In this document: positions 1 to 64,000 of the stretch, in pieces
Layout: every line of letters begins with the position of its first letter
How positions within the stretch are numbered: position 1 is the first letter of the stretch
Assembly (NCBI GenBank): GCA_965644295.1
Contig: CBFFRP010000204.1
Span: 12,354-76,353 of the forward strand
DNA from: Paraphysomonas bandaiensis
Lineage: Eukaryota > Protista > Chrysophyceae
DNA: 64,000 nucleotides
Reading direction: 5' to 3'
Notes under the pieces: generated by a model
Database searches by the model: none
What the model was told of the DNA's origin: nothing
What the model saw: the letters and a program-made list of their open reading frames with translations, nothing else
Translations under genes and position numbers: made by a program

Positions 1-641
1 TATTGAAGTTGAATGTCTATATTTGCCCGGTGTATCTGAAACGGCTCTTTTTTACTGTTCTTTAATGCCAAGCTATCGACTTACCTTGAATAGCTGTTGT
101 CGTCATCCGTTGGGAAATCCTATTTCGATTTCTCACATAGTCTATTGGAATTTCAGAGCTTATTTTGCTTTCTAATATAAATCTTTGTTTTTGTAGTTAC
201 GCGAATTAGTAATTCTTAAGATTAGCATCTCCAGGGCACTCATCAACCCAACCAATGGTTAGAAACCTGAATCCTAACCCTAACTAACCGAACACGAACA
301 CCGAACTCAAACCTTAACAAATAATTCCATCAATACATTGTGTATGCAGTACTTTTAAAAACTGCTGAGTTCTTTCAAACATTTCTAAGTAACAATAGTC
401 AATACCATCATACATAAGATACTTCTTCAAAATGACAACTATACAATCCCATAAAACTCTAGGGTCTATAAACAAAATCTAAGACACACCATCAGAAATA
501 ATCATCCAATTTAGGATCTATTTCACATATCGCATTCAGAACTCTAAATTAGATTTGTAGCATGTACAATAGATATGCACTAATCAGGAGACAGTTAAAA
601 CCATTGTTGGCCACTCCATCTAGTCATGCGTTTCATCCCAT

Positions 642-1974
642 CTATTTAACAGTTGAATCATAGCTACTTTTACTCTCACTGTCCTGATCTTCATCCGAAT
701 CGCTGAATAGCTTTTCAGGTATACTTGGGTCACGCCACGACAGCACACCACAAAGCGCATGCATTACTGACTTATGGTGAGAATTATCTCGCTCGGAACC
801 AAGCAAGCACAGGTCCCATACTCGTACAGAGTTGTCATGAGAAGCACTGAGAATGAAGGGTCGCGGATTCAGAGTGCCACAAACACTCTTTACAGAAGTG
901 CTGTGTCCGCAGAGATCAAAGGCAAGCTCGCCAGTTTCAATATTATACACCCGGATGCGGCCATCGCTAAGCCCCACACATAGTCCCACTGAAGGGGTGT
1001 TGAACGTGCCGACAGAGCATACTTGACAGTCAGGATCAAGTATGGTGTACATAAGGTTTCCAGATATAAGATCCGATACATGAACAGAGTGATCAAAGCT
1101 TCCTGAGGCCACTAGTGGTCGATCACGTCGTCCAACGCATACGGAAAACACAGGGCCGCTATGGCGCTGCAGTCGACGGCACACAACAAGTGTTTCCAGG
1201 TTCCACACTACCACACTCCCATCCATACATCCAGCCAGAATTACTGCCGGCCGTGTTTCATCCGCAAACGTATCCATTGCACGGTACACACATAGACAAA
1301 GCACATCGCACTCGCAATCATCCAGACTCGTAATCAGCTCACCCGTTTCCAGCAACCAGACGAAGACTTTAGACTTAGAGGCGGAGACTACCACAGGCTT
1401 CATCCCTTCGTGCACACACACAGCCCGCACAGGGCCTTCATGATGGTGTAAGCCGAGCTCGTGAATTTGCATTCCAGTTTGAAGTTCCCATACCTAATCA
1501 GACAAGCCGTTACTGTGTAATTGTCGATCATACAATCCCATTTGCCTTGACTAAACCGTCATGAGACCCGGACACGACCACCGGCAGTGTGAGCGACTCA
1601 TCCATAGGCTGAGATATAGCAACGGAGTAAACAACAGACGTGTGACCATCAATTGTAAAGAGCTTCTTGCCTAGCTCAATGTCGAATATTACCAATGAAG
1701 GTCCGCTGCTGCCAGACACTGCGACCATCCTCATCCTCAAGTCATCGTCGTATTGAGTTCGCAGTAAAATTGGAGTATAATCTGCACAAACACTAACAGA
1801 ATTAATCCAAGATCTGTGATAGGACAATGTGCGGCAAGGGAGGTGGTAACGGTCAGGAATAGTTACTCGAGTTATTTTAGCCAAGCGAGATTTGTGGACA
1901 AGTTTTTGGACATCCGTAACAACTTGCTCCCTTGAAAAATCCGCATGTTTGCGGCGACGCTGAGCACGCATCAT
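642..1974 (-). CDS. WD40 repeat (beta-propeller) protein, 2 exons
   Basis: GH...WD-type repeats (GHTSVVYSVA, RHSGPVFSV, GHSTSVKSV...SASHDNSVRVWD). ORFs 1528-1974 and 642-1472 join through a 52-nt GC-AG intron (1545->1494), giving SGSHDGLVK|VWELQTG. Confidence 0.9.
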
Positions 1975-2283
1975 TAGAGCGAGCGAATGATGCTACAATA
2001 TTATGATGAGAGGGTCGCATCACGTGAACATAACGCACTCTCAGAGATGAGCCGCAGTAGGAATATGTGTATACTGTAAGGTATACCTGGTATACCTGTG
2101 CAGCGTGCAGCAGTATGATGATGAAATACTCTGTACAGCAGCTGTATCTGGGGATTATACGTATAGCATGGTATACAGTATCATATACTGTACCATGTAG
2201 CTACGTGCCTACATCAGCTCTCTTCTCCTTCACCGCACCCGACACAGACACTCCTACTTCTATTGGTGTCGCTGGTGTCAGCT

Positions 2284-5071
2284 ATGAGAGTTGTGTCATG
2301 TGCTTTAGTTCTGTTTTTATCGCACTGTCTCTCTGTTGAGCATTCAGATGGATCGCATCATCAGCCCTCAGAGGAAGAGCTCTGGCGTGTAATTGAAGAT
2401 GATGACAGTCATTTTCCAGCCACAGCCCTCGCAATCCGAACCCTTCAACACCTTCTATCTACATCTCATAGCACGAGAGGACAAGATGACAAGTATCGAT
2501 TCGACAAAGCGATGAAACACTTCACTCTTCAGGTGAAAGCTGAGTTGAAGAAAGGGGAAGAGTTCATTGAGAAGGGATTGCTCGCTAATGCCTCCGACAC
2601 TTATTATCATTTACTCCAGCATGCTGGAGAGTTGATGGATGACGCATCTGTGCGTATGTGCAACGCTCGACTTGGTCATGCTCTGTTCCGACAGGCGCTC
2701 GTAGGCAATGTATCGTGGCAAGTGCTTGATGATCACTACTCGAATATGTCGTCTACAACTGGTTTGGGGAATTTAAATAGCATCGAGTATTCGTTGAGCA
2801 TGGCTCACGCCAATGTAGTTAACAAGGCTGTGGAGGAGTCTGGAATAGATCCAATAATGGTGATGCAACCTGTACCCTATGTCCTGAGGTTTTCAATGCC
2901 GCAATATGCACAGACGCCCTCTATTGGCCATTTCGGGCATGTAAGCACAGTCCAATGCAATATTAAAATATTAAAATATTTTGTACACGTAGGCAGTGCT
3001 TGACGGTCTTTGGCCTTTTGCTCGTGCCTATGCGTTAGGGTCATTTCAACGGTGCCGTGAAGGCGCCAGTATATACGTTTTAGACATCGGGCTCTACATC
3101 CTTCCACTTCTGCGGACAGTGTTCCCATCAATTGACTTCCACCCCTTCCACTCCCTCAGTTCTCTGCCATTGAAGTATGAAACTGTTGACCTTCACGGCC
3201 CGGGTATGGTGAGATTCCAAGAACTACCTGATATTACAGACGACAATCCTTTCCATTATGCACCTGTTGTACGTAAGGTAGTCTTCGATCAGTTAGGATT
3301 GAAGCCACAAGGACAGTGTGTAGTTCTTCTATCAAGATCCGTTTCTTCAGCACATCTTGCATCTTTTCACGCGAAACATCGTTTAGACATGAGCCGCGAG
3401 GCTCCTGGTTTGCGGCAGTTTCATTGGACAGGGGACGCAGTATACACTGCGATGCACTATAGCCCAACCACTGCGCAGGAACGACGCGCTATTTCTAATG
3501 AACAGTCCCTATTCCGTCATATAGTGAGGATTTTTAATAGAAAATTTGGAGCTTGCGTTCAACTCGTGCAACTCGACAAGCTCTCAGTGCGTGACCAAGT
3601 AGAAGTGTTTGCCAAGGCCCGCATGGTAGTTGCGCAACATGGTGCGGGTTTGTCTCTGGCACCCTTCATGCCCAGCGATGGGGTAGTGTTGGAACTGGTT
3701 CCACACATAAACCCAAACTTTCAGCTGGCATGTGTAGCAGCCGGTGTAAAACATGTATTTGTTGATTTACAGGAGTATCGGGAGATATACAGTGCCGGCG
3801 ACGGACGATTCATCGAAGTTTCGGAGAAAGGGCTATTACGATTGATGGCCCAACACTTGCAGGGGTGGACACCGCCCATTCTGGGAAAAGTATACAATGG
3901 TACAGCAGAACCCTCTTTGGAGACATCCTCTGTGCCTTCTGCTGGATTTTCTTCCACAGTGACATGCTCTGCATCAGAAGCACCAACATCATTGCTGGTT
4001 ATTCCAGAGGTTGCTTACATTGAAATCATGCTAAAGAAGCATATTCCCTTCCTATGGGTTGACAGCGGGTTTGAAGGAATCTCTGAGGAGGATGGCGGTA
4101 GCAACCCGTGGGCTCGGCGAGGGCGCACGGAGTGGGAAGCCTCTATGCGACGCGTGGTATACGACCAGGGAATTGACGTTCCGCAGAAGATCATGGCATC
4201 CCCGACTAATGTGTTTGACTTCTACGATACATTTGTGTATGATGTAATAAATCTAAATCCTGGTGAATATTCTCCGGCTATCGCAGTGAACAAGGAGAGT
4301 TTAGACGATTATTCCCGCAGATATGGACCATTTTCTAAACACTCTCTGGCGTTTGTACATTTCGGGAACAGAACTGTTGTATCAGGTATTCCTAGTTTCC
4401 AAGCCGTGCAGCGTCAGGTGCAAGGCCCGCCTAATGTACCGTACATCGGATTTCGTCTTATGGACCACAGCGTGAACCTAAGGCACAAACAACCAATAGT
4501 AGCCAGTGGGGAGTCATACTATATGCGCATTAGCGCGGACGAGGGAACCCCTTTCTACGATCTTTATGCCCCCTTCATAATGCCTGCTGCTTTTAACAAA
4601 TATCGCAGCTTTGACTTTAGTGGCGAAATAGCACACACTCCCGGAGGATATGCGGATCCTACCTACAAACCTGGAAAATACTCGTACGGTAGCCCCCGTC
4701 GGAGGCATAACATAGTTAGCAATGTGAACAGGGTGAGTGTATTTTTCTCTGAGAAACATGCATTCACAAACCTACACTACGATCAAGTTGGAGAGGGGGC
4801 TGTAGTATGTCAACTTAAGGGATCTAAGCGAGTCCAACTCTGGCCACCCGGCAATGAAAATATGAATGTTTTCGTGCCTAAGAGCCACCCACACTCTAGA
4901 CGTAGCGCATTTAATGGTCGCAACCCGCAGGCTTCCTCACACCTTCTGGCGATGCGAAAGGCTTACGATCTGACGGTAGAAGAAGGTATGTGTGTGTACA
5001 TTCCGGCGATGTGGTGGCATTGTGTGGAGAGTTTGGACAATGATACGATATCAGTTAGATTTTCGATATAG
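2284..5071 (+). CDS. Secreted glycosyltransferase family 61 domain + JmjC (cupin_8) hydroxylase fusion protein
   Basis: Signal peptide MRVVSCALVLFLSHCLS. Intron 2941-2992 (GTAAGC...TAG) joins HFGH|AVLDGLWP. GT61 motif QVEVFAKARMVVAQHGAGLS. JmjC motifs TNLHYD, GSKRVQLWPP and YIPAMWWHCVES. Confidence 0.8.
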
Positions 5072-6087
5072 AATCGTACATATATTTCACTCAGCCGCAT
5101 TGAAGTGTTACTTATTATCGTACTGAACTTTAGCGGAATCGCAATGTATCATTTTTTCTTTTTTGTACTGCTGGTGTGTTGTTACTGTCTGTAAGTTTCG
5201 TATTTATACGTAATCGTTTCAAAAACTGATATGATGACGTACTACTTCTGAGATATATGTTGACACTATTGAGCTTGAAGCAATACGAAGCCTTCATTGT
5301 AATTAATATTACTTGCGCTGTTATATCTATATTCTATATATCTCTCTCTATATAAAAGTATTTGTAATGTCTTGATATTATTGAGATGGCTTAACTAGCT
5401 CTACGAGTCCATGTAGTTCATCGTAAAGAAGGCAACACCAGTTCTGGTATGAACTGTGAAGTATAGAAGGGTACACACTTGTGTGAGAGCGCTTTAGCAT
5501 ACTCTCCTTGTCTTTTAATGGTCTCACGGAAGGAAAAAAGAGAATTCCGTAGAAATATGGGATTTCATGTTGTAATTGTTCGAATTGGACATTTCACTGA
5601 AGTTAACTTTGTTCTACACGTAAACCTTAACCTTGCTCTGTTGAACACAACGCACTTTCAAGTAAGAAGTTATAATTATTATTCTGAACACTTCACTACA
5701 TATTCGTGTAACATATGTTGAAACATTTGTTCTTAGCAACATCTGTTTATCATATGTTCATCAGTCAGTTCTATATCTTGTATAGTCACACATCAGTAAC
5801 TGAATTTAATTCCTTTGTAACTATAATCACCCGTTACACCTATGAGTTGACTTTACCTATTGCAACACTGTTAACTCACTTCAATTGCACAATATATATC
5901 ACATCATATTGCAGAACTCAACACTCCCACTTAATTGGATGTAGTTAACCATTCTAAAATTTGTGAAGAACATTGCTATCGGATACGCAACCACCGAACC
6001 TCCTAGGACACTGGTGGACGTATGACTCCGCTGGTATAGCTAGCTCCCACCATTCATTCACCTCTAACTAGTTACGACAAACTCTCT

Positions 6088-8525
6088 TTACCTTGGGTAC
6101 CTCTGCGATAATTTGTGCAGTAGTCTTAAATTTTTCCCCAAGATTTCGCTCCCTCTGCTCAATGAATATTGGACCACACAAAGCCTTGGTATATATGTAT
6201 ATATATCAGCCATCTGTTGTCGACTGCTCACATAAATTAATTTCGCTGTATTATTAAACTGTTCGGGATCCACATGCTCTCTAATCATATGATACTTAAT
6301 CTCAATATGTTTCGATCGTTGATGTTGCACTGGATTTTCCGATATATCCTGAGCACTTTGACTCAAGGAATAATGGTGTGGGCTCGTCAATTTTCAACCC
6401 TACTTCTCCAGTCACCCCCCGAGACCATATCATTTCCTGTAATCCATTATATAAGCATTGATACTCTGCTTGCATAGTCGATGTAGCTACAGTAGACTGA
6501 AGTTTGGAACCCCACGATAGTGGTCCACCAGCTCCAAACATAACATAACCTGAAGTTGATCTCCTCGTCAACGGGTCACCCGCCCAGTCAGCATCCGTGA
6601 ACATATGAAGATCAAAATCTTTCCCTCTATATTGAATGCCTTTTTCCGTAGTACCTCGTACATACTGCATTAAATGTATCATTAGTTTACATACAGTGAT
6701 ATTCACTTTCGTTGAGAATCGTGACAAATTATACTCCCACTGCATATGATATATCCGGCCTTGTATTCATAGATAAATAGAGTAACGCTCCTATTAGTGG
6801 ACGATAGGGAAAATTGTAAACTAATTCCTGCTCTTCAGTCGAATGCACATGTTCCACTCCCACTTTGATCCTATCCATGACATCACTAGGTAGTGGGTAT
6901 CGCCGAGTCTTGTCCCTTGGACCCAGAAAATCCACATACGTCGCCAATATCTTTTTGATGTGTGCACTGTCTGGTCAAGTTTGAGACAATTCGGAGTTTC
7001 GTCACTCTCACGTACAAAAACTGGCCAATCTCATTCATATCTGTAACATCGAACCTTTCACATACTCGTCGCTTAATTTCCAAAATAATACTCGTATCTC
7101 GACATGCTATCAGCATATCATCTACATATATTACTAACAGAACGAATTCACCCCTGATCCGTGTAAAATATAAACATGGGTTAAGTATACATGATATAAA
7201 ATGCAAGGACTTAATAAACTTATTAAGACATTTATACCATGACCGTGGTGAGCTTCGAAGACCATATAAACTTTTCTTCAGTTTAAAGCAGTGTCCTGGT
7301 GGTAATTTAAAATCTGGTGTAGCATACATATACACATCTCCTTGTATATATCTGCATACAAAAATGCATTAGATACGTCGAGTTGATGCACCACCATATT
7401 CATAACAAAAGCGATAGCTAAAAGCAATCTCACTGTTACCGCTTTTACCACTGGAGCATAATTGTTGGCTCTAACACCTTCATGGTCTCCGCATCCAAGT
7501 ACCACAAGTCTTGCCTTATATCGTTGAATCGCACCCTCTTTGTTGCGTTTCAAGGCGAAAACATACTTAGATTTCAATGGAGTGGCACCGGTAGGGGTAG
7601 GCTTTTAAATTCCATGACTCCCCTACACGTTCTAAACCGTCACGTTCAGCTTGTCTTGCTGAACTCCATTGCTTCCGTTCCGGCAACTCCAAGGATTCGG
7701 AATATGTCTGAGGCACCTTAGGTCCCGCTGACGAGCACCAGATGGAATCTGCCTCCTGTAATAGGCTGCGCTCGTCTTCGACACATGACGACAATAAATG
7801 CATCTCACCCAAAACTGACACATTCGTCACCACCCTTGGAGCCCTTGCACGCCTGCCCCTTGATGAGCGATCTGGTGGAGCTTCCTCTCCCGGAGCACTT
7901 ACGAAGTCAGAATGGGATGGAACCGTCCCAGTCAACTGCTGTAATAAATGTCCGCTGGTCCCGTCTTCACGAGATCCAGAACTTGCAGATACTCTTGTTG
8001 CAAGGTCTTCACTCATCCGCTGTATATCGGCGATGTGAATAGGAGTCTTATCTTCCACTTGCTCCGCACCACCAGACAATAGGGATCTATACCCAACAAT
8101 CAAACCATTTCGAACCAATATTCGTGTGGTCTTGTATAGGTGGCCGCCATCTTCATGGGTCTTTCCGATTAAGTAATCGAAGTCTCTAATATTTCTTTCC
8201 TGAGGATCCACAGCAACCATGGCCTCGTCCATTTCTCGATAATAATCCGCCGATCTCTCAGGCACAGATTCATCGAATAAAACATGCACAGACGTAACTA
8301 TAGTATATCTCCAATCAATACTTGGTATCCCATTTGCTCCTCTGGGAACCCTACAAAGAATCCAGTCTGTGCTTTTTCTTCCCAGTCTTTCCTGCGATCT
8401 GCTTTCGGGATGAGAACGTACGCCTTGCACCCCTATTTCCGAAACCAAGAGAAATCTGGTACCTTTCCTCCAGGAACACACTCGTAGGGTGACATCCACC
8501 CTCTATAGGTCTTTGTGGGTAATCT
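6088..8525 (-). mobile_element. Ty1/Copia LTR-retrotransposon pol remnant (integrase C-terminus, RT, RNase H), frameshifted
   Basis: YKARLV, QLDVSNAFL, LKKSLYGLR, YVDDMLI, TRPDISYAV, FTDADWAGD..TRRSTSG and HQRSKHIEIKYH are spread over several frames. Confidence 0.93.
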
Positions 8526-8961
8526 CCTAGGTCGCCTAAAACATGTCTCAGTTAACATCTATTGACGAAGGTAATAAAGCTCAACTTACGCAGAGGAGTT
8601 TTACTGCTGAAATGTATAAGTTTCTCATGCGTGTGCTTTGAAGAAGTTTCTTCGTTTGTTGGAGGAAGATTTTACTCCCTTGCCTGACGATCCTGCCGAG
8701 TATTCGATTATGGAAGACCGCAGTCCTGATCCCTTATATCGGACATTGAATGCTCTTACTTGTCCAGATACACTGGATGAAATGATTCAAATCGTTACTA
8801 ATATTCGCCGCAAGAGAATGGATATTTTAAACGAGCAGCAGCATGTGGCGGCTCGAACAGCCGAACTGGAGACTTCACGGAATCATGACCATCTCACTGA
8901 AACCAATTCATTTCCGTCGGCTGATTTAACACTTCTTCCTGCATCGTCTGTTTTTACTTAG

Positions 8962-9465
8962 TGTAGCAAAATTGGGTATGACAAGTATGGGTGATTTAGG
9001 AGGTTGTTATGTCTGAAGAGTAAGATGAAGTGATGTAGGTTGTAGTATGAGATGAGATGTAGATGGTAGATAAGATTAGATTAGAAGATACGAGTATTAA
9101 GGCCAGATATAGGGTTGGAGTGTACCGTGACTATCCGTATATACGGATGTAACGGACGTTTATGGTAACCCGTACAGTGTTATGATGGTATACGTAGGTA
9201 TTCTGTAGGATGATATAGGAGTAGATAGCAGGATGTTAAGGGATTTCTATATGATTATTTCTGGAAGTAGAAAACTAGCTATTTATGGCTGGGAAACCAC
9301 TTCTAGAATTAACTATATGGGAATATAGGTAGAAGGATATGGAGTTTTAGATATAATAGTGAAAGTTGATATCGTAGTTGAGTTGAAAGTTAAGAAGTAG
9401 CGAAGTAAAGAGTAAGAAGAGGAAGTTAAGTGAAGAGTGTTGTGAGAAGACTATCCTACCCTACA
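8962..9465. repeat. Putative LTR (TGTAG...CTACA), 504 bp
   Basis: 5-bp inverted termini TGTAG/CTACA, non-coding, lies between retroelement fragments. No TSD and no second copy seen. Confidence 0.4.
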
Positions 9466-9810
9466 TCACCTGTGCACATGGACAGGGATGATAAGACCAG
9501 CAATGTTAGTCATGATAGCGAGGTTCAATCACCCGTAGTCGTTACATTAGTAATATTTTTTACCATCTGTTCCTTAGTAATTTCTTAGTTTGTTCCATTT
9601 CTTACATTAACTAACATTCGATACTTAGTAACACTTACATTCGACACTTAGTAACACATTATTAAGTATTATATATAGCAGAACTCCAAAATATATCTGG
9701 ACTTCACATTACATGATGGTATTCAATTGCAGTTAAGTGCGTAAATAAGAAAAATGAATACACGACTTGTGATATAATAATTATTATACTTCAAATCTTA
9801 CATTTAATAA

Positions 9811-10445
9811 TCAAATTAGTCTGTCCGTACTCATATCGACTTCCTTTTTATCCGGACACACTTCATACGATTTGTGTTTGCATACATATCCGAAAAAATT
9901 AACTTTCTTAAAACCAAGCCAGCTCTTAGCCATTTTCAACTTGATGTTTCTCTCCAGACATCTGTCAATAACTCGTTCCAACTTATCATAAGCATCCTGG
10001 GGATCGTTGGCTAGTATTAGCATATTATCAAAGATAACGATAGCCCAGTCTGAAAAATCGGCAAATATCTCCCGAACAACCTCTTGCAGTACACCAGTAG
10101 CAGGCGCTATACCCTCTGGCATGAAATTAGGTGCAAACTGTCCCCATGGCGTTTGAATGGACAATTTTTCGGAAGTTTCCTCATCTAAAGGTATTTGATG
10201 AAACGCATTTGTAAGATCTATATCCAAATAATATGGAAAATTAATGATCTTGTCAAGTTCATGTTTGACATTGGGAATAGTGTAGTTTCCCACATGCATA
10301 TATATGATCATTTATCTTAACGTAGTCCCCAATCGAATATAAGGAGGTGTAGCCTTGGGCGCTACTACAAGACAAGAAGCCCATGGCGATCTACTCTTCC
10401 GGTAAAAATACCCACACAGACGACGAAATTCTTTCTCTGATGCTT
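9811..10445 (-). mobile_element. Ty3/Gypsy-type reverse transcriptase fragment
   Basis: SPWASCLVVAPK, YLDIDLTNAFHQIPLD, MPEGIAPA, LERNIKLKMAKS..VNFFGY. The catalytic YxDD position reads IFDN. Confidence 0.85.
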
Positions 10446-11108
10446 CCCATTATGCACAAACCAGACTTGCGGGTTTGCTCCCAACAAAATATATAATAAG
10501 GTGTGAGTAAACACTTATTATTACTGTTAAATCACCCAACACGGTCAACGATATCCGCTAGATAACGCCGCGCAGTATTCCCTCTAAGAATAAAGATCGC
10601 TGTTAAGACAGTGTCAAGTAACTTAAAACAATGACATGCAAGGAATAACATATAGAATGGTACGCATCTACAGAATGAACCAAGTTCATTTTATATCACA
10701 CACACCACACCGCATGCATTCTTGCATACACCGTGTATACCACACGTATTATGACAATAAAACAAAACTGAATAACAGCGTATGAAACTGAATAACTGCG
10801 CATAAAACTGAAACTACCTACATAGCATAAAACTGAAATAAAACCATAGTGATAAAACTGAAAAACAGCTAACTAAAATGAGTAACGTAATACCGTATTC
10901 GCTGATAGTCTACTGCTCTTATCATACTCCCTAAACTCATATAAAACTTATTGCATCTTTACTCTCTCTATATATTCCTCTTTAAGCCACACGCTTGCCA
11001 TAATAGCCACCCACTATGCCTGCTTAGCAGCATCACCATGCATAGCGTCTATAGCATGCTCTTGAATGGTCCTAACTCCTGCTCATCTCCATATCCAGAG
11101 CACCATTA

Positions 11109-11320
11109 AGTCGGAGGAAGGCGATGACCAGGTCAAATGGTCAAAACCAGGCCAAATAAGCTATTACCTAAAAAATTGTATTTTATGTGTCTAGATTCTT
11201 TCTAACATGTTTGTAGCTTGTTTCTACTGCTCAAAACATTATATTTGTTCATTATTTACAAAATAAAATTAGCGATACAAGCATTATAATTACCAAAATA
11301 TATAACTATTAACTATAATA
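11109..11320 (+). repeat. Left TIR of the long-TIR transposon
   Basis: AGTCGGAGGAAGGCGATGACCAGGTCAAATGG... matches the inverted copy at 14590-14801. Confidence 0.92.
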
Positions 11321-11440
11321 TATATTATACATATAACAATATTCAACAGTTAAATCATAATATATATATAGTTAATAAAGCGTTTGAGAATTACTCAAAC
11401 ATACGAGCAGTACAACTAATCCAGGATACAAACAACATGA

Positions 11441-13022
11441 TTACATAGGCTGATACTGTGGGGGATACTGGAGGGGATAGTTAGGTGGTTGCATGGGAGG
11501 CGTTACCACGTGTTGCTGTGGCTGCATACTCAAGATGAAAGCCTCATACGTTTGAACCTGCAGCTCAGCTTCATTCCAGCGTGAAGTACGTTTACCTTGA
11601 TTAAGAAGAGCTTGCGCTTGCATGTATTGCAAAGGAGAGGAAAGGGTAGAAGAGCAGGGCCCAAGTGTCATTTGTTGTGCCGTTGGCTGCATGTGAGGGG
11701 TGTATGTGGGTGTCACAGGTGGATACCCGCCAGTGAATTGTTGAGAAGGAGTCCCAACAACTTGAGGAGTTGGTACAGGAGTGCTAGGCGTACTTGATGA
11801 TGCGCTACGCTGCAGCAGCTGGTCCTCAAGCAACTCATACTTTCTCTTTTGCTCCTCAAGCATCCGAACAAGATCTTTTTTCAAGGGAATTTTTGACTTC
11901 TTGCTTGTTGGTAAGTCATTATCAGTCCCACCGTCTTCTACCACACTTTCGTTCTTAACCTTCTTTTGGTCGTTCTTAACAGCACCCTGCTTTGATGCTC
12001 TCGTAGCAGCTGCACGCTTCGCTTTTGCCTTGCCCCTACACTTCTTATCATTGTGGACTGCTATTAGTGTGGACACCAGTGGTTCATGCTTAGTGTTTCT
12101 TTTCGGATTACGCCTCTTGCGGACCTTTTCGTTAGTCGCTGCAAGTTGCCCTTCGACAATTGGGTCAAAGCCATCAACAATTAGGTGGCCCTGCTCATCC
12201 TTGTTTGGTCCATTCTTCGAATCCCAGAATAAAGGTGTCAAGAACTTCACTAGATGAACTCCCATTTGGTCAGAATCAACTTCTTCATCAAGCAAATAGT
12301 CCAATTCGAGTACATGCTTACTGATTCCAGTCCACAAAATAACAACTTCGCTGTCGACGTCCCAAAGCACGACGTCGTAGCGAGGCCTGGCGCTCTTTGT
12401 CCGAAGGTAGCATAAGATAACGTACTCCTTTCCAGTTTTATAGTTCCGAGTGCGGACCATAGACAGGTGAATAATCTTGGTGCTCGTATTGAAATGAGCA
12501 CCAAGGACATAATAGTTGAAGAGCGGCGGGATAGACGCCATGACTTCGGGGTTTACGAAGAGTCGAAGTGTAGCTCCATCCATCTGAAACTTCTTCCGAG
12601 CGTAGCAGTGACTCCTCCCTGAGTACTCAATCGAAAAGGAAGCTTCAGTGGTCATAAAATCGTCAAGGAATTGATGGCCCCTGGTATTGCTCCTACCTTT
12701 CTTTGCGTCTGTTTTCTTGTTTGTTTGCAATGCATATGATGAATCACAAGCTGTGAATAAAAATAAGATCATTTGTTTGATTTCACTCACTGCACGACTC
12801 ACCATCTTCTGCTGTTTCTGTTTTATCATCATCAAATTCATCAAGGAATGCTGCAGCTGCATCCATAGCACACTGGGAGCACATCGAGGAGCTTACCCCT
12901 CTATCTGATGACCTAAACGTTTTGTTGCAAGAAGTGCAACAGACAGGACCCGCCGGCATTTCCTGAGAGCCACCACTGGAGTACATATCTAGAGTGTTGG
13001 AATATGAATCCAAGTCATCCAT
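11441..13022 (-). CDS. Transposon-borne hypothetical protein (N-terminal CxxC..CxxC, basic region, coiled coil, P/Q-rich tail)
   Basis: ORF 12783-13022 splices in frame to ORF 11441-12871 through a 40-nt intron 12790->12751 (GTGAGT...TTCACAG). Motifs CTSC...CSQC and KRRNPKR. Confidence 0.7.
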
Positions 13023-13310
13023 TACTTTAACATGTATGCTGTATATATGTGTCTATATATGTGTATATGTTTATATGTTTGTAGTGTATGTGTGTGATAT
13101 CACTGAGAGGAGTGGATTTGATGACAAAACAGCAACTCAACTCAAAAAAATGATGGAAGAAATTCCGAATTCCGAATACGATCCTCTTTTTTTAGTTCAA
13201 CACTTCGACTTCACTTCACTTCGACCTCATTCATCATCATCACATGCATACATGTATACATACATATATATTCCACTCATCCATAATATATACATACATA
13301 CATAGACTGA

Positions 13311-14516
13311 GACCCAAAGGTTGAACGTTTTGCAAAAGAGGAATGGACTCAACTGCAGTTCATTTTTGAAAGAGTCGAGCCCTCGGAGAGGTATGAGCAT
13401 GGCGTGAAAGCTACTTGTCGGCCGTATGCAAAAGATGAAGTGGTTGAGATTGTGGATGACCCTGACCAGGATTCGATCACCGGGCTGATCCCTCAGCTTA
13501 CCAAGGTCAACATTCAACCTGCAGATGAAGACCCTCCCTTCAATTTTTTATTGCGGTTACCACGAGAGGCTAAAGTATTTAAGCCGGAGCCTTTTGTTGC
13601 GATGAGTAGACAACATGCATTAGTTTGCTCAAATAAGATGATTCAATCCTACACTGGTAAGAATCCTGCTGTGGTGGAGAGTTGGACGCGGTGGAGAGAC
13701 AGTGTGTTGCCACAGTCTGATGATGCAGATGAATACGTAGCCGAGCATCCCATGTACATTCCCTTTAAAGACCAACTCTTCTCTGGTAATCCAGCTCCAG
13801 AGAGGAGTTCATTGGAAAGAGCAGATCATGCTACAGCCCTTGATGGCGTGACTCTTCCGCCAATGAGAGTTGTCGAGAGTACAACAAGCAGTCTGTGTCA
13901 CTCTGGGAAGCCCAAACCTTCTTCCAAAAAACACGAGACACCTGCTCGTCTTGTAGTCCGTGAGAGGGATGGTTCTGTGCCATCTCAACCAAAGGAGGCC
14001 CGGGCAGGAATTATTGTTACCCAGAAGACTCCAAGAAAAACGCAGACGAAGAAGGGGTATTCATCTGGCAAGAAGAAGGAGTCAGCGACAAAGAAGAAGG
14101 GCTCTTCTTTCAACTCTGACATGATTACTAGTGACGATATTGATGGTTTTGTTGCGGAAGTCGAAGACGAGGAAGAAGAGTCAGAATATGAGGAAGAAGA
14201 AGAGGAGGGAGTTCGAAACTTTGAACTTGGTGCTGTGATTCAGAACATGCATCGCCTGCGCGGGACTATCACAGCTTGTCATGACGATGGATCCTATGAT
14301 GTGAAGTACAAAGACGGTAGAACTGATGAGAATGTGTCTTGGAAGTTGCTGTTCCCTCCTCCGGCTCCTCGAAAGAGTACTTCTAGCAAGAAAGGTTCGT
14401 ATGAAATGATGGTTGTTCCGGATGACTACAAGTGGGTGGATACTGGGGCTGTTTCTTCCGCCATTCACTCTGTATCCGGCAAGCGCAAGCGATCGAATGT
14501 AAATTATAAAATGTGA
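13311..14516 (+). CDS. Transposon-borne protein, probably a 5'-truncated transposase C-terminus, with a Tudor-like domain
   Basis: The frame is open from 13311 (KEEWTQLQFIFERVEPSERYEHGVKATCRPY) with no upstream ATG. Acidic and basic tracts follow. Tudor/SH3-like segment RGTITACHDDGSYDVKYKDGRTDENV; C-terminal NLS KRKR. Confidence 0.55.
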   Translation, partial: DPKVERFAKEEWTQLQFIFERVEPSERYEHGVKATCRPYAKDEVVEIVDDPDQDSITGLIPQLTKVNIQPADEDPPFNFLLRLPREAKVFKPEPFVAMSRQHALVCSNKMIQSYTGKNPAVVESWTRWRDSVLPQSDDADEYVAEHPMYIPFKDQLFSGNPAPERSSLERADHATALDGVTLPPMRVVESTTSSLCHSGKPKPSSKKHETPARLVVRERDGSVPSQPKEARAGIIVTQKTPRKTQTKKGYSSGKKKESATKKKGSSFNSDMITSDDIDGFVAEVEDEEEESEYEEEEEEGVRNFELGAVIQNMHRLRGTITACHDDGSYDVKYKDGRTDENVSWKLLFPPPAPRKSTSSKKGSYEMMVVPDDYKWVDTGAVSSAIHSVSGKRKRSNVNYKM

Positions 14517-14589
14517 ATTGGCTTGGGACTTTTGTATGATTATATGATATTATTTAACGTGTTTTATATATATGAATTTTTACGTATAT

Positions 14590-14801
14590 TATTATAGTTA
14601 ATAGTTATATATTATGGTAATTATAATGCTTGTATCGCTAATTTTATTTTGTAAATAATGAACAAATATAATGTTTTGAGCAGTAGAAACAAGCTACAAA
14701 CATGTTAGAAAGAATCTAGACACATAAAATACAATTTTTTAGGTAATAGCTTATTTGGCCTGGTTTTGACCATTTGACCTGGTCATCGCCTTCCTCCGAC
14801 T
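14590..14801 (-). repeat. Right TIR of the long-TIR transposon
   Basis: ...CCATTTGACCTGGTCATCGCCTTCCTCCGACT, the inverted copy of 11109-11320. Confidence 0.92.
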
Positions 14802-16738
14802 TTAGCACAACCATCACATAGGCCACCCGGTAAAGAAGTAGCATTCATCTCCGACTTCGTTAACTTAATACCCGTTACTAATTTTGACTGTACAGCTTTC
14901 TGTATGAGTCCAATTGAAGAATGTGCCAATCTCTTATGTGCTAGGGTTGCGAGTGGGCCTGAAGCAGTTGAAGCAAGGTGGGATTCGTCAATAGGAGTAC
15001 CGAGGTCTGTTAACGGAATTTCATATAGGCCTCCAACTCTCTTACCCTTTGATAGCAGTATTTCATCTTTATATATCTCAACTGATTGGTTTCCGAACAA
15101 GATTTTATACCCTAGGTCATCTAATTGGCTGATGGACACGAGTGTCCTTGAAGCATGGTCCACGTGCTTGCACTTGGGGATAATACCAAGTCTTCCATGT
15201 CCTGAAGAGGTCATAGTTGATCCTGACTTAGCTGTTTGAATGTCGGTGAGGCATTCCTCATAATTGGTGATGTATCCGGCTTCAGGTGTGATGGAGACTG
15301 TGCAGCCAGAATCAAGGGTCCCCATTCCGGCTTCTTGATCAAAAACGAAGTTCGTTTCGTCGTTTGTTGGATATCCGACTCCTCCGAAGTCTCGTCCTTT
15401 CTGTTGTAGTGGACCACTGTCTTCATAATCTGCAAACTGGTCGGATTCGTCGTTTTCAGTGCTCTGGTGGGTCTGGAATCTAACTTTTTTGAATTTCCTA
15501 CTGGTTGATTTGTTTCCAGAGGAATTCTTCATCTGTTGGATTCTTTCCCATGAGTGTTTGCATTCTGAAGCGATGTGTCCTTTTCCATCGCATCGGAAAC
15601 ACTTAATGTCCTTGTCAGCTCTCTTGTCATGTTTCGGTTTATTGGAACGGTTTCTGAAAGATGTCCCCTTTTTGCGCTTGGAATTCACTTTATTTCGGGA
15701 AAATGGGGGTTTTGAGGCTGCAAGCTGAATACTGTCGGTTTTTGTTTCTTCGTTGCTTGACAAGAGCATTCCAACAGACGAGCTTCCTAATCCGCGTAGT
15801 CTGCGTATGAGTGTTTTGTAGTCATCGATAGGGTGCATCTGCAGGTTGATCGCCAGTTCACGATACGTCATATTTTCTTTGGATACCAGGCCTTGTCGAA
15901 TGCGTGATATGAGATCTTGGTCACTTATCCGATGACCATAATTAATCAGCTTGTTTCGGAGCTTTTCGACAGCGTCAAGAAAGTTGATTATCGACTGACC
16001 TTTTTTGATTTTTATGCTCTGAAACTGGCCAATCAGATCGGTGATTACATCGTTAGTCGTTTTTTCTTTGAAGTGGTTGAGCAAGTCCGTCCAGGCGGTT
16101 TTACCGTCTCCATCGGGGACGTTCTCCAAAATCCCCTCAGCCTCTTCATTCTGACCAATGATAGAGCTTGCAATGACTGACCATAGGTAGTTATTACCTT
16201 CATCATAATATCGTTTCGCATCCTGATACTGTTCGAGTCGATACTGGTAGTCCTCGTCATCTGAGTTTTCTCCTGCTTCAGGCTCAATTGGGTGATCGTT
16301 CTGTAGAGTATAAACGATCTTAGGCTTGCTGATAGAACCATGCACGGCACTTCTTCTGCCACCTGGAGAAGTTCTTCGCATCGAATTTTGGCATTGAGTC
16401 CTTTCGCTTGTCGGTTGTCGAATCCGAGTCGGTTGAGTCGTAACTTGTAACTTTAACTGACATCTCGCTACCAAATAAAGAATTGATCTTTATAATAGTA
16501 AAACAATGTTGTGATTATTAGAGTGTAAGTAATGAACACGATAGAGTGAAAATTATGAATAACAATATAGAACGTACTATCATGCACAACGGAATAGTTA
16601 GAAGTGTAACTGATAATGACGACGTTATGATGACGATCACGTATCTTCGACAGATACTCTCTCTAATTCAGTTCATGGTATATTTCATTGAACATTATAA
16701 CTCACAGATACAATCATGTGTTAAGCTGAATCCTAATA
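14802..16738 (-). mobile_element. Ty1/Copia element 5' half: LTR, PBS, gag, protease, GAG-pre-integrase; truncated at the TIR transposon
   Basis: LTR 16476-16738. PBS TGGTAGCGAG at 16473-16464, gag ATG at 16463, one frameshift near 16330. Zinc knuckle CFRCDGKGHIASEC, protease LDSGCT, integrase HHCC motif HKRLAH...CDGC. Confidence 0.92.
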
Positions 16739-17086
16739 CTATGTGTTGCCACAGTTATTCAATGGATGTACATTATTCGTATTGAGTATGTATGGATAGT
16801 TATCCACATTCCAAACACTCCTTTTTCGAATTTCCATTACCACATTACTACAACACACACATAATAGTATCCAACAAGAAACTTATTATTAAAACGAAAG
16901 TGCATTGCAGGATAATGGTGGCGAATAAATACAAATCTATATACAGAGATGCTTTGTATAACACATGAAATAATGGTGTAAGACGACAGCACAAAGAGCG
17001 CACGGAGCAATTGTTATTCAATGGTCAGATAATGAAAGAGATATGTACAATCATATATAAAACACATGTCATCGTGTCAGTACGAG

Positions 17087-17467
17087 TCACTCGGAGTCGC
17101 AAATAGGTCCCACGCCTACATCGATGGATAGATAGTCGGAACACAATGGGTTTCCTGTGCTCCCATAGCCTTCATTTAACCCTTCGTTCATATCTGATGT
17201 TGTATACCTTCTCCGTCTCGTCGGCTTATTCGCAGCAGGAGGATATACAGTGGAGTATGACTCCATGCTGTGTCTTCTGGTTAGCTTATTCTCAACAAAC
17301 TTATGTCCGTTTCGAAGAACCTTAGAAGGCGCAAATGACAAGTGCAAAGTTTCTTTTTCTTTCAGTGTCGCAGATTTCTCCCCTGAAGAGTGTGGAGACG
17401 TGAAATCAGCATACTTACTACACCACATCGGATAGTGGAGGTGTTGACTCTTAGAATTCTGGCTCAT
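17087..17467 (-). CDS. Hypothetical protein
   Basis: 126-codon ORF with gene-like GC content, divergent from the methyltransferase gene. No recognisable motif. Confidence 0.35.
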   Translation of the reverse strand: MSQNSKSQHLHYPMWCSKYADFTSPHSSGEKSATLKEKETLHLSFAPSKVLRNGHKFVENKLTRRHSMESYSTVYPPAANKPTRRRRYTTSDMNEGLNEGYGSTGNPLCSDYLSIDVGVGPICDSE

Positions 17468-17855
17468 AAACACTCTCTATTTCCCGATGGCATTCAGCAT
17501 CAGTGAATTAATCATTCCTAATATGGTTCAATTATTATACTGCCCTCCTCATCGTCTCGTGGATCTCCAGCATCACTGTCAGATACACACACACAACAGT
17601 GACGAGTGCGGAGTTCTAACAAAAACGTACATTCCGGATACATGAAAAGAACATCCAACATCTGATCCGGATAAAGTTCAAGAACAGTCCTGCCATCACG
17701 AGCAGCAGCAAAACACCCTTACAAACAAAAAAATCGACCCAGCATACTGCTGTGTACTGTGTACGTCCCACCATCTCCGGGCGGATAGTGTATATATAGA
17801 TATATAGTATATCTACAGCTGAAGGATTGTCATTCCTGTAAGGCTTGAGTTACTT

Positions 17856-18686
17856 ATGTCGTGGTTGAGCGGAAAATGGATATCGACATATGCTATACTC
17901 GTTATCCCCATTTTATCGGTGGTTGTGTACTTGTGCACGCAGGATGTTGCTACAGACATGATGAGGGAGCCGCACCCTTCCACAGCCGCTGTTGTGCAGT
18001 TCTATGATTTGGTGGGAGGTATACTGATGAACGATTACTACCACTGGGCGTTTGAAGAGAAGGCTATGGATGAAATGATCGAGCACTGTGGCCTGCGTCA
18101 GGGACAGACTATCCTGGAGGTGGGTCCTGGAAGTGGATTTCTAGGTCGTAAAGTTCTCCAGAATTTAACCGCTGAAATATCCGAAGGAGACAACAACGTG
18201 ACGTATATTGGAGTTGATATGAGTAGGACGATGTATGACATTGCGACACAGACATTGAAGCCATATATTGACGCTGGAGTCGCAAGTTTGTACCTCACGA
18301 ATGATACGTTTGGGTTTATATCGGACTCCGATCTAAAAGTTGATCGAGTTATTTTTACTTATGTACTTGATCTGCTCCCTACCGCTGTTATTGATAAGTT
18401 TGCCTCTTTATGGTATGAAAAGCTGCAGCTTCATTCCACTTCGAAAGTTTGCGTTGTCAATCTCACATACGGTCAGACCTATTTATCTAGGTTCGTGACG
18501 AACGTATGGCTAGTGCTGTATAGAGTTTTAGGAGGAGAGTATGTAGGAGGATGTAGACCGATTAGAATTCTTGATTTCTTTCGTGTCTCGGATGGCTACC
18601 AGGTCGAGTACAAATCTAACGTTGTGAGTTTCGGACTACCTTCTGAAGTTGTTGTTCTTTCGATACAATCTTCAAGCAGGCAGTGA
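17856..18686 (+). CDS. Class I SAM-dependent methyltransferase with N-terminal membrane anchor
   Basis: Motif I ILEVGPGSG, GVDMSRTM, DRVIFTYVLDLL, GGCRPI. Hydrophobic N-terminus; single exon. Confidence 0.85.
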   Translation: MSWLSGKWISTYAILVIPILSVVVYLCTQDVATDMMREPHPSTAAVVQFYDLVGGILMNDYYHWAFEEKAMDEMIEHCGLRQGQTILEVGPGSGFLGRKVLQNLTAEISEGDNNVTYIGVDMSRTMYDIATQTLKPYIDAGVASLYLTNDTFGFISDSDLKVDRVIFTYVLDLLPTAVIDKFASLWYEKLQLHSTSKVCVVNLTYGQTYLSRFVTNVWLVLYRVLGGEYVGGCRPIRILDFFRVSDGYQVEYKSNVVSFGLPSEVVVLSIQSSSRQ

Positions 18687-19334
18687 CTTAAATATTTGCC
18701 TATTATGTATGGGATTTCATTTACACATATGATCGCAATAGTAAGTACACAGTGATGATAGAGAATTCTGTTTCTTTTGTGTCTCACTGCTTGATTATAA
18801 TCCTAAATACATGGATGTTATATCTTTCATGTAATTTCTCTTGTATCTTTGTACGAGCTACAAGTTTCTCTTCTTATCTGAATAATTTTAGATAAGTTTT
18901 TTTCTCCACAAGAGATATGTACAACAGTTAAGTTATCAATTACTACAATGTGGTACGTAAGTAATAAGTGCTTGACCATTAGAGAAATAATATAGGTTAT
19001 AGTACTTCAGACAGGGCAAAGAGGAAAAATATTCCAAGAGACGTTCGCATACTTCATGACTTTGCCAAAATATTATATACAAATTACTACATCTAGCTCT
19101 TCACCAGTCCTTGCGATTTACTATCTATTACTTAGAAGCAAAGCCCATGCTTTATGCTTTATTCCAAACATACTTGTCAAAAAACTCCTTAGAACGTATC
19201 CTTATGACTACTCCTCTCTTTGGTTAAGAAATCAGGATATAATCCGGCAACACCATTAATATTACGTGATTTCTTCTGTCAACAATAGTAATATAATTAA
19301 CTTTACAGATTCAATACAGCCATATGCTGCGTCC

Positions 19335-21355
19335 CTACGTCAGCACAGTTCCTATTTTATCAACCAACAGTCGTGCGACTAATTCCTCTTGCCGTTTCAT
19401 TCGTTTTTCCAATCCATCTAAACGGACCTGTGAACACACGATTATTATGAAGTTGAATAAAATAGTACAATACGAACCGACCTCTATACTCTCCCTCATC
19501 GCATTTACTGCGTCCAGAATTCTATCCACCGCAGGATCTCCCATCATTGCGGATTTACTACTTTGTAAAGCTCGATCATCTTCATTCGAATGCACAGGCT
19601 CCTGTGTAAGAGTTCCAACTACTGGCTCATATAAGAGAGTTGTACGGAATTTTCCAGAAGTAGAGGCAGACGCCTGAAAGTAGCCATGAGTAAGACATCT
19701 AGTTGCAAAGTGGTTCAGTATTCAACAAAATATCAAGGTTATCGCAAACTAAGGATGTTTAATATACCAGATGTGTGTCAATAGATTCTCCAGAGAGGAC
19801 GAGCAATACAATATCTGCTGCAGTACTGATTTTAGAGTCTACTCCCTTTCGCGAATGGAACGCTAAACCTTTACACCTCCCCTACTTTAGGCATTACAGT
19901 TAATATGAAATACTAAAATAAAACCTTTTCTTTCAATGAAATCACTCGCTCTCTTGTTGCTTTCCAATCCCCATTACCAATACCAGAGGGGTAAACTCTG
20001 TAGATGGCAACAAGGGGGCTACAAGACGACCCCACTGCTATCCACATCTCTTCCGACGGGACACTCACTGACGTACAGGCCAAAACATCCGGTCTTACAA
20101 GAGGCGTCGAAACTGAGACCTGGTTATCAACATCGCATAGTTCGGGTGCATCGCGCAAGTCCAAGGTAAACGTACACAGAGGGGAAAACACCGGCGGTGA
20201 ATTTGTGGAAGACCGTTGAACAGACACAACACACACAACCCCACTTGATCCTGTTGACTCCTTTTCCTGTATTACGCCGGAACCAAACGTATTCGAGGCA
20301 TTTGGCCCGTTGTGTATTGTTTTCAGGGTGGAAAGGGGAGATTTGTTGAAATGAAGGGGGCCGTTAAAGTGTTGGACATGCAGTGCTTCCGCTATCGGCG
20401 TTCCTGGTAAAACATGTGGGAATGCACCACGGGTCCGATCCAGCTCAAACACACTTGAACTGTCCTCTTTTTCGTTCTCTCCTTCTTCACTAGCATCCAA
20501 GGGGTTGTCGACAGAGTCGATCACTGATATCAACGGTTGGCCGGCTGTCGGGGCTGTGGACTGGACAGAAGCTGGAAGTGATATCTCGATAGTGTCCGGG
20601 CAGGACAAAGAGAATGCTGGGCTCGAAAGGCAAAGCTCAGATTCATAAGCAAATACACATACCTCATCGGGCATATTTAAGTCCTGCACACACCACGGAC
20701 AGAGAGAAATACTCCTCGGTACGTACGTACGTTGAACATTGGAAATTAATTTGTCTTTGAGTCCAGTACTCACTACCATTTCTCTACTGTTTGTACAGTC
20801 TATGGCGCGGGCCCCGGATGGCGTACCGTGTAAAAGGGTTTGGTGGGATGATGCCACAATACCTCCAGAACCCGGTTTGCTTAGAATCTCACTGATAGCA
20901 CCCGTAGTGATTGAAACACTTTGCACACCTCTTGGCGACGCCACCCACATTTCATCAACAGATACACTGCTCCACACCAAACACACCACAGGTACAGTCC
21001 TCCCAAATTTGATTGTTTCGTGTAAGCAGGGAGGACATTGAGTGGCGTTCCACAGCTGAATGCAGTCGTCACAGCAGATGGCCAAAAAGTCGGCATATTT
21101 TTCACACGGACCCCATGCTAAGTCGTGAATTGTGGATGTAACGGGTATCACTGTCTGAAGTACATTAGTACCACCGCCAATATTAACTTTATCTAAATCA
21201 ACTCCATCCTCGTCCACAACAGCCACTCTCCCACGCAACGATACAGCTGCATGCACCACATTATATCACACCCTCCCGCGCCATACACGAACCATACCTG
21301 ATCGAAGGTAATTGCAGGAGAACTTCCTCAGTGTGCAGCCTTTGCTTAGCTCCAT
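19335..21355 (-). CDS. WDCP: WD repeat and coiled-coil protein (WDCP/C2orf44-like), multi-exon
   Basis: Splicing 21297->21247 gives MELSKGCTLRKFSCNYLRSAVS, resembling the animal WDCP N-terminus MELGKGKLLRTGLNALHQAV. Later motifs HDLAWGP, LVRPDVLA..IAVGSS and CKGLAF; C-terminal coiled coil. Confidence 0.7.
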
Positions 21356-21767
21356 TGCACTTGACTCGCACCAGAGGAGTGGACTGTGAGTGCTGTATGG
21401 CTAAAGGAGTCTCACTGGATGTGGTCACTACGATGTACAGCATTTACGTAACTTTACACTCGAAAACCTCAGTAAATTATTTGTAAAACCTACTATTCAG
21501 GTTTTCCTAGAATTAAAACCACTGATTTCCTAAAAAGCAGGCAAAATATCATTCTTATTTTATTCAGAAGGTACTGTGAACTGTGTCAAACTATTCTGCA
21601 TCATTTTTTCCAATCAATAACTCTCGGAGTAAAATGATTAGTCCACATTACGTTCTAAAGTTGGAAGAGAATCGAACAGCTGGAAAGCTCTGTTTGTAGA
21701 TGACTCCATCACTCCACCCCAACCAGTCGACACAACACATCTGATAAAGTAAACGGACTAAGGAATA

Positions 21768-23118
21768 ATGGATTTTGTAAAGGAAGCTGGAAGAAAGTTA
21801 AAGCATGCCTTGCATATAGACAGCAAAAGGGTGTATGATTTCGAAGAGGGAAGTGAGGACAAGAAGCTATTCGGGATGAAAGGATCGGCCCTCTGTGAGT
21901 TAAGTAATATGAAATTACCAGTTCCCCCGGGTTTCATTATTACATCTGATAACTTTCTGGAATACCTTGATCATGGTGAAGGGCTCAGTGATAAGCTCAA
22001 GGCCGATTACCGGCTACACATCCGTAGGCTTGAAAACAAAACTGGACGCGTTTTCGGAGGCGCGGCCTCTGATGGAAAAAGCTTGCCACTGCTACTATCT
22101 GTTCGTGCTACTGCTTCCATTATTGTTCCGGGGTAAGTTTCTGAATGATCTGTGCGAATCTTTTGTCCTCAAGATTCAACTCTGATAGAATAATGGATAC
22201 TATTCTGAATGTCGGGATGAATGACAGCGTCGTAAGCTACCTTGTGTCCCTCAATCAAGGATATATAAAGTTTGCATTGGATCTTCACCGAAGATTTTTA
22301 TACATGTTTGGAGTTTTGGTACTTCGTAACAGTACAGTAAAATATGAGCGCGTAATGGATACTGCAATGGAAATGGACAACGCAGATACTGTAGCCCAAC
22401 TTTCCTGCCAGAGCCTGACATATGTGGTTGGCGAATTTAAAAGGTTTACTGCCGCGCCCAATGACCCCTACGAACAACTAGATATGGTCATAGAAGCCAT
22501 GTACCAGCATTCCCTGTCTCCCAGGTTTTAAATTACAATACCTTCAATGTGTATCGTTACCTAATAACTTGTATGTAGGGTATCTGAGTACTTGGACTCT
22601 TATGCGACATCTATTCCTCAGATTCCTCGATCCTTGGCTGTTATTGTCCAAATGATGGTGTACGGAAATCTAAACAGCAACTCAGGTTGTGGGGTGGCAT
22701 TCAGTCGACCTCTATCACAAGATAACGATGCGGATGGTCGACCTGTGGGAGAGTTTTTGGCTAAAGCGGAAGGGAAAGAGGTCTTGGAAGGAGATAGAAA
22801 CGCAACACCCATTGAGGTTATTAAACGTTCTATCAAAGTTATTTCTTTGACATAATTTCTCTACAGGACTTTAGTTGTACAATGCCAAAATCGTACAGTG
22901 ATCTCGAGAAACATATGTCGGTCCTTGAAGAGAAACATAAAGCTGTCGAATATGTGGAGTTTACTGTGGAAGACGGTGTACTGTATGTACTTGAGACAAG
23001 TGCTGTAAATTTACAGCCTAACAAGAAAGAAGCGCGGTTTGTTGTTTACTATGATCTACTCCGCAAACTTCAAGAAGAGGAAGAAAATGAAGAATGCAAG
23101 GAGCTGCTCAATTCGTAA
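21768..23118 (+). CDS. Pyruvate,phosphate dikinase-like protein, nucleotide-binding (ATP-grasp) module only, 4 exons
   Basis: KLPVPPGFIIT, PLLLSVR, MDTILNVGMND, VQMMVYGN, GEFLAKAEG, VEFTVEDGVLYVL. Stops before the phospho-His and PEP-binding domains. Confidence 0.8.
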
Positions 23119-24080
23119 CTAGAAGCAGAAAAAGTACGTGCTTCAAAATTACGTTTCAAGGTGGAAGACAGGAGAATTCACATGTTATAAACTCGTCTAT
23201 ATAGACTTCTAATATAGAGTAAGATGTTAATAATTCTAAGTGTAGCTATGGTGTCAATTTCTTGGTGATAGTGATGATTTACGCTTTGCATCCATGATAT
23301 TGTCACGATATCTAGCAGTCTAACACAACTCAGCAAGTATTCTGTCTTATAAAACTCATCATATAAATTTCGTTAACAAATACACACAACCGCTACCAAT
23401 TGACGACTTAAGAATTAAGCACCACTCTAAGTTGAAGGGATTTTTGAAGCACGCGTGTACTGTGCAAAGAGAGCTATGAAGTTGTGGCCTAGAAATCATA
23501 TCGCAGATGAATATATGAATGAAAATAGATATAATATAGAATATAGATGTCGGAAATATACTAGTATCTACTAAACTTATTCGACATTCCTACAAAACTA
23601 AAAGAGTCATTTTGCGGAAGAACCTAATCAATTGAAACTTTTTTTCAGGAATTCCTACTGAGTTAATTTTATCATTCTACTAGATTTCAATACGGCTCAA
23701 TTTGCCAATTGCGTAGTTACAACACGTACGGTATATAGAAATGAATACATTATTACGAGTGTCGTTTTAGTGAATATAATACAACTTACACGGCAAAGGG
23801 GTTTACAAATTTCAGATCAGAACTGGAGTTTACAACGCCAAGATAGCCACAAGCTTTGGGTGATCATTTCCAAAAATATACCTAATGTACTCCATACCCA
23901 TGACATGGAAGTATTCATATGGCGACAGCTTATGTCGGCGATGCCGATAGATTCATAACATAACATGGCAGCAGCGGTATTAACACAGAGAAGAGTTAAG
24001 AGTATAGACATCAATATTCATCAGTATGCACAACATAATATAGAGATACAATAGCATTATGGCCAGTAATATGATACATG

Positions 24081-26083
24081 TCACCGTCTATCAGAGGTAG
24101 CTGAGGAGAGTATATCACTAATCATAACCTTGGAGAAGTTCGATATCACATTTCCATTGAATTCCTCTCTTTCTTTCTCTTCTCCACAATTGTCCTCAAC
24201 CCTACAAGGGCCCTGACTTCCCTTCGGAACGCTTGAATTTCCTAGTGCTTCCTCCCCATCATCTAGAGGGCTGCAAGGGCATGAGGAATCCAATGATCGG
24301 AACTCCCCCTCTTCAATGTCAATGGGAGACTGTCGGGGTGGGCAGTTTTTGTGATCTTTACCCATCCTCGATTCAGTGTTGGCACTGTTGGGCCGAGATC
24401 TCCTTACATCTCCACCTAGGATGAGTGCGCCATCAATACCCTCAGATGGCAGTGCAGCTGATCCTGTTCGCTCCACTAGTACATCTGACATTGAACTTGA
24501 AATTCCACCTTGATTAGCGTCTGCAATGACGGCGGGGGGCTCAATTGCTCCTCCTGACATGTGAGAGTTCGCACGTGACAGAGCAAGATGAGCCCCATCT
24601 GGTCCTGACGACACCTCATCAGGTACGGTACGGATAGACTTCGGAATATAGGGAGGGGCGAGGGCCATCACTTCCTGAAGCTCGTCCAGAGATGCCGTAC
24701 AGGGGATGCTCTTCGGTGCCCTATGGAGCGCTCCCTTGATCATGGCAGAAAGTGATCGTCGAGCTTGTACAGCGAGAGTTGAACGACCCATTCGAAGCCG
24801 CACAGTCTGATTATTCAAGAGCGGTAAGGGGCCCTGAAGATATACCATTGTACCATTGCTCGACCTCGCGTCTGATACAAAGAATTGCCCATTACGGTAG
24901 CTGAGTTTTGCGTGCACAGTCGAAACCGTGCGATAGTCAAGAACCATGTTGCAGACACTGGAGCGCCCAATGGTCAGCTCTGATGGAATCAGCTCAGGAT
25001 CATCATTTAGTTGCTGTTCACCAACACGATACCCAGGGCCAAAATTAAGCCGAAACTTCGTATTGAAGAGACCAGGAGACGTATCGTGTCGAGTTACAAC
25101 AACAAGTGATATATAAGGCCCCGGGTGATCCACCTCAAGTAGACTAGTCTTCACACCGTTCGAACGAAAGGCACTTTTGTAGGCTGCTCCGCATATTTTG
25201 CATGCTGGGGCCCCATTTCCGGTAGTACGAATTACAAGCGCTCGGGAGCCACAAACAGAACTTTGATACCATTTCTGCAGGCACTGCACGTGTAGGTAAC
25301 GCGTATCACCTTTGCAGTCGCAAGGGGCGACTAGATGGTCCTCAGGGGTATCGTGGGTCTCATAACACATGTAGCAGAAAGGAGCCACGGCATCTCGTTG
25401 TGTGCTCCCACCCTCGTCCCGGCTCCTTTTATCGGAATCTTCCTCCGCAGCCAATGCGGCCTCGTCCTGGTCACCCTCAAATGCCAGTGCCTCTTCTCGC
25501 AAATACTGTAGCCTGTTTGTGTCCAGCCTTTGTTCCACACCTTTGTCAGTCTTCAATTCAGAGACAACTACCCCAACAGACCCAAGACGAAAACAGTCGC
25601 CGAGTTTGATGGGATAAGGTTTACCGGGATTCACACGGTCGCCAATTATAATACAGGTGCCAGAGTGTCTCGAGAATATTTCGGGAGAAGATATGGCGTG
25701 CCAACCGTTAGAATATGTAATCAGTAACTGATGAGCCCGAGAATCGAGGAGAGGAATTTCTTTCGGGTAGAGCTTTGCCTTGGCTAGCTCTACAACATAT
25801 CAGTTAGGCAGAAGCCTCACTCCGAACACATTCTCTTACCTTTCATAATGGCCGGAGAGGCGGAGGAGGCACCGTGGAATATTCCTCCTTTGCCTGTGAC
25901 CACGATATCATTCTGGTGCTCGGGGGTGTATCGAACATTAGCGGTTAACCATGACAACTTTACAGAAACAGATCCAAGATGAGCATATTCATCGTTATCT
26001 TTCACACAATTGTTGGTGTTATTAATATTACTGGGAACAGGTTCCTGTTCCGAGGTGCTGACTAAACTCCTTCCTTGACCCAT
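24081..26083 (-). CDS. FHA + RING-CH (RINGv) + FHA domain protein, putative E3 ligase, N-terminal MG
   Basis: C4HC3 motif CYMC...PCDCKG...HVQC..W...CKIC. FHA motifs TIGRS, VSTVHA, SSNGT. Degenerate first FHA ending IKLGDCFRLG; intron near 25790-25840. Confidence 0.85.
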
Positions 26084-26568
26084 ACTAATACCAACACTAT
26101 CAGATAAACACAAGCCAGACCTCTTGAATAAGCACCCACACTTTATATATAGATAGTGAGGAGGCCAAGCGAGTGCCAATATATGGGAACAGCCCCCCTG
26201 TCAAGATTGAGAGGGAAGGGCAGTCGATGTGAACTCATACAGCACATCAAACATCAGTCGACACCTAAACTGCAAGTACATGTGTACGTATGCCAAAAAA
26301 TATGTACGAACTGAACCGGAACTAAAAATTCTGACCAAATCTTGATACAGTGCTGTACCAGTGTACCATGGTGTACATCAACATATCTTCAACAGGTCAG
26401 GCTGAATACGAATACATGAATACAGTGGTATTCCTGGTATTAGTGGCACGCATGATAATTCTCATAGCTTGCTGTTGTTTCTGCTATTCTGTGCAGAGGG
26501 TGGCCATGTTGAGGGAGGAGCAAGGGCGTAGCTCGAGGACTATATTGAGTAGTAGTATTGTTGTTGAT

Positions 26569-27651
26569 ATGGACCTCAAAGTGACAGATTTTTACCCTTT
26601 TAATGCAGACTTAAGCGGAAAATTTTTGACATGTCTCGACCAGCAGTCTCTGAGTGGGAAATTTGTGTTTAATCTACTCCTGTTGAAATACTTGACAGAG
26701 AAGCGACCCGTACATATAGTGTCCTTTAATTCGTCTCGGAATCATTTCGACTCGATTTTGCGTAAACATGTACAACTTCTGCCTTATGAGTTGACATGAC
26801 TAACACATTTCCTGATATAGAGCTTTGATTGTACCAAATTGGAGCAGGCTGGCTTACTCAAGTTTTACTTTAGTGATTCCAACTGCGCTTCTCTCACGGA
26901 ATCGCTTCAATATGACGAAAATCTGGCTGAACGTGATGTGCCTTATGCTACGGTTTCCTTATCGCACGATTCCTCCATTGAACAGGTGTGTACACCGATA
27001 GTAGTATTATGTTTGCACCGATAATTATATGATATAGGAAAGGCTATTGTGTGTGGTTGATATTCTCAAATCGCTTATTAGCACCCTTAGTACACCAATT
27101 GCTAAGTCTCTTCTTCCTGTTGTCTTGGTAGACGATCTGAACGCTTTCGAAACCTTGTTTTTACATCGCAGCTATATGCGTGGTTCTGACCATATCGAAT
27201 TTGGTCAAAGCTATATTTCTGCCTTGCACACTTTACTCTCTGTGAATAAGGTATATACACTATCATTAAGTCATAATGGTAGTACTTAAATTGGCTTTTA
27301 TTTCCAGATACACTCTCTGGTATGCTATGGCGAAGATTGCAGCGACGATAATACCTTTAAGCCCTATTCACTTATGGAATACTGTAAAGCGAGGTATTTT
27401 ATCTTCATTCTTATATACCTGTAGTATCTTGCTTATCAAGCATGTGGTACTAATGTTGTTAGCTTTCGAGTTTGATATTAATTCTTTCCTGTAGGGCAGA
27501 TGACACAGTAGTTGTGGCCTGTTTAGATTCTGGATTTTCGAGTGAGGTCCATGGGCAATTGGTAATGTCATCTCAACATGGTTTGACTTCTCAGAGGCTA
27601 TTGTTCAAAGCCATGGACACAGGAATTAAGTGCTGTGTTTCACGGATCTAG
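26569..27651 (+). CDS. ELP6: Elongator complex protein 6-like, multi-exon
   Basis: SGKFVFNLLL, VHIVSFNSSRNHFDSILRK, VVLVDDLN and LDSGFSSEVHGQL fit the ELP6 RecA-like fold. GT-AG introns lie between the ORF pieces. Confidence 0.75.
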
Positions 27652-28064
27652 ATAAAGTACTGTATGATATATATACATATGGAGATCACTGGATGAACGT
27701 AATAATATTGATCGTGGTGTTATTCTATGTGCTCTTGTTGTGAAGAGTGAAAAGAGAAAGTGAAATATGCTGCTTTAGGTAATAGGCGAAAGACGAACAT
27801 TTTTATGTCTCTACTAATTAGCTAGGCTGTAGAAAATATGAAACATGTTATTCTCGCACGCAGAATATAGATACTGGTAACACGGTATATACGTGGTATA
27901 CACCTGGTCACCTGGTATACCATACTGTAAACTGGAGTATTGACATAGCATACACAGAAGCGTAGCTGGAGGCAGAATACCTGAGGGGATCATAACCACC
28001 TGTAAAGAACCAGGCTTACGTAAAATGTAAAATTAATAGGCAATTAATTGCTGACACGTGTCGA

Positions 28065-28532
28065 CTCCCTCAATAGCTCAACAGTGGTCGGACACGAACC
28101 GTTTCGTGGTGTTCTTGGGGATAAGTACCGAAGATATCTATCCGGGAAACTAATGCGAGCCTTATATTATATAATCAGCAGATATTGTTCTGCCCTCCCA
28201 TGGTACAATGTACAATGGACACTAATATAAGTGTCACTTGTGTTGACGTCTTTGGGCTTGACGAATAATCAGGCATCCGGGGTATTGGGCTACCTGCTGA
28301 AGTCAAGCACCCGGGCTATTCACCGATTTAAGGTAGCAGGTGTCAGGTGTATCAACATTTTGCTTGCTCATTGCGTTTGCTTTGAGTGACAGAGAAAAAG
28401 TAGTTGCACCTTGGTGCTTGCGGTGACGCACAAGCAGCTTTCGTAGCATTAAGTAGTAGGATATTAGAGTTAAGCACTAAATTAGTTCTGACTCTCCAAC
28501 GCATGTTGCTAATAATAATAGATTTACTACTG
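28065..28532 (+). repeat. Dispersed ~450-bp repeat, copy 1 (probable solo LTR of an unidentified family)
   Basis: Shares GGGGATAAGTACCGAAGATATC with copy 2, and CTGAAGTCAAGCA and CTTGCGGTGACGCACAAGCAGC with copies 2 (35640-36182) and 3 (36280-36697). Confidence 0.75.
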
Positions 28533-28641
28533 GTGTCCAACAACAATAATTGCAATTATTAGCCAAGTATCCAATTGTTGATTATTATTGGCTTAGCTAT
28601 TAATTGGCTATTATTGTAATAACATTCTGAACTATAATAAT

Positions 28642-28885
28642 TATTATGATTCAGCTTAATACAAGATTGTATCTGTGAGTTATAATGTTCTATGAAATAT
28701 ATTATCAACTGAATTAGAGAGAGTATGATCATCATAGTGACCGTCATTATCAGTTATAATTCTAACTATTCCGTTGTGCACGATAGTTATGTTTTATATT
28801 GTTATTCATAATTCTCACTCTATCGTCACTTTCCACTCTAATAATCACAACATTGTTATACTATTACTAAGATCAACTCTTTATT
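28642..28885 (+). repeat. Solo LTR of the Copia family found at 16.5 kb and 45.4 kb
   Basis: Reverse-complement match to 16476-16738 and 45349-45660. ATAAT flanks both sides. Confidence 0.85.
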
Positions 28886-29329
28886 ATAATTAAATTTTAT
28901 CGCTTTTAAAACGAATTAATTTAATTGTTACGCAAGCCGACTAGGAATAGTGCTAATGAAGGTGTAGTCGTCATATACATCATTGCTGCTCCAGCGGTGT
29001 TAACTTATAAACCATACTTCCAAGTTATATGCAAAAATATCGAAAATAGTGATAAAACCAATGCAAATTTATATTATGAGAAATCGTTTCCATCCATTGC
29101 GATTGTAGTACATACTTCAGACTTATACTGAGATGCAAGAGTATTTTTGTAATAATGTTTTTTGGGTAATAAGTGATTGTTATGAGAAATACAATCTTGG
29201 CGTACATCATGCTTGATATATATATAGTGTCTTGTACAGGGGATCTGTTGAGTGTTAAAAAAATCTGGCTTGTAAGCAAATTCAGTATATTCATTCAGAG
29301 TCAAGTTGTGAAAATACTCAGTTTGGAAC

Positions 29330-29460
29330 CTAAGTTTGTACCACAGCATAAGTCTAACAACAAATTCAACTTTGTGATTTTAAGGTTACTGAGATTTTTA
29401 CCGATGTTGACTGGGCTGGTGAGATTATAACTCGAAGGTCAACAATGGGGCACATATAAG
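29330..29460 (+). mobile_element. Copia RNase H fragment
   Basis: FTDVDWAGEIITRRSTMG. Confidence 0.65.
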
Positions 29461-30369
29461 CTGCACGGTTAACATCATCAACGAAACGTGAGGATGTCGG
29501 AAATGTGCTCTATTCCTCATGGATAGACAGAGTACAAGGTATAATAAAGCACTTAGCGGACAGTATAATATATTATGGTATTATATCTAATTTAAAAGCT
29601 AGTAGGTACTAATGGTCATTATAATTGCCATTATAACTGGACTACCATTAATGGGCCATTAATGGTTATCAGGCCCTGCGGTAGATGGTAGATACGGAGA
29701 GACCGTTCAAAACCTCCTGAAGTGATATACCTGGTTTTAAAGAGGAACCTCTAAGAAGGATTGAAATAATCATATATATGTTTATCGATTTTCCAGTTTG
29801 TGTTTTCGTGGTTGTGCATCTGGTAGTTTTGCCTCGTTATTATACGGAATCAGATGAGAGCAAATAGAAGCTGTAATATAGTAGTTATGTATTTATAAAC
29901 AGTATGCATGATAGTGATTAAGTGTTATGAATATGTACTAGGTAAACTGCAATATAGTGACTGCATAAGACCTTCACAATGTAGAATTGTAACTGAAGCC
30001 ATTATGATATGAAGCAAGTTGCAATTAAAGATGAGAAATCGTTATAACAATGTTAATTGAGTGTTGTTCTTACTGTGTTCAGTTAACTTCTTTATGTACT
30101 GCAAACCAAGCTTAATGTTAAGGTTGTGAGATATTACGACAGTAATATATATGTCCATGAATATTGTTATACATATTAGAGCTTCAGTTTCGTAAATGAT
30201 AACATGAGTACATGCATTCTCAACACCCAGGCCGCATAGAAAAGTTTAACGCCGAGTAGTTTAGATTCGTTTACATTAGACCAGTAATTACACTCGATTA
30301 TTCATAACCCCACATCGCGCTTCTCCATATTACTAGCATTGTGTCTATATATCCACCCATGTGTCTACA

Positions 30370-33300
30370 CTAAAGTTCATCATCATGAATGGTATCGAAA
30401 CCGTCATCCTTTATGTCCTCATTAAATTCACTCTCTGTTGCATTGCCATCATTGACAGGATCCATGTTCTCATTCTGATCACCTTGTTCGACAGTAGTGG
30501 TATTAGTTTCATTGAGAGAAGCAGTGACGTTAACCTATCACAAACTGTTATCGTATGGATAGCGAAGATGCAAGCACTTAATCACAATTATCTACAGCAC
30601 CTTTGGAGGAACCGGTTTCGGCTTCTTCAGCAACTTCTCGAATTGCAGAGTCAATGGTTTCATCTGAGCAGTTACATCCGCCGAACTGAAAGCTGGAGTT
30701 TCGTGTGATGATAATTCAAGCTGGGCTTTTTCATTATCGTCCAGCCACGTCTCAACTTTTCCAACGGTATTCAGTAATTTTTCTTTTTCCTCTTCAGTAA
30801 CATGTGGTAGACTCTCAGACCACTCCGCTACTACCTTTCTCACAGTTGCAAGCTGTGTGCGAGCCTTGCGAACAGCCTCTGGTCTAGCTTTGTGCTCCTT
30901 AAACCGCTAGAAATACGGGTTAGCCTAACGAAGAAACGACCTGATAAACATACGGATTACCTTGAACACTGCGTCTGCTTTAACTTTAATAGCGTTCTGT
31001 CTCGCTTTGTATACAGAAACGTCTTGATCACGGCCATCACCATAGAGCCAATCCTCAACATCATCGCACATAGCGATAATATCTTCTCGTTGCTCAGCAG
31101 TAGAAACAGCACCAAGCTTGTCATCTCCATCTTCTTCTCGAAAGCGTCCACGGATCTTATACACAAACGCCTCGAGGTCGTTCAAAGCAGCGGCCTTGGC
31201 AAGTCTTAGCTCATCGGCTGCATTCAAGTCTTCTAAACGTCTTCTGGCATCGGCTAAGAGCTTTGATGACCACATTGCCGGACGAAGAGCGCCAGTGTTC
31301 GCATCAATGGTGAGGACTTGACGAAGAGTGTTATCCTTTTTCGATTTTTTCGACTTTTTGTTCTTGGTTGACTTGTCATCTGAACTCTCTTTTGGCGTCG
31401 GTTCTTCGACTTTAGTATCATGTGCCGCCTCATCGAGAGGGACACTTTCAGCAGAAGACTCGTTGCTCTGGGTTTCAGCAACACTTTCCTCTTCTGTGGT
31501 GGATGCGCTTTCTTCCGTCTCTGCCGGTAACTCCAAAGTGGCTTCTGCTTTGGACAAATACACCATTCCACTTGCATCCAGAGTAAAGCTTAAATGAACC
31601 TTTGGTGTCCCTAAGCCACGCTCCGATGCCATTTTTGCAAAATTTGAAACCCCAGTGACATTGTACAAGGCAATCATGTGATCAGTGCCCTCCGGTAATG
31701 GATTGCTGTCATCACGATCATACTCAACTTTGCAAAGAATGTCCTGGTCATGGTGAAACGCAACAGTCTTCGTTTTTGAAGGAACTGCTGACCCTGCAGG
31801 ATACAGTGCCGTGTGTTTAGCCCATGCCTCATCATTAGCCGCATTATCGGCGGTATTCGTTTTACCAACAAGCCATCCAAACACACCACCATCAGAGGCG
31901 GTTGGAAGTGACTCCAAATTGATAGACACACCGAACTTCGAAATGTCTGACATACCAATCTGAATATTACGAATTAGCATTCACAAGAATACGAACGATA
32001 AACTATGCACATCTTAACAAACTGTTCATAAAACAACAATAGATTGTAGTTCTTACCTTTCGAACCCTAAAGGCGGTGCTGATATTCGCTGCTCTGAATG
32101 CTGCACCCAAAGCCATAGCTTCATCCCCGTTGAGATGGGCACCAAGCTCAAGATCACCAGCTCTGAAGTACGCCTCAAGGTTTTGCTTTACCTAATGAAA
32201 GGCCACGAGTTAGCTTTTGAGCATTCAAATCAAACAACAGCATTTCTACCTTAGGCATGCGAACTCCACCACCAATTAATTCAACCGCATTAATATCCTT
32301 TAAGGTCATTCCGGCCATCGCAAGCGCTTCGTCAATAGGGTGCGTGACGCGATCAAAAAGATTACCACATGCTTCCTCAAACTCTGACCGGGTAATCTGC
32401 GACACCATTACAAGCATAGAATATAATACACTATTTTAAGCTCACTTTAGTATGTAAATCCACATCTGCGTGCAGCTGCTCCACTTTGTAAGGAAATTCA
32501 TTATTTGCTGACAACACTTCTCTGATCTTCATCGCCTCCATACGCAAGCGAGTCATAGGTCTCACATGGTCACGAATATCCTGTCCCTTCCCTGACTTCT
32601 TTTTATGCCAATTAGCATTGAATCGGTCAGCAAGAATTTCCGCAATAACCACATCAAAATTAACGCCCCCTAACTGGGTATCCCATGCCTTACCAATAAC
32701 TTGAAATTGACCAACTGTCTTGTTCTTACCGCCTTCCTTTGTCTCATATGAACTGTATGTTACAATTGATACCTATAAAATATATTAAGTATTACATCAG
32801 CGACAATTTGGCACGATAACATACTTGAACCATACTGGCACCCATGTTGTAAAATAAAACCGTGTGAGAATCATCAAATACTCTGTCTATTCCGAAGTGC
32901 AAAGCTGCAGCAGTATTTTCCTCCATCAGCGACAGAACATTAAGATCGGCGATATCAGCTGCTGCATACATTGCAGCTCTCTCGTGCTGAGTGAAGCTGG
33001 AAGGCACTGTTAGCACGCAATCCTTAACATTTTTCCCGCCATATTGCTTAGTCATTTCTTTGGCGTGCATCATCATCATAGCCAGTAGTTCCTCTGGGGT
33101 GAAGTATGACTCTCCAAACTTGATGCTGAGACAGAAATAGAGTTATGCAAACGCAAAAAAAACTAAACTACACAAATACCTTGTTAACCCCGTGGTTTCG
33201 TTTGCATAAACAACGTACGGGAAGTACTGCTTCTGTAAGGATGCTACAAGTGGGCTGTCATGGCTTTGACCCAATATTCGATGAAACTTGGTAAAAGTTA

Positions 33301-33592
33301 ATTCCGGCTTTCGTGCCATTAACGCGTAGGAGTCTGCACCAAAGGAGCGCTCCCCATTATAAAAAGTAATGGAATTGGGTGTCCGGCGTTTCGATTGAGA
33401 ATTTGTCACTGCACATATGTACCGTTAGTCTCAGAATGAATCTATCAGATCAATATATTAACGACCTATGTCAAATTTTCCAGGAGACACCAATCCCACT
33501 TTCATATTATCACTTCCGAAATCAATGCCAATTACGTTGGCTGTTGCAGTAGCAACAAGAAGAAGATGAGGAAGAATGCGAAGTGCCATCAT
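30370..33592 (-). CDS. HYOU1: ER Hsp70-family nucleotide exchange factor (GRP170/HYOU1/Lhs1), multi-exon
   Basis: Signal peptide, VIGIDFGS, SKRRTP, CVLTVP, FYNMGAS, ELIGGGVRMPKV, HLNGDEAMALGA, NDLEAFVY, EDWLYGDG and C-terminal ER retention signal HDDEL. Confidence 0.93.
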
Positions 33593-34242
33593 TTCACTGC
33601 AGTCAAAGTGCTAGTGTCAGAGTGTTCGATATCACCGCAATCAATTCTATGGACCCTACACAATATTAGGTGTGTAAAGGAATAATGTATGCAGGTGTGT
33701 TGCACAATGGTTGAAACTGAGGTGTGTTCTATGTGTGCATAAATAGTGCCTAAATTCCGCAGCCACACATCCTGTGCCTATATTTGCTTAGCAGTCATCT
33801 TTACGTAAAACTATATAAGAAGTCACACGTAAAAAAACAAATTCTTTCGAAATATATTTCTGGAATTTTACACGTGTCACCAACATACGGTTTATAGTGT
33901 TAACAGAAAACGCGGTTACAGGTCAATTTTTTGACAGAAAGCTACAGGATTGAAAAACTACACATTTCGAAATATTACATTGCTAAATCTGGGAATTATT
34001 TTATAGGAAGATATACAGAAAAACTGAACCTGTAACTTAAAATACAGAGATGATGTTTTTTGCACCACTGCTTTTTTTGGTTCAGCAGTATACCCTGTAG
34101 TTCCGATATGTATACGTATGATCAAAATGATACCAGTGCAGCAGTACATAACTGTATAACTGTATGGAGATTTTTATAGTGGGATTCGATTCACTCAACA
34201 ACTCAACAACATTAAATAGAAGAAAGGGGTTGAGTTTACACG

Positions 34243-34986
34243 ATGCTCCGTTGTACGAGTGCAAAGTGCTTACGTTTTTCTATTGTTTTTCTCTCATATA
34301 TAGTGAGAGTGTGTGATGCGTCAACGGTTTCCCTGGATTGGGGACTTGGAGTAGGGGACCAAGGCACAACCGTAGTGTCTACTGGAGATTTTGTTCAGTG
34401 GGTCTGGGTGGACAGTGGAATCCCACACAGCATTTTCGCAGTAAATGGGGATTTTTCAAACTCAGATGTGAGCAGTACGAAAGGTTTCACGCATACTGTC
34501 CAGTTCCACACGGTTGGTACATATAACTATATATGTGCTGTTCATGGAACAGCAATGAAGGGAATCATTTCAGTGGTCGCGAGCACATCATCCGCTTCAC
34601 CCAGCATGTCCCCGACATTTTTTCCAACTGTGAGTCCGACTAAGAAGCCAACGCGCAGCCCCACTGTTAGCCCAACCATGATGCCGACTTCACATGACTC
34701 ACAATTCCCATCATCGCGGCCAACCTTTTCTCCAACTGCGATGCCTACTAGGATTCCCACCCGGCTACCAACGAAATTACCTAGTGTATCACCAACTTTC
34801 TCACCTACTTTGAAACCTACAACTTTGCCAACTAAGGTACCGACAAATGCTCCAATATCGACGCCAACAAAGGCGCCAACGAAAGAACCTACGAAGACTC
34901 CGACATCAGTGAAGCCCACTTTGTCGCCTACTCCAATCCCAGAGAAATTGTGTAAATGCAACAGTGTTCATCGCTCTTATCGCTAA
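34243..34986 (+). CDS. Secreted cupredoxin (plastocyanin-like) with Pro/Thr mucin-like stalk
   Basis: Signal peptide; type-1 copper ligands PHS...YICAVHGTAMKG; SPT/APT repeats. A short spliced last exon to about 35148 is possible. Confidence 0.8.
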   Translation: MLRCTSAKCLRFSIVFLSYIVRVCDASTVSLDWGLGVGDQGTTVVSTGDFVQWVWVDSGIPHSIFAVNGDFSNSDVSSTKGFTHTVQFHTVGTYNYICAVHGTAMKGIISVVASTSSASPSMSPTFFPTVSPTKKPTRSPTVSPTMMPTSHDSQFPSSRPTFSPTAMPTRIPTRLPTKLPSVSPTFSPTLKPTTLPTKVPTNAPISTPTKAPTKEPTKTPTSVKPTLSPTPIPEKLCKCNSVHRSYR

Positions 34987-35639
34987 TATGTCGGTAGCTT
35001 ATGCGACGACATCTGTATTTACTTATTTATGAAAAGCATTCGTATGTTGTGGTCATGCATCTTCTCTTCCTTCTATATATCAATGGGTCGAAGTGCTGAT
35101 TCAATAAATGATACTGCATGTGCGGTCCTCACGCTGTACGTTTTCTGATTTATGTCCCTGCATTGTGGAGTTAATAATTATACTTATTTCTTAAATATGT
35201 GAAAGGATGTCAAGTTTATGTCTTGCTTTTGTGGAATAAAGAATTACAGATGCTCAACAATAGATGAAAATTGGACATTGTTTTATGCTTATTTTGTGAT
35301 TGGTAGAACCAAGTGATTAGTTAAGTCAATAATGAACATAATACTAAACACCCATAGTTTAGTAAAAAATTGACAAAAACACAAAATCGATAGCGTGAAG
35401 TGGTTATTCCTTAAAAAAATGTACTATTCAATCTTCAAGAGTGCGTAAATAGAACAAAAGCATAACAATCAGGCTTGCGTAACAGTTAAGAAATTTTCAA
35501 TTTATTGGCAATAATTGCCAATCATTGGATTGTGAATTAAATTAATTGCTTTTAGAAGTGATAATTTCAATTATTTTTATTGGTAAATGTTGCCAACTAA
35601 TTACCAATTAATCGCAAGTAATTGACTGACTTAATTATA

Positions 35640-36182
35640 TATACCATCTTCTCTCAGCAAAGTCCGGACTCGCACCGCTTCGTGGTGTTCTTCGGTTCTT
35701 GGGGATAAGTACCGAAGATATCTCCGGGAAACTAACGTAGGCCGTATATTATATATAGTCAGCAGGTATTGTTCTGCACACCCATGGTACAATGTACAAT
35801 GGACACTAATATAAGTGTCACTTGTGTTGACGTCTTTGGGCTTGACCAATAAACAGGCATCCGGGATATAGGGCTGCCTTCTGAAGTCAAGCATCCGAGA
35901 ATGAGAATGAGAGAGAATGAGACCACCTCAAGGGCAACGGGGGTATTGGGCTGCCTACTGCCTCTACAAACAGTCGGGCTAATTCACCTAAGGTTAAGGA
36001 CAGAGGTCAAAAGTGGTTGCACCTTCTTGGTGCTCTTGCGGTGACGCACAAGCAGCTTTCGTAGCGTTAAGTAGTAGGATATTAGAGCTAAGCACTATTT
36101 AGTTAAATGTTTTGCTACATTAATTAGTTAAATTCTAAACCTTATACGCCTATTATTGCTAATAATAAGACATTCACTACTG
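35640..36182 (+). repeat. Dispersed ~450-bp repeat, copy 2
   Basis: Homologous to 28065-28532, with a short internal duplication around 35860-35960. Confidence 0.75.
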
Positions 36183-36279
36183 ATCATAGAGGTACAAACT
36201 CATTATCTACTAGCATAGAGGCTTGGATGTAGGTGCACAATCACTTTATTATTATTATTTATTTTTCTAGTCGTAATTG

Positions 36280-36697
36280 TACCTATCTACAATATACTCC
36301 CTCAACAAAGTCGGACTTGCACTTTTTCGTAGTAAGTACTGAAAAGATTTCTTCGGGAAACAAACCTGAGTCACATATTATATAGTCAGCAGATAACATT
36401 TGTGTAGACGAACAAACAGGCAACCAGGAATGTGCCCACCTGAAGGGCATCTGGGGTATTGGGCTACCTTCTGAAGTCAAGCATCCGGGCTGTCCACCTA
36501 CTGAAGTTAGCAGATGTCAGGTGTATCAACATTTTGCTTGCTCACTGCGTTTGCTTTTTGAGTGATAGAGAAAAAGTAGTTGCACCTTGGTGCTTGCGGT
36601 GACGCACAAGCAGCTTTTGTAGCGTTAAGTAGTAGGATATTAGAGTTAAGCACTGACTCTTAAACGCCTATTGCTAGAAATAAGACACTCACTACTA
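36280..36697 (+). repeat. Dispersed ~450-bp repeat, copy 3
   Basis: Its 3' half is near-identical to 28280-28500. Confidence 0.75.
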
Positions 36698-37234
36698 TCT
36701 GCAATAATAAAAGGATAACTTCAGTGATACGTACGTAAAAACTTAACAAAGCATATATAATAAATTAAAAGTTAGTGCTTATATCTAATATGTAGAATAG
36801 GGGTGGGCCCGCATTAATACCAATCCCGACAGGGGAGGAAATCCGCTATTGGTCATCTTATCTACCACAATCCACAAGTACTTTGCCTCTAGAGTTCATA
36901 GTTCATATAAAGGTGCACACCTTGTCGCATCATAATGTTTATAGAGAAGTCATAGCTCTAACAAGATCTATACGACTCTAGCTGCAGTGATCTACTCTTT
37001 TTATAACAGATCTCTTTCGATTCGACATAAATAAGTACATTTATATTTTGATACTTCCAACAACACAGTTTTGCACATTACAAACCTACATTACTAGAAG
37101 GTGTTAGGTCTACACAATCAAGTCAAACGAAAGTAACACTTCACAAATAGGCGTCGATGAAGCCTCTTACATACTCTCAGTGTACTAAATACCAGAATTT
37201 GACATATCTCCATATAATACTCACACTAGACACT

Positions 37235-38544
37235 CTACGGATCCAGAAACCGTGCGCTCATTGTCTCACATCTAACTCTTTGTTCCTCTCCCTATCAACT
37301 CAATATGAATAAAAGTGGATAAATACGTGAATTTAGAGACAGAAAGTCAGCGGGCTATACCTGGTCATCTGTAGCTACAAGAGTATATTCTACAGTTGCA
37401 GGCATACCAACCGCATAATTAGACATATATCCCAGGCTGAAAAAAGCACATGCGACACCTATTCCGATGCCAGCTGAACACGTTGAGTTAGAAAGAATAG
37501 ACAAATATGTGCGACAGTTATGCGCTGGGTTTGTACTTAACATATACTACATGATGTTAATGAATTACCTATAACATCTTCAGGGAAGTGCCAGTAATCA
37601 GATATTCTTGTAGAAGCCACCCAAATGGACAACAAAATCGGAACGATAGCTACTTGAGTCAGGTAAAACGCCGTACATCTATACATGTGACCATTCTTTC
37701 CTGTACTGAGGGTGGTACTGCTAAGCCACTTCATATCAAGAAGCCACAGAAATGATACATATCCCATCGGTGCCATTGTACTTGAAGAATGCCCAGATGG
37801 AAAAGACAAATGGGAGTTAGCTGTAAAACTAAAGAGTTATACAATTGAAAACATAGTGCAGAACATAGCACAATTACCCTTGAAGTCCCCCCTCGAGCTT
37901 GCGTGAACTGAGGCGTATATTCTTAAAGCATAGTATATAGGTCTTGGTGCACCAATGGTATACTTCAGGAACCTTGTACATATCGCACTGTATAAAAACG
38001 CTGCCGCAGCTCCAATAACAGAGTCCCAAAACACGAGCATCCAATATTGCTCACTTATTCGTCCATTAGAATATTTGGTCACATACCTCCACATCAACAC
38101 TCTGCATAACAAGTACACAAAACACACAGAAATCGCTAGTGCAACACCCTCTATCGTTGACACACTTTCCACAGGATTCGAATCAATGTCATGTAACTCA
38201 TGGCAGCATTTCGTCACCGAAACCTGGTCTGGGCTAGTAATACACAGCTGTAAATCTTGAGGCCAACAAAAAGAGTTATCGAATTTGAGGGGATAACTGT
38301 ATTGCGTGTTGTTAGCAATCGTTATAAAAGATGTTCCATTGGTGCTTTCAACATCAGGAATTAGCATGTTGGTATAGTCACCCAACTCAATCACACTAAT
38401 CAATACACCTCCTAAAATCAATAAAAAGGAGATGTCTGGCACTCTCCACACGAATAGCCTAGTTATAAGGAATAAACAAGCCGACCCTAAGTATAATCCA
38501 ATCCTACCTGTCACACAGAGATTGTGCAGCCCAAAACACATCAT
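37235..38544 (-). CDS. PAP2-family lipid phosphate phosphatase, multi-exon
   Basis: C1 KYTIGAPRP, C2 SFPSGHSS, C3 STRISDYWHFPEDVI; several transmembrane segments. Confidence 0.92.
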
Positions 38545-39019
38545 CGGTCAAATGAGGATGAATCAGCCTGTGAGGCCCCCATCCCATAGAACTCTTATGA
38601 ATTGCACCCATTGACTATACCAAAGCACTGCAGAACAAGTTGTCAGTTCTATAATAGGGGCCCCTGTGATGATAGGGCAGTGCATAGCAGTAGAGTGTAC
38701 AGTGTATACCCTGAAGAAAAGTATTCATCTCCCCTACATATATATACAGCATACAGAGCAAAAAATCTGGCTGTACATATTCATGCCAGCACAGAGTTAG
38801 GTACAGAGTACAGCAGCAGTACAGAAGTACGGGAGTAGTCCTCCTGGTACTGTACAGTGACTCCTGCATTTTATTGAAGAAAGTTCAGTTTCTCCTGCTG
38901 AGTGTTAAACTGCACGTCGTTGTGTATTAAGTTGCAGCTGTGGTGATATTCATACGTGTACACTACTTCAATTCAATAGACATGAAGGGAGATTGAGGTC
39001 GTAAGAGTGTGTTTCAGGA

Positions 39020-41278
39020 ATGTCCGACAAAGACGAGAGTGAAAGTAACTCTCCTGATGAGACTCCAGTTCTCTCGACATTAGAAGCACACTCACCGCAC
39101 ATAGTAGAGGCCACTCTTCGCAGTGTCCTTGACCAGGATAAATTTGAAGATTTCTTTCGACTCAACTGTCGAAGATTTGAAAGGTATCCGCTCCATATGG
39201 AACATATGTGGACCTGAGTGTAAGCGAGCTCTACTCTGCAGATTTCGTCAGCGATTTTGCAACTCGTCTGGTGATAAGGACTTTGACCTTCATATGACAG
39301 TAGCCCATAAGTAATACGTTGTAGCGATATTTTAAATACTTTACACTGATTTTGTGCCAGTGAATTTCTCTTTCTTCTTCAAACATGCGCTAGTCAAAAG
39401 CTTAGTGAGATTGGTATGGTCTGAATGTTAGACTGTCATTCACATCTTATTTTGTATCAGGAGTGAGTGAAGAGGCGTTGGTGTTGGCAACGAAGTATGG
39501 TAATGCGAAATCTGATTCGGTTTCTGGGAATCTAGTCCGGTGTATTGCTGAGTGAGTGCCTAACTATTTCAATTGTCTGTCATCTCATTTAATATATAGG
39601 TACTGTGATTTTATGTGCTTTGGCAAATTGATGGAAGACAAGATTAAGCAGTACTATTGCAGTCATCGGCCTCTACAACCTGTGCACGGTAGGGGTGCGT
39701 GTGGTACACTGCGTCATATGACTGAATTCTAGTGACAATATTTTTGCTTATGGATACATTGTTTGTAAGTGTATTGTTGATAGCAATCCGTCGTCATGTG
39801 CGAGTTTTGTGGGATATTGAGAATATTTGTGTCGGCCGAAATGAAAACGCCTTCGAATGTATCACAAAGCTACAAAGGTGACATGCGAAGTGATGTGATA
39901 CGTGCTGTAATTATTGAACCAGGTTTCTAGAAGCGCAGGACATGCACGGTCCTGGAATAGATTGTAGGATTACAGCGTTCTTCAGACCCGATAGTAAGTC
40001 TGTTGGAAGAAATGTGGTACAAGATATGGACAAATGTGCAGTTGAATTAGTTTGGGTTTCAGGAAAGCGAGAAGATGCCGACAGGAAGCTTTCAAATAGA
40101 ATTGCACAAGAAATACAGGTTAGCGTATATTAGCGATCGAAGGGTTGTAGCTGTAGATATAAGAATCATACATAGGTGCTGAAACCTGAAGACACTAGCT
40201 TTGTTATAATTACTTCAGACCAAGATTTTCGACATCATTTTCTGCAGCTGCGAAATTGTGGATACTATGTGTTGGTTATACACAATGCTCTACCTGGGAA
40301 ATGGATGCAAGTTAGGTAACCTATATACGTGTTACAGAAATGTCACTGTTCTGTAGAGCTTGGAAATGAACGCCTCATTGGGCTACCGATGGTCGGATAT
40401 TATGGCTAGCTACGGTGTTGACAGAGTCTCAGATGGGTGAGTAAGGTTTGCGTGGACAGAAATAGTTAGTTTATTAATTAGTAACCGTAGAACACCTAAA
40501 TCAGTGCCTGACAAAACCAATTCAGCATTACAGTGTAATACTTCCAACGTAATCAAATTACCATTGACTATGCAAAATGGTATGTAATTATATATTGTCT
40601 ACTTGTATACTAAATGGCCATACATATAGGTAATAGTACTACTCAGCAAGGTCCGATTTTGTTCAATAAAAAACATATTAATGCTTACTTAGATAGTACC
40701 ATCGTGGATGCAGTGGTTGAGAAAACAAAAGTGCCTTCAGATGAAAATATGGAGTGGTATAATGGTATGCCCTGAAACTAAGTTCTGTGTGTGTTATCGA
40801 AATGCACTGCAATAAGTTAAATAGTTGTAATTTTATTTCTTTTTATGGTGTTTACCTCACAGGAGTCTGCTTACGGTGGAAGGGTTCATTCGGCTTCGCT
40901 AAAGGTAATGGTTGTATGTTTCAGAAGTGTATGAGTAATATTTCTATGAGCAGCCTTGGATTCCACAGGGATACAATTTCAAGATACTCCACGACATGCT
41001 TATTCTAGTAGAGATGTCTTCATTCACAAGGGTGTACTTCCTATGTCGTGCAGGGGTTTTTTAAAGGTTGGACAAGCGATACAAATGAAGGTGCGTCTAA
41101 GACCACTGAACTTCAGTTTGTGCCAGTAATTTGGACTATGAATCAGTGCATATGAATCAGTACTCATATTTTGTATGGTGTTCACGTGGGTAACGATATA
41201 TTATTGGTACAGATACTCTCTGCAGAAAAGGGGCTTCAAGCATGTGCTGTTAGATTAAATATCGAATTGAATAAGTAA
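39020..41278 (+). CDS. BART + NYN (PIN-like RNase) + cold-shock domain protein, many small exons
   Basis: BART-like FEDFFRLNC..F...HKEF...DFMCFGKLMED. NYN motifs VLWDIEN, KREDADRKL, IITSDQDF. CSD motifs WKGSFGF, DVFIHKG, GLQACAVR. Confidence 0.72.
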
Positions 41279-41410
41279 TACTAGTTAATATCACTCTATA
41301 TCATAGCTCAGCAATTTGATCTCTTGAGTGGAGTTAACAATTTCAAAGTATAAGCTTGGATACTCGCATGGGTTGCAGGTGAATGTAGGAATCCGCAATC
41401 ATATTTTGAC

Positions 41411-42516
41411 CAGGGCTGCGTATCAATTAATTGACGCAGGTTTTAGTCAATTATAATTGCAATTATTACTTGCTGTTTCAATATCAGCTACTGCAATTAA
41501 TTTCTTACTAAACTACATTAGCTGCCAATATATAGCTACCTCAACTGTCTTTTCATTCCAGAGGCGACGGTTCATGCGTAAAAACATCAGTAACATTGAA
41601 TCTTCACGACTGCCTTTTCGAAAGTAGCGTTATGAATAATAGCGGCGTTGCTGCCCAGATGGCGCTCGACAATCGGGTGCCTAATGATGTATTCGTCAAA
41701 CAATATGCGAACGTCGTGGAGGTCGAGCTGGTGTTCACCTCTTCCTTCTGTAATTGTATGGACACTGTTGAAAGAATTCCAATTCCTCCCGTAATTTAGC
41801 GAGCTTGGCATACTCCTTTTCCCTTGATATTAGACTTAGCACGTCGGAACCAAACTCGCAAATGATTAGATAGATGCAAGTAACGGTCAATCATTGCAAA
41901 TGAGGAGCCCGATATGCATTGGAAGATTGCTTTGATCCTGCTTTCGACCTCTAAGTCCAAGGCTTCCATATACTTCATCAATGTTGATCTCGAAATATTT
42001 TAATCATTTGGTGCCCTTTCGTGTCAACGGTTTCTCCACAATAGTAAAAGGAAGATCATCCATTATCACCCACTGTAACCAGTGATACGCATTCCACGGT
42101 TGAGGTGATACTTTACGCTCGACATATTTATTCATCGCACCACCACCTCGCTGGGCAGCCAAAACTTTCTCTTTCCATCCCTCGTGTTTGATGGCATGCT
42201 GCGACAGGTTGCTCCACTCATAACCCTTCTTTCGCTTCAGAACAGCTTTTCCTAGAACACTCGTGCAATGACTTCTGGTACCAGTAAATCGCTCATATTG
42301 CTAATTAAGTAAATGAATTACAATGTAAGATAATCCTATTAAGAACGCTAACCCTAACCCGTATAGTCTTTCTTCGATTTTTTCAATAAAAAAGCCGTTT
42401 TTTAACAACATTTTAGCATGAAAAGGTGTTTTTTTAATATCAATTAATTGAAGCAAGCTGGAGTCAATTATAATTGCAATTATAAATGTCACAATTTCTA
42501 TTATTTGCAAGCCCTG
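41411..42516 (-). mobile_element. hAT transposon, internally deleted
   Basis: CAGGGCT...AGCCCTG termini and a perfect 8-bp TSD ATTTTGAC (41403-41410, 42517-42524). Transposase remnants WLQWVIMDDLPFTIVEK, IIHNATFEKAVVKIQ and FLRMNRRLW. Confidence 0.9.
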
Positions 42517-44009
42517 ATTTTGACACATTGACCCTTTAATGAAAGTAACGGAGCACTCAATTAGACATTCGATATCAGATAGTCACAATCTTAACCTGGC
42601 CTGGGAACGATTGGGTGCCCAGTTCCCGGCAATTATAATGGCTCAAAATATATATACTAGATAGTGTGGTGTCCCATTATTACTAATAATATTATATAAC
42701 AGACTACGAATCGGAAATACACATCAATATTCTACTCGCACTTCTGTGGCACATCAGGATATTTTTGCGAGGCGTCATATGGAGAGTTTTAGCACTCCAC
42801 AACCAGGGCTATTTATTGAAATTGCAATTGGGCATCCAACTATAATTGCAATTATAATTGACTCCAGTTAACTTCTATTAATTGATCATAAACTACCACC
42901 TTTTTTTAATTAATTAAAAACGGCATATATTTTCAAACGTCCAGTTTATCGTATGAAAATCGAAGATGAATAAAAACCTATAATATCCATATTATAGTCT
43001 CACATAATTATTCATTTAAATAACTGACGAAATGAATGATAAAACTGGCACGAGTGTTCTTTGCAATAATAAATTATAACAACTGATAGCAAGTTAAAAA
43101 ACTTTTTTCACGATGAGGATGACAATGAGAGTCTAGTTCAGAATGACGGCGCTGAGCAACGTAAGATTCATGGTAGCAGGCAACGGAAGAGAGCACGGCT
43201 TAATCAGCAAGGGTTTCATAGCAGTAGGCGTTATGCGGTGAGATGAGTGTATTTTGACCATTGTGTTGGTCCATTGGTGTTTCGGCAATTGGTCCATTGG
43301 TGTATTGGGTTGGGGATGTGAGTCTGTACTTTTGTGAAATGTCATAGGTATGTGGTGGGTCATCGTGGAGTGTTAGTTCAGAGCTGATGTCATTTAGTGT
43401 GGTTTTGTATAGAGGCGAATGCCAAGTTGTCAATCTTCTGAAGGAGATGCGAAGCTCGTTGCAGGAGGGTGTGAGCCTCTGACCTTGGATGTCCGCCGAT
43501 TGCAGTTGCCCGTTGTAGTGTGTGCCACCTTTGGAGTTGTGTATGAGAATTTTCGTTGTCCAAGTCCCTTATATGTAGTATTTGTTGTAAAGTAGGGTGG
43601 GTAGGACTAGTAGTTTGCAGTCAGGCATCATCATAGAGAATGTTATCTCTCCCAGGGTGGATAGACTCTCAACACTACCTATGTGAGCTTGCATCTTACA
43701 CACATTGGATATTGAATACCCAGAGTGGACACATTAGTCACAACTTATTTTATTGTATATGATTCAATTCAAAATAGTTCATCAGAGGATATTAGAGAGG
43801 AAGCAGTGCAAGGCGATGTTCAACCTCTTCCATATAAGACGATAATATTTACAATTAAGGATTAATGAAGTTGGGGTTATGTTGTGGTATGCTGCTGTGT
43901 TAACGCGTTTGCTAGTTACGACTAGATCGCTTCAGCAGGTCATTCTCAACTAGACACTCACTGGTTATTTACCAGTCATTGCCAAGTTTCTATTGCAACC
44001 TCTTCGATA

Positions 44010-45660
44010 TTATCATTTTTTTTCTGGTACAATGACTTATCAAACAAACTCCAAGAGAAGCTCATCTAATACACCATTCTTTGACTGCTGTTAGTGTTAG
44101 TGCAAGCGATCTATATGATTATTGGAGTGTAAGTAATGAACAGGATAGAGTGAGAATTATGAATAACAATATTGAAAGTCTTATTATTTAGCAATAGGCA
44201 TTAAAAACTTGTTTCAATATAGAACGTAACTATCATGCACAACGGAAAAGTTAGAAGTGTAACTGATAATGACGACGTTATGATGACGATCTACATTTTT
44301 TCTGGTACAATGACTTATCAAACAAACTCTAAGAGAAGCTCACCTAATACACTATTCTTTGACTGCTGACAGTGCAAGCGATCTATATCCAAAACCAGGA
44401 CTTCGTAACAACTTCGAGAATGTTTCAAAAAGTGCCATGTAGGTGCTGTATAGAGAGTTCTTTCAGGGTTTGAGTTACACACATTGTGTCCAATATCACA
44501 CTCACACCAATCAATGCCACAGATGTCTGTAATCGAGATTGCCATGAAATAGGACAATTAACTATGAAGAATGTAAATGCTGAAGTGGACAGTCTAGTTG
44601 GGTGATATTGTGCCCAATCGCTATCGTAGTATCCTGACAATGTATGTGGGATACAGAATATATCAATCCTTGCTTAGCAGTGCCTTTGAGATACCTAAGA
44701 ACATGTAACGCAGCATTAGAGGTAGTTAGATTGGCATATCAGAACACCTGGCAAGAGTATTGACTGCGTCAGCAATATCCGGTCGAGTGCATACAGCTAG
44801 ATACATCAGTCAGGGAACCTATGAGCTCCTTGTAGGAAAATAACTTTGATTTGATGCTGAAAGATGATTGTATTCATGTAAATCATAGTTGAAGGAAAGT
44901 AACATAGAGGTGTTGACATATTGAATTTGTCCAACAGTTTGTTGACATACTGGTCCTGACTTAGCAGTTTGAATGTCGGTGAGGCATTCCTCATAATTGG
45001 TGATGTATTCCGGCTTCTTGATCAAAAACGAAGTTCGTTTCGTCGTTTGTTGGATATCCGACTCCTCCGAAGTCTCGTCCTTTCTGTTGTAGTGAACTAA
45101 TTTTCCTACTGGTTGATAGTCCTCGTCATCTGAGTTTTCTCCTGCTACAGGCTCAATTAATTGGGTGATCGTTCTGTAGAGTATAAACGAATCTTAGACT
45201 TGCAATAGAACCATTCACGGCACTTCTTCTGCCACCTGGAGAAGTTCTTTGCATCGAATTTCGGCATTGAGTCTTTTCTCTTGTCGGTTGACGAATCCGA
45301 GTCGGTTGAGTCGTATTTTGTAACTTTCACTGACATCTCGCTACCAAATAAAGAATTGATCTCTTTATAATAGTAAAACAATGTTGTGATTATTGGAGTG
45401 TAAGTAATGAACACGATAGAGTGAGAATTATGAATAACAATATAGAATATTGAAAGTCTTATTATTTAGCAATAGGCATTAAAATCAATATAGAACATAA
45501 CTATCATGCACAACGGAATAGTTAGAAGTGTAACTGATAATGACGACGTTATGATGACGATCATGTATCTTCGACAGATACTCTCTAATTCAGTTCATGA
45601 CATATTTCATTGAACATTATAACTCACAGATACAGTCTTGTATTAAGCTGAATCCTAATA
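44010..45660 (-). mobile_element. Heavily deleted Copia copy (LTR 45349-45660, PBS, gag/RT/RNase H fragments) with a local duplication
   Basis: Near-identical to 16260-16738 and 15220-15410. Motifs TRPDIADAV and GYYDSDWA. 44015-44115 is repeated at 44295-44388 around an LTR fragment. Confidence 0.85.
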
Positions 45661-45849
45661 AAATGTGATTATGATAAAATAAGAAGCCTTTCGTGCGACT
45701 ACAACTGTTTACATTCACCATCACACTTACGTACGAATTTCAACACCTCACAGTTGCTATTCACTCAGTATCCTTCTGTGGTAAGAGTGTATTTGTTGCA
45801 GCTATTCTATATATAAATTTGGTGGTTCATTGTTTGAGTTGATCGATAG

Positions 45850-46063
45850 CAGGGCCTGGTAACTATTAATGGTAATGGGCCATTTAAGTACAAATAAGTA
45901 ATTTAGGGAGCACAACACTATCTATTATATGAGTGGTGCTATCTACATTAAGTTAGTAGGTATTAATGGCCATTATAATTGCCGGGACACTTTTCATTAA
46001 TGCCATTATAATTGCCGGGAACTGGACTACCATTAATGGGCCATTAATGGTTACCAGGCCCTG
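45850..46063. mobile_element. hAT-type MITE
   Basis: TIR CAGGGCCTGGTAAC / GTTACCAGGCCCTG; 8-bp TSD ATCGATAG/ATCTATAG. A partial copy lies at about 29600-29678. Confidence 0.88.
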
Positions 46064-46127
46064 ATCTATAGTGCATTGCAATTTTCCCAAAGCATACACA
46101 ACCAGTAGACATATAATATCATTCATT

Positions 46128-46310
46128 TTTCTTAATGCTAATCAGGAAACACGCATTTCTTATTACAGCAAGCAAGCTACTAGTAGCTATACAATCTAAT
46201 ATTAAGTTTTCAACATCATGAGGATAAGCTACAATTTCTTTCGCCCTCGTTTCAAAAGTTTGTGCCCGGGACGATATAGCCTCCTTATTGCCCGTGGTTA
46301 AATATAACTA
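46128..46310 (+). repeat. Dispersed repeat with palindromic end, copy 1 (deleted form)
   Basis: Matches 50922-51153. Confidence 0.75.
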
Positions 46311-46702
46311 TTCACCAAACTTCGATTATTGTGTTCCCTATAGCCTATAGCCCTTCTAAAGACCATCCGGAAATGTCAAACATTGCTCCATATTAAACAA
46401 ATCAGTTAATATTCAAAGCCCAAACGAGAGCATTAAATAAGTTAGCCACCTTTAATTAAAACTCAACACTCTTGAAAAATGACCTAAAATGTCAATGGGA
46501 GTGCTTGGGGGTATACTTAGTTTACTACAGTTTACATTGACTATCCACATATATGTGATGAAAAAAAACATATAAGCGTAGTATTTTGCAACAGTAAGGG
46601 AAACATATACTTGTACTACACCATCACCACTGAATGAAATTACGAAAATATTCTCGGTTAAATTGTTGGTCCCACTGTACTCTATTTCAAGCCGGCTCCC
46701 AT

Positions 46703-48806
46703 TTACCTACATACAAAAATCAAGCCACATGAAATCATTACAATATTCTCACCACTAATGAGGTTATACTTTCCCTTTCCTTCTCCAGATCTATCCAAGC
46801 CTTTACTGGATCCACCCCTATGTCTGCCCTCAACACCTGAAACACACTAAATAAAAAGCATACTAGTTCGTAAAGTACATATTCATCCGCCGTAAACTTC
46901 TATATCTGCAAGAGTAATATATCCTAAACATAAATATAGAGGTGCCTTACTGCACCTATGCGAAAATCTCTAGACTTAGGGGAGCTTTTATGAAACCAGT
47001 CACTAGCCTCCCCTTCATTTTTGCAACCCGGCGGCTTCATTGGTGCTGCTGGAGTTGTCGAAGGACGAGACGTTGGTTGTTGAGGATGAGATTTCTGTGA
47101 AGACGGGGAGAACAGTGCGTGATCTACTGTAGGCTGCTGAAACACTTTTCTGGAAGGGGTTGAGTCAAAGTACGGATCCTGGTAGTGTAACTCCAACACA
47201 TTGGACTGTTTCTTACCACTGACAGAACCTTCAGCACTGTGCACTTGTTTTTCTATGTGCCGAACGCTCGGATTGGATCTTTTAACACCATCAGCATTAC
47301 TTAACGGCGATATTCCACACCTGACAGAAGGCAGATACATGAATAAGTACAGCAACTTAGAACCACTAACACATAATACACAAGATGATAATGTCACCTA
47401 CCTGACAGCATCTTCAGGCTTCATTTTACCATTCTGTTCTAACGCTGCTTGAATTACGAATAGGATATCTTGGCACTTTTTTATTTTCTCATCCAAATTA
47501 CTGTAGCTCGATGTTGTGGCACTGGTGTTGGCAGTGTGGGGTCGTGTGGATTGATGGGCAGACAGCGGAGGCAAGCTATCGTTGTCAGAAGATGCCAAAG
47601 TTTTAGTCTGAAGAAATTTTCGAAGGATATTTTTTTCCCTCCTTTCTAGCACCTGTAATCTCTGAATATCAACAAGAACCCAACCGATTGTGTCGTGCGG
47701 CTGCACTACTTGCTCACAGGGAGCCTTTTCATGTTCACTCTGGCGATACTCGTCATGTACAGACCGTCCCACTCTGGGTTCACGCCTGGTAGAGACATCC
47801 TGACATTTCTCAATTTGCTCTCGCTGGAGTTCACTGTCGTCTTGGAAAGACTCACATTTCCTTGCCAGTCGTGGTTCCTCTTTACTATCATGAAGTGGCC
47901 CGACTGTTGGTCCCCATAGTGGCTCCCGGAAATCGGATGATAGGTGGGTGGCTACACGTTCAACAACTTGGTTTATATTTGGTCGCGCGTGGTAATCTTT
48001 GGCCAGCATCCATCTAACACACCTGTCCATACTACCCGAATATATACTTGGAAGTGGACCTATATGACATCTTCTAATGGCATCAACAAGTCCAGATAGA
48101 CTGGAGCCACGAAAGGGAGGCTCCAAAGCACACAATTCATACAGTAGCACACCCAAAGACCATATATCAGTCTTTTCCGTGTACTGTGCACCGTCAACTA
48201 ACTCTGGACTGATATATAGTGGTGTTCCAGAAAAAGTTTGAAGCAGCACTGTGTCCTCACTCATTTGTCTACTAACTCCCAAATCTGCTACTTTTACAGT
48301 GCGACCATCTTGACAAAGCAGAATATTCATGGCTTTAATATCGCCTGCAGCAAAATTCATAATATATTTTATCGAGTCAGTATATACGTACGATGTACAA
48401 TGCCCATTCGATGCATGTGCTGCACTCCAAGACATATGCTATGAAATATGTACCATACCGCTTCCTCAGGAAGATACTCATTTGTTGATCTTTTTGACTC
48501 AATAAATTTTCCAAGGTCACCACACCCACAATAGTCTAATACGATATACACGGAATTATCTCTAACTTCGACGAAATGACCATAACATTTGATACAATTG
48601 GGATGGTTCAGCTGGAGAAGGAGAGACACCTCATTCAGGGCAGATTTGTGTGATCTTTTCTCAGTTAGTTTATGCTGCTTTAGTACGTACCACTGTTTGT
48701 CATATTTGAACTGGGCTTTCCACACAGATCCCGCATTACCACGAAACAGTTCTTCCGCTAGAACGAAATCGTTTAATGAACATGCTCCGAACTTTTCGAG
48801 TCCCAT
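46703..48806 (-). CDS. NIMA-related (NEK-like) Ser/Thr protein kinase, multi-exon; 3' end approximate
   Basis: YVLK, NEVSLLLQLNHPN, HR|DIKAMNI, KVADLGVSR, GTPLYISPE, DIWSLG. Confidence 0.88.
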
Positions 48807-49259
48807 ATTCTGAGAATGATCTATATACGCCACAGCGTCAAATATATACAAACAAGTGAATGAAGTGACAAATACTAGCCGCACTCTCTGTCCTGAGGAG
48901 GCGCCTTATCTCAGTCTGCTCTCGTCTCGTGTTCTCATCTGGCTGTAAATTTCAACTCTTCTTCATGCACTCGTGTAGTCGTTATATACACACATCTACT
49001 GCTGTATACCGCGTATAAGAAGAATACTCACTATCTACACCCGACATACCGTATACCATATACAGTATACAGGAACATGTAGCAGGAGCTTGTGCTGGAT
49101 CCACACTATCATGAGCCGAGGTGATGACCCTCACTGCTGCCTGATCTATCTATGGTAGAAACTAATAAATAGTAACTAAAGAAGTCAATAGTCCCTGTCA
49201 TGACTGTTCTTTCCAGTGAGTTTCACCCCTTAGAATAGCGACATATGGTTTCAGATCCA

Positions 49260-50196
49260 TACCTTAATATATAATATAAGACATACAAGTAGAGACGCCT
49301 GAACGATGAGTGTATCGAGTAGAGATACTGACAATTGGTTTGCAGTCCGGTTGAAACGTAACTAAACAAGCACGAGTGCAATGTCTGTGAATGCAGAAAA
49401 GTTCTGTCATTGAGTCATTGGTAGAAGAGAGAAGAGCGAAGAAGAACATACGACAACACCTGATAAATGATGCAGACCTATCCTCAAGTAGACCTGCTCA
49501 TGGGGAAGTTAAAGCAGATTAGTAATAATAATTCCTGGCTACGTGACCAAACCAGTGTGCTACCAAAAAGGGTAACCCTTTTTTAGGTGCACCTCAAGTG
49601 GCGTATAAAAACCCTGTTTCTATAATCAAAGACCTACCGGATGCGGTGACTGATATGGTTTCTACTGCGCAACAAAATTCCGATATCACATACTTAAGTT
49701 GATATGTCTAAGTACAGGTTCAGTCATGTGGTCTGTGCTTCCGGTATATGAGAACGTCTGTTCATCACCAAACTTCTATATCAGTGTTGCGCAAAAGTAT
49801 ACATCCTACTACACTTAATATGCTGTTGTTTCTGAAGCTAATCGACACTTGTGGCCGGATGCATGCATATTTCAATTAGTTTTGAAGGAATGAATGAATG
49901 TGGTGATGATGACTTCGCTGATGATGGCTCAGAGGTTATGTAGAGGAGAATAATGTTTATCTGAGCTGTAGGTAGTCTTCGCTTGACAGCGTAGTGGGTT
50001 TGGTTTATTATGGGATTTTAATGGCTAGTGTTGACAAAGGAATATACACATGTAATTAACTACTGTTTAGTGATACTAATATTGCAATAGTACTGTACTG
50101 TACTGTTAGACCGGTTAAAAAAATATTGGAATATTATTGATAGGGCTCTATCCTCTATCTTAAGATAGTATTGCAATATATCGTTACCTAGCCCGG
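49260..50196 (+). mobile_element. Degraded hAT remnant
   Basis: 49270-49400 is homologous to 54995-55140. The right end TTGCAATATATCGTTACCTAGCCCG mirrors the left end CAGGGCTAGGAAAC at 54665. Confidence 0.5.
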
Positions 50197-50921
50197 ACAT
50201 ATATTTGTCGGAGACATAATTCAGTAGCGTTATCATATTTTATAGGAACCGTGGGACCGTTTTTATAAATGCTTTTCCCATGTGGATGGCACAACTACAA
50301 CTGACTTATCCCCATTTTGTCTCAAAAAAAGCTTTTTTTTGACTTGATTTTGTCTCAACAGGGCGCTCATATCAGCACCGGGCAAATATAGACATTCAAC
50401 TTCAATATTCGGTTCAACAGAAGCTCACTTCTATCCTAAGTATGATAATGACAGTCGTATGTATGTGATTTCATTGTAGTACACAATTATAGAGAAGCCA
50501 CAATCATGAGCGAAACACCAAGAGCAGATCATCTAACTCCAAGTTATATTCCATCCTTCGACTGCTGTATAAGATCACAACGATGTCAGTGCAAGTGATC
50601 TGTCTTCATATCCAGGACTTCGAAACAACTTCAAGAACATGACAGGAGAGTTTAAGTACCATATCTGATGCTATATAGGTGGTTAGGAGCAGTGGCACCC
50701 GTTCTTTCAGGGTTTGAGCCATATCGTGCTTCTCAGGATGTAGTGTGTCTCATATCATACACACATCATTCGATCAGGAGCACTTGCAGAGGTAAAGCCT
50801 GCAGTATATAAATGTGATAAGGCAATAAGAAGCCTCTCTTCACCTTCAACTGTTCACGTTTATCATCACACTTCAGTATACATATCATTGATTTGAAACT
50901 ATATGAGTTCTCATTTGTGTT

Positions 50922-51153
50922 GTTCTTAATGTTAATCAGGGAACATCTATTTCTTAATACAGCAAGCATGCTACAAATAGCTATACAATCTAATATTAAC
51001 TTTTCAACGTCATGAGGATAAGCTACAATTTAACCTAGGGATAAGGAGTATCGTCCCTTGTCTAAATTTTAAAACTCGGGCTTTACGCCCTCGTTTCAGA
51101 ATTTTGAGCGCGGGACGATATAGCCTCCTTATTGCCCGTGGTTAAATATAACT
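50922..51153 (+). repeat. Dispersed repeat with ~120-bp imperfect palindrome, copy 2
   Basis: TTAACC..ATAAGGAG.TATCGTCCC pairs with GGGACGATA..CTCCTTAT..GGTTAA. Confidence 0.75.
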
Positions 51154-51803
51154 ATATAGACCTAATTAAATGCGATGATTATGTATGTGGATTAGCAGTA
51201 TAGGTACATAATTTACTTCAGTGTAAAATACAAAGTTTGTTGAACAGTTGTAGTTGACGTATGCGAATAACATTGTAAGCCGCTATAGGTACTGATATTC
51301 AAGTTATTATTAATTGTTACTACAATTAGTTCGCCAGTACAACCAAAACCCAGTAGTCGTTCAAGTAGAAAATGCTTCCTAATCCTTAAGAATTTGGTCT
51401 GTCAAAGGGTCTTGCCATACAGCAAGTTTACAGTCTACAGCAATGCTTACCAGTTTTCTTATAAATTGCTAATTTATTCTGAACAATGTTTTCTAGTTCG
51501 GCCATTTCGCAATCACGTCCATAACGACCCAATGCATTCCGAAAGACGATTAATTATATCATTATAAAATCGATAAAAAATGCTTAACTCTTTAACCAGT
51601 ATTCAGCTACTCTTTTGACATGCTGATAATACAGCAAAGAGCTTATGCGGCAGTAGCTATGTAAAAATTAATTGTGAATCAATTATTAGACATTACTAGA
51701 TCAGAATTCAACCCCATATCAATTTTAAATATTAAAAGCCTAATCAGAATTGTCATTGGGTGTCGCAGCTCTCTGTCATATAATTACAATTCATTGATGT
51801 AAT

Positions 51804-52384
51804 TCATTTAATACTACTTACATGTAGTGTTCCAACCGCACAGTTCGAAAATGCGTCAACCATTAACTTACATGTCAAAGCTCGAGATGGATTGTCTTTT
51901 AGGCACTTAATTACATTTTCTCGCTCAGTGGCACATGAATCAGTCAAAGGTTTGTGGGAAACCAATTTGCTTTTCAGAGCGGCGATCTAATTAAACTTAT
52001 AAGTACTCTACGAGTCAGCAAAATGTTGTTACTCACCGTTTGCTTAGAATTTTCCGCTTGTTGCTTCTCAATAGAATCCAACTGCTCTTGCACGTTGCTG
52101 TACACTTCGTTTGCAACCACCGCTAAGTGTTTGTGTATTTGTGCAGTGGCTTCTTGCTTTCCCCGCTCATAAGCTTTCCGCTCTATCTCTATCACAGAAT
52201 CCTCACTAGTCGATTCCAATATATTCTCACCATTGATCTATGCACCACTTTATACAGATATAGTCAGAATCGTATTTGTTACCACTCGCACTCCAAAATA
52301 ACCATCCGGTGCTGTTTCAGAAGCATTGGTGGCGGCAGTGATAGGTACACCAGAGACGGTTTGTTTGGCTTCTGCCTGTCCCAT
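51804..52384 (-). CDS. MICOS subunit Mic19/CHCHD3-like protein, 3 exons
   Basis: N-terminal MGQAEAK (myristoylation-type), coiled coil, and C-terminal CHCH motif CATERENVIKCLKDNPSRALTCKLMVDAFSNC. Confidence 0.7.
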
Positions 52385-52476
52385 AATAAATAATAAGTTA
52401 CAGAATCTTACTTAGCGACAAAGTTGAGGTCAAGGCAAAAGAACTGTAAACAATGCAGCAAATCATAGTAAACAAA

Positions 52477-53429
52477 CATACATGCATACATACATACATA
52501 CATACATACATACATACATACATACATACATACATACATACATACATACATACATACATACATACATACATACATACATACATACATACATACATACATA
52601 CATACATACATACATACATACATACATACATACATACATACATACATACATACATACATACATACATACATACATACATACATACATACATACATACATA
52701 CATACATACATACATACATACATACATACATACATACATACATACATACATACATACATACATACATACATACATACATACATACATACATACATACATA
52801 CATACATACATACATACATACATACATACATACATACATACATACATACATACATACATACATACATACATACATACATACATACATACATACATACATA
52901 CATACATACATACATACATACATACATACATACATACATACATACATACATACATACATACATACATACATACATACATACATACATACATACATACATA
53001 CATACATACATACATACATACATACATACATACATACATACATACATACATACATACATACATACATACATACATACATACATACATACATACATACATA
53101 CATACATACATACATACATACATACATACATACATACATACATACATACATACATACATACATACATACATACATACATACATACATACATACATACATA
53201 CATACATACATACATACATACATACATACATACATACATACCTACATACATACATACCTACATACATACATACATACATACATACATACATACATACATA
53301 CATACATACATACATACATACATACATACATACATACATACATACATACATACATACATACATACATACATACATACATACATACATACATACATACATA
53401 CATACATACATACATACATACATGCATAC
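52477..53429. repeat. (CATA)n microsatellite, about 950 bp
   Basis: About 235 nearly perfect units, with two CCTA variants near 53241 and 53257. Confidence 0.99.
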
Positions 53430-53540
53430 GTACTCGGCATGTATAAATATGTGTACAGCAATAGATGTGCATAGCTGCATATTGAGTGTGGAGTTAAGTT
53501 CTAGTCGTCATAATAGGCGCAATTTCACCATAAACCCCTC

Positions 53541-54458
53541 ATGTCTCTGATGCATTCTGCTGTCAGACTCCCCCGTCGCTCATGTGTATCGGGTGTGTCG
53601 GTGTGTGTGCGTGGGGTGTGTGGGGTGGTGTCGTATGACAGATATGGAGAGGAGGCCGCCCCTCACACAGCTGTGTTCGTTCACGGTGTCCTCGGATCGA
53701 AGAAGAACATGCGCACACCTGCAAAGGAGTTCCTCGCTCGTAACCCATCATATTCATGCGTATCAGTGGACCTCAGAGGACACGGGATGTCTCATGATAT
53801 GGAGGGAGAGAACTCCATTGACCAGTGTGCCCGCGACCTGCACAATCTCTTCCACCATCTCAATATTGAGGCTCCGGATTTTCTCTGTGCTCACAGTTTA
53901 GGTGGAAAAGTCGCTCTGAAGTACTTGGACTTTGTGCATGAGAATGACCTCAGCTTTCCGACTAATACGTGGATATTGGATTCCCTTCCCGGCACATACG
54001 ATTTTTCGGATCTCAAACCCGACAGCCAATCAGTCAGCTATGTAATTAGGTGTTTAGATCAGATACCCGTACCATTTGAGTCTAGGAAGTGGGCGCTGGG
54101 GAAATTACTGCAGCTAGGCGTAGCGACCCCTATCGCACAGTGGCTCTGCACTAGTGTTGTAGATACACCCAATGGATCCAAGTGGGCCTTTAATATTGAC
54201 GCCGTTAAATCCATATTTAAGGACTTTTGTGTAGTTGATATGTGGCCATTTGTTGAGCAATACGATGGCAATGCTACAATACACTTTGTGCGAGCTGGTA
54301 GACAGAAGAAATGGACCCCTGAAGTGCTAGCTAGATTCAATTCTCTCCCGCAGTATAATAGAAACATTATGGTTCACACTATGCCGAATGCTGGACACTG
54401 GTTGCATTCGGAGGACTTGTCGGGTCTCTTAAAGATAATTCAAGAACACAATAGGTAA
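53541..54458 (+). CDS. Alpha/beta hydrolase, ABHD11/YbfF-like, probable mitochondrial presequence
   Basis: FVHGVLGS, VDLRGHG, AHSLGGKVA (nucleophile Ser), AGHWLHSE. Confidence 0.88.
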   Translation: MSLMHSAVRLPRRSCVSGVSVCVRGVCGVVSYDRYGEEAAPHTAVFVHGVLGSKKNMRTPAKEFLARNPSYSCVSVDLRGHGMSHDMEGENSIDQCARDLHNLFHHLNIEAPDFLCAHSLGGKVALKYLDFVHENDLSFPTNTWILDSLPGTYDFSDLKPDSQSVSYVIRCLDQIPVPFESRKWALGKLLQLGVATPIAQWLCTSVVDTPNGSKWAFNIDAVKSIFKDFCVVDMWPFVEQYDGNATIHFVRAGRQKKWTPEVLARFNSLPQYNRNIMVHTMPNAGHWLHSEDLSGLLKIIQEHNR

Positions 54459-54664
54459 TGCTGCGTATTCGTAATAATAAAGTAAGCTTTATTGTTGCAT
54501 CCGTGTCAGTATACCCCACTGATTACGACTATTATCAGTACTCTAAGTTGATGAAACAATAATAGTGCAATAGTGACGGTAGTCTCTCTTTGATAAGCAG
54601 CTAAAGAAATATCTATAGTACTAGTTGCAACTCCTTCTCATGTAAAAGTGCTAATACATGAGTT

Positions 54665-55545
54665 CAGGGCTAGGAAACAATATATTGAATTGCAATACAT
54701 TGTACAATATATTGCAATATATTGTAAAATATATTGATTGTTCGACCGGCCAAAATTTCCATCAATATTGTTTCTGTTATAGTGGCTCACAATATATTGC
54801 AATCAATATTATGATAGTCATATAAGAGAAGATCCTTAACTGTAGGGTAAAAAATACAAGTCCATGTATACAAATATCCGGAAAATAAGTAAAAAGCCTA
54901 TTTTTATGTAAATTTCTGTTTTTTATGTATCGCCAGCTCAAACAATACTCTACACCTCTCTACATGTATGTACAGTACTTCTCTTAATAGAGTATATATA
55001 TTCTATAGTGATAAGAAGAGACATCTGAACGATGAATGCATACAGAAGTAGAGATATTTACCGCTGTTTTTGGAGTTCGGTTGAAGGTGAACGAAACAAG
55101 CACGAATACAAAGTCTGTGGGCGCATACGAGTGCAGAAGATATCGAATGGCTACAACAACTTGAAGAACCACACATCGTCACATGTATGATGGTGAGTGG
55201 GAAGATTCCATGAAGAAGTATTTACGGGTTGTCTGCACCAATGGTCCCATGGATGCTTTTGTTTTCCAACCTTCGGACAAAGCAAAAACATTTTTGAGAG
55301 TGGGTAGAGTGAATAATGCTGATAATGTTTGCATTATTGTTGAGTTTTGCATTGGGGACAACTGGGCTACAAACAGAAAGCTGGCAAACGATTCCGGTAA
55401 TACCTTTGTTTGAGTAAAATCGTCGTCTGTTATAACTGTTTAATGGTGTATAGGTGTGCCCCTAGTTGGATGTCATTTCATCGACTTAACCTTGCGGTCA
55501 ATGAACTCCTCGGGAGCAAAGAGAAGCGAAATAAGGGAGGAGTAA
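54665..55545 (+). mobile_element. hAT element left end and degraded transposase 5' part, truncated by the viral element
   Basis: TIR CAGGGCTAGG. BED-finger remnant CGRIRVQKISNGYNNLKNH, then GPMDAFV and HRLNLAVNELLG. Confidence 0.7.
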
Positions 55546-55667
55546 AAAAAAAGAGAGAGGAGAGGGGGATTTCACCCCCTGTACAGTGTTAACCGTGACC
55601 ATGAAAACTATTAATATACACCAACATTGCCCCTATGGTATTACTCTTTATCACTTACAATAATAAT

Positions 55668-55865
55668 GGACACTTTGAAGGACACTTTCAAGGACATATT
55701 ATTTTAATACAAATATATATTATTACAATATTGTAACTGTATATACTTATATATGGACACTTTGAAGGACATTTTTAAGGACATTTTTAACAAAAATATA
55801 AAAAAAACACAAAAAAAATGTTGTGAATATAAAATTTAACAAAAAATGTCCACAAAAATGTCCAC
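55668..55865. repeat. 12-bp-periodic GGACA repeats (two forward triplets, one inverted pair)
   Basis: GGACA at 55668/55680/55692 and 55755/55767/55779; TGTCC at 55847/55859. Confidence 0.8.
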
Positions 55866-55901
55866 TCAAAATACACAAAACACTATAAATACAATAATAC
55901 A

Positions 55902-57270
55902 TAGACTAAACCATAGTCTGTAACCATAGTCTGTAACCAATGATATAAAGTGGAATTATTACAACACTGAGCAAACCAATCACGGTACCCCTCTATTCCA
56001 TAGCTTCCTTAGATAGAGTATCAGCATGTGTGTACAATTCACTAGCTAACGAGTTACAGAACTATAATAATCGATACTATTTGTATCTATCGAACAAATA
56101 CTACAATACGCATGGAATGTATTTTGCGAACCACAGCCGAACGCAAAAGAGCTACACTTTCCTCTTTCGCGTAGATGCCCTCCACTACCATGCCGATGAG
56201 GCCATATCCTCTCTTTAATCTGCGAATTGAATACATCACATGCTGCAAACATCTTACCGTGGTCGGAGCACACAGGCACAGAATTGGTGGTAGACTTCGT
56301 AGGTGATCTATGATAAGCATTGAACAAGGCGGTTTATTTCTTGCCATCCTTGTTGGTATAAGAATGAACTAGGGGTTCTTTACGCTGTTGATTCCACACT
56401 CCATTCCACTGTCCTCGCTTATTGACACCTTCACGAACTTCACGAGTGAGTGCTTGGAAGCGCTGTGGGTTCTAAGCTCCAATATCTTACTTTCTTCCTT
56501 GCAAGCCCTTCTCTTGCAGCTTCATCAAGATAATACGAATCGACTATCAAATAAAAATTTTGTTGTCGCAATTTCCATGAATCGTATGCCAAGAGAATCA
56601 ATCCTTGGATAGCAATCCCTAAAGTGGTCTCAGTACCATATAAGTTGCTCTCGCAAAGGTCGCGAATGACGTATTACACCTCTTGGGGCATGTTGTTCTC
56701 CATAAATTCGAATCCAAATTGCAAGAGGCTTATATATAGAACACAATGAAAGCAAAATTACTGCTCCACAGTCATATCTCAAGTCGGCAGGGTCAATATC
56801 CTGGGCAATTTTCGTCACAAGAGATACTGTAACAAAACGCACGAATATCTTGAGGAAGCTGACAGTGCGCAAATTAAACGTAGGTTATCGATCTGCATCA
56901 ACCGTATGAGGCAGATGGTATGACTCATTGGCCAAATGAATTGGTCTCCAGCGCCCAGTGATCTCTATTTCCTGAGCACGCTCTGAGCTTCATGTCGCGT
57001 CATCTTCATCGTTGCAAAGAGAACCTGATTTGCGCTTTCGAAATGCCATGTCAAACTATGAGTGAATGGGGGATATAATGAACTTACCAGCACATTAATT
57101 TGACCTGCAATTCGCTGACTCAACACTGTGATTGTGAAGTGTGAAGTGTGGTTCACACTGTCTGATTTCGACTGATTTTATGACAGTTATTTTATGTATG
57201 AAAATCGACGTTATTTTCAGTTTTTTTTCAGTTTTTTTTTCAGTATGGTTGCAGACTATGGTTTAATCTA
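55902..57270 (-). mobile_element. Degraded TIR DNA transposon with piggyBac-like transposase remnants
   Basis: 27-bp TIRs TAGACTAAACCATAGTCTGTAACCATA / TATGGTTGCAGACTATGGTTTAATCTA. Fragments SFLKIFVRFVT and GKMFAACDVFNSQIKERIWPHR...QNTFHAY. Confidence 0.6.
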
Positions 57271-57445
57271 ACAACACTACATATATTACATTGACGGACA
57301 GAAACCAAACTTAAACACCGAACAACCACACCAGATAGACGGAACAACAGACCTAATTACCCTATATATAGACATGCCGTATTTTACTCCCTATTTTACA
57401 TATATAAGAATATAAAATAATAAAAAAATATATAGTTATATTATA

Positions 57446-57877
57446 ATGTCAAAAGAATTAAAATATTTTAGTTGTTGTGAAAATGTTGATTCCGAGCGTA
57501 ATGGTAAATACTACTACAAACATAAAAAGTACATTCATAATGATCCATTTGACTGTCTAAAACATAAGTTAAATAGGCCAGCTGATGAAGTCAATGATAT
57601 AATAAGCAAACGGTTTGAAAAGGGTTTTTTAAGTAGCAATTTTTTTACTTTTAGACCAGTAAACAATACACCTGAATGTTACGATTGGCATGAAAAATTT
57701 ATTATTAAATCAGGTTTAAGAGAAAACGAATGTGATGATGTTCAAGATGAATTTAATCTTAAAAATAAGTTTTGGGAATCAGTTGTTTATATCATTGAAA
57801 ATGACGGCGATAAAGAGAAAATGGAAACGGATAAGTGGGTATATTCAATGAATATTATTGATAAACTAACGCATTAA
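57446..57877 (+). CDS. PLV hypothetical protein (paralog A)
   Basis: 143 aa; clearly paralogous to 58277-58726 (KYFSCCENVD, DCLKHKL, YIIENDG..KM.T.KW). Confidence 0.8.
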   Translation: MSKELKYFSCCENVDSERNGKYYYKHKKYIHNDPFDCLKHKLNRPADEVNDIISKRFEKGFLSSNFFTFRPVNNTPECYDWHEKFIIKSGLRENECDDVQDEFNLKNKFWESVVYIIENDGDKEKMETDKWVYSMNIIDKLTH

Positions 57878-57955
57878 AAATACTATAATTTATTTCAATT
57901 ATTACATATGTAAAAATATAAAATAATTAAAAAAAATATATAGTCATATATTATA

Positions 57956-58240
57956 ATGAGTGAGTATTTATTAAAGTTGAAAGGTGAAGTATACAGTATT
58001 AGAAAAACACATATGCCTAAAATTCAGGAAGAGATAAGAAATTTAGACAGAGAAATAGAAGACATGAAAATTACATTATCAGAACTTCAGAAACAAAAGA
58101 AAGAGTTACAAGTAGAGCTATTAAATGAACGGCAATTAATCATATATGAAAATAAAGACGAAGATAAAAGGACTGAATTATTAAGAAAATATGATTTTCT
58201 ACACGGTGAATATCGCAGTGATTCTGTAGGATGGAAATAA
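57956..58240 (+). CDS. PLV small coiled-coil protein
   Basis: 94 aa with heptad pattern; upstream block shared with the 57446 gene. Confidence 0.7.
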   Translation: MSEYLLKLKGEVYSIRKTHMPKIQEEIRNLDREIEDMKITLSELQKQKKELQVELLNERQLIIYENKDEDKRTELLRKYDFLHGEYRSDSVGWK

Positions 58241-58276
58241 AATATTATAATAATATAAATATATGCTATTATTATA

Positions 58277-58726
58277 ATGCCACACACAGATATAAAATAT
58301 TTCATATGTTGTGAAAATGTTGATGATGAAGCAAAAGGTGAATGCGTGGATGATAACGATATAATATATAAACATCGTGATTGTTCTGACTGCAAAAAGC
58401 ATAAATTAAGTAAAACAGTTGATGAAGTTCAGGATGTAATACATAGACGTTTTAAAAAACGTTTTGATGTTGTCAGGTTACATTATCCCTATGATGGTGC
58501 ATTAAAAAATTTAAATGATTGGGTATTAGAATTTATTAATGATAATAATTTAAAAGAAAGAAAAAACGAAGTTATTACTAAAGATGGCCGTTATTTATGG
58601 GATAAACTCTTAAATGCAATTGAATACATCATAGAAAACGACGGAAATAAAAGAAAAATGAAAACAAAAAAATGGAAATATTCATTAAATGTTGTTGACA
58701 AACTAATGGATGATGATGATGATTGA
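58277..58726 (+). CDS. PLV hypothetical protein (paralog B)
   Basis: 149 aa; KYFICCENVD, HRDCSDCKKHKL, YIIENDGNKRKMKTKKW. Confidence 0.8.
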   Translation: MPHTDIKYFICCENVDDEAKGECVDDNDIIYKHRDCSDCKKHKLSKTVDEVQDVIHRRFKKRFDVVRLHYPYDGALKNLNDWVLEFINDNNLKERKNEVITKDGRYLWDKLLNAIEYIIENDGNKRKMKTKKWKYSLNVVDKLMDDDDD

Positions 58727-58747
58727 TAAACTGATAAGAAGGTAAAT

Positions 58748-58790
58748 TAAGGGATAAAAATCCCTAAATTTTCGGGGAAATTATCCCTTA
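58748..58790 (+). terminator. Hairpin downstream of a viral ORF (candidate transcript 3'-end signal), copy 1
   Basis: Perfect outer stem TAAGGGATAA/TTATCCCTTA plus inner stem TCCCT/GGGGA. Confidence 0.45.
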
Positions 58791-58910
58791 GATGTAAAAT
58801 ATATAAATATATTATGTGATATACTTATATATGGTGAATATCGCAGTGATTCTGTAGGATGGAAATAAAATATTATAAAAAAATGCAATTGATAAACTGA
58901 TAAGGTAAAT

Positions 58911-58953
58911 TAAGGGATAAAAATGCGATAATTGTTCGCGAAATTATCCCTTA
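58911..58953 (+). terminator. Hairpin, copy 2
   Basis: Same outer stem with a different inner stem GCGA/TCGC. Confidence 0.45.
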
Positions 58954-58993
58954 GATGTAAAATATATAAATATATTATGTGATATACTTATAT

Positions 58994-59227
58994 ATGGACG
59001 GCCTAGAATGGGAAATAAGCTATGATAATTATGAATTTCCAAAGAAAAATATTATAGACTTAGACAGAGTGATTAACTTAGACACACCAAAATTAAACAG
59101 AAATAATAATATAGATACAGACATGTTGACTTATGATTTTGCAGAAATAAAAATATCTAATAATAATGTTAATGGAGAAAATACAGATTGTTCTAAACAG
59201 CAAGACAGCAAACCAATACCTAAATAA
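58994..59227 (+). CDS. PLV small hypothetical protein
   Basis: ATG follows a TATATATG viral-type context; overlaps the start of the minor capsid gene. Confidence 0.5.
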   Translation: MDGLEWEISYDNYEFPKKNIIDLDRVINLDTPKLNRNNNIDTDMLTYDFAEIKISNNNVNGENTDCSKQQDSKPIPK

Positions 59228-59903
59228 TAAAACTACTGATTGTATTTTTATATTACCAAAGATAGATGTTAAACGACGTCATAAAGCCTATATATCAGTA
59301 ATTGATGCCTCTATCCCATATTCATTTTATAATGTTAATTCAACCAATAACACACTGAATTATACATTAAATAGTATCCCATATTCACTTACAATTACAA
59401 AAGCCAATTATAATATTAGAACTTTAATAAGTTTTTTACAGTCCAATTTAGAGCCAGGATTTACAATAACTTATAACTCATCAACTAATAAATTACAATT
59501 TACCCATAGTACTTATGATTTTTCTTTTTCAAATACTTCAACCTGTTTTGAATTATTAGGATTTGAAGATAATACAACCTATTATTCAGATTCATTAATA
59601 TTATTATCAACAATTGGTATAAATTTATTTACAGTAAGAAACGTTTTAATAGCATCGTCTAATTTTGTTTTAAATAATATAAATAGTGCTACACCTAATA
59701 AAGCTTCTATTATTACCTCTGTCCCTGTTGATGTTAATGCAGGATCTATTATTAATTATAAAAACATTAATAATATTAAGAGCTTAGTACATGATATACA
59801 TAATATAAATACTTTACATGTCCAATTATTAGACCAAGACGCAGATGTATTGGAATTAAACGGTTTACATTGGTCTTTAAATTTATTATTAACTATTGAA
59901 TAA
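59166..59903 (+). CDS. PLV minor capsid (penton-like, single jelly-roll) protein; probable start 59172
   Basis: IVLNSK, DASIPYSFYNVNSTNNTL, CFELLGF, IITSVPVD and QLLDQD...LNGLHWSLNL fit the pattern of PLV/virophage-type pentons. Lies just upstream of the MCP. Confidence 0.78.
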   Translation: MLMEKIQIVLNSKTANQYLNNKTTDCIFILPKIDVKRRHKAYISVIDASIPYSFYNVNSTNNTLNYTLNSIPYSLTITKANYNIRTLISFLQSNLEPGFTITYNSSTNKLQFTHSTYDFSFSNTSTCFELLGFEDNTTYYSDSLILLSTIGINLFTVRNVLIASSNFVLNNINSATPNKASIITSVPVDVNAGSIINYKNINNIKSLVHDIHNINTLHVQLLDQDADVLELNGLHWSLNLLLTIE

Positions 59904-59933
59904 AAAATATTTCTCTCAATATAGTATATATAC

Positions 59934-60374
59934 ATGTCAAAACTAGGCAAAAAGCTAAATCGTAAATTTCGTAAACTAGGTCGTAAGGCCGATCACAGAA
60001 TACATAAACTAGGACAAAAAACACACGACGTATTAGACAAGGTTCAGAGTGGAGTAAATAAAGGTCTTGATAAATCGGCAAAAGCAATTAACGTAGCAGA
60101 TAAAATATTAGGCGTTGGCGATAAAACTATACACGCTATTAATGAAGCAGGATTAAATACAATGCCCGTTGTTGGATCAGCATCTAGACTATTGGAAGCA
60201 GGATTACACGAAGGGCATAAAGGTGTGCATAAGCTACATAAGCTCCATAATAAAGCCGATAAACACAGTAAAAAAGCATTTAAAAAGGCTCATAACGCAG
60301 GTAATAAATTAGAAAAACACAACACAAGAAAAGCTTTAGCTAAGTTAACACAAGATGATAGCACATTTATATAA
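59934..60374 (+). CDS. PLV basic Lys/His-rich protein, candidate virion core protein
   Basis: 146 aa, strongly basic termini (KLGKKLNRKFRKLGRK; HKGVHKLHKLHNK), located between the two capsid genes. Confidence 0.7.
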   Translation: MSKLGKKLNRKFRKLGRKADHRIHKLGQKTHDVLDKVQSGVNKGLDKSAKAINVADKILGVGDKTIHAINEAGLNTMPVVGSASRLLEAGLHEGHKGVHKLHKLHNKADKHSKKAFKKAHNAGNKLEKHNTRKALAKLTQDDSTFI

Positions 60375-60394
60375 ATTATATTTTATTATACTAT

Positions 60395-60422
60395 AAAAAA
60401 TATTTATCTATTTATAGTATAT
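60395..60422 (+). promoter_or_regulatory. Candidate viral late promoter (AT-flanked TCTA)
   Basis: TCTA at 60407, 16 nt before the MCP ATG. The same spacing occurs at 59156 before ATG 59172. Confidence 0.45.
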
Positions 60423-61781
60423 ATGTCAGGATTACCAAAAAACGTATTATACACAAATAATATAAATTCAAGTTACGCGCGTAATTATCAGAATAATATA
60501 GCTCCACAAAATGGTTTGGGGCCATATGGTCCAGGAGAAACAATAATTATTAATATTCCTACCGGTCGTAATCTCGTAATGTCTGGTGCTGATTCACTTT
60601 TAAAATTAAGCTTGATTGCTAAAAATTCAGCGGGAGCTGCTGCCCAGTTCATCAGACTGGATAAGGCCGGTATTCATTCCCTAATATCTAGGGTGCGTGT
60701 GTTTCATGGCTCTACTTTACTTTCAGATATCCAAAATTATAATAATCTAGTTGGTCAGTTAATGGCTTTGCAACAATCTAATGACGCATATACGAATAAG
60801 CATTCAATTTTATCAGGCACAGAAGCGCATAACATCCTTCATGCTACTGTAAATGCCTCGAGAAATATTACCGTTGGCGAAGGTTTGGGCAATTATGCCA
60901 CAATTGCTGCAAGTGCCAGCACAACTAAAAGATATTATACGATACCAATAATGAATTTTTTAAGCTACAGTGATAAATATATCCCACTTTTCGCAATGAC
61001 CGGCGCGCCTTTACGTCTAGAGATAACTCTCGTAAACAATGCCTTAGAGGGTCTAAATTGTGCTAGGGCATTGGATGCAACCGACCCTATAATAGTTAAT
61101 GATGTTGAATATGTTTGTAATTTTATGGAGCTATCAGATGATGCAATGGGTACAATTAATAAGGCTTCAAATGGTGGACCTATAAAATGGGTTGTACAAG
61201 ATTATAGAAATTATTCACACACTGCTAATATTTCTCCTAATGTTGAGCTTTCCGTGCCTGTGCCTGCTAAATTCAACTCGTTGCGGTCTCTCTTTTTTAG
61301 TATGCGCAGTAAGCATGGTGGTGCAGTTACTTTTTTCCCTCTGTCTTCAAATCACTTCGGCCTAGAGTCATATACTGTTAGATTAGGTAGTAAAACAGTA
61401 CCAACTAAAGCGCCTAGCTCCACGCCTGAATTTTTCGGCGAATTGGTCAGAGCAATTGGTAGCATAAGTGATTTAAACCATGAACCGAGTATTAATATTC
61501 ATAGTTATAACGTTCAAAATCCTGTCGCAAGTACCGAAACAGCAGCAGATGCTAAAGGGGTTCCGTCATCTTCCAATTTTTACTTAGGTTTAGATTTGGA
61601 AAGTTACAGCAGCTCAGGTATGGAAACAGTTTACCAAGGCTATAATTCTAGCACTGATGACATATTTTTTAACCCTCGTTTTAGCTCATCCGCTAGTAAT
61701 GTGACCGCACGCATAGACACATACGCTTATTTTGATCAAGTTATTTTGATTGAGAACGGATTTGCAACATTGCAATATTAA
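60423..61781 (+). CDS. PLV major capsid protein (double jelly-roll)
   Basis: 452 aa, beta-rich. GETIIINIP, SLISRVRVFHGSTLLSDIQNYN, KYIPL...PLRLEITL, SLRSLFF, FYLGLDLESYS...QGYNS and TYAYFDQVILI match the pattern of PLV MCPs. Confidence 0.87.
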   Translation: MSGLPKNVLYTNNINSSYARNYQNNIAPQNGLGPYGPGETIIINIPTGRNLVMSGADSLLKLSLIAKNSAGAAAQFIRLDKAGIHSLISRVRVFHGSTLLSDIQNYNNLVGQLMALQQSNDAYTNKHSILSGTEAHNILHATVNASRNITVGEGLGNYATIAASASTTKRYYTIPIMNFLSYSDKYIPLFAMTGAPLRLEITLVNNALEGLNCARALDATDPIIVNDVEYVCNFMELSDDAMGTINKASNGGPIKWVVQDYRNYSHTANISPNVELSVPVPAKFNSLRSLFFSMRSKHGGAVTFFPLSSNHFGLESYTVRLGSKTVPTKAPSSTPEFFGELVRAIGSISDLNHEPSINIHSYNVQNPVASTETAADAKGVPSSSNFYLGLDLESYSSSGMETVYQGYNSSTDDIFFNPRFSSSASNVTARIDTYAYFDQVILIENGFATLQY

Positions 61782-61866
61782 ATTTATAAAAAACCTTTAG
61801 ATTATTAAAAAAATAAAAAATTAAAAAATTTATTATTTAAAAAAATAATATATATTGTGTATATTA

Positions 61867-63360
61867 ATGAGTACAACAGAGAATTTCCAAGAGTTTGATT
61901 TAGAACACCTTGATAACCTGACCTTTGAACAGTCTAAAGCTTATGTAACAAGTTATTTTTTTCCACTTACGAACGGCATGCATGCTCACAGGTCAGGAAT
62001 TAAATCATTTAGCATTATGAAACACCGTGAAATTAAAGAAACTTTTTTTAATAGAATGGATAGAAGAATAAGTAAATATTATTTCAATGAATTTAAAGGG
62101 CTTCGCACTATTGTTTTTGAACTAAATAAACCTTTATTGCCTGATAAAAAGAAATTAAATTTATGCGCGCAGTATATTCACGACTATAAGCCATATGAAG
62201 ATTTTGACAATAAGAAGACTAAAGAAGGCGTTCAAGTATTTTTAACATACATAAAAGAAATTTTAGCCTCTAATAATGTGGATCAATATGATTATTTATT
62301 AAAATGGTTTGCTAATATGATAAAAGGGAATAAAAACGAATCTATTATATACTTAAAAGGACCTCAAGGTATAGGCAAGTCCACTATATCCCAATTTTTA
62401 CATTCTTTCGTTCTTGGTCGTGATTTATGTTTAGAAGCTGGCGCAGATGTTTTGACTAGTCGTTTTAATTCTGGATTGTCCGGGAAATTATTCGTATATT
62501 TTGAAGAAATAGAAAAGCTTACACGTGCAGATTGGGACGCTGTTAACACTAAATTAAAAAGATACAGTACGTCCGACGTGTACATGATAGAAAAAAAGGG
62601 AGAACCAACGATACAAGTCAAGAACCTTAACAATTATTTAATTAATTCAAATGTTGATAATTTAAAAGAAGATAACGGCCGACGTATATTTATATGTGAT
62701 ATAAGTTGTAAAAAACGGAACGATATGCATTATTTTGAAAATGTAAGAAAGAAATGTTTTAATAATGAGGTAGGAAATGCTTTTTATTGTTACTTGATGG
62801 ATTATAACACTAAAAATTTTTATAGTCAAAACTTTCCAATTACACAAAATAAATTAGACGCATATTGTAAAAGACTAAATAACATTGAGACGTTTTTAAA
62901 AGATGAATTTATATTGAAAAGGTTGCCTATTGATTGTGTTCCTGTTAGTGATCTTCACAATCATTATATTCAATATTGTGAAGAGAAAGCAGTTAGAAAC
63001 ATAAAGCATAAAATAGAATTTAATAAGATGATGACAGAATTAAATTTTAATCACACGCGCAAGGTTATAGGTAAATCTAAAAAAAATGTATATAATATTT
63101 CATTAGAAGAATTAGATAAAGTTGCTGAATCTTTGCACTGGATCCACGAATTAGACGAGTATGACGATGTAGAGATTGAAGATAATACCAACACTATTAA
63201 AGGCGCCATTAAAAAGATTAGTAATAAACAAAGCGATAAACAAAGCGATAAAACAGATGATGATACAGACACAGATACAGATGATGATGAAGATGAAACA
63301 CCCCGTGTAAGTCAGAAGACAGTGAAAGATATAATGAAAACTTACGGAATAAATATTTAA
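61867..63360 (+). CDS. PLV superfamily 3 (D5-like) helicase/NTPase
   Basis: Walker A GPQGIGKS, Walker B VYFEE, motif C INSN, arginine finger GRR, helical YLLKWFA region, wHTH-like C-terminus and acidic tail. Confidence 0.88.
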   Translation: MSTTENFQEFDLEHLDNLTFEQSKAYVTSYFFPLTNGMHAHRSGIKSFSIMKHREIKETFFNRMDRRISKYYFNEFKGLRTIVFELNKPLLPDKKKLNLCAQYIHDYKPYEDFDNKKTKEGVQVFLTYIKEILASNNVDQYDYLLKWFANMIKGNKNESIIYLKGPQGIGKSTISQFLHSFVLGRDLCLEAGADVLTSRFNSGLSGKLFVYFEEIEKLTRADWDAVNTKLKRYSTSDVYMIEKKGEPTIQVKNLNNYLINSNVDNLKEDNGRRIFICDISCKKRNDMHYFENVRKKCFNNEVGNAFYCYLMDYNTKNFYSQNFPITQNKLDAYCKRLNNIETFLKDEFILKRLPIDCVPVSDLHNHYIQYCEEKAVRNIKHKIEFNKMMTELNFNHTRKVIGKSKKNVYNISLEELDKVAESLHWIHELDEYDDVEIEDNTNTIKGAIKKISNKQSDKQSDKTDDDTDTDTDDDEDETPRVSQKTVKDIMKTYGINI

Positions 63361-63409
63361 AAAAATAAAAAATAATTTATTTAAAAAATTAATATATAAA
63401 TATATATTA

Positions 63410-63664
63410 ATGAGAGATAAATTTATAGTAGAAGTATATGATAATAATAATAATCTGATTACATCACAAAACTTTACATCCTATAAGGCAATAGCACAGG
63501 AATACGATATACAATATTCAGAAGCTAGGAAACTTAACGCTTTATGTGAGTCACGTACAACATGTAAATACTTACATCCATCATTAAAGCGACTGATTAA
63601 CAGAATAAAAATTTATGATATTAATAATATAAATAATTATGATATTAAAAAAATAAAAATTTAA
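63410..63664 (+). CDS. PLV small protein, possible NUMOD1/HTH-like DNA-binding domain
   Basis: VEVYDNNNNLITSQNFTSYKAIAQEYDI; shares its upstream motif with the helicase gene. Confidence 0.6.
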   Translation: MRDKFIVEVYDNNNNLITSQNFTSYKAIAQEYDIQYSEARKLNALCESRTTCKYLHPSLKRLINRIKIYDINNINNYDIKKIKI

Positions 63665-63696
63665 TTATTTAAAAAATTAATATATAGTTTATATTA

Positions 63697-64000
63697 ATGG
63701 ACAAATATAAATATGAAAAGATTGATGAGAAGGACTTTGAAAACTCAGTTGAAATCACGATCAGATTTAGACACAGAAAGAAAGGCAAAGAATTAGACGT
63801 TCCCGATATGTACTTTTTACATGATATGATTGAGGAAAACTTACCCGAAGATGCCAATACAATGGTTAGAGCGTTAAACGGTCACAGATACTTTACATTT
63901 AAAGGGTATAACAGCTATAATATAAGGGTTCAGGATTTTGAAAATTATTATAAAGGCACAGTTGAGGAAATGGATAAATTTGAGAAGTTTGAATTTATTG
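63697..64000 (+). CDS. PLV hypothetical protein, partial (runs off the window)
   Basis: Open frame MDKYKYEKIDEKDFENSVEITIRF... preceded by TATTTAAAAAATTAATATATA...TATATTAATG. Confidence 0.7.
   Translation, partial: MDKYKYEKIDEKDFENSVEITIRFRHRKKGKELDVPDMYFLHDMIEENLPEDANTMVRALNGHRYFTFKGYNSYNIRVQDFENYYKGTVEEMDKFEKFEFI

Follow-up and report, generated by a model that had tools for sequence, protein, structure and literature searches.

The probable left part of a Polinton-like virus, likely inserted recently beside a decayed DNA transposon in a protist contig

Introduction

Endogenous Polinton-like viruses (PLVs) are known by the thousands in protists. The survey PMC10120064 gives more than 35,000 endogenous hits of the major capsid protein (MCP) in 462 protist genomes, and PLVs of the Aquintoviricetes type are the subject of bioRxiv 10.64898/2026.06.19.733378. 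Group 1 of the pMVREs is that of mavirus, and the helicase domain DUF5906 is specific to it according to PMC13215967. Endogenous PLVs may act as an inducible defence against giant viruses, which has so far been shown for Cafeteria virophages and Tetraselmis PLVs. In this study, a PLV is understood as an element with a double jelly-roll MCP, a single jelly-roll penton, an A32-like packaging ATPase and an integrase (tyrosine recombinase or rve), and with a genome of 14–40 kb bounded by terminal repeats.

The locus described here lies at the right end of the window, i.e., the whole stretch of 64,000 nucleotides that was analysed, and is a further member of this known kind of element. In our preferred reading, which we consider probable, the left part of a PLV extends from ~57.3 kb to the window edge, carries unbroken genes for the MCP, the penton and a helicase, and is likely a recent insertion beside an old, broken DNA transposon. 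The evidence for its integration in the chromosome of a marine protist is the contiguity of the assembly with host genes.

Gene content and composition

As stated in a preliminary description of this DNA, the visible part of the element has ten co-oriented, AT-rich ORFs, all on the plus strand and without introns or internal stops. They span 57446–64000 with a coding density of 90%. The GC content of this part is 29% versus 41% in the host part (1–52000), and GC3 is 0.15–0.37 in the viral ORFs (nine measured) versus 0.45–0.51 in five host ORFs. The element is visible over ~6.7 kb only and runs off the window at 64,000, and this part shows neither a right end nor a target-site duplication.

The first ORF (57446–57877, 143 aa) and the third (58277–58726, 149 aa) are paralogues with 41% identity over 142 aa (E 1e-22); a Pfam search with the former returned nothing at the cut-off, and an Atlas search with the latter gave no usable match. 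Between them lies a coiled-coil-like ORF of 94 aa (57956–58240), the exact sequence of which is present on 19 ENA contigs. The fourth ORF (58994–59227, 77 aa) is homologous to a 105-aa ORF (55% over 40 aa, E 1e-11) of the closest relative, contig JACKZZ010008927.1 (L001). The genes for the penton, a basic protein, the MCP and the helicase follow. Downstream of these, an ORF of 84 aa (63410–63664) belongs to an ENA cluster of 11 members, is found with its exact sequence on two contigs and bears a faint hint of NUMOD1 (Pfam E 0.09). The last ORF (63697–64000) is open at the window edge, with 101 aa seen; the one homologue found for it is in contig L098.

Capsid and core proteins

The MCP (60423–61781, 452 aa) is predicted to adopt a double jelly-roll fold. 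Its model has a pLDDT of 91.8 and a pTM of 0.89 and matches the MCPs of PBCV-1 and an iridovirus with a structural E value of 1e-18. Alignment with VIA-align gave a Z score of 28.1 for the PBCV-1 capsid protein (rmsd 8.0, 346 aligned residues) and of 26.9 for the faustovirus MCP (rmsd 4.1, 356 aligned residues). The top 16 rows of the structural ranking are viral double jelly-roll proteins without exception, and giant-virus capsids (Z 28) rank above those of Sputnik (18.8) and mavirus (17.4). The penton, or minor capsid protein (59166/59172–59903, 245 aa), was identified from its predicted fold and its homologues. The model has a pLDDT of 92; the mavirus penton fills the top six Foldseek rows (E 1.6e-10, TM 0.51), followed by the pentons of Sputnik and adenovirus. 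Of 121 homologues, the best is 99% identical, and the closest ones, with 243 aa, favor a start at 59172 over 59166 (245 aa). The median length of the closest homologues is 449.5 aa for the MCP and 243 aa for the penton; thus, neither protein is truncated.

The Lys/His-rich basic protein (59934–60374, 146 aa) is 48% identical to the syntenic ORF of L001 and matches a profile of seven proteins from related loci with an E value of 4e-18. It is likely a DNA-packing core protein. The preliminary description had named an MCP, a penton-like protein, a basic protein and an SF3 helicase, and had proposed fold tests for 60423–61781 and 59172–59903; all four identities hold, and both models have the expected folds.

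The MCP profile had no match in the PDB by sequence, and the capsid proteins matched no PHROG and no phage record. None of the named PLV references (TSV/TVS, PgVV, GKS2, GKS3 and Chi) is among the MCP matches, and no group label for this MCP was found in the supplements of PMC7805220 and PMC10120064. In a FastTree phylogeny with midpoint root, built from the window, 33 of the 120 listed homologues and 23 of the 81 related loci, the MCP of the window groups with P0001; none of these 57 MCPs is a named reference.

Relatives in metagenomes and age of the insertion

The MCP family comprises at least 408 environmental relatives. Related MCPs were located on 80 viral contigs and on L001, and of these 81 loci, 80 carry a penton homologue and 77 a homologue of the A32 ATPase. 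Five of the contigs (L002, L003, L005, L006 and L021) have terminal inverted repeats at their ends and measure 15.7–18.8 kb. The earlier assignment to PLVs is thus borne out by both predicted capsid folds and by 81 related loci with PLV gene sets including the A32 ATPase. Its description of the provirus as recent also agrees with the near-identical genes in independent metagenome assemblies: the penton shares 238–241 of 243 and 242 of 245 residues (98–99%) with five full-length ENA proteins, and the ORFs at 57956 and 63410 have identical copies on ENA metagenome contigs.

Nine runs of four coded organisms contain 0.58–0.68 of the words of 54500–64000. Since the sequence preceding the first ORF makes up 0.31 of this stretch, at least ~0.27 would be viral if the words are evenly sampled; with a top share of 0.68, none of these runs is demonstrated to contain the flank and the virus together. 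RNA runs contain 0.07–0.10 of the words, which is not evidence of expression. The TCTA late promoter of CroV and mavirus was considered as a feature of the family and rejected: it is present before the MCP and penton genes of the window and is not enriched in the relatives, with upstream counts versus shuffle means of 10/75 versus 11.4 for the MCP, 10/79 versus 10.8 for the penton and 15/73 versus 11.6 for the ATPase. Only cluster c3 exceeded its shuffles (24/111 versus a maximum of 20).

Packaging ATPase and local duplications

A profile search found no A32 packaging ATPase in the window, which ends inside the element. Generally, this gene precedes the penton gene by no more than 2 kb (73 of 78 relatives, with five having no ATPase there), and in L029 it is downstream of the MCP gene. 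In L001, it directly precedes the 105-aa homologue of ORF 58994, which in turn precedes the penton gene. The same spot is occupied here by local duplications (58739–58997), in which 58739–58834 resembles 58902–58997 and 58825–58884 resembles 58197–58256, both at 92%. Furthermore, 57369–57434 is 76% like the region preceding the second ORF. On balance, the ATPase gene has likely moved to the unseen part of the element rather than been lost, loss being the less probable course. With the right part out of view and the ATPase gene not in its customary position, the terms "intact" and "reactivatable" of the preliminary description are not supported.

The strongest rival explanation is that the element is a defective, rearranged copy that lost its ATPase, perhaps when the duplications at 58.7–59.0 kb arose, and that would form virions only with the help of another copy. 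The ATPase position conserved in most relatives and in L001 is here filled with duplicated promoter and gene fragments, the gene was found nowhere in the window, and ORF 58994 is shorter than its counterpart in L001 (77 versus 105 aa). Nevertheless, we regard this explanation as unlikely: gene order varies in the family, as the five relatives with no upstream ATPase and L029 illustrate, every visible frame is open and of full length, and the small ORFs of the ATPase end are letter-for-letter identical in metagenomes.

Helicase and predicted replication module

The helicase (61867–63360, 497 aa) is a stand-alone SF3 protein with a DUF5906 domain (Pfam E 1.6e-17) and a D5-like winged helix, but no primase domain. 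Its Walker A motif is at residue 165, and an N-terminal extension of more than 30 aa is missing from 59 of its 60 best homologues. A helicase of this kind suggests that a mavirus-style module for replication, with a polymerase and an rve integrase, would lie past the window edge. In three loci, L021 (which is an MCP relative), L094 and L111, a stand-alone SF3 helicase occurs together with both an rve integrase and a PolB-like ORF. The PolB-like ORF is present in only four of the 25 loci with a stand-alone SF3 helicase (24 plus L021), as counted within the fetched DNA. This family, which we take to be PolB-like from its motifs, had no match in sequence searches of Pfam, NCBIfam and the PDB. In 14 of the 24 helicase loci, there is also a conserved ORF of 620–800 aa, a candidate virophage MCP given its size. 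Cluster c20 is a candidate tyrosine recombinase by its motifs.

The homologue of ORF 63697 in L098 (38% over 53 aa, E 2e-10) is situated between an SF3 helicase and a PolB-like ORF, and a direct scan of the viral contigs found no relative of ORF 63697. Its candidacy as a polymerase N-terminus was dismissed, the link to the PolB N-terminus being not significant (hhalign probability 2.5%). In the window, profiles for ATPase, integrase, polymerase and lipase had no match, and no pPolB, rve integrase or cysteine protease, the set that marks Mavericks/Polintons and Gosseviruses (Polintoviricetes), was found before its end at 64,000, which falls inside the element. The protease, which together with a virophage-type MCP marks the virophages (Maveriviricetes), may lie past this edge, as would a pPolB of the mavirus clade, the other mark of pMVRE group 1, at which the synteny in L098 hints. 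In the relatives, the scan for a protease covered a single representative per cluster, for the largest gene clusters.

Left flank and boundary of the element

The host side of the contig carries eukaryotic genes and copia remnants. Ahead of the element, the last gene that clearly belongs to the host (53541–54458, plus strand) encodes an α/β hydrolase of 305 aa (Abhydrolase_6, Pfam E 1e-10); its exact sequence is present in JGI, Logan and MMETSP, and it has a cluster representative in EukProt. A dispersed repeat follows at 55013–55119 (plus strand), and its second copy at 49287–49389 (blastn 75% over 107 nt, E 2e-12) marks 55.0–55.1 kb as host DNA.

A decayed piggyBac-like DDE transposase occupies 56001–57037 on the minus strand. 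It has five stops in the aligned parts, frameshifts and a deletion of its central part. It has 227 homologues with E ≤ 0.001, the best of which (5.5e-35) is 47% identical. A profile of 39 full-length homologues was matched at positions 12–172, 270–298 and 298–442 of 457, in three frames, with ~100 profile positions missing from the remnant. DDE_Tnp_1_7 matched weakly in five of 13 transposase homologues scanned (E 0.005–0.024, all under the cut-off). The terminal inverted repeats of piggyBac elements are flanked by TTAA. In 55300–57500, there are 14 TTAA sites with no matching terminal pair; the only inverted repeat is an inner one of 27 nt, the arms of which (55902–55928 and 57244–57270) are 93% complementary.

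Because this broken transposase lies at 56,000–57,040, the virus probably starts at ~57.3 kb and not at 55,550. The GC content drops to 28% from ~57210, and 57271–57445 is the likely left viral end, including the promoter of the first ORF. The start at 55550 given in the preliminary description is not supported, as 55550–57445 carries none of the ten ORFs, contains the decayed transposase and has a host-like GC content of 42% at 55960–57210. A rival explanation, implied by the range in the preliminary description, in which the element begins at ~55,560–55,590 and the transposase remnant sits within a long left terminal region, draws on the block at 55560–55960. With 28% GC, this block is no less AT-rich than the virus, and it resembles a terminal repeat, with tandem units of 12–13 nt and a hairpin; it also holds the left arm of the inverted repeat. 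Moreover, EMALEs have terminal repeats of up to 2.3 kb and are targets of retrotransposon insertion (PMC8547959). Still, we find such a start very improbable and the block likely to be the end of the decayed transposon, with a viral terminus as the alternative. The transposase (best homologue 47%, five stops) is much more decayed than the viral genes, which are 98–100% identical to environmental copies; therefore, it cannot postdate a recent viral insertion. The 27-nt inverted repeat brackets it like transposon ends, and the top word share of 0.68, counted irrespective of the positions of the words, is nearer to 0.71, for a start at 57.3 kb, than to 0.89, for 55,550. Exact matches of the terminal motifs in viral contigs numbered 0, 8 and 0 in three scans.

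Least probable of all is a chimera in which host sequence was joined to a virus that was free or episomal, or to a further copy from elsewhere in the genome: no run contains the whole of 54500–64000 and misassembly of PLV regions is known (PMC10120064), but no repeat is common to host and virus at the junction, the contig crosses a 960-nt tetranucleotide array (52472–53433), which suggests long reads, and DNA runs of named organisms, in addition to metagenomes, contain near-identical virus.

Proposed life of the element and its significance

Under the preferred reading of a recently inserted PLV, MCP trimers and the penton would build a small icosahedral virion, in which the basic protein may serve as the DNA core. 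The helicase would work with a mavirus-style module that includes a protein-primed polymerase and an rve integrase past 64,000, and this putative integrase may have made the insertion. By analogy with endogenous mavirus and the Tetraselmis PLVs, we lean slightly toward an element that would stay silent until infection of the cell by a compatible giant virus. A bolder proposal, which we consider quite improbable, is an active mosaic virus that would combine a PLV capsid with a mavirus-type replication module, have near-identical copies in seawater and in several species of cultured marine protists, and, its own ATPase missing, borrow packaging from a helper. If it were true, host jumping and reactivation triggered by giant viruses could be tested directly in a cultured host for which a transcriptome exists.

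This copy provides a host link for a large environmental MCP family. Since the host gene at 53541 is found exactly in MMETSP, a culture exists of the host or of a strain close to it, and a cultured host together with near-identical virus in marine metagenomes offers a usable model. The element would gain weight if it proved to have no ATPase at all or if the four coded organisms were different species.

Comparison with known systems

The element shares the double jelly-roll MCP, the penton and the helicase with the endogenous protist PLVs of Bellas et al. 2023 (PMC10120064), and, like them, it forms a low-GC island in a protist contig; such relatives are about 15–21 kb long with terminal inverted repeats. 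Unlike in these PLVs, the ATPase does not adjoin the penton here. L001 is similar in its MCP (61%) and penton (70%) and has the same order of small ORF, penton, basic protein and MCP, yet it carries an ATPase upstream and a long ORF after the MCP, where the window has the helicase. The IMG/VR contigs (L002–L081) mostly encode primase-SF3 fusions or other helicases, in contrast to the window.

With pMVRE group 1, i.e., mavirus and the endogenous mavirus-like elements, the locus shares the stand-alone DUF5906 SF3 helicase (PMC13215967; PMC8547959). The mavirus penton is the best match of the penton model, and rve and PolB-like genes stand beside this helicase type in three loci. The MCP differs from that group in ranking giant-virus capsids higher, the relatives have no TCTA enrichment, and the protease, polymerase and integrase are absent from the visible part. 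Finally, Gezel-14T/PgVV and the reactivating Tetraselmis PLVs (bioRxiv 10.1101/2025.10.09.676808) may serve by analogy as the model of an integrated PLV that is woken by a giant virus.

Gene content and capsid proteins of the element

The visible part of the Polinton-like virus (PLV) contains ten + strand ORFs, named here by their starts. They begin at 57,446, and the tenth is cut by the end of the window. The ten co-oriented ORFs claimed in the preliminary description are thus present, but its start at 55,550 is 1.9 kb too early, none of them lying within 55,550–57,445. The viral block has a coding density of 90% and a GC content of 29%, against 41% in bases 1–52,000, and GC3 is 0.15–0.37 in the nine viral ORFs measured versus 0.45–0.51 in five host ORFs. 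A similar AT-rich stretch lies upstream of most viral ORFs, and ORFs 57446 and 58277 are paralogues.

Of 7,997 candidates scored for the MCP ORF (60423, 452 aa), 408 are homologues. Its structure, predicted from a 120-row alignment, reached a pLDDT of 91.8 and matched PBCV-1 and iridovirus capsids in Foldseek (E 1e-18), with giant-virus MCPs among the matches in predicted viral structures. VIA-align Z-scores were 28.1 for PBCV-1, 26.9 for faustovirus, 18.8 for Sputnik, and 17.4 for mavirus. The penton ORF (59166/59172, 245 aa; 121 homologues; pLDDT 92.3) yielded a model whose top match is the mavirus penton (E 1.6e-10), followed by the Sputnik and adenovirus pentons. The MCP model thus shows the double jelly-roll fold whose absence would have counted against the preliminary description, and the smaller protein folds as a penton.

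Probable left boundary and host flank

The last host gene before the element encodes a hydrolase (53,541–54,458), the exact protein of which is present in MMETSP, JGI, and Logan sources. Beyond it lie a host repeat (55,013–55,119) and a broken transposase on the − strand (56,001–57,037; 227 homologues), flanked by a 27-nt inverted repeat with arms at 55,902 and 57,244. A profile built from 39 full-length homologues matches the remnant in three frames and reveals five stops and a central deletion; its piggyBac affinity is weak (5/13 homologues). Because it is heavily decayed, whereas viral genes are 98–100% identical to environmental copies, the sequences argue that it cannot be younger than the virus. 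Most simply, then, the virus starts at ~57.27–57.4 kb and has an old host transposon as its neighbour. The block at 55,560–55,960, also AT-rich, is likely the end of the decayed transposon but may instead be viral.

Directly 5′ of the hydrolase gene, a near-perfect tetranucleotide array of ~240 copies (52472–53433) gives rise to artefactual long ORFs in both orientations. AT-rich palindromes and tandem repeats, all short, lie at 54682–54816, with a look-alike motif near 50080–50180, and may mark one end of a small transposon of the non-autonomous type. Host-type genes in the window encode eukaryotic WD40, JmjC, FHA-RINGv, Hsp70, and kinase proteins, alongside copia remnants. The sources of the exact hydrolase protein and the sequencing runs described below point to a cultured marine protist as host. 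Decayed retrotransposon pieces (6302–8502, 9811–10311, and 14783–16489) contain copia gag and zinc knuckle matches in Pfam and reverse-transcriptase-like frames seen by eye. Two long frames in the transposon-rich region (11441–12892 and 13311–14516) had no Pfam match, and a single frame at 2993–5071 combines glycosyltransferase 61 and JmjC/cupin domains.

Environmental copies and probable recent origin

Five full-length ENA proteins match the penton with differences of 2–5 residues each, and identical copies of ORFs 57956 and 63410 occur in ENA on 19 and 2 contigs, respectively. Since the MCP (93% to a partial protein, 79–80% to the nearest full-length proteins) and the helicase (71%) are less close to environmental copies than the penton and small ORFs, the element may belong to a recombining population.

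Among the 24 runs listed in a comparison with the stretch 54,500–64,000, none contained the whole stretch. Nine DNA or unlabelled runs from four organisms contained 0.58–0.68 of its words; they represent five studies, two of which are likely one data set filed twice, and one run may itself be the source of the sequence. Five marine metagenomes contained 0.41–0.51. The part to the left of the first ORF makes up only 0.31 of the stretch, so these runs must include viral sequence, provided that word sampling is even.

Relatives and the packaging ATPase

Relatives were collected via the MCP alignment as the best 80 of 127 viral contigs, the metagenome contig JACKZZ010008927.1 (L001), and two PLV contigs (L090, L091) that encode MCP, penton, and the basic protein and are binned in two bacterial MAGs in GTDB, likely by contamination. 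These contigs are AT-rich and encode pentons, A32 ATPases, GIY-YIG nucleases, lipase-like proteins, and varied helicases; five, of 15.7–18.8 kb, have inverted repeats at both ends. Such gene content and ends are the PLV plan outlined in the available part of PMC7805220. The basic protein (59934) has homologues at the matching position in L001 and other related loci.

In 73 of 78 loci, the ATPase precedes the penton by ≤2 kb; the 78 are the 80 viral contigs and L001 after removal of a duplicate contig and of two that lack a penton in this orientation. A profile built from 79 such ATPases gave zero matches in the window, where the usual position holds two short duplications instead. The gene has either been relocated past the window edge or been lost.

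A single IMG/VR contig underlies both L012 and L013. It forms a perfect palindrome of 15 kb that carries the capsid module twice, in mirror image, and is likely to be an artefact of assembly. Interrupted MCP genes occur in L014, L021, and L037, and also in L063, L066, L070, and L079, where pieces of 105 and 272 aa break at the same place; a self-splicing intron or other insert is possible.

Helicase and predicted replication module

The 497-aa ORF (61867) matches DUF5906 (E 1.6e-17) and, weakly, Pox_D5. Because 59 of its 60 best homologues lack an N-terminal extension, it is classed as a stand-alone SF3 helicase without primase. A homologue with 34% identity occurs in the chrysophyte Epipyxis (EukProt).

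The helicase alignment led to 24 other contigs, making 25 loci of this helicase type with L021. The window's MCP and penton had no match in any of the 24, so that capsid genes and helicase have different neighbours among relatives, as mosaicism leads one to expect (bioRxiv 10.64898/2026.10.13.758929 and 10.64898/2026.06.19.733378, available portions). In L021, L094, and L111, the helicase type occurs together with an rve integrase, supported by Pfam, and with a PolB-like ORF. In L098 the order is helicase, homologue of the cut ORF 63697, PolB-like ORF. The PolB-like ORF had no database match, and its putative assignment to PolB comes from sequence motifs. Given this synteny, and since DUF5906, pPolB, and rve mark the mavirus-containing pMVRE group 1 in the accessible text of PMC13215967, pPolB and rve of the element are predicted beyond 64,000, from 4 of 25 loci. 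Fourteen of the 24 contigs (L093, L095, L097, L099, L101–L106, L109, L112–L114) encode this helicase type alongside a conserved 620–800-aa ORF without an assigned name, and probably represent a different virus group with the same helicase.

Proposed life cycle and place among known elements

The capsid folds, the helicase family, the open frames, the compositional island, and the environmental twins are established here; the life cycle is proposed. MCP and penton would form an icosahedral virion with the basic protein as core, replication would be protein-primed and aided by the SF3 helicase, and an rve integrase would make the insertion. The element may stay latent until giant-virus infection, by analogy with endogenous mavirus-like elements (EMALEs; PMC8547959, in part) and Tetraselmis PLVs (bioRxiv 10.1101/2025.10.09.676808, in part). 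Helper dependence, tested via the TCTA promoter, gave a negative result; as EMALE types except type 4 likewise lack this promoter in the available part of PMC8547959, another helper may still be involved.

The accessible parts of PMC5499653 and PMC13595923 leave this reading unaltered. In the portion available of PMC10120064, 462 protist genomes contain >35,000 endogenous MCP hits, many within intact elements, with 33–104 MCP copies per chrysophyte genome. This copy number and the Epipyxis homologue of the helicase weakly hint at a stramenopile host, perhaps a chrysophyte. The element fits this already known class, the endogenous PLVs of protists.
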